A DNA stretch of 64,000 bases from the human T2T-CHM13v2.0 reference genome, Homo sapiens: assembly GCF_009914755.1 (NCBI RefSeq), contig NC_060937.1. One strand, given 5' to 3'. Positions 1 to 64,000 of this stretch are shown here, piece after piece. How positions within the stretch are numbered: position 1 is the first letter of the stretch; the number at the start of each line of letters is the position of its first letter. Made by a program: the position numbers and the translations under genes. A model generated the notes under the pieces. That model saw only the letters and a list, made by a program, of their open reading frames with translations, had not been told where the DNA came from and ran no database searches.

Positions 1-2229
1 TGGCATTTACAGATGAAAATGAACTATTAATCACTCTGAGCACTTTCTTACATAGTCTTTGCAACGAACTCACTTTGAATTTATACAACATCACTTTTTA
101 AATGCAAATAAAGCTTTCCAGTTTCCTAAAATGTCTTTCCCTCAATGGAAGGGATTAAAAGTTGGTATTCTCAGAGCTGCACACTCATGACAAGCTGATT
201 ACCAGTCTGTCCTTGCAGCAGTCACAGCCTGTAACAAGTAAGAGTTTGTAAATTCTAGCCACTCATTTTCCCATTTCACTGTCCATAGGAGCTAGTGAAA
301 AATGGAACTCTTCAATTCTACCCTTTTATGTCACTTCAAATAATAGCCAAATTCATTTCCCCCCACAGAATATAATTGAGATACAGGCAATGATTCCAAG
401 AAACACTGAACATTTTGTACAAGAGTCAAATCAGTTTCTCATTCTGTACTCCCACCAAATAAAAGCCTTTATGATTTTGTTACTTGCATGGGAAATGTTC
501 ACAGAGCACTGCCAAGTACAAGTGTACTCTCTTGTGTCCCGGTGGTTCTCTGTCACGATCTTTCCATTTACTGTGGTGTTACCATGACATTTTGATTCAT
601 TATACTTTGTTCAAGGACGCATAAACTGAAAGGCAAAATAAATCAAAAACATATACTTTTTTTCTCAAAGATGGTTATAATATGTACACAAAGGTAAAAT
701 ACATGTAAAATCAGAGCTTCTAAAAACAAATAAAAAATAAAATCAGTGCCCTCATTATTGGTATTTTAATTATTGAAGATGTTTGATTTGTTCTCCATCT
801 AAATAGAATATACCCCTTTCACCTAACACTTGAGGGCCTTAGTAGAGTTTTGGAGTTGAGTATGGCATTTCAATTAAAATATATCTGAAAGACAGATATT
901 TATAAAAAGTACAGATACCAAGAGATGATTTTGCCAAACATGTTCCTTCATTTTTAATTTTAGTATTGCCTTTAAAGTTTTACATTGGCATAAAGAATAT
1001 TATTCCTACTCCTTGGAGAAAAACAATTAAGAAGAAGGAGTTCTGGAGACATGGAAAATGTACTGGTTGTGTATCATTTAGGATCCTGAAATAGCATATA
1101 AGCAGAAAGCTACCCACAAGTCAGATTTCACTAAAGAAAACACTCGGGATATATTACTATATTCTCTTGGGTCTATAAAGAGACTCCTACAATTAACACT
1201 TAACAAAACTAATTTATTGAGAGAACTGAATCTCTCCAGGAAACATTTGGCCATTAACAGATTACACTGACTCTGATATGTTTTAGGAAAGATGAATATA
1301 GTCCAGGAATAGCAACATGAGCATTGGCTAAACCTACTGGGAGCAGGTCTTGAGATTTTTCACAGAAATAGGTGTTATAATTCACAGTTAAGTATCTGAA
1401 GATTAAAAGGATACATAAATTCTTAGAATATCTGACACACACAAAAATTACTTAATTAGAAATTACATTAATTTGTATCGTAGTTGCATAAATTCTTAAA
1501 AACTAAAATGGAGAGAAATTAACTATCTTTAAAAGAAAAATTATCCAATACATATCCTATTTAGTTCTTACAGTCATGATTCATTTTTTTAATTTAGGAT
1601 TTAAAATCTCATGAAATAACTTTAGATAAACTTAAGGGGAATTTGACCTAATTATATCTGATTAAGAATCTCTTCTACCAATGTTACTTAAAGTAACTCA
1701 TATAATCAGGTACTTTAAACTCTGGTAAAAGAAAGCCAGATTGTTTTAGAAGTTGTTACTTCTTTTTGTTAATATGAATCTGTGTCACTGACTTAAAGCT
1801 AATTAGCTTCTCTGGACTTATATATCCACTCAATTTTCTGCTAAAAAATTTATAGCTTTAAATAATTGGTATAAGCTTATAAGGTGATCCCCAAATCTTC
1901 TTTTCTCACTCTAAATATCAATGATCCTTCCCACCGCACACTGATTTGTTGTTTAATAATTCTATTCAACTTTCCTTATATTTCTCTAGATTGTAAATTT
2001 TACTTGTAAAGTGTTCTGCTAAAAACGAACAAAGCAAAATGCAGTGTCAGTGTTACTACTGTTCTTTTCTAAAACTCATAGTTGTTTCTCAAAGTAGTGT
2101 TTTACAAGATTATGTTCCACAAGTGACATTGGATGTGTTTGTGGGAAAACAGTTTTATGGTTATATATATATATGGAAAATACTGTGCTAACAGATTTAA
2201 ATAAAACAGAACTTGCAGAAAACTGTTAA

Positions 2230-2457
2230 CTATCTATGAGGTATCTAAAGCAGTCAAATTTACAGACACAGAAAGTGGAATGGTGGACATCAGGGTCTGG
2301 GAGAAGGGAGAAAAGGAGTTACTTTATGGGTAGGGCTTTAGATTTGCAAGATGCAAACGTTCTAGGGCTATTTTGTAACATTTTAATACTTGATACTACA
2401 AAATGTTTAACGAGATTTTTAAGGTAAATTTTATGTTATAAGTTTTTACCACAAAAA
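2230..2457 (+). mobile_element. Old L1M (L1MB-like) 3' UTR fragment
   Basis: Motifs 'gaggtatctaaagcagtcaaatttacagacacagaaagt' and 'ggtaaattttatgttata...taccacaaaaa' resemble L1MB 3' ends. Confidence 0.65.
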
Positions 2458-2819
2458 GTAACTTAATATTCAGTTTCACAATGTGATTTGCAATCCCCGT
2501 ATATGTTTGGAAGCATTGCTCAAACCAATTTGATTATCCAACCTTTTTGTGTTGTTTTGCTTTGTTTTGAGGAACACATTTTAACATCACAGAGTAATGT
2601 TACATGCAGCATATTTTGATTAAATATTTCCAGAGCTTCATTGCTAAAAATGATGAATGTAACAGTTCAAATTTACCCTGTAAGAGCCAAATTTATTTTC
2701 TGCTAACCTTTCATTCCCTCGTGGAGATAATTTAACCTAATTCTTACTTCAGAACCCACTTTAGCTTGTACTATCTGGAAGGCATAAGAATGTGCCTATT
2801 AAATATCCATCCAAATATT

Positions 2820-4812
2820 TAATCATATCAGAGCACTTGCTTGGTTGGTCCAGTAGCCTGAGTTACCCCACCCCTCCTGTGCAGAGATCTTGGATCAGGG
2901 GAGCCCTCCTTGCTTCATGCCCAGGCAGATCGCCAGGCATTCAGAGCACCTGCTCATTTGGTTCTGCGCCCTGAGCTGCCCCACCCTTCCTAGACATAGA
3001 TTATGGTGCAATGAGGCCCACTTCACTTCATGCTGAAGCAGATTTCCAGGTATTTGGAGCACCAGCTCACCTGGATCAGCAGCCTAAGCCACCTCACCCT
3101 TCCTGTGCAGAGATCCTCATGCAGGGTAGTGGCAGGGAGGGCCTCTCTGCTGCATGCCCAGGCTGATCTCCAGAGCACCTGCTCACCTGGTTCAGCAGTC
3201 TGAGTCACCCTATCCTTCCTGTGCAGAGATATTAGAGCAGAGGCCCCCTTTCTGCTCCATGCCCAGGGAGATTTCTAGGCATCTGGAGCACCCACTCTCC
3301 TGGATTAGGAGTTTACACTGACCTCACCCCTCTGCAGACAACTTGGAGCTGAGGTGGTTTCCCAGCTCCATGTCTCGGCACACATCTGGGCACTTGGTGG
3401 CTACCCACTAAATTCTTCCTTCGTGCTGGTGCCAGTGCTGATCATCAGGGTTGTATAGGCAGACCTGCCCAATTTAACCCTGCCCTTCATGGCCCCTCAA
3501 CCCATGGGCTGAGCAGGGAGCTCAGAGCACTATACATTCCACAAATGAGCCCATTGCCTGTGGTATCAGAGAGCTTCTGCCATTAAACAAGGATCAACTC
3601 TATACCCAGCCACATTGGCCACAGAGGCTCTTACCTATAAGCACCATCTACTGGCTTGTAGGTCAGACTCCACAGTCCCAAATGAACCCTGCCAAAAGAA
3701 GTACATAAGGTTACAGAAGCAAAGCCAAAAGACCCTACACAGTATTCTCTATAGTCACGCTCCCCTAGGGAGGAGGGAAAGGAACAAAAAAGTAATTATA
3801 ACAGTATAGGGAAAGAAAGAAGAAAACATCCTACGCATATGAAAATAATTACAAAAATTAGAAGTACCAGCATCTCCAGATGAGAAGAAACCAACGAGCT
3901 CAAGAAAGCTGGCTCCATGAAAAATCTGAATGCAGGGACACCACTATAGGAATACACGAGCGCTCCAGCAAGAGTCCCTAACCAAAATGGAAACTCAGAA
4001 ATGATAGACAAAGCACTCAAAGCATGGATTGCAAGAAAGCTCAATGAGATCCAACACAAGGTTGAAAATCAATGTAAAGAAGAGTCTAAAGCAACCCAGG
4101 AAGTGAAGGAGGAGATAAACATCTTAAAAAATCACTCAGAGCTTCTAGAATTGAAAATCTCACTTAAGGAATTTCAAAATACAAGGAAAAAAGAATTTTA
4201 GAGCTTAAACATAAGTCTTTTGAACAAACCCAGACAAAAAGAAAAAAGAAAGAAATGAAAGACATCTTCAAGAAGTATGAAAGCATGTAAAGCGATCAAA
4301 GAAAATGAATCATTCTATCAAAAAGACACATACACTTGGATGTTCATCACAGTGCTATTCACAATAGCAAAGACAGGGAATCAACCTAGGTACCCATTAA
4401 CAGTGAACTGGATAAGGGAAATGTGGTACATATTCACCATGGACTACTATGCAGCCATAAAAAAGAATGAAATCATGTCCTTTGCAGCAACGTGGTGGCA
4501 CTGGAGGCCATTATTCTAACCAAATTATTTCAGTAACAGAAAAACCACATACCATATGTTTTCACCTATAAGTGGGAGCTAAACACTGCTTACTCATGGA
4601 CCTAAGATGGGAGCAATAGACACAGGGACTAATAGTGGTGGGAGGGAGGAAGGGGGACAAAGGTTGAAAACCTAACTGCTGGGGACTCTGCTCACTATTT
4701 GGGTAATGAGAACCTTTGTATCCCAAACTCAGCATCATACAATATACCCAGGTAACAAACCTGCACATGTACTCTCTCAATCCAAAAGTTGGAAAAAAGT
4801 AAAAAAATAAAA
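2820..4812 (+). mobile_element. L1 (L1PB/late L1PA-type): 5' UTR, ORF1 start fused to ORF2 end and 3' UTR (internally deleted)
   Basis: GC-richer 5' UTR with ~110-bp repeats; ORF1-like peptide 4001-4201 (WIARKLNEIQHKVENQ); ORF2 C-terminus in ORF 4277-4519 (KDTYTWMFITVLFTIAK...NWIREMWYIFTMDYYAAIKKNEIMSFAATW); 3' UTR 'ggtaacaaacctgcacatgtac' and A-rich tail. Confidence 0.9.
2829..3345 (+). repeat. About five degenerate ~110-115-bp tandem units within the L1 5' UTR
   Basis: Recurring 'gagcac..gct...cagcctgag...cccttcctgtgcagagat' anchors near 2876, 2987, 3102, 3218 and 3331. Confidence 0.7.
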
Positions 4813-5005
4813 ATTAGCTGGGCCTGGTGGCATGAACCTGTAGTCCCAGCTGCTCGAGAGGCTTAGGTAGGAGCTCAATCCCAGGAGTTTGAGGCTGCAC
4901 TGAGCTATGATTATACATACCAATGCACTCAAGCCTGCAGGACAGAACACAACCCTGTCTCTAAAAATAAATAAATGAATAAATATATAAATAAATAAAT
5001 AAAAA
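4811..5005 (+). mobile_element. Alu right monomer (FRAM/AluJ-like) with (TAAA)n tail
   Basis: 'aaaattagctgggcctggtggcatgaacctgtagtcccagct...gaggctgcactgagctatga...ccctgtctctaaaaataaataa'. Confidence 0.85.
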
Positions 5006-6289
5006 CATATTAAAAAATGAATATTTAATTATAAATACAATGTATAATAAGATCTAGATTAAAAACAAAATTCTGTGTATCTTGCTTCAGACTTCTTCCT
5101 CAATTGCTTTTATTTTATAAAATAACATTACATTGTTTCCTTTATTCTCTTTCAGAGTATATTATTCCATATATGCTATAGATGATAAGAAAGTTTCAAA
5201 TACAATGTCGAAAGCACATCATACCATATGAGGCCATCTCTTGCTCTGTCTATTGGCCAGATATAAAATAAATATTATTCACTTTGTTGGTCTTTACTTA
5301 ATAACTCAATTAAAACTAATTATTGTCTAATTACATGTAAATTATTTAAAAACTAATAAAGAATTCTCTAATTTTTATTATAATGTCACTAAATAACATA
5401 ACAATTCAATCTCCTAGGGAGAAAAATTATGTAAATATCTTAAAAGAATGGATACATAAATATGTCCAATTGAATATCACAAAATAAGACTGACTTTGTC
5501 AACAAATTCAGTTATTTACAAAGCAATTACACCAGGAAAGAGTGTGGCACACTTTCTTTTACATTATCAATGTATGCTGGCAGTCCACAATTGACCCTGA
5601 TATGGAAAGATATTTATATTTATAATGTTATTACAAACTTTTGTTTGTTTGATGGATCACCTGTACCATAATGCAACTTAAATAACATACCAACGTGTAA
5701 AACTTAAAATATTCCACAAAGCCACTGTTTTCTAGAAAATCATATTTTGAAGTTTTTATTTCGAATGTAAATTCTCTACCATTTGTTTTACCTGCATAAA
5801 TCATGAATTCACGTTGTCTTTTTAGTCATACATTTGTAAAACCCACAATGTATTTAAACAGACTGATGAATATTAGAAAATATATTAGTCATGATCTTTC
5901 AAAAAAGTTGTTAGAATCTGTAATGTGTTTCATTTGTGCATAAAATTCTATCTTTTCTCTGGCTTTTTGTGTGTTTGGATAAAAATTAAATTTCATATTT
6001 TCTTTTTAATAAAGAGAGTTAAAAAATTCAATTATAATTCATTACTACAGAGCATATTTTTCTATTCAGAGTTTTCCCTCTATAGTTCCTACTTGCAATA
6101 TTTGTAGCTTCTGCAATTGTGATTTGGTTATTTCTAGTTGTAATAAAATGGTATAATTCTCTATCCATATGAAAGATTGTATTTCTATCCAGCTTACAAT
6201 TAAATTAAAAATGTTCTTTACTTTATTATATTAGCCTCCAATATGAATAAGAAAAATTGTAAACCTATGTAGGCTGATTTCTTATTTCA

Positions 6290-7405
6290 AGTTTTATTTT
6301 ATTTTTATTGACATAAGTTATTAGTGTACTACAATGTGATGTATGTGTGTATATGTTGTTTAATGATTAAATTAGAGTAAGTAGCAAATTCACCACCTCA
6401 AGCATTTATCATGTTATTGAGGTGAGAACATTCAAAATCCCCTTTACTAGCTATTTTGAAATATGCAATATATTATTGTTAACTGTAGTCACCCTACTGT
6501 ACAGTAGAATACTAGAACTTGTTCCTACTCATTTTAACTTTGTACCCATTGACCAGCCTGTTCCCATATGTCCCTCCCCGCTGTGCCTTCCAGTCTTTAG
6601 TAACCACTATTTTATTTTTTACTTCTATGAGATCATTTTTAGCTCCCACATATGAGTGAGATCATGCAATATTTATCTTTCTGTGCTTGGCTTATTTTAC
6701 GTAAGATAGTATATCCCAAGATTATCCATGTTGTGACAAATGACAACATTTTATTTTTTAATAGCTGAAAAATATTTCATTGTGTATATATATCACATTT
6801 TTTAATCCATTAACCCACTGATAAACATTTATGTTGATTCCATACATTGGCTATTGTAAATAGTGCTGTAATAAACATGGGTGCACAGATACCACTGTGA
6901 CATACTGATTTCATTTTCTTTGTATATATAGCCAGTAGTGGAACTGCTGGATCAGAAGATAGTTCTATTTTTAGTTTGTTCAGGAACCTCTGTACTGTTG
7001 TTCATAACAGCTGTACTAATTTACATATTTCCACCAAAAGTGTGAAAGGGTTCTCTTCTCCACATCCTTGCCAAAAATTACCTTTTGTTTGCTGCATAAA
7101 AGCCATTTCAGTATTTCATTGTGGTTTTCATTTCTCTGATGATTGGTGATGTTGAGCATTTTTTTTCATATACTTGTTGGCCATTTGTGTGTCTTCTTTT
7201 GAGAAATATATATTCATTTCTTATTCCCATTTTTTAAATAAGATTATTTGTTTTTGTTTTTGATTTTTGGTATTGAATTGCAGTTCCTTATAAATTCTGC
7301 ATGTTAAGCCTTTGTCAGATGTATGGTTTGCAAATATTTTCTTCTATTCTTTAGATTGTCTCTTCACTCTGTTTATTATTTTCTTTGCTGTTCAGAAGCT
7401 TTTGT
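6290..7405 (-). mobile_element. L1MA 3' end and ORF2 C-terminal fragment
   Basis: T-rich head, 'ggtgagaacattcaaaatc', 'tatgagtgagatcatgcaatatttatctttctgtgcttggc', 'ggccatttgtgtgtcttcttttgagaaat'. Confidence 0.9.
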
Positions 7406-8454
7406 GTGCTGATTTCTGATTGTGGCTTTTTCAGTTAAGTGTTGTATTTATTCTTGCCAACCTCAACAAACAGAGAAGAAGCACAATGAAAAATAAGACT
7501 GCATCTGCCTTCTTTCAGGCCATTCAATTTATGAGGCATTGAAACATAGATATTTGAAAAGTATGGAACACTCATTTTACAAATGTCCATCTACAATTAT
7601 GCTCAGCTTGTTCAGGCAGGTGAATGTGGAAATTCTGTTATAAAACACCAGATCAATCTCCCTCTTTCCCTGATGAAATTTGAAATGGAATATTATAAGT
7701 AGTTCAACTTTATTATATCTTTTGCAAATATTAATTATATGTTCAGTGTCATATAATGTGGCAGGAGGTAATGAAGTTGTAACATAATTATTAATCATCT
7801 TGAAGTATAAGAGGCATATTTTTCAGCTGTTACACTCATTGATAGAGATGATGGAAATAATTTCCCTCTTTATGTTCACCTGTATTGCAGCAACTTAAAT
7901 AGACTGAAGTCCCCCACCTTCACCCAGAGATGCTTAATATTTTCCAGTTTTTCTTAGTATCTTTATTAGGCAAGGCTGGATTTCTTTTCAATTTTGCTCC
8001 ATGTGTTGAAGCATTGCTGACCTTCACTTTATAGGTTGTAAGCAGCAACTGCAAAAGGTACCTGTAAAATTAATCAATCTGTCAATCAATACTCACCAAA
8101 TAATTGTTTTTAGAACTCTGCGAAAATACTGTTAAAAACACCCTGTTATATCAATCATCATTAAGAATAATCATTATGCAAAAGATACAGCTAGGCCCTT
8201 TTTGTTACCAATGAGCCTGTCCTAAAACACAAAAGAGAAAAATCATTGCTATTTGCATTTTTTGAGATCCCTATGAAAAAGCACCTAATTATCCTTCACC
8301 TAACAACTAAATTCAAATACATAATTGTAGCAAGAATTGAACTGATTAAATGTTTAATTAAATAAGGTGAAATTAGAGTGTAAATGCAGGGTAGGTTCTA
8401 TCATATATACAGTATTAATAATTGAGCATAGAACATGGCCACTTTTGGCTTATG

Positions 8455-8924
8455 GTATAATTATCTACTGCTGTGAAACAAATCAACTAAACCCTTGTTG
8501 GCTTAAAAATATATTAATTTTGCACACAAATCTGCAATTTGGACAAGGTCCACCTGGGTAGCTCTTCATTTCTCCACATAGTGTCCGCTGGAGCAGCTCA
8601 AAAGGAGCTAGAGAATTCACTCCCAAGATGGCTCACACACATGGATGGCAAATCATTGGTGGTAGCTTCTTTTCCCCATATGGACTTCTTCATGGGGCCA
8701 ATTGGTCTTCCTTGTACCTGGGTTTTAAGTGCAAACATCTAAAGGGACATAACATGAAAGATGCCAGCTTCTTAAGGTCTGAACTTGTAAAGTATCTAGT
8801 GTCACTCTTGATTTTACAAAGCATTACAAAGTCCAGATTTGAGAATTCAAGTCAAGGCATCATAGATTCTACTCTTGATGAGTTGGGAATAAAGAAAAGG
8901 GGAGCCATCTTTTTAAATTGCCAC
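8455..8924 (-). mobile_element. MLT1-type MaLR LTR
   Basis: 'tatctactgctgtgaaacaaatca', 'tcccaagatggctcacacacatgg', ends 'gccatctttttaaattgccac'. Confidence 0.7.
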
Positions 8925-9411
8925 TTAAATTTTTCATTAACATACTTCTCTTAACAACTGCATTAAGTTCCAGAATACTAACTGTGATCTTTTGTTAACA
9001 AATGTATTATCAAAGATATTGCTGAGACTTTCTCCAATTTATAGGTATAGAGTCCTAATGCTTAGGTTGGTGATGTGATTTTACTCGTTTGATCAGTTAC
9101 TTTGCCAGTGGACAAGTACTGACCTAGAATAAATTAATCAGAGCCTGTCTTCTAAGAATTTGGAATAGGGTCTGAGAAACCATTAATCATCTCTGAAAGT
9201 GGATTGATTTTGAATTATATAAACTCAGGAATTTTGAGTTTATATCAGTTTATGTTTTAGCCTACATCAAATATGTGCATACAATAAAAGGAAAATCAGC
9301 TTAAAGAAAAAGAAAGAAGTGAATCAAACACTGCCTATGGTAGAAAAAATAAATGAGAAAGAGATAAGCTTCCCAGAGACTTGAGTGCTGATCATATTTA
9401 GGTTCCATTTT

Positions 9412-9640
9412 CTCAGTCATTTATGCATCACTTTATACCTACTTAATCTTCCTCCAGGCCAGACCCTGGAGATACCATAGTGAACAAAAAAGACAATGTT
9501 CCCACTTCCAGGGACTCTACTAAAAACAACAGAAATAATAAACAAAATAGCAAGATTAATATATAAAGAAATATGATACTTTCATATAAGGATAAGTCTT
9601 AGGTTTGGAGATAAGTTTTTCAGCTAGACTATTTAGGGAT
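9412..9640 (-). mobile_element. L2 fragment
   Basis: 'ccaggccagaccctggagataccatagtgaacaaaaaagacaatgttcccacttcc' resembles the L2 3' end. Confidence 0.55.
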
Positions 9641-9989
9641 GGCCATTAATTTCATGGTTAGCAGCATATTCTACATGAACGTCATGCTCACTAAATAATC
9701 ATAATTTTTATTATAGCTTCTTGATAAAATCTGTCATCAACTCTGCAATGCAGATCAGCAGTAATTATACTGATTCAATGATAAATTTTCAAGCTAAGGA
9801 CTGAAATGATTAAAAAGAGCTTTAGTTTCAAAGTTCTGCTAATGTGTATGACATAATAATATAATTTTTCATTTTTCTCTGCTTTTTTTTGATTAAAAAG
9901 ATACTGTGCAAGCAAAAAGTATGTTTAAGAGATGGGATAGGAGGATCATAGAACACCTATATTTGCTAATTGGCCTTATCCAAAGGAAA

Positions 9990-10750
9990 GCAAATATTAA
10001 TAAGTTCCTGACAGGAGATAGTTTCACAATTTGAAGAAAGGTGCCTGAAATCAGGCTTCTACCCTCCCATAGAAATTAGGAGACAGAGGTACTGTATTAG
10101 TCAGTTTTCATGCTACTAATAAAGACATACCCGAGAGTGGGTGATTTATAAAGAAAAGAGGTTTAAAGGACTTGCAGTTCCACATGTCTGGGGAGGCCTA
10201 ACAATCATGGCAGAAGACAAAGGAAGAAAAAAGGGACGTCTAACATGGCGGCAGGCAAGAGAGCTTGGGCAGAGGAAATCCCCATTATAAAACCACCAGA
10301 TCTCATGAGACTTATTCACTATCATGAGAACAGCATGGGAAAGACCTGCTCCCATGATTCAATTACCTCCCACCAGGTCCCTTCCGCAATGCATGGGAAT
10401 TATGGGAATGACAATTCAAGACGAGATTTGGGTGTGAACATAGCAAAACCATATCAGGCACTATCCTATTTGATGGTTACATTTCAAAGGGATTACTCTC
10501 AGGTCCTTGAGAAAGACATTCCTGAATTGTAAAATTGTCAAGAACTTTTTAAAAAGACTTGCCTCTGAAAGGAGCAGAGAAAGAATTTCTAAAGTAAATG
10601 CTCTACGGAAACAGAGGTCAGTAGCCTGTCTGTTTAAGTCATCTCCATTCTGTAAGGTTGGAGGTGATAGTAAAGTCAGGGGCCTAGAGTCAGGAAGAAA
10701 CCTGTCTGAAGTTAGGCCAAACTGAGGGAAATGTCCAGGCCACCATTGTC
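9990..10750. mobile_element. Old ERV1 (MER4-group-like) LTR interrupted by a THE1 LTR
   Basis: 'acatttcaaagggattactctcaggtccttgagaaagacattcctg' and 'ggggcctagagtcaggaagaa'; sequence continues on both sides of the THE1. Confidence 0.5.
10093..10456 (-). mobile_element. THE1 solo LTR (MaLR)
   Basis: 'tgtattagtcagttttcatgctactaataaagacatacccgag' to 'aaaccatatca'; 5-bp TSD ggtac/ggcac. Confidence 0.93.
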
Positions 10751-10962
10751 GATAGGTTATCATAAAATAAGAATAGTTAGGGTTTCATGAATGGGATAGT
10801 TAGACTGATTGACAATTACAGCATTATAAATATTTATTATAAATACACATATTTGACATAAATGCATATATAATATAGTATTATATGTATAGTACAGAGT
10901 ATAATGTAGTGTTATCCATATAATCTAATATACATATATGAGCATCATTAAGTGTACATAGT

Positions 10963-11375
10963 TGTATTAGTCCTTTGTGTTGCTATAAAGCTGGGTAATT
11001 GATAAAGAAATTAGGTTTATTTGGCTCTCAATTCTGCTGTACAAGATGTATGGCACCAGCATTTGCATCTTATGAGGACCTCCAACTGCTGCCTTTCATG
11101 GTGGAAGGCAAAGGGGAGCTGGTAATTCCAGAGGTCAGGTGGTGAGAAAGCCAGCAGGAGAGAGTGGGAGGCAGTCAGTCTTTTTTAAAATGAGCTCTCA
11201 CAGGAACTAATATAGCAAAAACTCACTCCCCTACTCTCAGGAAGGGCATTAACCTGTTCATAAGGGGTCAACCCCCATGGGATTAGGTCAACCCCCTAAT
11301 CCCATTAGGTCCTAACTTCACTATTGGGGAATCACATTTCAACATGAGATTTGGAGGGGAATTCAAACAATAGCA
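10963..11375 (-). mobile_element. MST solo LTR (MSTB-like)
   Basis: 'tgtattagtcctttgtgttgctataaag' to 'catttcaacatgagatttggagggg...aaacaatagca'. Confidence 0.85.
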
Positions 11376-11531
11376 ACAATGTATTTTTATGCTACAAATA
11401 AATATATATATATATGTATATAATATTAAAGAAAGTTTCACTAATAAAATTTTTCCTTCATTTTCCAGTTCTTGTCTTACATATTTTACAGAGTTTAATT
11501 CCTGTCATACTTAACATCACCTTATAAAGAG

Positions 11532-11873
11532 CAATCATCCATCAGTATCCATGGGGAATTAGTTCCAGGACTCTGCATGGATACCAAAATTCATGGATGC
11601 TCAAGTTCCTTATATAAAATAGTGTAGTATTTGCATATAACCTATGCACATCCTCTTACATATTTCTAATCATCTTTAGATTACTTATAATACCTAATGC
11701 AATGTCAATGCTATGAAAAGAGTTGTTTTGCCATATTGTTTAAGGAATAATTAGAAGAAATGAAGAAGCCTGTACATGTTCAGTACAGTCCTAACCATCC
11801 ACTTTTAAAAATAATGTTTTTGTCTATGGCTGAGTCCATGGAAGCAGAACCCATGAATACATAGGGCTACCTT
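11532..11873. mobile_element. MER2 DNA transposon (Tigger family MITE)
   Basis: 'cagtatccatggggaattagttccaggac...ggataccaaaattcatggatgctcaagttccttatataaaat' and a matching inverted end 'aacccatgaatac'. Confidence 0.85.
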
Positions 11874-12274
11874 GTAAATATTATTACACTTACTTTAAAG
11901 AGAGAAAACTGTGGATTAGAATAGTTAATGTAATACCCATGGACAAATAGCATATAAATGATAGAAACAGGTAATCATAATAGAAGTATCTTACTCTTAA
12001 CAAAAACAACTATAACAAAGGTAAATTTTACTTATATTAAATATAGAAGCAAAACAATAAATTTAGATATTTGAGAATAAAAATCTAAAAATTTTATTTA
12101 TTTAAAAATATTAAAAAATTTACAGGGCTTTTTTGTAATACATACACAGTTTATAATGTGGATTTGGTTTGCTGATCAAATCCCAGATTCAAGTGTCACA
12201 ATGATGAGGGGTCCAGGCTACCTGACCCATTTTTTTTCTTTTACACAGTAACAACTTGGTTAGCAGTTAAGGTT

Positions 12275-13359
12275 TGTTGTGGGAAGTCAGGGACCCCAAA
12301 CAGAGGGACTGGCTGGAGCCGTGGCAGAGGAACATAAATTGTGAAGATTTCATGGACATTTATCAGTTCCCAAATAATACTTTTATAATTTCTTATGCCT
12401 GTCTTTAGTTTAATCTCTTAATCCTGTTATCTTTGTAAGCTGAGGATGTACGTCACCTCAGGACCACTGTGATAATTGTGTTAACTGTACAAATTGATTG
12501 TAAAACTTGTGTTTGAACAATGTGAAATCCGTGCACCTTGAAAAAGAACAGAATAACAGCAATTTTTAGGGAACAAGGAAAGACAACCATAAGGTCTGAC
12601 TGCCTGTGGGGTTGCGCAAAAAGAGCCATATTTTTCTTCTTGCAGAGAGTCTATAAATGGACATGCAAGTACAGAAGATAGCGCTAAATTCTTTTCCTAG
12701 CAAGGAATATTAATATTAATACCCTGGGGAAGTAATGCATTCCTCGGGGGAGGTCTATAAATGGCCACTCTGGGAGTGTCTGTCTTATGCAGTTGAGATA
12801 AGGACTGAGATACGCCCTGGTCTCCTGCAGTACCCTCAGCCTTACTAGGGTGGGGAAAAACTCTGCCCTGGTAAATTTGTGGTCAGACCAATTCTCTGCT
12901 CTCGAACCCTGTTTTCTGTTATTTAAGATGTTTATCAAGACAATATGTGCACTGCTGAGCATAGACCCTTATCAGTAGTTCTGCTTTTGCCCTTTGCCTT
13001 GTGAACTTTGTTGGGCCCTTATTGGTAGTTCTGCTTTTGCCCTTTGTACTGTTTCCTCAGAAGCATGTGATCTTTGTTAAACTCTTACTAGTAGTTCTGC
13101 TTTTTGCCCTTTGAAGCATGTGATCTTTGTACCTACGCCCTGTTCTTACACCCCCTCCCCTTTTGAAACCCTTAATAAAAACTTGCTGGTCTGAGACTCA
13201 GGCGGGCATCACAGTCCTACTGATATGTGAAGTCACCCCCAGCAGCCCAGCTGTAAAATTCCTCTCTTTGTACTGTCTCTCTTTATTTCTCAGCCGGCTG
13301 ACACTTACGGAAAATAGAAAGAACTTACATTGAAATATTGGGGGTGGGTTCCCCCAGTA
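12275..13359 (+). mobile_element. MER11 (HERV-K11/HML-8) solo LTR, full length
   Basis: Starts 'tgttgtgggaagtcagggacccc', ends 'gggttcccccagta'; perfect 6-bp TSD aaggtt (12269-12274, 13360-13365); AATAAA near 13174; internal ~50-bp repeats 12965-13130. Confidence 0.93.
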
Positions 13360-13691
13360 AAGGTTCTCCTTAAATGTCTCATCCTCAGAAAAATATCCAC
13401 ACACTCTACTCTCTGTTCAGAACATCAAAGACTATTGAGACACAGGAAGACACTTGAAGACATTTCAACCCAAAGTCACTTCTATTCTCTTCTCTGGTCT
13501 TCTTCAGGAAGCAGTTTTCTCTTTCTACTTAAAGGACTTGCATCTTTCTCTCACTGTATGTGCCTTTACACCTTCTTTTTCCCCTATACCCATCACCATT
13601 TTGTCTAGTTTCTAAGTAGGGGAACAAGTGGCCCTGAAAGTATGAAAAGCCTGAAAGCCTTTAATCCTTTATGTTTATACATACGCTGAAT

Positions 13692-15118
13692 ATGTTAAAC
13701 AAAATTATAGGAGTCTGTTGTTGTGAACTTTATCATTAGGCCCCAAGAGACCAAACTAAACCAAACTGGAGTCATTCATGCTAAATGCCATATAATCAAA
13801 GAGAAATATTGAGGAAGGAGATCAATCCCAAACATATCAGTGTTTTTTTATTTTATTTATTTATTTATTTATTTACTGAAAACAGAAGATTCCAGTTGCT
13901 AACATTTAAAAACACAAATGCAATATTTTACAAATTTGGAAAGGAGGAAAGGAGACCTTATTTCTTCTAAAGGGTTACAGCCTGCAAGGCGGTCATCCCC
14001 CAGGCTGAGAAGCATACCTCCAGCCAAGTCAATAGACATCTACTTCAAAGGAGGAGGGGTCAGAGTAGGAGCTTTATGTTGAACAGTTTAATTAAACATA
14101 TTCAACAGGTTACAGGAGGAGCTACGATTACTCATCAGGGTGGTTCCAATTCTTGCATATTAAACAAAAACGCATGCATTCTATGACCCGTATTCACTTC
14201 TGGATGGAGACTTAACATTTAAATGTATTACAATTAAGCATTAACATCAAAGTATCTTTTCCAGATACTAAGGCACACAAGTGCACAATCTCTGTAAACC
14301 AGCCAGAAGTAGTCCGTGGTTCATGGTCTTCTTATCTTGAGAAAGTTATTGAAATCAGTCTCTTGCCCAAAGAAAGCTGTCTTTTTGGCTGGTGGAACAG
14401 GAGCTGGGGTTAAGTAAGTTAGTCAGCAACTGGTGGAGCTACAAATTGTTTTAATATTATCTCAAGGCCAGTGCTTGTTTAACACTAAGGAAAAAACAAA
14501 AACAAAAAAAATAAACCTTGTGGCAGTTAGAACATGGTTTATTCTTTAAGCGTAGGGGTGCGTAAATTAACCCTTGCCTGGCATAGACGTAGGTCCTGTT
14601 TATAACGTGGAGTCTTATTGCCACAAAGAGTCTGCTCTGTTAGTCTTGTGATTTCTATTTTAACATTCATTCTGGTCAGTTGTTGTGTGTAAACCACAAA
14701 AGGGAGGAGGTTTTAACAAGGCATGTCCAACCTCCCATCCCATCATGACCAGGAACTCAGTATTAAGGTTTTCCTGGGGTCCCTTTGGCCAAAGGGGAGT
14801 CCATCCAGTCACGGGGTTTTAGGATTTTATTTTTAGTTTATGCATTCTACCTGAGTCAGCATAATAGGAAACTCCCCTCTGCTTTACCACCTACAAAAAA
14901 GTAACCTGAAGTAACCCGATGTTGACTAATCTTTTTTTTCCTAGTTTTTCTATTGTTTCCTTTCCTTGAGTCCATCTTACAAAACCCACTGTTCTGCTAT
15001 TGCAGAGTGGGAGCTGAGACCAAAGAAGTCCATTTACAATGGTGACAAAGAATAACCTCAATGCTCAAACGTTTGGTCAGTCTCTGAAAATTGAGAGGCT
15101 AACCAAAAGGGGAGGAGG
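13692..15118 (+). mobile_element. MER4-group ERV1 sequence (host), interrupted by a nested LTR and ending in a polypurine tract
   Basis: Starts 'tgttaaacaaaattatagga...aaactggagtcattcatgctaaatgcc', resumes 'ctacctgagtcagcataata' after the insert, ends 'ccaaaaggggaggagg' immediately before the next LTR. Confidence 0.6.
13897..14842 (-). mobile_element. MER4-type LTR nested in the older ERV1 sequence
   Basis: Right end 'ggggttttaggattttatttttagttta' is the reverse complement of the MER4 start; probable 4-bp TSD cagt/catt. Confidence 0.75.
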
Positions 15119-15510
15119 TGTTAATTTTAGAAATCTCCATAGGAAACCTACATAGCAAACTGCAACCTAACTTAGTATGTAAACAAACTCAAAACCTAAC
15201 TTAGGAATTTGTCATTGTAACAAAGAGCTCAGCCAATCACAGCAGTTGAGCTTCAGTCAATAGTGGCGGGAGGCCAACTGTTCAAACCAGGTTAAAGGCA
15301 AAATTAAGCATTAACCAACTCAGCTCTCTCTGTACCTCACTTCTGTTTTCTGTATGTTATTTCCTTTTTCTGGCTATGAATATAATCTACGAATGTGTTG
15401 GGATAGAGCATTCTGAACCATTTTTGGTCTAGACTACTGTCTGATTTTAGGATGGCCAATAAAAGCCAGTTAAGTCTGCAAAACTAGATTTGCCATAATT
15501 TGTCTTTTAA
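15119..15510 (+). mobile_element. MER57-type LTR
   Basis: 'aactgcaacctaacttagtatgtaaacaaactcaaaacctaacttagga' and 'taaccaactcagctctctctgtacctcacttctg'. Confidence 0.75.
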
Positions 15511-16772
15511 AAAATATTTCTCATGCAGAATGGACAGTAGAAATAAAAAATTTAGTTTTTTTTTGTACAAATGGGTTAGAAATAAGGGAAGGAAACTTAT
15601 TTTAAAAATCAGCTATTGTTCTGATATGTAACTTAGCCACAAAGGTATGCTTTTGTTGGATTTTGTTTGCTTGTTTGTTTGTTTCTGTTTGAAGCAGAAA
15701 CTTTTTTGGCTTGCATGGAGTAAATCCTAATTTTCCCATTGTAAATGGTATGCTCTGTTGGCAAGCTATGTGTCCAAAAAGACACATTAACTGTTTCAAG
15801 GCACTTGGTTACCATTCATTATATGGAAGCTCTAATGACTTAAGTAAATGACCTGTTTGTTAAGCAACCTTAATGGATCTTATTATATTTAGTTAATGGC
15901 TGAAAATATAGTATAATGGTCAAAATATATGAGTGTCATGCTCACACTCTGTAGACTACAGTATGACTTTACTACAGAAAAAAATAATTTCTTTTGCATT
16001 CTGGCCTTTAAGAACTATACCAGAAGTTAAGAAATAAGATTACTTTATGGATGAGTTACAGATATCATAAAGAAAATCGTCTATTTGACAGAACAAATAA
16101 TATATGTATAATTTAATTAAAGTCTTGTGTCTTTGAAAATAATGGGAAATATTATAGATGATTTATTTAATGCAATAAAATATCAGTTTTATTCAGAACC
16201 ATTAATAAATGACTCATTAAACTAAAGAACCACCATTTCTTTTGTTCCATGAAAACATTATTAAAACATAATGGATTCAATCAAGAATACAGTGTTTTTT
16301 TATCTTTAGAATACATGTCCTGAGAATATGCATCATTTTACTATTGTTATAGCTAATAATACCTACCATTTATCAAATATATTATTTGTAGTCACACTAC
16401 TGAGTGCTTCAAATACATACTTTTAAACATTCTTACAACTATCAGTGATTTTCATATATGAAACTAGTTGTCTAAAAATGGTTAAATAACTGCCCCTAAG
16501 TAATAAGAATAGTAACTGGTAAAGCTGGAATCTACAAGTAGGTTTAATTTTAAAACACATGATATGGAATGATGATTGTTGTTTAATATAAATTAACATT
16601 GCTCAAACTGCATATTTAAATATATAGAGCTAAACTGGGTAAGTAGCATTGAATTCCAAATTTATTATATGAGTTTGTTGAATATTCGATTGTTACCATT
16701 ACCTTTTGATGTTATAGCCCCTTCAATTCTGTTGTGTATGTTTTGAACAAAAATGTTGCTACCTGTATAAAA

Positions 16773-17215
16773 GTATTATTCCCCTACTATTGCTGTCAAC
16801 CAATTACCCAGAAATTTAGTGTCTTAAAACAATAATTTTATTGTTTTATTGCCCTAGGTTTCAGAATAACTCAGTAGGCAGTTCTGGCTTGGAGTCTCTA
16901 ACTTAATTGCCATAGATGGTGATTTAGTCTGCAGACATCCCAAATGCTCACTTACCTGGCTGGGCATTGATACTGTCTGCTGAGTGGTCATATGGGGCTG
17001 TCAATCTGAGTGTCAAAATGTGTGTGGCCTTTCCAGCATGACAGTCTCAAAGTGGGCAGACTTCTGGCCCTAGAATAAACAGCTCAAGAGTGTGCTCAGA
17101 AGTCAGAGTATAACTTCTGCTGAAAACTAGTTACTAAAACTGAAAGGGGATATAAGCCCCCTCCCCTAATTAATGTTGTGTCGAGAAATTTGCAGACATA
17201 TTTTGCAACCACCAC
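16773..17215 (-). mobile_element. MLT1-type MaLR LTR
   Basis: 'ctattgctgtcaaccaattacccagaaatttagtgtcttaaaacaat' to 'gcagacatattttgcaaccaccaca'. Confidence 0.7.
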
Positions 17216-18689
17216 ACTGCAGATATACATATAACAGAAAGTTATTATCAGTCAAGATATAATGGAAACATCAATAGCTTCAATATGTAACTCATTTCAA
17301 ACATATACAGAGTTATTTTCAAAGTTTATTTTACCCTTTTCTACATTAAAGTGTTATGTATTTATTTCTCAACATTTGAAAAATACTGAAAATAATAATA
17401 AAACTTTTGAAAGCACCCAACCTCAATCCAAAAATAACTACTATATTATTTTATGATTTTATAGTCTTACTAAGATCTGAAAGATGTCTTACTAAGTTGA
17501 ATTATATAAAATCATTATTAACTATGTTTCTCAATTTATGCACTAGACTATCTACTATATCAGTTTAATAATATTTATCTAGTCCAGAATGACTTTTTTG
17601 TAACCATTGATCATTAAATGACAAAAATAGTTTTATAGAGAATATAAAACTCTCTGTGTGGATTGAGAACTAAATGTATTTTATTATATAACATAATTAT
17701 GTAGAAGTAAATTTAATGAATAAATAGTAGGCTTCTGATGAATACGTTCAGCTTTTCTTCATTATAATGTGTAGAAATGTTTACTGGCGAGCCCAAGAGA
17801 ATAGTTTCTATGCCGGTAGATTCTTCTGATCCAATTTTCCCCCACAAATCCTTTGTGCTTCATGCTATTTAATTTTCTAATTTTAGGGCCCTTATCCCTA
17901 TTGTTTGCAAGTTATTCTCAATCTCTTGTAAGTCAATTGCTCCCAGTACGCATTAAGTAGAGTATTTATCAACTAATTTCTATGGAGACTTTTTACCTTC
18001 CTAAATATTTTTCAAAACAGTGACATTCTGATTTACTAAAATAAGTCTTGATAAACAGCATCTTATTGTAACTTAACCTTTCAATGTAAGGATTATCAGT
18101 AGAGTTTTCCAGAAATATCAGAATTCTATGATCTTTCATTGCAAATATATTAAAATGGTTACACTCTGCTTCTTTTAGTGACTTCCTAAATCTTGTGTAT
18201 TTGATGAAATCATGGACATCATGACAATCCATTTGCTATCTCATCAAACACTATTTTGTGCAAGTAAATGTTCAAATGTTATACTTTTTTAAAGGTGAAT
18301 GCAGAAGCATATTATAAAAAGATATCTACATTTTGTTTCATTTGGAATATCTTCAGTCAGCCTCCTATCTTCCTAAAAAATGCAGTTGCAACATATTTGT
18401 AATAGACATTTTTTTCTGTCTCTCTAACCACTTGTATTCACTGTTTAGATTCTAACACTGTAGATATTTCATAGATGTCTTTTTATGTCTCTGGCATTTA
18501 TGCATTAAGCTGGGTTCTATCCAGGGACTTTTGGCCCAAATTTTCAGCCTGGCTTCAAGACTCAGAAGGCCAATATACCAAGGAAGAAGAGATAAGATAT
18601 TTAGACCCATTATCTTGATGCTTATTTATTAAAGTTTTTCTTGAATTCTGTAATACATTCTAGTATAGTTTATATTTAAACTAATTTTT

Positions 18690-18997
18690 GTTGTTGTTGT
18701 TGTTGTTTTATTTGAGATGGAGTCTCACTCTGTCGCCCAGGTTGAAGTGCACTGTCACAATCTCAGTTCACTGCAACCTGTGCCTCTCAGGTTCAAGCGG
18801 TTCTCTTGCTTTACCCTCCCAGCTGATATTATAGACCCATACCACCATACCCAGCTAATTTTTTTTTTTTGTATTTTCAGTAGAGATGGGATTTTTGTCA
18901 TGTTGGCCAGGCTGATCTCCATCTCATGACCTCTTGATCTGCCCAGCTCGGCCTCCCAAAGTGCTGGAATTACAGGCATGAGCCACCGCGCCAGGCC
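18690..18997 (-). mobile_element. AluS (Sc/Sg-like), full length, tail converted to (AAC)n
   Basis: Both monomers present; TSD ttaaactaat(t/g)tttt on both sides. Confidence 0.93.
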
Positions 18998-19213
18998 TTA
19001 AACTAATGTTTTACTTAAACTTTGGGTTCTTTCATATATTTTCAACTCTAGTGTTCTTAATTAATGTTGCCAACTTTTATATACTCAGCCTAGCACTAGC
19101 ATTACTCACTCACTCACTCACTCCATTTATCTGAGAAGAGTTTGCCCAATCACCACCCATTTCCCCAACCAATTCACTTTTTGGGAGTATAAGCTTTGCT
19201 ACTACAGCAACTC

Positions 19214-19218
<5 letters not shown>

Positions 19219-19265
<47 letters not shown>

Positions 19266-19272
19266 TGTGTGT
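19219..19272. repeat. (TG)n microsatellite
   Basis: Long TG run with one interruption. Confidence 0.97.
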
Positions 19273-19739
19273 GGGTCTATAAAATTCAACTGTTTTCCGT
19301 CAAGCTGAGCCAGTTAACAGGGCTATTAGAGATAAATTCATATAGGATAATGAGGTTTGATATTCAATTATTAATTTTTCTAGATTGGTGACTAATATAC
19401 AGCTTCATATAATACACAGGCAAAATTTTGTATCATGGTTTAATCAATTGTTATGCCTCTTTTTGATGATTTTCTGTTACATCTTTGCTTGCTCTATAAG
19501 TGAAAACATAATATTGTAGTACACTGATTTATCTGAATTCTTTACACATTAAAGTTATTGCTAATTTGTCCTATATATCTGTCCTAATTTTGTATCAGTT
19601 TGCTTGTTTTAACTTCTCATTTCATTATAATTGTGGCACTTTAACATTTAAGGGTAGTCAAATATGTTATTATTGTTCTTTAGAATTTTTCTAAGTCTTT
19701 GAGGTTTAAACATGTATTGCCCTTCAATATTTCTGTAAA

Positions 19740-21940
19740 GTAGCAAAAATATATAACATGAGAGCTACCCTCTTAAATATTCTTATGGACAGTTCAGTGT
19801 TGTTAACTATAAACACAATGTTGCACAGCAAATCATTAGGATTTTTTTATCTTGCATGATGTAAACTTTATATCTATTGGACAATACCCGTTTCCCTTTC
19901 TGCTAGCACGTGGTAACTACCATTTTCTGTTTTGATGATTTTGATTATTTTAGATAAGTCATATATGTGGAATCATGCAGTGTTTGTCCTACTGTGGCTG
20001 GCCTATTTCACATAGCAAAATGTTCACAAGGTGCTTCCGTGTAATAACATTACAGTTTTGTGGCTGAATAGTATTCAATTGTATGTATGAACCACAGTTT
20101 CATCATCCTTTCATTCATCCACAAGCATTTAAGTGGTTTCAACCTCTTGACTATTGTGAATAATGGTGTGATTGCTGTGAATGCAATATATCCTCAAAAC
20201 CTTGATTTTAATTCTTTTGCATACTTAGAAATCAAATTTTTTTAATAATATGATATTTCTATTTTTTTATAAAGAATATCCATACCATTTCACATTTTCA
20301 CCAACAGTGCACAGGGTTGCATTTTCTCCACGTTCTTGTCAATACTTGTTTTTTCTTTTGTTTTTGTTTTGTGTTTTTTAATGTTGGCCATCCTAACAGG
20401 TATGAAGTGACATTTTATTGCAGTTTTAATTTACATTTACCTGAAGAATAGTGATGTTGAGAGGATCTGTTCATATCCCCATTGGCCATTCATAACTTTT
20501 CTTTGAATAAATGTCTATGGAAGTTCTTTGCCCATTTTTAATCAGTTTTTTTGTTATAAAATTATAGGATTTCTTTATACATTTTGAATAGTAACTCCTT
20601 ATCAGATATATTATTTGCAAATACATTCTCTCATGTTGCGGGTTGCCTTTTGACTTATGATTGTTACCTTTGCTCTGCAGAAGCTTTTTAGTTTAATATA
20701 GTCCCAATTTGCCTATGTTTACATTTTTTGCCTGTGCTTTTGGGGTTCTATCTAAGAAATCACTGGCAAAACCAATGTTATTAAAAAAAAACCTGTTTTC
20801 TTCTAGGAATTTTACAGCTTTGTGTCATAATTTTAAGCCCCCAAGATATATATTATATATATATTTATATAATTTTGGGGCCCTCTATTCCATTCAGCAG
20901 GTTTATGTCTGTCTTTACGCCAGTACCATACTCTCTTGATTGCTGTAGCGTTATACAGCTTGAATATCTTATTCAAAATGCTTGAGACCAGAAGTGTTTT
21001 GCATTTTTTTTTAATTTGGGAACATTCGCATGCATATAATGAGATATGATGGAGATGGGAACCAAGTTTAAACACAAAACTAATTATATCTCATGTATAC
21101 CTTATACAAATAGTCTGAAATTAATTTAATATAACATTTTAAATAATTTTGTACATTAAGCAACATTTGGATTCATTTTGACTGTGACCCATCACATGAG
21201 GCCGGGTGTAAAATTCTCTACTTGTGGGGTCAACATGGCACTCAAAGAGTTTTGGATTTTGGAGCATGTTGGATTTTGGATTTTCAGGTTAGAGATGCTC
21301 AGATTGCATTATAACATGTTTTGAAATACCAAAAAGTGATGCTTCTAGTTTTATTCTTTTTTCTCATTATCAACTTGGTTATTCAAGGTCCTCTGTGGTT
21401 CCCTGTGAGTTCAAAATTTTTTTTTTATGTTCCTGTAAAAGCATGTCATTGAGATTTTTATTTATATTGCATTGACTCTCTAGATTGCTTTGTGTAGTAT
21501 AGACATTTTAATAATATTGTCTTCTAATACATTAATATAGAATTTTCTTTCATTTATGTCTTAATTACTTTCATTTTTTTAAAAAATACAGTGTATAGTA
21601 TTTCACCTCCTTGGTTAAGTTTATTCCTAAGTATGTTATTCTTTTTGATTATATTCTTAAATTCTTTTTCAGAGTTTGATATTAGTGCATAGTCATGTAA
21701 CTCATCCTATTATATTGATATTGTATCCTGAAACTTACTGAACTTATTAATTCTAACTGGTTTTTGTGTGTTTTGGTAAAAAAGATCTTTAGCGTTTTCT
21801 ACGTGTAAGATTATGTCTTCTGTGAACAGAGATAATCCCACTTCTTCCTTTTCAATATGGTTAATTTTCATTTACTTTTCTTACCTAATTGCTCTAATAC
21901 AGCCTCAGGTATTATGTTGTCCAGAAATGGTGAGAGTGGG
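19740..21940 (-). mobile_element. L1M (L1MA/MB) 3' UTR and ORF2 fragment
   Basis: 'tgtggaatcatgcagtgtttgtcc', 'ttggccatcctaacaggtatgaagtg', 'tatgtcttctgtgaacagagataat'. Confidence 0.88.
20953..21310. mobile_element. Tigger4b/MER46-type DNA transposon nested in L1
   Basis: 'cagcttgaatatcttattcaaaatgcttgagaccagaagtgttttg' to 'ggattttcaggttagagatgctcag'; TA-flanked; L1 continues on both sides. Confidence 0.8.
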
Positions 21941-21991
21941 CCAGGTGCCATGGCTTATGCCTATAATCCCAGCACTTTGGGAGGCCAAGGC
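21939..21991 (+). mobile_element. Alu 5' fragment (~50 bp)
   Basis: 'ggccaggtgccatggcttatgcctataatcccagcactttgggaggccaaggc', then an abrupt end. Confidence 0.85.
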
Positions 21992-23260
21992 CATATCAAA
22001 GGAATGAAATGAATCTCAAGATATCCACTCTAATGAAACATTACTATATTAGTTTCCCAACAAATAATTCAGAATAACTACCATAAAGATATTCAATAAG
22101 CCCAGGAAAACAATGCATAAACAAATCAGAATGTCAGCAAAGAGAATGAAAATATATATTAATAAATAAACACAAACATTTTAAAACTGACAACTGAAAT
22201 AAAATATTTGCTCCAAGAGTTAAATAGCAGAAGTTATCAAGTAGGAGAATCAGCCAACTTCAAAATATAACATTTCATATTATCCAATCAAAAGGTTGGG
22301 GTGGGGGGCAGAAATAATAAAAAAGAATCAAGAATAACTAGGGGACTTATGGGAGACAATCAAATGGACAAATACACATAAAATGGGAGTCTTAGGGGAA
22401 AAAGAGATAGATAGGGCCAAACAATTTATTTAAAGTGACAGTGGCCAAAATTGCTCAAATTTGGGAGAGAAATGAACATCTAGATTCAAAAGATCTAATA
22501 AATTGCCAAACAGGATAAACCCAAAGAAGTCCACCAAGACACATTATAATCAAATTGTCAAAGTCAAAGACAAAGGGAATTTTGAAAGTAGCAAGACAAA
22601 AACAACGTTTCATATACAAGAGAATACTCCAAGAGTAACATTTCATATTATCCAATCAGAAGAGTGAGGGGGGGGGGGGCAGAAGTAATAAATAGCAACA
22701 CAGAAGTATATGAAAGTATAAAACTCATTGATGAAAATAAATATATGTAAAAATACAAAATATTGTAACATTGTAATGATATTGTATAAATAACTTCCAA
22801 TTCTGTTTTAAAAGTTTAATTAAAACATATAAAAATAACCAAAATATAAAAAATAAAAAATATTTCCATAGATAAATGATATAAAAAGATGTAACTTGTG
22901 ATATTGATACCATGAAGTGTAGGAGGGATATGAAAGTGGAGAGTTACTGTATGTGATTAAAGTTAAATAGTTATCAACTTAATTTTAAATTGTAACTATA
23001 AAATGTTTTAAGTAAGCTCCATAGTAACCTCAAAAATACCTATAAGATGCTAGAAGAAAATGAGAGAGAAATCCGAACATATCACTAAATAAACTCAATA
23101 AAACAAAGAGGATGAAGGCAAGAAAGAAAAAGAGGAACAAAATAATAATAAGACAAGGGAAACGTGAATAGTAAATCTTTCCCTGTGAATAATTTCTATA
23201 AATGTGAGTGGTTTCAACTCCTCAAAGACATAGAGTGGCTGAATGGACACCCCCCCCAAA

Positions 23261-23305
<45 letters not shown>

Positions 23306-23855
23306 AAAAAAAAAAAAAAAACACAAGATTCAAATATGTGCTGTCTACAAGAGACTTATTTTAGGTTTAAGGCAACACAGAGTGAAAGTGGAAGGATTAA
23401 AATATATATTCCATGAAACTGGTACCTCAATGAGAACAGAAGTCATCATACTTAATATCAGACAAATAGACTTTAAGTCAAAAAGTGTCATAAAAGTCAA
23501 AGAGGGACATTATGTTATGATAAAAGGGTCAATTCGCCAGGAAGATACTACAATGATATGTATATACCCAACATTAGAGTATATAAATATATGAAGCAAA
23601 CATTGTCAGTACTTAATGGAGAAATTGATAGAAACAACATAGTAGTAGAATATTTTAAAACCCCATTTCAATAACTGCCACACAAACTAGACAGAGAGTC
23701 AATAAGGAAATAAAAGACTTGAACAATATTATAGACCAAAAGAACTTAACAGACAGGTACACAACATTCCACTCAACAGCTACAGAACACACACACTTCC
23801 CAAGTGCTCAGGGAATATTCTCAAGGTTAGATCACATGTTAAATCACAAAACAAG
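21992..23855 (+). mobile_element. L1M ORF1, inter-ORF and ORF2 endonuclease fragment
   Basis: ORF1 'caccaagacacattataatcaaattgtcaaaagtcaaagacaaag'; EN-like peptide in ORF 23208-23594 (KYIFHETG...IDFKSKSVIKVKEGHYVMIKGSIRQED). Confidence 0.88.
23261..23321. repeat. (AAC)n plus poly(A) compound microsatellite
   Basis: About 14 AAC units followed by an A run. Confidence 0.95.
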
Positions 23856-23937
23856 ATTTTTTTTTTATTTTTGAAATAATATGCTTAGGTTTTGTATTTT
23901 ATTTTAATTGACACATTGACAATTGACAAATATCTAT

Positions 23938-24845
23938 ACGGCAGAATAGGAAGACCCAGACCATTCTTCCTGCCACAGAGACTCTGATCCAACAACAACA
24001 CACTTACCAAATTCTTCGGTAAGAAATCCAGAAACCAGTTAAAAGTACTCTACACCTGAGGAAAGCATGATACCAGCTTCATAAAAGCCAATAGGACAAT
24101 TTGTTGTACATTCTTGCCATAGTGTTTCCCACCAGCATGGTGCTACATGATCAGGAGAAAAATTCCAGCTCCTGGCTTTTTCCTGAGAAGGAAAAGAGAA
24201 GACTAGACTATACATCTGATATTTGGACCTTTTTTGGGGGGAATGGGGAAGCTGCCTAAAGGAATGGTTTCTTTCTTGCGTGTCTTGAAATGCTTATGGG
24301 ACATAGAATACTCTAGATGTCTGGGGCCACAGAAAACAACAACAAGAACAAAAAGCTGGGTGGCATGCTGTTGATCCAGAGCAGGCAAAGGGGGATTCAG
24401 ATTAGTGGCCTCTTTCTCAGAGGCAAACAAAAGAGTGGAGCATGTGTGCTACATTGTGGATTTTAGGGGCCTGTCCAAGAGACTGATTTCCATTTTGCCT
24501 CTCAGGGTGTTGATGGCCCCAGCATATTCTAGATTCCTGGGAGGCACTAAAAATAAACTAAAAAAAAAGAGTTGGGTGGTGTACTATGCTTCTACAGGAA
24601 CCGTTATATAGCAAACAGACACTAGAGAGACTATGAGATTACAAATTACTGAATAAGAAACTGGTGACTCTAATTAGGGATATACATGCACAAAGAAAAG
24701 ACATATACACATAAAATGTTTGAAAGGTCCGCAGAAACTCTAGAAGGGCTAATTGGTGAAGGTACTTTCATATTTGAAGCATGTTCATAAAACATGAAAG
24801 ACAGGTAGCTGTTTTTCAAATATGTGAATGTCAATGTAAAGTTAC
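23938..24845 (+). mobile_element. L1M 5' region fragment
   Basis: 'ggcagaataggaagacccag...agaaatccagaaaccagttaa' and 'gaagggctaattggtgaaggt' resemble old L1M 5' ends. Confidence 0.6.
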
Positions 24846-24847
24846 AT

Positions 24848-24899
24848 TGTTGTGGTAGTCTGGGACAGAACCCACGATATCGCCAAGGCATGCCTGTAT
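24848..24899. mobile_element. Tigger2/MER28-type terminal fragment
   Basis: 'ctgggacagaacccacgatatcgccaaggcatgcctgta' resembles the Tigger2 terminal inverted repeat. Confidence 0.65.
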
Positions 24900-26242
24900 A
24901 CAAATTTTATATAAATGGCTAGTCTTAAATAATAATGCTGGTATTTTGGAATAAATCATTTCTACCTCTAACCCAGTAGTGTGGACCACTATGAAAACCT
25001 ACAAAATATGAAGCCAGGATAGCTGACTAGTAAGAAAGAATGTTTAGAAGTCCTACGATGATGTGACAATTGCTAAGAATTTCCATAAATAGAGTGGCAC
25101 TTGAATATAGTGGCGTGAATGCACATAAGTGCAATCTATATTAAAAGTAGTTTGTTAGTGACATAAAAAACATTTTCACAAAGAATGAAGTTTAGAAAAA
25201 AAACTGAAAAATATAAAAATTACTGTATTTTGTGACAGGTTGTAAATAAAAGCCTTTTGAACTTATTTTTACTTTAAAAATGTCTTTTAGTATTATAAAT
25301 ATATATCTGAAAGATAATTTAAGTTGTATTTTTTGTGACTTAATTGATGTTGCTTTAAACATATTCTGGTAATTACAACATAATAATTTTGTTAAAACAA
25401 AATAAATTAGCTAAGACTCAGGTAGCAATCTCAAAGTACATTGATTATGAGAACATTTTTCTGACAATGGAAAATCAAAATATTATATTTAGGGAATACA
25501 AACAAATAACATAGTTTTATTTTGAGTATAATGTGAAACCAGCTTGCCTAAAAATTGTTTTAATATTGCCTACAATTAAATTGAGTGAAATATAAATACA
25601 ATTAAATAAAAATTACTGTATTTGTGTGGTATTTAACACTTTGTACACAGTTGTCATGGGTAATTAATACAAAGAGGTGAATGTTATTATCACACATGCT
25701 TTGGGAGCATATAAGTATATACTACTGTAGTAGTAAATAGTGTAGTTTTAAGGTTACAATACAAAGGTTTAACAGATAGCCTATGGTAATGTACACTTAG
25801 TGACCTAGTTTCCTAACATGTAAAATGAACAAATGGGCATCTAATATATCTACTTGTTTGGAGCATTAAACTTTATAAATAAAATATTTATTAATGTTAA
25901 CTACAATTAATGTTAAGATTGGACTATCTCCTTGTTCTCAGGCTTTTAATTGCTTAATCCTTTTATATTTTTATTTTAGTTTGCTTTAAGAGGCATGAGC
26001 ATCATCTAAATGGAGGCCAGAGTTCATAGACTGTAAAACAATTAAGGGGCCATCTATTCTGAAGCACTCCAAAATCAACATTTAGTTTACAATTTCAAAG
26101 ACAAAGTCAACAGATTATTTCATATACACACACGGGTGTGTATGTGTATGTCCAACTTTAAAATATACTGATTTCTATCATAAATATAAAGAGAGATTAA
26201 TACTTGTAAGATGTTTTCAGGACAACTATGATGCTGGATAAA

Positions 26243-27310
26243 ATTTTATTTTATTTTATTTTTTTAAATTGATGTTTGACATGTACATATTTACAGGATA
26301 CAGTATGATGTTTCCATACATGCATACATTGTGTAATGATCAAAGCAATGTAACTAGCATATCCATCACCTTAAACATTTATTATTTCTTTGTGATGAAT
26401 ACATCACAGTTTCTTCTAGCTGTTTTGAAATACGTGAAACATTATTGTTAACTCTAGTCATACTATTATGCAATAGAACACCAGAACTTACTTGTCCTAT
26501 CTAATTGCAACTTTATACCCATTGACCAATCTTTCTCCATCCTCTCTCTCCTTTACTCTTCCCATCCCCTGGTAACCACCATTCTACTCTACATCTATGA
26601 GAATACTTTAATAGATTTCAAATATGATTGAACTAATGCAGTATTTGTCTTTCCCTGCCTGGCTTATTTCACCTAACATAATGTCCTCCAGGTTCATTAA
26701 TGTCATCACAAATAAAAGGATTTCATGTTTTATGACTGAACAGTATTCCACTGTGTGTATATATATACACATACACATATATATGTTATATATATATATG
26801 TTATATATATGTTATATATATAACACATATATGTGTTATATATATGTTATATATATGTAACATTTTCTTTTATATGTTAATCTTTAATAGACACTTAGGT
26901 TGATTCCATATTTTGGCTATTGTGAATAGTGCTGCAATAAATGTGGGTGTCCAGATATCTCTTTGGCATACTAATTTCATTTTCTTTGGATATATATATA
27001 TATATCCAGTAGTGGAATTGCTGGATCATATGATAGCTCTATTTTTAATTTTTTGAGGAAACTCCATATTGTTTTTTTATAATGACTGTACTAATTTCCA
27101 TTCCCACAAGCAGTGTGTAGGGTTTCCTTTTCTTCACATCGTCACAAACACTTGGTATATTTTGATTTTTTGATAGTAGTCATTGTAACTAGAGTGAGGT
27201 GATGTCTTATTGTAGTTTTGATTTTCATATCCCTGATGATTAGTGATGTTGAACATTTTTTAATACATCTGTTGGTCATGTGTATGTCTTCTTTTGAGAA
27301 ATATCTATTG
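26243..27310 (-). mobile_element. L1MA 3' end with internal TA-rich expansion (26755-26860)
   Basis: 'catacattgtgtaatgatcaaagcaatgtaactagcatatccatcacc' and 'gtatgtcttcttttgagaaatatctatt'. Confidence 0.9.
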
Positions 27311-27874
27311 GACACAAACTATTGTACATTATATATGGGCAAACTATAGTGGAAAACCTTTTTAACAATAAATAATGCAAGCTCCAAACTCATGTAGATT
27401 GCATAAAAATAAGACGTTTATCTTTTTTATGCTAGCAATACATACTCTTCCTCATAGAAAAACATCAGATAATCTATTGCATCTTCACATTAAAAATAAC
27501 CATTTAGGTCTTTAAACCAATGTTCTCACCATAGAGCTAAAACAAACAAAGAACAAAAACTGATTGATAAAAGCCCATTAATTAAGGGTGTCATATATCT
27601 CCGGATATAAAAATTTTGAAATTACACTCCTAAATACATTTAAGACTGAGAACTTTGTAAAATTCATTAAATTATACTCTTCATCACATGCATTGTTTGA
27701 TATATTAATTATTCATTTCAATATGACCATTACTTAAATAGTAGTTCCCATATTAAACATATTACATATTTAAAAATTCAAACAAGCTTTTCTTACTGGT
27801 GTTCAATTTATTTTCACATATTTTGATTAGTACTTTGGTAGAATGCTTAAAATAATGTTTTGTCCATTTTTTCC

Positions 27875-28130
27875 TAAATTGATTTTTTAATTGGCAAAAA
27901 TTATATATCATTTTTATGTATAAAATAGTATTGTGAAACATGTATATACACATAGTGGAGTGGCTTAAGCTAATTAACATATGCATTGAAAGTAATGGCA
28001 AAAAATGCGATTAATTTTGTACCAATCTAATAATTTCTTAGTAATTTTCAAAAATGAATACATTGTTATTAACTACAGTTACCAAGTTGTTGAATAGATC
28101 TCCTGTATTTATTCTTCTAAGCTAACTAAA
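27875..28130 (-). mobile_element. L1MA 3' fragment containing a MADE1 (Hsmar1 MITE) piece at about 27985-28033
   Basis: 'gtggagtggcttaagctaattaacatatgcatt'; MADE1-like 'aaagtaatggcaaaaaatgcgattaattttgtaccaatctaata'. Confidence 0.7.
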
Positions 28131-28132
<2 letters not shown>

Positions 28133-28172
<40 letters not shown>

Positions 28173-28464
28173 TTTGTTTTAGACAGAGTCTCTTTCTGTG
28201 TCCAGGCTGAAGTGCAGTGGCATGATCTCATAGCTCACTGCAGCCTTGAATCCATGGGCTCAAACAATCCTCCTATGTCAAACTCCCAAGTAGCTAGGAC
28301 TATAGGCACATGCCACAGAAGCCACCAGGCCTGATTAATTTTCTTATGTTTTGTAAAGATGGGGTGTTGCTCAGGCTGGTCTTGAACTCCTGGCCTCAAG
28401 CAGTCTGCCCATTTCAGCTTCGCAAAATGCTAGGATTATAGGCATGAGCCCCCACACCTGGCCT
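28133..28464 (-). mobile_element. AluJ with tail converted to (CA)n
   Basis: 'catagctcactgcagccttgaa', 'ggctcaaacaatcctcc', 'ggcctcaagcagtctgccc'; (TG)n at 28133-28175. Confidence 0.9.
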
Positions 28465-29111
28465 CAAAAAATTTTTTTAATGAAAACATAAAATAGCAAA
28501 ATTTAACCAAGAGGTATTATACCTTAATTAAAGTATATAGTTTAAAAAAATTACTAAATATAAGGCAAAAGATCAGTGGTTTACAGAACATTCTACTTCC
28601 GAGTAATAAAATAAATGTCTCACATCCTTTCATAAAAATGGCAGAACAAAACAGGGTACAGAAAATGTCTGCAGCCAACAGAGTAGCAGAATCATTGTTG
28701 ATCTTAAGGTCAGTGCATTGTACATCAAGTACTGAAATTTATGAAACGTTGTTGAAAAAAATTGTGCCTCTACTTTCCCTTGCTTTATCTGTTTTATTTT
28801 CCTGCTTGCTTCCTACAGCGTCTGCACTGCATGAATGATTGTAATGTCACTAACCACCCATTCTTGATTTTCTTTAGGCCGTCATTTTATTGAAATGTTT
28901 CCCCAAAGAGAAGAATGACCTCCTCAATGATAATTTATGTGAATAAGTTGCTGTTCATTCTGCAAACTATAGTACAGTAACTGGTGAACAATGGGTGCTC
29001 AATTAGTACTTGTATTACTTAAATGGGTGAGAAGTAACATCATTTACATTCATATGGTAGTAATGATATACACAACACTTATACTCATGTGTATTATAGA
29101 CTCTGATGTAC

Positions 29112-29290
29112 TGCATTTTATTCCTTTTAAGATGCATATTTTTTCACATTTTAGCAACCTTTAAATAATTTTAAATCTCACAATTAATGTTATTAAGAGA
29201 TATTGGATAACGTTCTAATTAAAATAATTTTCACTGGAGTCTCCTTAATATAGTATGAATAATGGCGCATTTTACAATTTATGTCATCTT
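29112..29290. mobile_element. MER104-like DNA transposon remnant
   Basis: 'taagatgcatattttttcacattttagca' and 'ttttacaatttatgtcatctt'. Confidence 0.45.
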
Positions 29291-29686
29291 TCTTTTTCTG
29301 GCAGTTTCTTTTTTATTAGAAAATAACCTGTTTATATTTTCACATGTGTGTTTACTTTATGCTGGTAAATAATGAACAAAATATAGGTGATTTATGTGAG
29401 CAAACTTTGTACACTGGACCTGCCTGAGGGCAGTGTCAAGGAGTGACAAGTGGTTGCCTGGGACACTTTGTGCCTACAAGGTCCATGTAGGTGTCAATCA
29501 TGGAATATTTCCTAGAAGAGTGGAAGAAGGAACTCCGGCCCCTGTTGACTATTTTTTTGGCATTCTTCTGTAGTAGATAAAATTCTGTTCTTTTTCACAG
29601 TCATCTGTAAGTGAAAGATCAAAGTGAGCATAGATCTCAGTTGATCGGGTAATAATTAAAAAGTAGTAATTAGATGGGATGATGGT

Positions 29687-29724
29687 TATCTATCTATCTA
29701 TCTATCTATCTGTCTGTCTATCTG
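29687..29724. repeat. (TATC)n/(TGTC)n tetranucleotide repeat
   Basis: Directly visible. Confidence 0.9.
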
Positions 29725-29916
29725 TGACGTGGGAAATGAAGAGGCTAATGCATCTTTTCTTATGAGGGGTCTTGGTTTATCTGGAAAGAAAATCTTTCCT
29801 CATAAGGAGAAACACTGGGAAGGGGACTTTCAGTCATCTCCTTACTGTCTTACCCTTGCCTCCACAAGGGAGTGGATAGTGCAGAGTCTGACACCCATTG
29901 GGCCATGACTTATTAG

Positions 29917-30176
<260 letters not shown>

Positions 30177-30537
30177 AACACTTTATTTCTCTCCCTCATT
30201 CTACTAACTCTTCTTCCTTAATATACTGATAAGAATCAGGACCCAAGCTGGGGTCATGTGATACCTGTTTTTTCTCCCACAGGCACAGACTACTGCCCAA
30301 GTCATAAATTAGGCAATTTTTTTAGGTAGGAGTTAAGCATAAGGACAGAACATTCATCTCCGCCTCTTGGGTCAATGCCCGAGTGAGAGTTCAACCCACT
30401 GCCTTATCCTAGGGTCATGTGAACAAACTCAGGATTTGTTCTGGGGACCAATTATCTCACTCTTTTCCCCTGTAGTTGCAGTTAAAGGTACAGATCTTAA
30501 GCCTAATATTTTCATGGAATTTTGAAAGTATAGTTCG

Positions 30538-30810
30538 GGCTGGGCGTGGCTCAGGCCTGTAATCCCAGCACCTTGGGAGGCCAAGGCGGGCAGATCACGA
30601 AGTCAGGAGCTGCAGACCATCCTGGCTAACACGGTGAAACCTCGTCTGTACTAAAAATACAAAAAAATTAGCCAGGCATGGTGGCGGGCGCCTGTATTCC
30701 CAGCTACTCGGGAGGCTAAGGTAGGAGAATGGCATGAACCCGGGAGGCAGAGCTTGCAGTGAGAGCAAAACTTCAAAAAAAAAAAAGAAAAAAAAAAGGA
30801 AGGAAGGAAG
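30538..30810 (+). mobile_element. AluY with a ~40-bp deletion in the right monomer
   Basis: AluY diagnostics 'accatcctggctaacacggtgaaac' and 'ggcatgaacccgggaggcagagcttgcagtgag'; jumps to 'agcaaaacttcaaaa'; TSD core atagttc. Confidence 0.92.
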
Positions 30811-30974
30811 AATAGTTCCGCATTTCCCCATTTCCCCTAAATTCCATTGTCCAATATATTTGGCTCCTTATTTTTTTCTGTATACTCAGATGTGGAAAAA
30901 AAGAGAAGGATTGAAGGGGTGAGCATAACACAAAATATTAGCATATATTATTACAAATAGTTATAATTTCATTT

Positions 30975-31170
30975 CTGCACTATGATAGCCCTTTAAATAC
31001 ATAATCACATTTAATCCACTCAACATCTGTATATATGATGCTGTACCTTTACCCTCATTTATTGCATGAGATAAAGGAGCCTCAATAATTTACTAAGATC
31101 TGAAAGGCGGTAAATGGCAAAGTCAGGTTTCAAATCATGGTCAGTCTGACTCTACAACTTGAGTTCTTAC
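30975..31170 (-). mobile_element. MIR
   Basis: 'cacatttaatccactcaaca' and 'gtaaatggcaaagtcaggtttcaaatcatggtcagtctgactc'. Confidence 0.7.
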
Positions 31171-34100
31171 CCTATATGGAACAAAAGCCAGTGATTTTGA
31201 CTGAGAGACTCCAAGAAAACAGCTGCTAAGTGAAGATCATAGAAGTTTCACACTGATTCAAAAAAGACAACTACTGCTCCTGCTGTTGTTTCCATGCCTG
31301 CATGTGGGGCCGCAGACACCACCACAGATCTGAAAAAGTTTTCTTTTCATTGTAACCATCATCTCCATGGGTGGAGTGTGGGAATGGGTGGTGATGCAGT
31401 AGATAACAGAAATGCTAGGGGCACAGGTATGTTTCCAGATTGGTCAGGAGGCATCACAGGCACAAAGAATCCCTGACTGAAAGAGATAGATAGCAGATTG
31501 CTTCCTTACATCCCAGACAGCAGGGCTCCTCCTGTCTTATCTTTAGGTCCTGGCAACCCGGACTGGTTTCCCTGGATACAAGAGCTTCCCTGCTTGGAGG
31601 GACTGAGTCATCAAATGTGTTTGAATTTGTTCAGCCTCAAAAAGGATGAATGTTCCCTGAAAAATATGAGAGGTTCTATTTTTAGAAAAATGAGCATACA
31701 TATGTTGGTTTATAAAACATATATGATCAGATTTTATCCAGTTTTAGTTATTTTACAGTGATCATTAGGAATTTGTAGTAACACCTCTTTCAGCTATAAA
31801 AAAGTATCTGAAACAGATCTTGTTTAATAAATTGTTTTAAGATATTGCTTACTATCTATAAGAAGTCATCCAAGAATATCAACACATTCTATTTATCTGT
31901 CTTTGTAATAAGTGAATATAAGTCTGGACCTAAAGGAGTGTTATAATTGCTATGTTCAGGGTATCACAATGGGAATCATGTCTTTTCATTCTTTCTATCA
32001 CTCATAGCACATATAACGGTTTCTTACAAATAATTTTTGTGTTCTTTCAGGTGAAGCTCCTTTCTCCAGATCCTAAATTAAGCAAAGTAAAAAGCGAACT
32101 GAATATAATCTTTACCATAGCAACTTATGTACCTACTCACTAATTCTACATCTTGAGATATTTTAATATTGACTGGCGTATATCAAAAGTATTTTCAAGT
32201 TTGCAAATGTAAAGATACTTCACTAAGAGTATATTAACCTGGAAGTTCCCAGGTAGGACCAGCTAAAAATTGAGAAAGAATAGAGAAAATGTCAGAGGCA
32301 GAGAAATTGGTTGTGGTCAAAAATCTGGCTTCTGAGCGAAGTGACCGACATCCTAAATCAGTGTGTAAAATATCATAGAAAAAATAAGCTTGACCTGATT
32401 TGCTGTGATGTCTTCCTAGGGAATCTGAACTTTAGGGGCTGAGTGGATGTGATATCAACAGAGACTTCTAAGAAAAGACAACACTTAGGTGGTTAACAAT
32501 ACTGTTGACACTTAAGGTGGTGGTGTCAACCACCTTCTTAGCAGTTCTTTGTTAAGAACTGTGAATCAGACCACACTTGCTGGGGAGAGTGTCCAGGAAC
32601 TAATGTTCACGTCTTGAGGAAAGACGATAAATAGAGCAGATAATGTTATTTCAAAGCAAGCACTAGTTTGACTTAGAAATGGTCTGAGCTTCAGTGAGGG
32701 AAATGAAAGACAATTTGAAAATTGTAGTGATTGCAGTTAGGATAGTGTGGCTTGGTTGACACTACAGGACACCAAGTCCCTACTCAAGCACACAGAATAC
32801 AGGGTGTTTATAATCATCTTGCTGTGGGTGAAACCTGGAAATGTCACATAAGCTAAGTGCTTTACTTCATCTGAAATATACCATGAAAGTATTTCAAAAC
32901 CTTGATGTATAGAAAAACACATCAATCTCACACAGAGACTACATCTCTTACCTGAGAGAGATGAGACAGCATGTGTCTGTGAAAAAAAAATGGACCTAGG
33001 GAACCATGTTGTTTATCGCAACATCTCCTGCTTTGCCTATCAGCTTTGGTTGTAAGTATCTTTGTAATTATAAGTAAAGCTTGATATTCTGGAAAGATGC
33101 CTGATTTCTGAGATTCTAACTTGACAATTTGATGCATTATGTTAGTTCAAGATAACATTCTGGCTACCAGCTGAAATAAAAGCTTGTAAGTCACACAACG
33201 AAGCATACATAGCTTTTTAATTTCCTTATAATCATTCTGTGGCTTATTTTTACTTTTATCTCCAATTTCATTACTGGGGAAGTTAGATTTCCCATGTCCT
33301 ACTTCTCTTATAATAGCAAATAAGTATTATATCATATTTTTATATTATATTACCAAGTGAGGTTTTTAATCAATTATGTAATGTAAAAATTGCAGTCATT
33401 TGGCTTTATAGAATGGAAAGAAATATTACGTATATCTAAGTTATAAATAGGAGCATAAAACATATTTAACATTATCTATGAAATCCAAGATGGACTGTCC
33501 CCTACCTACCTCTTCATCATTCTTCCTCATGCTTGGTGCTATGTTCTTGGAGTGCACTGGTCTCATTGCACTTCTCATGCTCATGTTCCTTCCATCCACA
33601 AATTCTTTGCAAATGAAATACTCTATATCTGTAATGTCCCCTTTTCTTATACTGTTTAATTTTTCAGACTAGTTCAAGCATTATTACATATGCAAAACCT
33701 TGGACCACCCAAATTAATTTTGAGCATAAACTATTACTGTTATGCACTCTCATGGGACTATGCAACATGATTTCATAGCCCATATTGCAGTTTTGCTTAC
33801 TAACTAATTTATTCAGTACATATTATTGAAAACTTTCTATGTATCATATACTGTTCTAAGCTTTGGGGATACACTAGTAGGCAAATTAAACACAATAATT
33901 TTATGTATATATTTATTATTATTTGATCCATGCTTGTCTTTCTCATTAGATTGTTTCCTAAGAGTCATTGGATCTTTATTTAAAAGGAAAGATTGCATCA
34001 GCTTTTGGTCACCCTTGTTACCAGCCTAAATTAACATGTGTTTAACAAATTAATATATTAATTTAATTATATATAAATATATATAATAGAAATGGCCTCA

Positions 34101-34254
34101 TAATCAACTTAATTATCTTGTTTAGTGTTACTCAGGCCTGCCAGAGCAAATTTTTTCTCTTGACAAATTAAATGTGACCATGTATCTTAGTGTTTTCAAG
34201 TTTATTTGAACAATCCAGTTGGCTAGAGCAAGAGATCACAAGATATTCTACTCT

Positions 34255-34412
34255 TTCACTTTTCAGATAGCAAAATTGTGAATTGAAAGAAGACAAAATA
34301 AAAGCCAAAGTAAGCAGAACAAAATAAATAATAATGATTAGAGAAGAAATCAAGAAACTAAAAACTACAATATTAGTGAAGGCAAAAATTTGCTCATTTA
34401 AAATATCTTTCA
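34255..34412 (+). mobile_element. L1M ORF2 fragment
   Basis: 'aagccaaagtaagcagaacaaaataaataataatgattagagaagaaatcaagaaa'. Confidence 0.65.
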
Positions 34413-34413
34413 A

Positions 34414-34705
34414 GGCTGGGTGTGGTGGCACATGCCTGTAATCCCAGCACTTTGGGAGGCTGAGGCAGGTAGGTCACTTGAGGTCGGGAGTTTGAGACCA
34501 GCCTGACCAACATGGTGAAACCCCATCTCTACTAAAAATATAAAAATTAGCCAGGTGTAGTGGTGCACGCCTGTAATCTCAGCTACTTAGGATGCTGAGG
34601 CAGGAGAATCACTTGAACCTTGGAGGCAGAGGTTGCAGTGAGCCAAGATTGCGCCACGGTACTCCAGGGTGACACAGTGAGACTCCATCTCAAAAATAAA
34701 TAAAT
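34414..34705 (+). mobile_element. AluS (Sx/Sq-like)
   Basis: Full dimer from 'ggctgggtgtggtggcacatgcctgtaatcccagc' to 'gagactccatctcaaaaataaataa'. Confidence 0.95.
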
Positions 34706-35406
34706 TTTATATACATACATATATATATACCAGCAATGAAAAATTAACCTGGAAATTTAAAACACAACACCATTTATATTAGCTACCCATAAAAATACTT
34801 AGGTATAAATCTAACAAAATATGTACAAGATTTATAGCAGAAAACTACAAAACTCTGATGAAAGAAATCAAATAAAACTAAATAAATAGAGAGATATTTC
34901 ATGTTCCTGAACAAGAAGACTAAACATTTTTAAGATATCAAGTCTACAGGACTTGATCTATGCATTCATTGAGAACCCAATCAAAATCTCAGAAGATTAT
35001 TTTGTGGATATTAATAAACTGATTCAAACATGTATAAAGAGAGGAAAAAGACTCAGAATAGTCAACACAATATTAAAGAAGCATAAAGTCAGAGCACTGA
35101 CATTACTGGACTTCAAGACCCACTGTAAAGCTACAATAATCAAGAGAGTAGAAATAGTGAAAGAATAGAAGAAATAGATCAGTGGAACAGAATAGAGAAT
35201 CTAGAAACAGATCCATACAAATATAGTCAACTGATCATTGGCAAAGTATCAAAGGAAATTCAGTGGAGAAAAGATACTTTTTTCAACAAGTATTTCTGAG
35301 CATTCACAGGCAAAAAAATGATTTCCGACATAAATCTTACATCCTTCACAAACATTACGACAACGGTGATCAAAATTTATTTTTGATAAAGGACTATTCT
35401 TTAAAA

Positions 35407-35900
35407 TAGCAGTCCCAAAACTTTTTGGCATCAGGGATCAGTTTGGAGGAAGACAATTTTTCCGTGTATGGAGAGGAGAGATGGTTTGGGGATGAAATTG
35501 TTCCATCTCAGATCATCAGGCATTAGTTAGATTCTCATAAGGAGCATGCAACCTAGGTCCCTCGCATGTGCAGTTCACAACAGGTTGGCACTCCTGTGAG
35601 AATCTAATGCTACTGCTCATCTGGCAGGAAGTGGAGCTCAAGTGGTAATGCTCACTGGCCCACTGCTCACCTATTGTGCTCCCACCCAGTTCCTAACACG
35701 TCTTAGACAGGTGCCTGTCCATGTGCAGTTCACAACAGGTTGGCACTCCTGTGAGAATCTAATGCTACTGCTCATCTGGCAGGAAGTGGAGCTCAAGTGG
35801 TAATGCTCACTGGCCCACTGCTCACCTATTGTGCTCCCACCCAGTTCCTAACACGTCTTAGACAGGTGCCTGTCCATGGCCCAGGGGTTGAAGACCCCTG
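35407..35900. mobile_element. MER1B (hAT-Charlie MITE) with internal duplication
   Basis: 'gcagtcccaaaactttttggcatcaggga' to 'ccaggggttgaagacccctg'; perfect 8-bp TSD ctttaaaa (35399-35406, 35901-35908). Confidence 0.93.
35565..35878. repeat. Perfect 155-bp tandem duplication
   Basis: 35565-35719 is identical to 35720-35874; CATG at 35565, 35720 and 35875. Confidence 0.97.
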
Positions 35901-38361
35901 CTTTAAAATATAAAGAAGTCTTGAAACGACCATAAAGAAGCAAACAATGCAGTTACAAATTGAGCCAAATTGGTGGACTTTAACAGACACCTCACCAAAG
36001 ATGATACACAAATGACAAGCATATGCAAAGATGCTTCAGATCAAAAGGATATAAAATCCCAGTTTTACAGGAGGAATAAGTTCAAGAGATCTATTGTGCA
36101 ACATGGTAACTATAGTTTTAAAAAGATACATTGTATACCTGAAAATTGCTATGAGAGTAGATTTTAAGTTTCCTCCACAAATAAATGAAAAGTATTTCCA
36201 GTAATGCATATGTTCATTAGCTTAATTTATCTATTACACAATGTTTACATATTTTAAAACATCATTTTGTATACCATAAGCTAGATCTAATTATTGTCAA
36301 TTAAAAATAAATTTAAAAGGAAAATATGCTGTACACCATATCTTATAAGGAAAATGCAAATTAAAACAACATTGAGATACTACTGCATACTTATTAAAAT
36401 GGCCAATATCCAGACCACTGATAATACGAAATACTGGTGAGGCTGTGGAGCAAGAGTAACTTTCATTCATTGCTGATGGGAATGCAAAATGATACAACCA
36501 CTTTGGAAGATGGCTTGACAGTTTCCTGCAAAACTAAACATAATCTTACCGTATGATCCAAAAACTGTACTTCTTGGTATTTACACAAGTATGTTGAAAA
36601 CGTGCACGCTAAAACCTGTACATAGATGATTATTGCAGCCGTGTTCAAAATTGTCAAAACTTGGAAACAACTAAGATGTCCTTCAGTAAGTGAGTGGAAA
36701 AATAAATTGTGGTACATTCATACAACAGAATATCATTCATTGTTAAAAAGAAATGAACTATTAAGACATAAAAAGACATGGAGGAAACTTAAATGCATAT
36801 TACAAAGAAACCAAATCTAAAACTTTTATATACTGTATGATTCCAGCTATATGACTTTCTAGAAAAGGCAAAATTATGGAGACTGTAAAAATATCAGTGG
36901 TTGCTAGGGGATAAGGAAGAGGAAGAGATGAACAGGTGGAGCATAAGGGATTTTTGGAGCAGTGAACCTGTCTATAGGGTATTATAACAATGGGTACATG
37001 TTATGGTACATTAGTCAAAACTAATGTACAACATCTAGGTGAACTCTAATGTAAACTATAGCCTTAGGGATACTGGTATGCCAATGTTGGTTCATCTACT
37101 ATAGCAAACGTACCATCTTGGTATAGAACGTTAATGTTGGGGAGACTGTGGGGAGAGGGAGCATATTTGAACTTAGTTTTGCCATGAACCTAAACAGGCC
37201 AAAAAATCATCTTTTAAAAATATAAACTGATATATTTTAACTGCCATGATACAAAATTTAATGAAATCAAGTTTAGAAATAAGTAGTATGTATTACTCTC
37301 ATATTTAAGCTACAATAAACACATGCCTTAATATTAACATATTAGATAATTTTAGAGACTAAATATCACTGATGCAACCATGTATTACCATACTTGATAA
37401 TTTTTGCTATAAAGCCCTCAACAATGTAAACGTATAGTGATAAGACAAAATCCATAATATTTCTATGTTACTTGGTGTATTAGCGTGTTAAAGATCCAAA
37501 TTCATTAAAACAAGAAATTGCATTGTAGTAGTATTTTGAACTTAAATGGAACCACCTTTTCTCTCTTTATAAGTTCCAAAGTTTAGTTCTTGCTTCTTCC
37601 ATACGGTTGTAATGCCTCAGAGATTTCCAGAAATGTAAACAGAAACATCAGAAGGAAGTTTATGGAGCATCCTTCCCTTATCCAATTGAACAGCACTACA
37701 TGAAAGCTTCTCCTGGTGTGTTTGCACAAAGAAATCCATCGTTTTCAAAACCCTGTCCCTGATGCACACAGTTACGTAACTTAACTTCACTCTTCTTACC
37801 CAATTCTTCTTAACTCCACTCTTCTTACCTATTTCCAAAATAACTTACTTGTGTTGTTTTCAGTTTTACTTTTTAAATGTTTGTTACAATCCCATATGTT
37901 TAATTTACTAGTTTTTTTTTTACTTTTATCCCTTACACTGAATTCATTAAAAATATACATATATTCACACAGAAATGAATTAGAACCTCAGCACCAACCT
38001 CCAGCAAGTCATTCAAATTATCAAAGCCTTAGTTTTTTCATCTGAAAATGGATCTAATGAGGATTATTGTATGGATTAAATGAGGTTTTATATAATAAAC
38101 ATTTATCACCATATCAAACACTTACTTTTTCTGCTAGGGCTGTCTATTGCTGGGAATGTTCACAATTTGTTATTTAAATATTGCAGCAAACATATAGCTC
38201 GTAGACAGATGTGCAACTCCAAACAATGCTGGGAATTTTCTAAAAAAAATGTGTGTGTCCAGGATCTCCATAAGAATTATGTATACAGTACTTCCAGTAT
38301 ATGAAATAAGCATAAGGATTTCGGAAAAATAAAACAAAACCTGATATTCTGAAATGCATGC

Positions 38362-38513
38362 CTTTTTTTCCTTAAACTTTTATTTTACATTCCGGGGTAC
38401 ATGTTCAGGATGTGCGAGTTTGTTACATAGGCAAATGTGTGCCATGGTGGTTTGCTGCACAGATCAGCCCATCACCTAGGTAGTAAGCCCAGCATCCACT
38501 AGCTATTCTTCCT
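38362..38513 (-). mobile_element. Short 5'-truncated L1PA 3' end
   Basis: 'ggggtacatgttcaggatgtgcgagtttgttacataggcaaatgtgtgccatggtggtttgctgcac'; TSD aatgcatgccttttt on both sides. Confidence 0.9.
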
Positions 38514-38763
38514 TAATGCATGCCTTTTTAATAGTCATGAAATAAAAATGACAACTCTAAATGAATACATAAATTAAAACATTGACTTTATACAAAGAAA
38601 TATCAAAACATTTGATATTATGCAAAATATTAGATCTTCCTTAATGCATGCCTTTCTAATAGTCATGAAATAAAAATGACAACTCTAAATGGATACATAA
38701 ATTAAAACATTGACTTTATACAAAGAAATATCAAAACATTTGATATTATGCAATATATTAGAT
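38507..38763. repeat. 128-bp tandem duplication (3 mismatches)
   Basis: 'tcttccttaatgcatgcc...tattaga' begins at 38507 and again at 38635. Confidence 0.95.
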
Positions 38764-39867
38764 GTATGGTTTTTTGTTCACATAGAAGTATTATTAAAAT
38801 TCCACTTTTCATCTCCCCTCAAAAATATATAATATTTTAAAATCACAAAATATATAATTGATAGATAAGAAAGTATGATTTCGGTAACCTTGACGGTGAG
38901 TCAGTTCTTCACCAATTAACATATGAACATGGATTCAACAGTTTTTAAAATAAGCTGAAGAATGTGAGATTAACAAAATTTAAATTCCATTATATTAACA
39001 TTTTACAAATATGATTTTGTGTCTGACTAAAATTGATATTGCAGGAGTAAATAATGACCTTTTACCTTTTCAGTGCTTAACAGTAAACAATGTGACTATA
39101 TGTTATTTTACATTAAATCAATTTCAGAGCCAGTTTACATCTGCCTCATATTTAAAGAAACAGGTTGAAGGATTTTACTGCTTGCTCATAAGGAAGTGGC
39201 TGAGACAGTGGTTAACACCAAGTCTTAGAATTATATTACCAAAGATTCTTCTACTGCATCAGACAGATTGTAAAATCCAACAGTGGACTTTAAATTATCT
39301 TTAATTTTCCCTCCTCCAAACTCAGGAAGTATCTAACTAATTGAACCTTAAAATCAAAATTTTAAAGAATTGGCTAACAGAGATATTCAAATATATATGC
39401 TGAATATAATTTAATAATTATTTTAAGTGCTAGTCCTAAATCTTAAAAAGATTTTTTCTAAATAAAATCCATCTATTAGTTTAATAAATTCCTTTCATAT
39501 AGGACTTGTGTGTCACTTATATCTTCATAATATTTAAAAATATTGTGTATTTTATCCTTTAATTTGAAAAGTAAACATAAAAATCTATCTGTAATATAGT
39601 ATAGAATAAAATATAAACCTAAGTTCTATTGTTTTTTTGTGTTTTATTTTCATATTATTTAATAATTGGCAAAATTTGATGAAGTCATTTTATAAAATGT
39701 TCATTTATCTAAAACCATGCTAAAACCATTACATATACTTATTGATAATATTTATATATAAATATTATAATTATTTATATGTACACACATGTATGACATT
39801 TGAACACTTTTGACCTATGAAAATTCAATCTGTGTGTTTTATAGGTGTTTGTATGTGTATTTATATT

Positions 39868-40322
39868 GCCAACCAAAAAAGCAAAAATGAGAGAAAAACC
39901 CTCCAAATATGCTGAATGTATTTGGGAATTAGAAAAGAGGATTATGGCCTAACATGCACAGCTACGGCAAGACGCGTATGCAATGAAACAGGGGAGGATA
40001 AAGGGAAACTTACTGGCAAAAGAGGAAATTCATATAAGCTGCTTGGAAACAGAGTTTGTTGGTTCCAGAGACCCAAGTCGAAGTTGGCATCCGTTCATTG
40101 GTGGAGCTACGTTACTGGGCACATGCCCCTTTGAGAATATCTTATATGAATTGCTGCAGCCCTAAAGAAAAAAATGTTTTGTAAGGTTATTTTAGAAAGT
40201 CCTGGAGACAGTCTTTATCTCAGAATTGCAAGAATGAGCCTTCCCACTTTAGGCTCTCCCAGCAATAGCTTCTTTGGATCTGACAAAAAAATGATTTCAT
40301 ATTGGTATCCACAACTTTCACA
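39868..40322 (-). mobile_element. ERV1 LTR (MER67-like)
   Basis: Reverse strand starts 'tgtgaaagttgtggataccaatatgaaatcatttttttgtcagatcc'; TG...CA ends. Confidence 0.6.
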
Positions 40323-41779
40323 ATATATCACATAAACTTTTTAAATGGACACAGTCTTACAAAAATGGAAACAGAAATTATATAAACAATTTTATTAGTG
40401 TCCATTTCCAAATGTAGCACTCTATCTATTGTACATTTTAGTAAATAAAAATTGAGAATTTTGAAAAATGTTATGCAACATGAATATCAAATTATATTAT
40501 AAGCTCTATTGTAGATATCATCATATGTTTCAAAAATGCTCATCAAAATCTGATGATCACTTCATAGTTTATATTTCTGAGAAGGCAGCTTCTCTTTGAA
40601 TTCTTGCAACCCTTAGGAAATGTAAAAATAATGATAAAACATGAAGTTATGTTTAAGTTTTCTTCCAAATGACAACAGCTGCTTTTAAAGTGTACCCTTG
40701 TTAGGATGAAAACTCCCAGTTACTTTGTTTGGGATGCATAATTCTAAATTGAAGCTATGTTGAGAAGAAAAATTAAATTTCAATTATTTATGAGTAAATC
40801 TGCATAGATAGCCTTGACAAACAATAGCATGCTCTGAAAATGTTCAGAATAAGCTCCTTAAATTTCCATGCCAAGCTCTTGGCAGATATTTCTATGAAAC
40901 TCTTTTCTCTATGGTAAATTTTATTTTGTTTATTATCTGACACAGTTGCACAACTTTCTCATAAAACTTATAAGGAATTTAGAATTTAAATGTGTTCATT
41001 TAAATATTTTATATTATATATATATATATATATCTCCTGTGAAGTCTTCAAGTGCCGTAAACCTAAAATTCATAACTCTGATGGAACATATTGAACAAAT
41101 TGTAACAACGGAGTATGATTTTTTGATGAAATAAACTGCAAAGGATAAATCATAATCAGTCACATTGCAGAAAAATATGCAAGCCGACTTAATTGTAATT
41201 CTTGCTATTAATTTATTCTTTCTTATTGTTGTCATCTGCGAATATAAATAGCTTACTTAATTTTTAAATTCAACATGTGGATGTAAATAATAGTTCCCAT
41301 CTTGATGATGATTGTGAACATGCTGAAGATTATGATGATTGTTGTGCAAATAATTTATAAATTTTGTGTGAAATGATTCATTTTAAATTGAAAAAGAGTA
41401 AAGGAATAATGTAAATTCATATTACCACCTATAGTCACAACATGCTAAAATCAGAAATTTAAAATTTATCTAAGATCAAACTTGTCACATCTTAGTGAAA
41501 TTAAAAAAAAAAAGCCTAGAGTGATTACGTGACATGCTTATGTTCTTACAGGTATTTATTATTGTTTACATATCACTTAGGATAACATTCAGTGAAGACA
41601 TAGATTTACTGGGTTCATAAGCATAGGAAGTTAAGTCCTCGTATTTCAAACTCGTTGTGGACATTAAATACTTTTATAGCACTCTATTCTTTCTATCTAC
41701 TGCCTACTGACAACTTAATAAGACTGAAAAAGAACACATTCAGCTGGCCAATAGGGGTCTAGTGTTGAATAAAATATAT

Positions 41780-42118
41780 GTGGTTCATTAAGAATGTGGG
41801 CTCTGGAATCAGACCACTTGCCTTCAAATCTCAGCTCTCCTACCTTCTAGCATAAGATTGTATACATGTGGTTAAAAGCAGTTGTCAGAGCCAGACTGCC
41901 GCCATGTGAATATCAACTTCACAATGTATTGGCTATGTGTCCTTAAGCAAGTTACAAAATTTTCTGGACATCAGTTTTCTTCTTTGACAAAATCGAAAAT
42001 ATAGTAATACCAACTCTAATATGGTTAGCTGTTCAGCTAAAATGAGTTAGTGATCCAAAGCCCTTACAGCATTATCTATTTCTGTCTCGCTTTGTCTTGC
42101 TTTGTGTGTGCATATGTA

Positions 42119-42173
<55 letters not shown>

Positions 42174-42300
42174 CAGACAGAGACACAGTGAGTCAGAGAG
42201 ACAGAGAGAGACACAATACTATCTACAAGACCTGCAAGGTACTTAGTACTGCACTGTGTCTAATAAATATTAAGTGCTCAGTAAACATTACATCTTATTA
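41780..42300 (+). mobile_element. MIR fragments interrupted by a (GT)n(GA)n microsatellite (about 42113-42212)
   Basis: 'ctctggaatcagaccacttgccttcaaatctcagctc', 'gtgtccttaagcaagttac', 'taagtgctcagtaaacatta'. Confidence 0.75.
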
Positions 42301-42309
42301 TTTCATTTA

Positions 42310-44900
<2,591 letters not shown>

Positions 44901-45209
44901 GCAGTACTGTGTTACTCTTTACTATCTCAACAGTTTTCTCTGAAATTTGCATATAAAAGTGATTATAATTTGTGATTTATTATTATTTTATCCAACAATA
45001 GTAATCAGATTAGAATAAAGTAAAAGCATTAAGAATGGGCACACTGAACACACATCACAAATACTTTGTTGGTTAATGGAAATGCTAAGGAAATTGTGAC
45101 CAGAAAGAAAAATCTATTAAAGTCAATGTGTGCTGAAAAAAATAGAAACATATTTTATTTTAATTTGAAAGTATGATTATTAAGAATGTTTTTTCTTTGA
45201 AGTTTCAAA

Positions 45210-45283
45210 AACAAACAGTAACATATGTGGTAGCTAGCTGAGCACTAACAAACAGTAACAAATGTGGTAGCTAGCTGAGCACT
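45210..45283. repeat. 37-bp tandem duplication (1 mismatch)
   Basis: 'aacaaacagtaaca(t/a)atgtggtagctagctgagcact' twice. Confidence 0.95.
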
Positions 45284-45384
45284 TTTGTGTCATATCATTT
45301 ATTGTCGTGCTTTTGCGTGATTATTGTAGACTTTGCAAATTTTTACTTGACAATCATTTGTATTTATTTTCGATACCCTTTATT

Positions 45385-45722
45385 CTAGGCCTGGGGTGGC
45401 TAGAGCCTGTCCTGGCATCTCATGGATAAGGTGGAAACCAGCCTTCCAGCCCTAGACAGGACATTATCCCATCACAGGGTACACAGATACACACACACGC
45501 ACTCACTCCTACTGGGACCGTGTAGGCACACCAGTTGCCCTAATGTGTACATCTTTGGGATATAGGAGGAAACCAGAGTACCTGGAGAAAACAAAGGCAG
45601 ACACAGGGAGAATGTACAAACTTCACTCACCAGACAGTGGGCCTCTGGGAATCAACTTTTTTATCTCATTAACATTATAATAAACAATGTCAAATGAAAT
45701 CATATTATTTGAGGATCTACTC
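45385..45722 (-). mobile_element. MER6/MER6A DNA transposon fragment
   Basis: 'catctttgggatataggaggaaaccagagtacctggagaaaac...gcagacacagggagaatgtacaaact' and terminal 'ttatttgaggatctac'. Confidence 0.8.
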
Positions 45723-47523
45723 TACAGAATTAACTAAACCTTCCTTGGATATTGCACATCAGCTAATCACGATACTCTGAGGCGTAAATTTCACAAGCCC
45801 AGTTTGCTCGGCATTTGTGCTTTGCATTTTAGAGATGAAAACATTTGTGGTATGGCAAGTTAATCAAGGGCCATGACAGCAATGTCTGGAACATGTATTT
45901 TACTTTTGGTAAATCTTTTGAACTCTGTAATGCTATTGCAACCTTTTGACCAAAAGCAGCTTAAAAGTCACTGTCCTTAATTGAGTATTTATAAAATGTC
46001 ACATATAAATTCCATTTTATTGTTTTTTGGGCATTATAAACAGCAGGAACTTTTAGCAACACAATTAACTCTTTGTTGACACATGGGTTGTAATAAAATG
46101 TCATTCCCTGCTGTCCGGTTTCTACTGCTTTCTTGTGAGTGAGCACAGGGTTGAACTTGTTGCTGAACATTGGAGAAAGAAGGACTCTTCTCAGTCCATT
46201 TTTTTCTGATAGGCTTTCCTCAAGATTTAAATTGTTACCATAAACCTCTTAATGGCCTGTAAGGACTTTCAAAGATCTGGTCCTCCTTACTTCTCAATAC
46301 CATCACCTACATGATAATGTCTCTTTCTCTCTGATTTATGGACACTAATCTCTTAAATTTACCATGACATTCCTAATATTTGTTCTCATATCACCTCATG
46401 AAAGGGATTCTTTGGCCACATGCTATTTCAAAATCTCCAGCATTTCTTGGTATCTTTTTATACTTTGTTTTTGTACTTAGTGTCTTTTATTAGCAACTTA
46501 CTATAAATTTTACTTATTCCTGTTGCCTGCATTAGAATGTATGTTCCATGAGATAAAAAGTGTTTGTCTTTTATGATCAGTAATTGCAGATTTTAGATCC
46601 ATGTCTATCACATAATATGAAATGTTGAATTATTAAAATATTAAAATTCTCAGAAGCTAAGTTTTCAGAATCACATTCTCTTGAGAAATCTCAGAAGCTT
46701 CTTAATCTTATCTTTAAATTTTTTAAAATGAAGTACCCTAAGTTCAGGGAATTGAAGAAATTGTCCATGGTCAACCAAAAAGTTGAAGACAGAGAAAGTA
46801 CTAAATACCAATTCCATTCTCCTTGGATGAAACTGATTTTATACCCCTTTCCTGCTTTTACTGGTAAACATTGGTAGGCTTTGGCCATTTAACAAAATTC
46901 ATTTTGGGTACAGCTGTTGTTTCAGGTGAGGGTGGGAGCCAAAAAGAATTTTAGAATGCCTGCTGGGGAAGTATAGACAAATGTATTCTCTCCCACTGTA
47001 TATAAGGCAGTATATAGACTTGACTGCTACTGGCTGCTGTCTGATAACTCAGAGTAATTGCTCTGACACCTCAGATGGTACAGCACAGAGATAAAGATAC
47101 TGAGTTCCTTGAGATATCAATGAGCCAGTGGATCACCAGATCTTGAATTGTGTCCTATACCTGTGCTTCTACTTATATTAACTAATTTTTTTATTAAGAG
47201 AAAAGAAATGTTTTTCATATACTCTTGGCACATTTTTGTCCTACCTCAGATTTTTGAAGTGTCAGAAACAATGGAGATTGCTGGTGGCTAATACACAGTA
47301 GAATAAACTGGGGAAGAACATTTATTTCTAACTAAATCTGTGTGTGTGCATGCATGTGTGTGTACATGCATGTGTATATGTGTTGATTTATATCATTGAT
47401 GTAGACTTATTAATTATTGATGTGAGATTCTTATATTACTTAACAGTAATTACATAACTCATAAGACCTTTTTAGATTTCCAGCCAAGGGCATGAGCAGG
47501 GATTGAAATAACAAAACCCAAGG

Positions 47524-47873
47524 TCTATTAGTCTGCTTTCTCACTGCTGATAAAGGCATACCTGAGACTGGGCAATTTACAAAAGAAAGAAGTTTAATGG
47601 ACTTACAGTTCCACATGGCTGGGGAGGCCTCACAATCATGGTGGAAGGCAAGAAGGAGCAAATCACATCTTACATGGATGGCAGCAGGCAAAAAGCTTGT
47701 GCAGGGAAACTCCCGTTTTTAAAACCATCCTATCTAGTAAGGTTTATTCACTAACACTAGAACAGCATGGGAAAGACCCTCCCCCATGATTCAATTACCT
47801 CCCACCAGGCCCCTCCCACAACAAATGGGAATTCAAGATGAGATTTGGGTGCAGACACAGCCAAACCATATCA
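47524..47873 (-). mobile_element. THE1 solo LTR
   Basis: 'tattagtctgctttctcactgctgataaaggcatacctgagactggg' to 'acacagccaaaccatatca'; perfect 5-bp TSD caagg. Confidence 0.95.
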
Positions 47874-47986
47874 CAAGGCTATAGAAGCAATACATTTTAT
47901 TCATTTATTAACTGTTTACACATGTTTTATTGTTTTCATTTTAGTGTGTGATTACAGGCTTCATTTTCTGAACTCAGGTCCTTGTT

Positions 47987-48017
47987 TTGTGTGTGTGTGT
48001 GTGTGTGTTTGTGTGTG
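47987..48017. repeat. (TG)n microsatellite derived from the retrocopy poly(A) tail
   Basis: Lies exactly between the mRNA 3' end and the TSD; residual T runs. Confidence 0.85.
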
Positions 48018-48638
48018 AATTATGATTCTTTTTTCTGACTGGTGCCTATGGACTCAATAGGGAAACCTATTTACTAATTAGTTTTGTCTTTTTCCATAGA
48101 GAAAGCTTGGACTATATTTCTGGAAGGTACCCACTGTGGGGTGCTGCTTGTTATCTGGTGTTGCCATGCAGCGACTTGGAGGAGTGGAGGGCTGCAGGAG
48201 ACCCTCTAAGATTCTGCTTTGTGCACATGCTCTGCCTTCAGGGCATGGGGTTCTCCAGCCCATAAAGCAAGACTCCTCAGGCCCTGTGACTAGCATCCCC
48301 CCACACATATCAGCCACTAGCATTTTAAAGATGGTTTTAGGTGGGCACATAAAGGCCCAGAAAAAAAGTTTTACAATTATTTTAGGATCCTCAACCTTCA
48401 TGTCATAGCTAGTCAGTGAATGAAGTTACCTTTTAATCAAAGAGCCTCATCCTTGTTTTCTTGGTACTAAAAACTTTTACCAGTCTGAATCCTAGTATCA
48501 TACTCTATACACTAACCCCACCTATTCCTCTGTCGCCAGATGGAGATTTTAAGCTTGCAGGCTTCCAGCAAGGATTCTCCTGATAAGCGTGTGTAGCAGT
48601 GCAGCTGGACACACTTGGGAACAGCAGGCTGGCCTTCA

Positions 48639-48770
<132 letters not shown>

Positions 48771-49003
48771 TCATGTAAGTTTGGTCTTGGAGGGACTTCC
48801 AGTCACCAGGTGAAGCACCATGCTCCCCCCGATGACACCCTTCTGCTCGGGCATGTTCCCGAAGTCTGTGGCCATGCCAGCCAGCACACAGGTGGAGCCT
48901 TGACGCTTGGCACAGCACATGCTCACAGAGTCACAAGGCCCCACTAGGTTTCCTGCTGCCTCTGCAGCCAGCTCATGGGCAATGAATGTATCTTTTCTGA
49001 TCA

Positions 49004-49279
<276 letters not shown>

Positions 49280-49296
49280 TCACTGTAGAGAGTCTT

Positions 49297-49521
49297 CCCC
49301 GCCCGCCCCCCCGTCCCCGAGTTCAAGCGATTCTCCTGCCTCAGCCTCCTGAGTAGTTGGGATTACAGGCCCGCACCACCACTCCCAGCTAATTTTTGTA
49401 TTTTTAGTAGAGATGGGGTTTCACCATGTGGGTCGGGCTGCTCTCGAACTCCTAACCTCGTGATCTGCCCGCCTCGGCCCCCCAACGTGCTAGTATTACA
49501 GGCGTGAGCCACCGCACCCGG
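49297..49521 (-). mobile_element. 3'-truncated AluS (Sg/Sc-like) inserted in the STARP1 coding remnant
   Basis: Reverse strand 'ccgggtgcggtggctcacgcctgtaat...gagaatcgcttgaactc' followed by a G-rich tract; no poly(A); TSD gtagagagtct (49285-49295, 49522-49532). Confidence 0.93.
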
Positions 49522-49620
49522 GTAGAGAGTCTCTTCCAGCAGAGAACGAAGCAGAGAGCTCCGCCGCGGAACCTGGTTAATCCAAGCGCTTGGGGTGGGG
49601 CCCCCAGGGCCCTCCGGTTA

Positions 49621-49785
<165 letters not shown>

Positions 49786-49871
49786 TCAAGGGTGGTTCTT
49801 CGTCCTTCCTGAGCCACTCAAGCTTTGCCTCTGAGTCCCGCAGCTGCAGCCTGGACCCGGTGTTCCACGTA

Positions 49872-49931
49872 TTAAATGTCCCCCACTGAAGGCTGTGCAT
49901 CATCATCAGGAGATATAAACGCCATCACTCA
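49872..49931 (-). promoter_or_regulatory. Retro-copied STAR proximal promoter segment (TTTAA TATA-like box, SF-1/NR5A1 site CAGCCTTC, mutated GATA site)
   Basis: Reverse strand 'tgagtgatggcgtttatatctcctgatgatgatgcacagccttcagtgggggacatttaa' matches my recollection of the human STAR proximal promoter; activity not shown. Confidence 0.65.
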
Positions 49932-50734
49932 CTGGATTCTTCCTGGCAGTGCTCAGCTCCCCGTGCAGCGCCTGCTGCCATCCATCCAGTGCATACCTTC
50001 GCCACTCCAGGGATGCTTGCAGTGCGGCCTCCCCTTGGAGGCTGTCCTCTGTGCCCCTCCTCACTCTACTCTTTAATTAGAATCCAATATTTTGGCCAGG
50101 CTCGATGGCTCAGGTCCTTCTTATAGACTCACTGAATATTGAAATCGGTAGGACATACCTTTTTGCTTATTTATTGTTCTCATTTAGTGCTTATCTCTGG
50201 TCTTTCCTGTCCTTTTGGAGTCACCAAAATTTGATAACAGAAACTTTGACTTCCATTTCTGATCCCATGTGATCTTCCCAGTAAGTCTAACCCTAGGATG
50301 TGATTTGTATATCTGTTACCCTCTCACCCACATACTCCCTACTAAGATAACATGAAGCATAACTGAGTTGTCCATTCTATGACTTAGCAAAATATATTGT
50401 TTTATTCCTCTAAATAAATTTCTCAAGGAGTTAATTATAATGCAAAGCCAGTTACTCATTCTGGCAATGTGCAAATTCAGAAATATACAGAAAATGTACA
50501 ACAACCCAGATTAATCTTAATATACACATTATGTCATTAAAATCAAGGTAGATATGAATTTCTATAATCTTTATATGTAAAGCTTAATATCTTTAAGAAA
50601 TATTTAGGTAATGTTGCAGTTTTAATTTGTGTCTATGTAGTTTGGTCCCCTTTGTTCCATTTTAATTTATTTCCACTCTTTGTATTACTCCCTTGTTTTC
50701 ATTTGTTTTGCTACTATTTCCTCTTTATTATTAT

Positions 50735-51170
50735 TATTTTGATATTTACAGAATAGTTGCAAAATTTTATAGTGAGTTCTTACCATTTACTCATGTTTCT
50801 CTAAGGTTTACATTGTAGGCAACCATGAAACACTTATCACAACTTAGAAATTCACATTCGTATGATGCTGTGAATCAAATTGCAGACTTTATTCTGATTT
50901 TATCAGCTTTTCCATTAATATCCTTTTTTTCTGTTTCAGTATTTAATCTATGATACCACGTTGCATTTTTTTCTAGTGTTCTCCAGTTATGAGTTCTCAC
51001 TCTTTATTTTTTTGTAAGCTTGACAGTTTTGAATTATACTGATCAAACATTTTGTAGAATATCCTTCAGTTTGGGTTTTTCTGCTGTTTTCTCATGATTA
51101 ACTGGAGTGAATAAATTTTCAGAAAACAATACCACAGAAGTAAAATGCGCTTCTCATCACATCATGCCTA
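50735..51170 (-). mobile_element. Old L1M (L1MC4/5-like) 3' fragment
   Basis: 'ttacagaatagttgcaaaa', 'tgcagactttattctgattttatcagcttttcc', 'tttgtagaatatccttcagtttggg'. Confidence 0.65.
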
Positions 51171-51909
51171 CCCGTCTTTAAATCATAACTTTCCTTCTGT
51201 TTCACTCTCACAGCTCTGATTTCTGAGCTTTCTCTTATTAGAAGAATATCATCATTTTCCACCTCACTTGAGTTTGTTTTCTATAAAAAAGATCTGTACC
51301 TGGAATTAAAATATTCTGCTATTCAGCATCATGATGCTTAATTGACCAGCATACTTTGAGATAATTTATAACAAACCAGTGATTTCCTACTGTATTTTTT
51401 AAGGATGCATGCTAATCACCAATATAATGTATCTAAGATCTAGTTTCTTTTTCCCCCATGACAGAAAACTGCAGATTTTATACGAAAATCTCAAAAAGAG
51501 AATCAAACTTAATTATGAAGCCGAATGATTGACACCAATTGGTAAATTCCCTTGACAACCTAGACAATTCTTAGTTAATATGAAAGTTTTATAATAAAAA
51601 CAGACTTAATGCCACATATTTTAATAATTACTTTTCAAAAATGTAGTGCTAAAGAAGAAATTCTATTATCAAGGGGATAAATTGCAAAAGGGCTATTATT
51701 CTAGTTTTAAAAGACTCCTCTAAAAGTTATTTTTAATATTATGAAATATTGAAGTTGGTTGAAAGTTAAGAATATTTCTCATTAAGTTAAATTAGATATA
51801 ATGGGGAACCACTTATTCATTTATTACTTACACCTTTTTTTCCCTCTTTTTTTAAGCTCTTACACATTTTTTTTTTGAGTTATAGGAAGGGCATTCTGAA
51901 AAATGTTAG

Positions 51910-54900
51910 GATTAATAAAGATGGCTGACTAGAAACAGCTGGGATACTCCTTTTCAACAAGAGGAACCAAAATATTGAGTAAATCTTGACACATCCAACA
52001 GATCTTTTGAGAGAGAATACTGAAATTTAATAGAGAGGCAACAGAAGATGCTTTGATTGAAGAGGGAGGTAGGAGACTTCCTGCTTGGCATCACTGGGTG
52101 CCAAGACTGCCCAGACCTAGATCAAACCCAAGGAAGGGGTGAGTAAAGGAACCCCATGGCACCACATTCCTACTCTGGGCCACTGAGATCCTAGCTAAAA
52201 GAGTTCCCACAACACCTACAAACCTTTGGACTGTCTGGGAGCTACCTGGAGAACACATAGAGGCACTGCCTAATCTCACTGGGAGCCCAAAAGATTTCAG
52301 TGTGTTGGGCAGCTGCAGTAAAACATGACTCAGTGCCCACTTCTCAAGTTTCTGTGTCCTGCCCTAAACAACTGTAGCTCATGTTGTCTGCTGGACCAGG
52401 AGAGAGTGGGGCCTGTGCACATTCAGGTACCCAAGACAGGCCACAGCACCATTGCTCTGGGACTGAGGTGCATTCTGAACCACAAACTCCCATGGCTGCT
52501 GGTACCTCCCATTACTGCCTACCTGGATTTTCTTGCAGGGGCAGCCCACAGTATAGGCTTCATTGCCCTACCTGAGTGGTTTGTTGGGCAGCCTGGGAGC
52601 AGTTCACTTCCCCACCAAAGGTAGTGCTTGACCCCAAAAGGCCAAAGGACAAGTCTGCTGGCCTAGTCCCAGTTCCCCAGTAGTCAAGCACACTACCTAG
52701 GGGTATAGAGATGAGAACTGTGGTCTGATCTCATGCTGGAGAGGGCCCCCCTGTGTTAGAACACAGAGAAGAGCATGACACACGCTCACATGATGGTGCA
52801 GGAGCTGTGTGCCCCTTCTTTTATGAAACCAGACTGCCAAGAGTGAGGCCTAATATTCTCAGTTTCTTCTACAGGGAGTCTCGCCATCTGTAACACCTGG
52901 GACAGCGTGGTGATCTGGGTGTGAATGCTTGAGATGAGCTTAGCTGGTCGGGTCTGTTGTTCAGGTTAGACATTGGAGGGAGCCCCCTGGGGGTTCAGGG
53001 GAGTAGTAAATGGGTAGCCTCCATGGCCTTTTGCTAGGCTGAAAGCCCCAGACTATCCCCTCTTTCCCTGATTAGGCACTGTGGTAACAGGATGTGCCTC
53101 CCCCATTCCCTAGAGGATTGCCCGAGTGGCCTGAGAGCTGCCTCTACAACCCCATCAAGGTCAGGACTTGCACCCAACCCAACCCTATCTATTCCTGCCA
53201 TCTTGGTGGGAGAACACCAGGCAATAATATTGAACCCCATTCCCCATCCATTGCCAGGGACACTCTGATACTTCCCCCCATCAACTAAAGTCACATAGAA
53301 TTCCACTGCCATCAGCACATATGCTTGTCACTTGCAAGTGCCAACTACTGATCAAGAGGTCAAACTGCATGGCCCATGACAACTTCTGCTGACATCAGTG
53401 TACAAGGCTCAGCCAGCTCTTACCCACAAGCACCACCAACTAGCATATGGTGTGGGATGTACAACCAAATATAATTACTGCTGACAAAAGTATACAGTAC
53501 TGGGGAACAAAATAAGCCTCTCAAGCCTCCACCTCCCCATATCTGTTGAAGACAGTGAGCCTCACCACATACAGAGCTTATTGTAGACTTCTACCACAAT
53601 CTACAAAAACAGACAGAGAAACAAAAAAACTAGCATTTGAGAAATCCATTACATTAAGGCTATCTATTAGCACAAAATTTTTATACAGAGAGTTGACCCT
53701 ATAAAAACACATGGGAGCAAAGCCAAAGGACCACGCCCAACGTACACAATAGTCACACCCTCAAATGAGGAAAAAAATCCCACCCAAACAAAAGCAAATA
53801 GAAAAATAAGAGGTAATAGCTTCTACAGATAAAAAACAGTCAGCACAAGAACTCAGGTACTATGATTAAACAATGTAATAACACATCCAAAGGTCACACT
53901 AGCTTTCTAGAAAGGGATTTTAACCAAAATGAAAACTTTGAAATGATAAAAGATTTAAGATACATATTGTAAGGAAGTTCAATGAGATCCAAGAGAAAGT
54001 TGAAAGCCAACAAAAAGAAACCAGAAAAACAATTTAGGAGATGAAAGAAGAGATAGATATATTTTTTAGAAAAACAAACACAACCTCTGGAAATAAAAAA
54101 AAAATCACTGAAGAAATTTCAATAATGCTGTTGAAAGCTTTAACAATAAACTAGACCAGGCAGAAGAAAGACTTTCAGAGCCTGAAGACCAGTCTTTTGA
54201 ATTAATCAAGTCAAATAGAAACAAAGAAAAAAATAACTTAAAAAAACGAGCAGAGCTTTCAAATATATGGGATTATGGAAAACAACCAAATGTACAACTT
54301 GTAGGCATTCCTAAGGGGAAAAAAGAAAAAGTAAGAAGTGTGGAACATATATTTGAGGAAATAATTTTTTTTAATTTCTCAACTTTGCTAGAGACATAGA
54401 TGCCCATATACGAGAAATTTGGAGAACACCTGGAAGACACTATGTAAGGTAAACATCACCAAGGAACATAGTCATTAGACTATTTAAGGTCAATGTGAAA
54501 CTCTATGTCTTAACGGCAGCTAGAGAGAAGTGTCAAATCACCTGTAAATAATATCCCACTAGACTAACAACTGACTTCTCAGTTGAAACTTTCCAAGCCA
54601 GAAGAGATTGGGACCTATTTTTAGCTTTCTTTAAAAAAAATGCCAGCCAAAATAATTTTATATTCTGCCCAACTAAGTTTCATAAATGAATAAGAAATTA
54701 AATATTTCCTTAGATAAGCAAACACTAAGGACATTTGTCACCATTAGACTAGTACTACACAAATTGCTCAAAAGAGATCTAAACATGGATATGAAAGTAA
54801 AATACTCACCATCATAACATCACACATAAGTAGAAACCTTACAAATCCTGTAAAGCAGTTACACAACTGAGACTCCAAAGAACCTAGCTAGCAAGCTATG

Positions 54901-55855
54901 ACAGGAACAAAACCTTATATATAAATATAACTTTGAACATAAATGGCATATATGCTCCACTTAAAATATATAGACTGGCAAATTAGATTTAAAAAAAAGA
55001 AGACGCAACCTTCGGCTGCCTACAAGAGACCTCTCTAATGGCTAAAGACATCTGCAGGCTCGAAGTAAAGAGATTGTAAACAATATGTCACAGTCACACA
55101 AATGAAAAGCAAAAGTGAGCAAGAGTAGCCATTCTTATATCAGATAAAACAGACATTAAACCAACAACAGTAAAAAAGGACAAAGAAGGGCATTATATCA
55201 TTCAAAAGGAGTTCAATAAAACCAGAAGATTTAGCTATCCTAAATATAAATGCACCCAACACAATAGCACCCATGTTCATAAAACAAGTACTATCTGACA
55301 TAAGAAAAGAGACTGATGGCAATACAATAATAGAGGAGACGTCAACATCTCATTGACAACACTAAACACGTCATTAAGGCAGAAAGTCAACATAGAAACC
55401 CTGTACTTAAACTGAACTGTAGACCAAATGGACCTATTGGACACTTACGGAACATTCTACCCAACAGCCACAATATTCCTGTTGAACGTAGGTGCAAAAA
55501 TCCTCAAGAAAGTACCAGGAAACTGAATCCAACAGCATTTTAAAAAGGCAAATCATTCAAGTGGATTTTATTCCAGAGATGCAAGGATGATTCAACATTT
55601 GCAAATTGATAAATATGATTTGCCACATAGACAATTAAAGACAAAAAATTATATGATTACCTCAATATATGCAGGAAAGGCTTTTGATAAAATCCAACAT
55701 CCCTTAATGATAAAAGCCCTTAACAAACTAGGCATTGAAGAAACATACTTCAAAATATTAAGAGTCATACATGACAAACACACAGCGAACATCACACCAC
55801 TTGGGAAAAAGTTGAAAGCACTACCCATAAGAACTGGAACTGGACAAAGAGAAAT
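51910..55855 (+). mobile_element. L1 (L1PB/L1MA-type) 5' UTR, ORF1 and partial ORF2; internally deleted and 3'-truncated
   Basis: 'aagatggctgactagaaacagct' 5' end; ORF1 remnants about 53830-54830; ORF2 start 'atgacaggaacaaaacctt' near 54898; RT peptide (KNYMITSIYAGKAFDKIQHPLMIKALNKLGIE) in ORF 55587. Confidence 0.92.
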
Positions 55856-56482
55856 TTCACACTTTATAAAGCAAGTAACAATGTTAACAGTATACTTGTT
55901 AACCATTTTAAATTTTACAAAGAAAGGTTATTTTTTTGTTTGTTTTGTTGCAATGTTTGTTGCTAATATTTATATTATCTTTTTTTTACTTTTTTCATCT
56001 TTCGTTATTTATTGTACTCTAAGTTTCGGTGTCATTATCAAATACAAATTATTAGTTATCTTATCAGCATGGTCAATGAAAACCCATAATTTGGGTTAAT
56101 GGAAATATCTTAGTATTGCATACTGAATGGTTGCCTAATGTTCCTAAATCCTTACAATTTAATACAACACTTTTCTTCATTTCCTCAGTGGAATACTAAT
56201 AGAAGGATAGTGAAAAATAGTGCTAATTAATCCAAGATCTTCTTATGTCACACAACATGAAAATGAAAATGAAATGAAAGTATGAATGGCTTATTTGAAT
56301 AAATTATTAAAAATATGACTACACATGATTTTAGCAAGCATATAATTATTTAGGCAGTCTATTCAGGAAGTCTTTCACAGTTCATTGAAGAGTTAAAATG
56401 AAAACAAAACAAAACTTTGGGAAATATATCTGTTTCTGCACAGAGCCACTTTATTCCAGGCATATACCTAATAAAAGCAAAT

Positions 56483-56650
56483 ATTATATATATATGTATA
56501 AATATATATATGTATAAATATGTTTATATGTGCATATATTTATACATATATACATATACATATTTATATACATATATTTATTTATTTATAAATATGTTTA
56601 TAAATTTATATTTATTTATAAATATATTTATATTTATACATACATATATT
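56483..56650. repeat. TA-rich low-complexity repeat
   Basis: Degenerate (TA)n/(TTTATA)n. Confidence 0.9.
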
Positions 56651-59077
56651 TCTCCCACATCAAATAGTATATTCTAAATACCATAAAAATTATAATTGAC
56701 CAACTTAATTTTAAAGAAATGTGTTCTTTCTTTTGAAAATAAAATAGTAAGTAACTATCACTGAAATAATAATACTTTTATCAATCTGAATGTTATTCGC
56801 AGTTTTGCTTCAGTCCATAGGATCAATTTTTTTGACTCTTTACAACATTTACTAAATTAACATTTACAACATTTACTAATTTTACTAAATTTATCTTGGA
56901 ATCCTTAGAAGACTCAATAATGAAAGTAAACACAATTATCTAACAAAACTATTCAATGTTCTTAAATGCTTATTATATTTCTCCATCTCTGTATAAAGTT
57001 TATTGACTAATTGCTGAAATTGTGTTTTGCTTTCTCTTACAGATAGAACATAACCATTGTCAGAAAGTTCTTATATTGCTTAGTTTTATATCTTAGCTGA
57101 ACATAGAATTCTGTTTCATCAAATATTTAATACTGTACAATAGGCTTTATAATTGATTGATACTGTAACAGAAATAAATACTGGCTTACTAATAAAAAAA
57201 GAACAGTAAATCAGTAGAACTAAATAAAACTAAATGATGACACATTAGTGAAATTACAGTGACAAGTTCCTTTCTGTAACCAAGTACTTACAATACAGAA
57301 TATATAAAATCTAAGTGTTAGGCCCTTGATTTTGCCGTCGTTATTTTTGTCTGAGCATGAGACACAAGAGATACCTTTGACAAACGTAATCAATATGTCT
57401 CATGGTTGTTTCAATTCTATTTCCTTATCGGTCTTTGAGAAAACAGTAATTTTTGTGTGTATAATCACTAAGTCTTTAAATAATTTAGCACAGTAAAGTA
57501 TAATGTATATGATTTAGATTAAACTAAATGAAGACACTCTTTTGCAGTTATATATTAGAAAAGATTAAATGCTTTTTTTCAGTCGTCACTCAGACACTTC
57601 TTAAACTAGAAAGCCTGGGCTCATTATAGTTGAAGATAATGATTCTCTGTTTGATATGGAAAATAAAAGTTTTCTCCTTAAATATATAGGACATAGAAAA
57701 ACTCTTAGGAGCATAGTAAAAACAGAAGAATCTTAAACATTTTAGGAGATTTGGACCCTGAAAAAAAAGTCCTTAAAATCCTTCCTTCCTGTATTTGTTT
57801 CTACAATTTATTATTTCTCAATTGCAGCCCTTGCTAATTCTACTGCACTGCTTATAATACATGTTTTCAGACAAATGACTCTTTCTTTTGGCCAATATTA
57901 CAGTGAATAACATTCACAAGTGCCTTTCATTTTTAAATGCTTTACTATTATAAATCAATCTTCTCAGCAACCAGGAGAGGATAATTAACATTATCTCCAT
58001 TTTACAGACAGGAAAACTACTGGAAAAAAAAAAAAAAGGTGGGAGCTGATGCCGAGGCACAAGGTACAGAAATATATTAGAAAGGCAGAGTTTTTCCAGG
58101 ATATTTAAAGAACATTCAATTTCCTAAAGCATCAGAATGTTCTGAGTGGCAAGGAACTGGTTCTGGCAGGGTCATATAGGTGTCTCTATTGTATCCGTAC
58201 AACAATATATATCATATATTAACATACAGCAATCATAAACTACATGCCCTTATATGCACCCTTCATGTATGCCTCCAGAAAATCTTCCTTAATTAGGCTC
58301 TGAATATTTATTTAACCTATGTTTGGGCACACAAATATTTTATGACAAATTAATGCATACCAGTACACATTGTGTGCTACATGATGGGCATATTTTCTGT
58401 TTTTCATATTTTTCTATGTAGTTATGTATCTTCTTTTATACTCCATGACTTTTTTAGGGAAAAAAGCTGTCTTCCATTATATTATTCTAGTGCAGTCTAC
58501 ATAGGAGAATAGGCCTTAACAATGGGCACTTATAATAGATAAAGGTTGGAGATGACCACTATAATTTAATAACTTGGTATTGAATGGAATGAAAAGCAAG
58601 GTGTCAATTCAGGATAAAGAATCTTTGCATATGTTACATAGCTTTGCTCTTCCTTGTGTTTTTCATGTATGAATCCAAAGAAAACAGAATAGAGTCTGGT
58701 GACACAATGTGTGAGACAATAAAATGTTATTAGCTTATGAGGAATGTGGCATAAAAAACATGAAACATTTGGTGTGTCTCCTAGCTCAACACAAATACTA
58801 CCTGACCAGAAAGACATTTATCCTTCTCATTCTATTCAATTCTAGAAATTCCTTAAAGCATTGCCTAGTAAAACAAGTTAGGATGTTGTTCCAAAAACAT
58901 CTCCCTTACACTTTATTCTCCCTAGAGATAGATTCTGTTTCAAGTGAAGAAACTTGTGTATGAACTGTTTCGAAGATGGTGCTTTTATTTCTCTTTTACA
59001 CTAATTTATCTCCAATTAACAGATATTCTGTGGGTTCCATCCAATTATAAGAGTGTAGAATATCCTGAAATTCTCTA

Positions 59078-59268
59078 GAGCAAGAGTCAGCCATCAACTA
59101 ACCAAGGGTTAAATCTAACCCACAGAATGTTTTTGTATGGATCAAGAACTAATTTTTATGTATATTTTAGGGTATAATAACAAAAAATATATGACAGAGA
59201 CTATATATTGCTTTCAAAGCTTAGAATGTTACCATTATATCTTTGAGAATGAAGCCTACCTAGCCCCT
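59078..59268. mobile_element. MER58-like hAT MITE (degraded)
   Basis: 'caagagtcagcca...gggttaaatctaacccacagaatgtttttgtatgg...tatgacagagactata'. Confidence 0.55.
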
Positions 59269-60038
59269 TATAAAAAATTTTGTCAGTCTGCCAATTAAAA
59301 CATCTCATCAAGTACAGTGTACATAAAAATCATATTCTAAGATGTGACTTTCATGGAGACCATAATTCTGCCTGCCAAGTTTCCTGCAGAAGACTTAAAA
59401 TTCACTGGGCTGTGGGTCTGGGGATGTGAGCCAGCCATTACCCAAGAACATAGATTCATGCAATATTGAAACTATTAATGGCATCTTGCTTAAACTCTAT
59501 CTTTTCTAGTTAAACAGCTGAAACTGGATCAGGTGAAGTGGCTTTGCCCCAAATCAAATAACAGCTTTCAGCAGAGTCAGATCATGCTGGTTCTCTTGAT
59601 GCCTAGTTCAGCAATATTTTGTTGTGTTTTGGGCCACTAGGATGTAAGCAACCAAGGACAGAGACTTAAATTGTCCTTTTCACTATAATACAGACCTCAA
59701 AAAATTGTCATTTCCCTGTAAGTATCATATAATATTTGTTAAATTAATGAATGAGAGAATGAAATACTTTGATACTCAAGGAAACTGACAGCAAGCCGCA
59801 GATGAAAGTAAAGTAATATGCCAATGTTTTACTGGGCTCCATAGGACCAAATATGGTGATAATTCTTGCCATTCTTATTCACAAGGACATCTAGAGTTAA
59901 GCTGAGGGTATTAGGCAGAAATCTCAATAAGGTAGTTTGTATATTTCTGGATATGAGATGAGATGTGAATCTGTTATTTTAATGTAGCACATGCCAATCC
60001 ACATATTTATTTAGTCCTATTTATACTTTAGTCTAATT

Positions 60039-60250
60039 CAGAGGTTTGCAAACTGGCCCACAAGCTAAATGGAGCCCATACCCTTTTTTCAGAAATAAAG
60101 TATTAGAGTCAATGATGTCTATTCAATTACTTATTGTCTACAGCTACTTTAGCATTGCAGTGGCAGACTGTGTACTTATAACAGATATTATAATAAATTA
60201 CCTGAAAAGCATAAAATATTTGTTACCTGGCCTTTACACACAAAAAAAAA
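60039..60250. mobile_element. MER58A hAT MITE
   Basis: 'cagaggtttgcaaactggcccacaagctaaat...aaataaagtatt...aaaatatttgttacctggcctttaca'. Confidence 0.7.
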
Positions 60251-60335
60251 ATCAGTAAGAATAAATCAAAAATCAATTGACCTGGTTAACTGCAAGTGCT
60301 AGAGAATGGGGTGAAAGAGATATGAAGGAAATGAG

Positions 60336-60666
<331 letters not shown>

Positions 60667-61164
60667 TTATATTTAAAACAAATTTAATTAATTTTAAATA
60701 ATTATAGGGGAGACCAAAAATGTAAAAATAAAAATAAATTGAAACAAATGGGCCTAACTTTTACAAATGAACACTAAGAGGCCACTGATGAAAGAAGAAA
60801 AGAGAGAAAGAAACAACAATAATTAAGATATTTATGAATATGACAGTCAACCACATTCCTTTAATTTGGGGCAGGATGAAATACTTGACTACTGCAAATA
60901 AGTCCTGAATTCTTTTTCAGTAGTTTTGTGTATAGTTTTATAGATTAAGTTATATTGGATTTATTTTGTATATATTACAAGATTGAGAAAATAAGTAAAC
61001 GTGCTAATCTTCTTGGGAGTCAGGGCTCTCAGTTTGGAAAAACAGAGTTACAGATACAGATAGGGAAAGGCCAAGAAAAGCTCGGATTAGAATTGGAATC
61101 CTTGATATTAACTTGAGATTTCTAAAGTATGTATTTGTGAAAGTATATATACCTATACACACAC

Positions 61165-61761
61165 ATAGTCAATACTCATTATTCACAGAAGGTATGTTAC
61201 ATAAAGTTGGCATACTGAATTTCCAATTTCCTAGATGGAAAGCATGGTTAGGTTTCTCCAAGTCTGTAGTCTCAATAGTTCTATCAATAGATCAGTACAT
61301 AAACTAGTTTTATATGTGTTTCTATTTAAATATATGTTATTAAGCATATAATGTTGATTGATTAACACTGAACTTGTGGTCAATAGCACTCTAAGCTTAT
61401 TTTGCATAGAGAAACACTAGACATCACTTGCTTCAGCACTACCATGGTGTGCTGTTTCAAACAGTGAAATCAACAACAAAAGGCACAAAAATGCAAAAAA
61501 AAAATACATGTGACACTACATAGACCCTCAGACACTTGTTTACAGTATGAGCTCTGAAACAAGAAGGCAGGGTCAAACCTTGTTTGACCTCACTTGGGAA
61601 CCTGTGTGTCAGTAACTCAAAATGCTTGTCTCTCTGCTGCTCTGTGAATTTCTGCAAATAACCGCAATAGTACCTTAAGTATTGACTTTGGGGTTACAGA
61701 TACAGTTTGGTGAGTAGACAAACTCGCAAACATGAAATCCATAAATAATGAGAATTGACTG
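61165..61761. mobile_element. MER82-like Tigger-family DNA transposon
   Basis: Inverted termini 'agtcaatactcattattcacaga' and 'tccataaataatgagaattgactg'; 'ggggttacagatacagtttggtgagtagacaaactcgcaaa'. Confidence 0.75.
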
Positions 61762-61931
61762 TTTATGTGCATGTGTATATATATGTATGCATGTCTCTAT
61801 ATGTATGTTTGTATATATGTATGTATGCATATGTACGGATGACTAGACATATATATATTTTTGAGTTGTGTGGACTAAAAAGGCCTAGGAGAAAGAACTC
61901 TCTAATAGTAAAGAATATATCTAACACTCGA

Positions 61932-62237
61932 TTTTTTTTTTTTTTTTTTTTTTTTTGAGACGGAGTCTCGTTCTGTCCCCCGGGCTGGAGTGCAGTGACC
62001 AATCTCGGCTCACTGCAAGCTCCACCTCCCAGGTTCACGCCATTCTGGTGCCTCAGTCTCCCGAGTAGCTGGGACTACAGCCGCCCGCAACCATGCCCGG
62101 CTAATTTTTTGTATTTGTAGTAGAGATGGGGTTTCACCGTGTTAGCCAGGGTGGTCTCCATCTCCTGATCTCGTGATCCGCCCACCTCGGCCTCCCAGAG
62201 TGTTGGGATTACAGACATGAGCCACTGCGCCCAGCCC
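61932..62237 (-). mobile_element. AluY, full length with ~25-nt poly(A)
   Basis: Diagnostics 'gcaagctccacctcccaggttcacgccattct' and 'accgtgttagccagg'. Confidence 0.95.
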
Positions 62238-63479
62238 CAAATTTGTGTTTCTAATAACCATTCCTCATTAAAGAAGCCAAAGCTCCTGTGAGAAGTGACT
62301 GAGTTCAGGGTGAGACCTAAAGAGAAGCCTGGAACAGTTCGTTATACCAGGATATAAAGAGGTGCTCAATAAAATAATGCAGCATGTCACAAGCACAGCT
62401 GTATTATTTTACAGGGCCAGCTAGAGCAACTTGCTCTGGCCACTTCTGGGACAATCTGAGCATTAAAACGATGTTTTTTATCAAGGCAATTACTAAAAAT
62501 GTTTGCAGAAATGAAAATATAACTCTTCTCACTACATGTTTATTTTAGTGAGTTTAGCTTTTTAACAAAAACTATGAAAAATTTATTTATTTGGACATGT
62601 AGTAAGTTTATCGTTGATACTTTAAAATAAATAAATATATATATTATCAATTTCTGAATAATTATATTTCCGGAAAAAATTGATAGACCTTATTCACATA
62701 AACAAAAATTCTTTGAAGTCCATAGTGTTTTTTAAAGTGGAAGATGTCCTGCGTTTTTTAAAAAAATGAGAGCTGCTAGTTTTGGTAAATTCTATTGCTA
62801 TTATTATTATAGTTGCAAGATATGAAGGGAGTTACCAATTATTAGAGTGAAGAGATAAGTTGTTCTTTCAGAGAAGAGTTTATCCTTCATCTCAGCTGTT
62901 CTTAAAAGATGATCAAGTAGCAAAAAGATAGGAAGGATTTTCTTGAAGGAAGAGCAAAAAAGGATGTATGTTTGATATATTTGAAATAATGTGGCATTTA
63001 TCTATTAAATTTAAGTACTATAGCTTTTTACTGCTTAGGTGGGTTTTTTTTTGCTTTAATAAGGACTATAAGAAGTGAAGTAAGTATTCCTTTTAATATT
63101 TTTAATAAGAAAAATTACTTCTTTAAAATACGAGATCCTAATAGAAAAATATGAAGCCTGAATTTCCACTTAGAAATTTCCAGCGCACATTAGCTTCTCA
63201 AGCTGGGAAATAATCCAGTAAAGAAATGTGTTCTACTTTGTTTACTCAGCATTAATCACTCATTTAACCCATAAAGGAGTATTTTGACACCAACCTCTTT
63301 TAATGTTTTGGGAATACAAATGCATGGTATTATAGCATGCATGTTCTTATTGTATAGTAAGTGGGAAGTAATTTTTAAAATTTTAGCCATGGAATAATAT
63401 GATTAATTTTGTGTTTACAAGTATCTGTGTACTACCAATAAATGCACTGGATTTGAAACATCATATCTAGAGGTGTGTC

Positions 63480-63735
63480 TCCCAAGCTAAAACAATGAGA
63501 GTTTAGATAAAGAAAGAAACAGCACGATAAAGAAGCTGGAACATATCTAAGGGTTTTTAAGGCAGTAGATATATTGAGTTCCTGACCTCAGCTGGATGGA
63601 AGGATGTGAATGAAGAGGAGATGAGAATGATTAGATTTATAATGGGAATAAGACAAATTGTGTAATTCACCAAAATAGGGAACCCAAAGTAGAGTGAGGA
63701 AAAAAAGTTTAGACATATTCATTTGAGATACAAAT
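63480..63735 (-). mobile_element. L2 fragment
   Basis: 'gatggaaggatgtgaatgaagaggagatgagaatga' and 'gtttagacatattcatttgagata'. Confidence 0.5.
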
Positions 63736-64000
63736 AAACAAAAAAGTTTAAAGTTTAACTTTTAACTTTGAAAGTTAAACTAATCTCAGAAACACCAAAC
63801 TGAGGAAAAAAAGTAACTTGTAGAAAATGCATGCAGTATGAAAACATATATGTAAATGTTTACAACAAAACATTAATATACATTGTTTAAAGATACATGT
63901 GGAGTAGAGTAGAGAGATAGGAATGGCAATAAGTAATCAAATAGAGGTTATGATTGGTGGGAAGAAAGATATGATTGGAAAGAATACAGGAAGGTTCAAA

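What the first reader, a model, noticed from the sequence alone, without database searches (positions are those of the whole stretch)
49932..50108. STAR retrocopy appears to preserve an upstream exon spliced into the STAR promoter
Seen: the 14-bp TSD (47973-47986 / 50109-50122) puts the 5' end of the retrocopy at 50108, so about 177 bp of GC-richer sequence ending '...GGAAGAATCCAG' on the minus strand belongs to the inserted unit. From recall of STAR: similarity to the parent stops at CAG|TGAGTGATGGCG, where the parent reads roughly 'ccccttcctttgcacag|tgagtgatgg'. That is a polypyrimidine tract plus CAG, a typical splice acceptor, lying upstream of the usual TTTAA-driven start site. Inference: the template was a germline or early-embryo STAR transcript from a distal promoter, whose first exon spliced into what is normally the proximal promoter. 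Such an RNA would carry upstream ATGs (ORF 49906-49577 overlaps the STAR ATG out of frame), so it may be poorly translated or regulatory.
Basis: partly seen in the sequence, partly recalled or inferred. Interest (0 to 1): 0.82.

Follow-up and report, generated by a model that had tools for sequence, protein, structure and literature searches.

The report
STAR pseudogene preserves a spliced upstream exon
The old processed copy of the steroid-hormone gene STAR on chromosome 13 begins with a piece that lies 4 kb upstream of the real gene and was spliced into its promoter, so it records a STAR transcript form not found in the literature searched here.

Summary
Window 49932-50108 (minus strand) matches one other place in the assembly: chr8:38432095-38432271, 85.9% identical, on the STAR strand, 4,054 bp upstream of where homology resumes in the STAR proximal promoter. 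In the parent the segment is followed by CAG|GTGAGA, and the promoter break is preceded by a pyrimidine-rich tract ending in CAG. This implies a canonical GT-AG intron. All six normal STAR introns are also missing, the copy ends at the short-3'UTR poly(A) site, and a 13-of-14 target-site duplication flanks it.

STARP1 is therefore an L1-type retrocopy of a 5'-extended STAR mRNA that carried about 84 bp of core promoter as leader. Both splice sites are still intact in the parent. That leader would be at least 399 nt with 8 upstream ATGs, against 134 nt and none in the canonical leader.

Still open: whether the segment is a true first exon (4-nt microhomology suggests 5' truncation), whether the isoform is made today, and whether any catalogue annotates it. 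The general kind is known. Nothing about this STAR isoform turned up in print.

The parts
50109..50122 (-). 5' copy of the target-site duplication. Its last 4 nt (50109-50112, TGAG) also match the parent, giving microhomology at the 5' junction.
   Evidence: D3, 13 of 14 identical; alignment.
49932..50108 (-). Segment derived from an upstream STAR exon. It matches chr8:38432095-38432271 on the minus strand (152 of 177 identical, no gaps). The first 15 nt (50094-50108) correspond to the 5' end of an antisense Alu that is present in the parent.
49931..49932 (-). Fossil exon-exon junction (...GAATCCAG|TGAGTGATGG...). In the parent the two sides are 4,054 bp apart and bounded by GT...AG.
49848..49931 (-). 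84 bp of the STAR proximal promoter, including the TTTAA box, carried as transcribed leader. It matches chr8:38427957-38428040 (79 of 84 identical). It lies outside the RefSeq STARP1 feature, which stops at 49847.
   Evidence: hub annotation.
48006..49847 (-). STAR exons 1-7 joined without introns. The STAR ATG is at 49725, and the frame is disrupted. The copy ends at the short-3'UTR poly(A) site, where the parental AATAAA now reads AAAAAA.
49296..49521 (-). Later Alu insertion inside exon 3, flanked by an 11-nt direct repeat (49285-49295 / 49522-49532).
   Evidence: (D7).
47987..48005 (-). Tail remnant where the poly(A) should be. It is now a (CA)n run ending in AA.
47973..47986 (-). 3' copy of the target-site duplication.
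   Evidence: D3.

Best explanation
STARP1 is an L1-type processed pseudogene copied from a 5'-extended STAR mRNA.

That RNA began at least 4.3 kb upstream of the usual start site. It contained an exon ending at T2T chr8:38432095. That exon was spliced from the donor CAG|GTGAGA to a cryptic acceptor (...TTTGCACAG|) about 85 bp upstream of the canonical start. So 84 bp of the core promoter became part of the leader. The six normal introns were removed, and the RNA was polyadenylated at the proximal site. It was then reverse-transcribed into chr13 in a heritable cell lineage.

Shown here: the map position, the strand, the splice signals, the intronless body, the poly(A)-site end and the target-site duplication.

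Inferred:
- Germline or early-embryo expression.
- The copy is probably 5'-truncated. If so, the segment need not be a first exon, and the true start could be a distal promoter or read-through from the same-strand Sm-like gene upstream.
- The isoform translates StAR poorly, because its leader carries 8 upstream ATGs.
For: - Uniqueness and position; the 177-nt segment has 2 matches in the whole assembly, itself and chr8:38432095-38432264 on the minus strand. The promoter/exon-1 part matches chr8:38427728-38428040 on the minus strand.
- Splice signals; the parent reads ...GAATCCAG|GTGAGAAC at the segment's end and ...CCTTGACCCCTTCCTTTGCACAG|TGAGTG at the promoter break. 16 of 20 bases at -23..-4 are pyrimidines.
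- Rarity of the donor; this is 1 of only 2 CAG|GTRAG sites in 20 kb of the STAR-sense strand.
- Retrocopy anatomy; 7 of 7 STAR exons are present and 6 of 6 introns absent; the 3' end lies just after the AATAAA site; the target-site duplication is 13 of 14.
- The intron is real parental sequence; the intervening 4 kb is largely single-copy, so it is not a later repeat insertion. PMC9569709 (passages read) places species-conserved STAR promoter motifs within the first few hundred bp upstream of the start.
- No small-RNA chimera; no Rfam family matches in 49800-50250.
- Leader content; with my exon boundaries the parent main ORF is 285 codons. The extended leader is at least 399 nt with 8 uATGs; the canonical leader is 134 nt with none.
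Against: - No RNA data could be consulted, so present-day use of the junction is unshown.
- The junction has a 3-nt ambiguity: CAG is present on both sides. That is also what a microhomology-guided template jump or deletion would leave.
- No outgroup genome was available, so neither the empty site nor conservation of the splice sites was tested.
- The upstream segment differs from its parent about twice as much as the rest of the copy (K2P 0.160, against 0.037-0.107 for the other segments). This fits neutral drift in both lineages and gives no sign that the exon sequence is under selection.
- A 2025 review gives the STAR locus as GRCh38 chr8:38142700-38150992 and lists six Ensembl transcripts (PMC12527451, passages). 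None would reach 4 kb upstream, so the isoform is either rare, extinct or simply unannotated.
- No CpG-island-like promoter lies within 6.7 kb upstream, apart from one stretch of two overlapping windows that coincides with an Alu.
Confidence: 0.88

Rival explanations
1. The join was not made by splicing. An unspliced upstream-initiated STAR pre-mRNA was the template. The 4 kb was then lost either by an intramolecular jump of the L1 reverse transcriptase, or by a later deletion in chr13, at the shared CAG.
For: CAG is present on both sides of the join. Microhomology is typical of template jumps and end-joining. The 5' end of the copy also shows microhomology (4 nt).
Against: Of the 4 possible placements of the break, one gives an exact GT...AG intron, with an extended donor (CAG|GTGAGA) and a pyrimidine tract plus CAG acceptor. 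Such donors occur only twice in 20 kb. The other six introns were all removed precisely, so the RNA had been fully processed.
Confidence: 0.05
2. The segment and the promoter were contiguous in the ancestral STAR gene. The 4,054 bp between them was inserted into chr8 after the retrocopy formed.
For: The interval contains four Alu-matching stretches.
Against: Within a 2,276-bp Alu-free stretch of the interval, only about 110-nt pieces are repeated elsewhere. In the 340 bp next to the acceptor, the genome search found no other copy beyond roughly the first 80 nt. That stretch is the known STAR promoter, with species-conserved motifs within a few hundred bp of the start (PMC9569709, passages). 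An insertion bounded exactly by GT and AG would be a coincidence.
Confidence: 0.01
3. This is a sub-question within the main reading. The retained 5' end (chr8 about 38432271-38432275) is the true cap site of a distal promoter at the edge of the antisense Alu, so the segment is a genuine first exon.
For: The copy is otherwise complete. Nothing in the copy demands more upstream sequence.
Against: - There is 4-nt microhomology (TGAG) between the target site and the parent at the 5' junction. From my recall of the L1 literature, that is the usual mark of 5'-truncated insertions.
- No CpG-rich or other promoter-like feature lies there.
- Acceptor-like sites lie just upstream in the same antisense Alu: first exon base 38432514, and a T-run followed by AG near 38432375.
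- A same-strand gene with LSM-domain exons lies upstream, its nearest exon hit about 14.5 kb away. It is LSM1 by recall, and it could supply read-through transcripts.
Confidence: 0.3

Closest known systems
Processed pseudogenes as 'genomic fossils' of parental transcript variants (Shemesh et al. 2006 PNAS). I saw this paper only in the reference lists of PMC4772013 and PMC5470649; its content is recalled.
   Same: A retrocopy preserves an exon-exon junction and a 5' end of a parental RNA that current annotation does not show.
   Different: This is a single case, worked out here for STAR. The junction uses an acceptor inside the gene's own core promoter.
Retrocopies that inherit a parental promoter because the template RNA started at an upstream promoter (Carelli et al. 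2016, PMC4772013; passages read; about 3% of expressed retrocopies).
   Same: The STARP1 unit contains 84 bp of parental promoter upstream of the canonical start site, delivered by a 5'-extended transcript.
   Different: There is no evidence that STARP1 is transcribed from it. Only about 85 bp came along, without the promoter sequence further upstream. The coding frame is broken.
Long undecoded transcript isoforms (LUTIs), for example human MDM2 (Hollerer et al. 2019, PMC6469420; abstract read).
   Same: A 5'-extended isoform runs across the proximal promoter and carries upstream ATGs and ORFs that should block translation of the main ORF.
   Different: The distal promoter has not been located. 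Neither repression of the proximal promoter nor poor translation has been shown. Here part of the promoter region is removed as an intron rather than read through entirely.
Ordinary L1-mediated processed pseudogene. STARP1 was mapped to chromosome 13 by Sugawara et al. 1995; those papers are not held, and I saw only the citations in PMC12527451 and PMC11840834.
   Same: Intronless, ends at the poly(A) site, has a target-site duplication, and sits on another chromosome.
   Different: It extends 261 bp beyond the annotated 5' end (49848-50108), into promoter-derived and upstream-exon-derived sequence.

Membership tests
L1-mediated processed pseudogene (retrocopy) | All parental introns are absent and the exons are joined collinearly. 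| tested here: met
   7 of 7 STAR exons align in order, and 6 of 6 canonical introns are absent.
L1-mediated processed pseudogene (retrocopy) | The 3' end lies at a parental polyadenylation site. | tested here: met
   homology ends about 20 nt after the parental AATAAA (chr8 38420656).
L1-mediated processed pseudogene (retrocopy) | A poly(A) tail follows the 3' end. | tested here: inconclusive
   the tail position now holds (CA)n plus AA. This is plausibly a decayed or expanded A tail, but it is not a poly(A) run.
L1-mediated processed pseudogene (retrocopy) | Flanking target-site duplication. | tested here: met
   14 nt, 13 of 14 identical, at both ends of parental homology.
L1-mediated processed pseudogene (retrocopy) | L1 endonuclease-type target (TT|AAAA; consensus recalled). 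| tested here: inconclusive
   the site reads TAT|AAGAAG in copy orientation. It is similar to the consensus but degenerate.
Canonical GT-AG intron between the upstream segment and the promoter | In the parent, GT follows directly after the last retained base of the upstream segment. | tested here: met
   CAG|GTGAGA; 1 of 2 CAG|GTRAG sites in 20 kb.
Canonical GT-AG intron between the upstream segment and the promoter | In the parent, AG with a pyrimidine tract sits directly before the first base of the downstream part. | tested here: met
   ...CCTTGACCCCTTCCTTTGCACAG|TGAGTG. 16 of 20 bases are pyrimidines, and there is no earlier AG in the last 15 nt.
Canonical GT-AG intron between the upstream segment and the promoter | Both parts lie on the same strand, in the same order, at one locus. 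| tested here: met
   both are on the chr8 minus strand, 4,054 bp apart.
Canonical GT-AG intron between the upstream segment and the promoter | The junction is seen in RNA. | not testable with these tools
   No transcript data are held.
Retrocopy with inherited parental promoter | Parental sequence upstream of the parental start site lies inside the inserted unit. | tested here: met
   84 bp, 79 of 84 identical.
Retrocopy with inherited parental promoter | The retrocopy is transcribed from that inherited promoter. | not testable with these tools
   No CAGE or RNA data are held.
LUTI-type repressive 5'-extended isoform | Transcript from a distal promoter that overlaps the proximal promoter. | tested here: inconclusive
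   The 5' extension and passage through the promoter region are shown. No distal promoter was located.
LUTI-type repressive 5'-extended isoform | uORFs in the extension block translation of the main ORF. | tested here: inconclusive
   8 uATGs, 3 of which open an overlapping out-of-frame 107-109-codon ORF. Translation itself was not measured.
LUTI-type repressive 5'-extended isoform | Cis repression of the proximal promoter. | not testable with these tools
   This needs experiments.

The most novel reading that the evidence does not exclude
STAR still makes this isoform in germ cells or early embryos, from a distal promoter or by read-through from the upstream same-strand gene. The isoform runs across the SF-1-dependent proximal promoter and splices at -85. 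Its 8 upstream ATGs and overlapping uORF keep it untranslated. On this reading it is a LUTI-like off-switch for a rate-limiting steroidogenic gene, and STARP1 is its fossil, tens of millions of years old.
Probability: 0.12. Interest if true: 0.7.

Novelty: new member of a known kind. Interest (0 to 1): 0.45.

Why it matters

The pseudogene shows that the locus once produced a fully processed mRNA starting more than 4 kb upstream and using a splice acceptor inside that promoter. The splice signals are still intact, so it may produce this mRNA today.

This explains how a gene restricted to steroidogenic cells could leave a heritable retrocopy: through a different, non-canonical transcript. It also gives an exact junction to look for in RNA data, and it points to possible promoter interference and uORF control at STAR.

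In addition, it corrects the extent of STARP1. The real unit is 47987-50108, not the annotated 18879-49847.

Tried and rejected
- Proxy empty site. I searched the two chr13 flanks against the assembly, hoping both lay in one repeat copy. The 5' flank is unique (1 match, itself). In the 3' flank only 47600-47873 is a high-copy repeat, and the 113 nt next to the duplication are unique. No proxy was possible.
- Small-RNA chimera. The Rfam scan of 49800-50250 gave 0 matches at E up to 1.
- Distal promoter by CpG content. The only flagged stretch in chr8 38427000-38438999, two overlapping windows at 38434200-38434650, coincides with an Alu.
- Small ORFs on both strands of 49850-50150.
- Literature on a STAR upstream exon, alternative first exon or promoter, or on the pseudogene's 5' end. 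Searches, and passages, gave nothing relevant. The hits concerned CYP19A1, CREM/ICER, plant genes named StARP1, or the STAR aligner.
- Papers not held. Sugawara et al. 1995 (PNAS) and Shemesh et al. 2006 could not be read. Sugawara et al. 1995 (Biochemistry), which described the pseudogene sequence, was not looked up and was seen only as a citation. Any of these could already mention the 5' part.

Full report
**What is in the window.** The minus strand of 47973-50122 holds a complete retroposed unit.

- A 14-nt direct repeat, 13 of 14 identical, sits at 47973-47986 and 50109-50122.
- Between the two copies, local BLAST against 20 kb of chr8 fetched from the same assembly aligns all seven STAR exons in order, with none of the six introns.
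- Homology at the 3' end stops about 20 nt after the parental AATAAA. This is the short-3'UTR poly(A) site. It is followed by a (CA)n run ending in AA, and then by the repeat.
- An Alu (49296-49521) with its own 11-nt flanking repeat interrupts exon 3.

This is a classical L1-type processed pseudogene, and the hub table names it STARP1.

**The 5' part.** Homology to STAR exon 1 continues 84 bp upstream of the annotated mRNA 5' end, through the TTTAA box, up to ...CAG|TGAGTGATGGCG at 49931 (79 of 84 identical).

The next 177 nt (49932-50108) have two matches in the whole 3.1-Gb assembly. One is the segment itself. The other is chr8:38432095-38432264 on the minus strand, at 87%. A global alignment extends this to 38432271 (152 of 177 identical, no gaps). 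The promoter and exon-1 part matches chr8:38427728-38428040 on the same strand. The two pieces are therefore collinear, on the STAR strand, and 4,054 bp apart.

**The junction is a splice junction.** In the parent the upstream piece ends ...GAATCCAG and is followed by GTGAGAAC. The promoter piece is preceded by ...CCTTGACCCCTTCCTTTGCACAG. At -23..-4, 16 of 20 bases are pyrimidines, and no AG occurs before the one used.

On the STAR-sense strand of the 20 kb examined, only 2 positions match CAG|GTRAG: the STAR exon-3 donor and this site. 16 positions meet my acceptor criteria, including this one. Those criteria were set after I saw the sites, so the joint figure (about 3e-7) is illustrative. 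With bare GT and AG frequencies and four possible placements of the CAG-ambiguous break, chance is about 1.6%.

Both signals are intact in the present human sequence.

**Rivals.**

- *A later 4-kb insertion in the parent.* This is unlikely. Within a 2,276-bp Alu-free stretch of the interval, only pieces of about 110 nt are repeated elsewhere. In the 340 bp next to the acceptor, no other copy was found beyond roughly the first 80 nt. That stretch is the well-studied STAR promoter, whose motifs are described as species-conserved within the first few hundred bp (PMC9569709, passages).
- *A chimera with a small RNA.* This is excluded by the map position and by an empty Rfam scan.
- *A template jump or deletion at the shared CAG.* This cannot be strictly excluded, but it would have to coincide with one of the two strong donor sites in 20 kb.

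**Is it a first exon?** Probably not shown.

- The first 15 nt of the segment (50094-50108), plus the last 4 nt of the target-site repeat, match the 5' end of an Alu that lies antisense in the parent. So the Alu predates the retroposition.
- The 5' junction carries 4 nt of microhomology (TGAG). From my recall of the L1 literature, this is typical of 5'-truncated insertions.
- Acceptor-like sites lie just upstream within that Alu (first exon base 38432514; a T-run followed by AG near 38432375).
- Two LSM-domain exon matches lie on the same strand at chr8:38446787-38446897 (23.5 bits, just over the family cut-off) and 38448945-38449013 (18.8 bits, below it). This is LSM1 by recall.

A read-through or far-upstream start is therefore as plausible as a promoter at the Alu edge. 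No CpG-rich stretch other than an Alu was seen within 6.7 kb upstream.

**Consequences for the RNA.** I joined the parental pieces in a script, using exon boundaries that reproduce a 285-codon main ORF. The extended leader is at least 399 nt and has 8 upstream ATGs. Three are consecutive ATGs in the promoter-derived part, and they open a 107-109-codon ORF that overlaps the STAR ATG out of frame. The canonical 134-nt leader has none. Poor translation is a reasonable inference from the scanning model, but it was not shown.

**Selection and age.** The upstream segment differs from its parent by K2P 0.160 (25 of 177 sites). The promoter part gives 0.062, and the exon segments give 0.037-0.107. This fits neutral change in both lineages for the upstream exon, and change mainly in the pseudogene for the constrained parts. 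So there is no sign of sequence constraint on the exon, though the sample is small. A per-lineage divergence near 0.08, and the presence of an Alu in the template, place the event within primate history, tens of millions of years ago. No outgroup was available to refine this.

**Comparison with what is known.** Two ideas are established. One is that retrocopies fossilise parental transcript variants (Shemesh et al. 2006; seen only in reference lists, content recalled). The other is that a transcript from an upstream start can carry a downstream parental promoter into a retrocopy (Carelli et al. 2016, PMC4772013, passages; about 3% of expressed retrocopies). The inferred isoform resembles a LUTI such as the distal MDM2 transcript (PMC6469420, abstract), but only in anatomy.

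For STAR itself, five searches and passages in two recent STAR reviews gave no mention of an upstream exon. One review lists six Ensembl transcripts and gives the locus as GRCh38 chr8:38142700-38150992, which would not reach 4 kb upstream. This is indirect: I could not consult annotation, RNA data, or the 1995 papers that first described the pseudogene (the PNAS paper was not held).

**Verdict.** The central interpretation, an upstream exon spliced into the proximal promoter, is supported at about 0.9. 'First exon', 'germline', 'regulatory' and 'unannotated' remain open. This is a new, clean example of a known kind, at a medically important gene, with an exact junction that can be checked quickly against RNA data.

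Noticed in passing
window 18879-44063: The RefSeq STARP1 feature spans 18879..49847, but its seven distal 'exons' are not part of the retrocopy. 18879-18987 and 29966-30158 are Alus that match Alus in the long STAR 3'UTR region at about 76%. The other five are 12-28 nt scraps. The real unit is 47987-50108, and the annotation misses its first 261 bp (49848-50108).
   Followed up: yes
window 49285-49532: The Alu inside exon 3 (49296-49521, sense on the minus strand) is flanked by an 11-nt direct repeat. However, it ends in a G-rich stretch at roughly Alu position 220, with no right-arm end and no A tail. A 3'-truncated Alu with a tidy flanking repeat is not what target-primed insertion normally gives.
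   Followed up: partly
window 47987-48017: The place of the poly(A) tail is occupied by a (CA)n run that continues the parental CACACAAACA just before the cleavage site. The tail may have been converted into, or replaced by, a dinucleotide microsatellite.
   Followed up: partly
window 49932-50108 vs L007 (chr8 38432095-38432271): The pseudogene copy of the upstream segment keeps 5 CpGs, while the parent has 1. 6 of the 25 differences are in CpG context. The ancestral exon was apparently richer in CpG than the present parental one. The sample is too small to test.
   Followed up: partly
window 47600-47873: A high-copy interspersed repeat (4,482 first-look candidates, best about 88% identical) lies 113 nt beyond the 3' target-site repeat. 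I did not identify its family.
   Followed up: no
window 49740-49775 vs L006 (chr8 38427850-38427885): The STAR 5'UTR holds a GCA/GCG triplet-repeat run that is 12 nt shorter and degenerate in the pseudogene. This looks like repeat-length change in one of the two lineages.
   Followed up: no
G000 chr8:38446787-38446897 and 38448945-38449013 (minus strand): Two LSM-domain exon matches lie on the STAR strand. The nearer one is about 14.5 kb upstream of the fossil exon. This is LSM1 by recall, and it is a possible source of read-through transcripts into STAR.
   Followed up: partly
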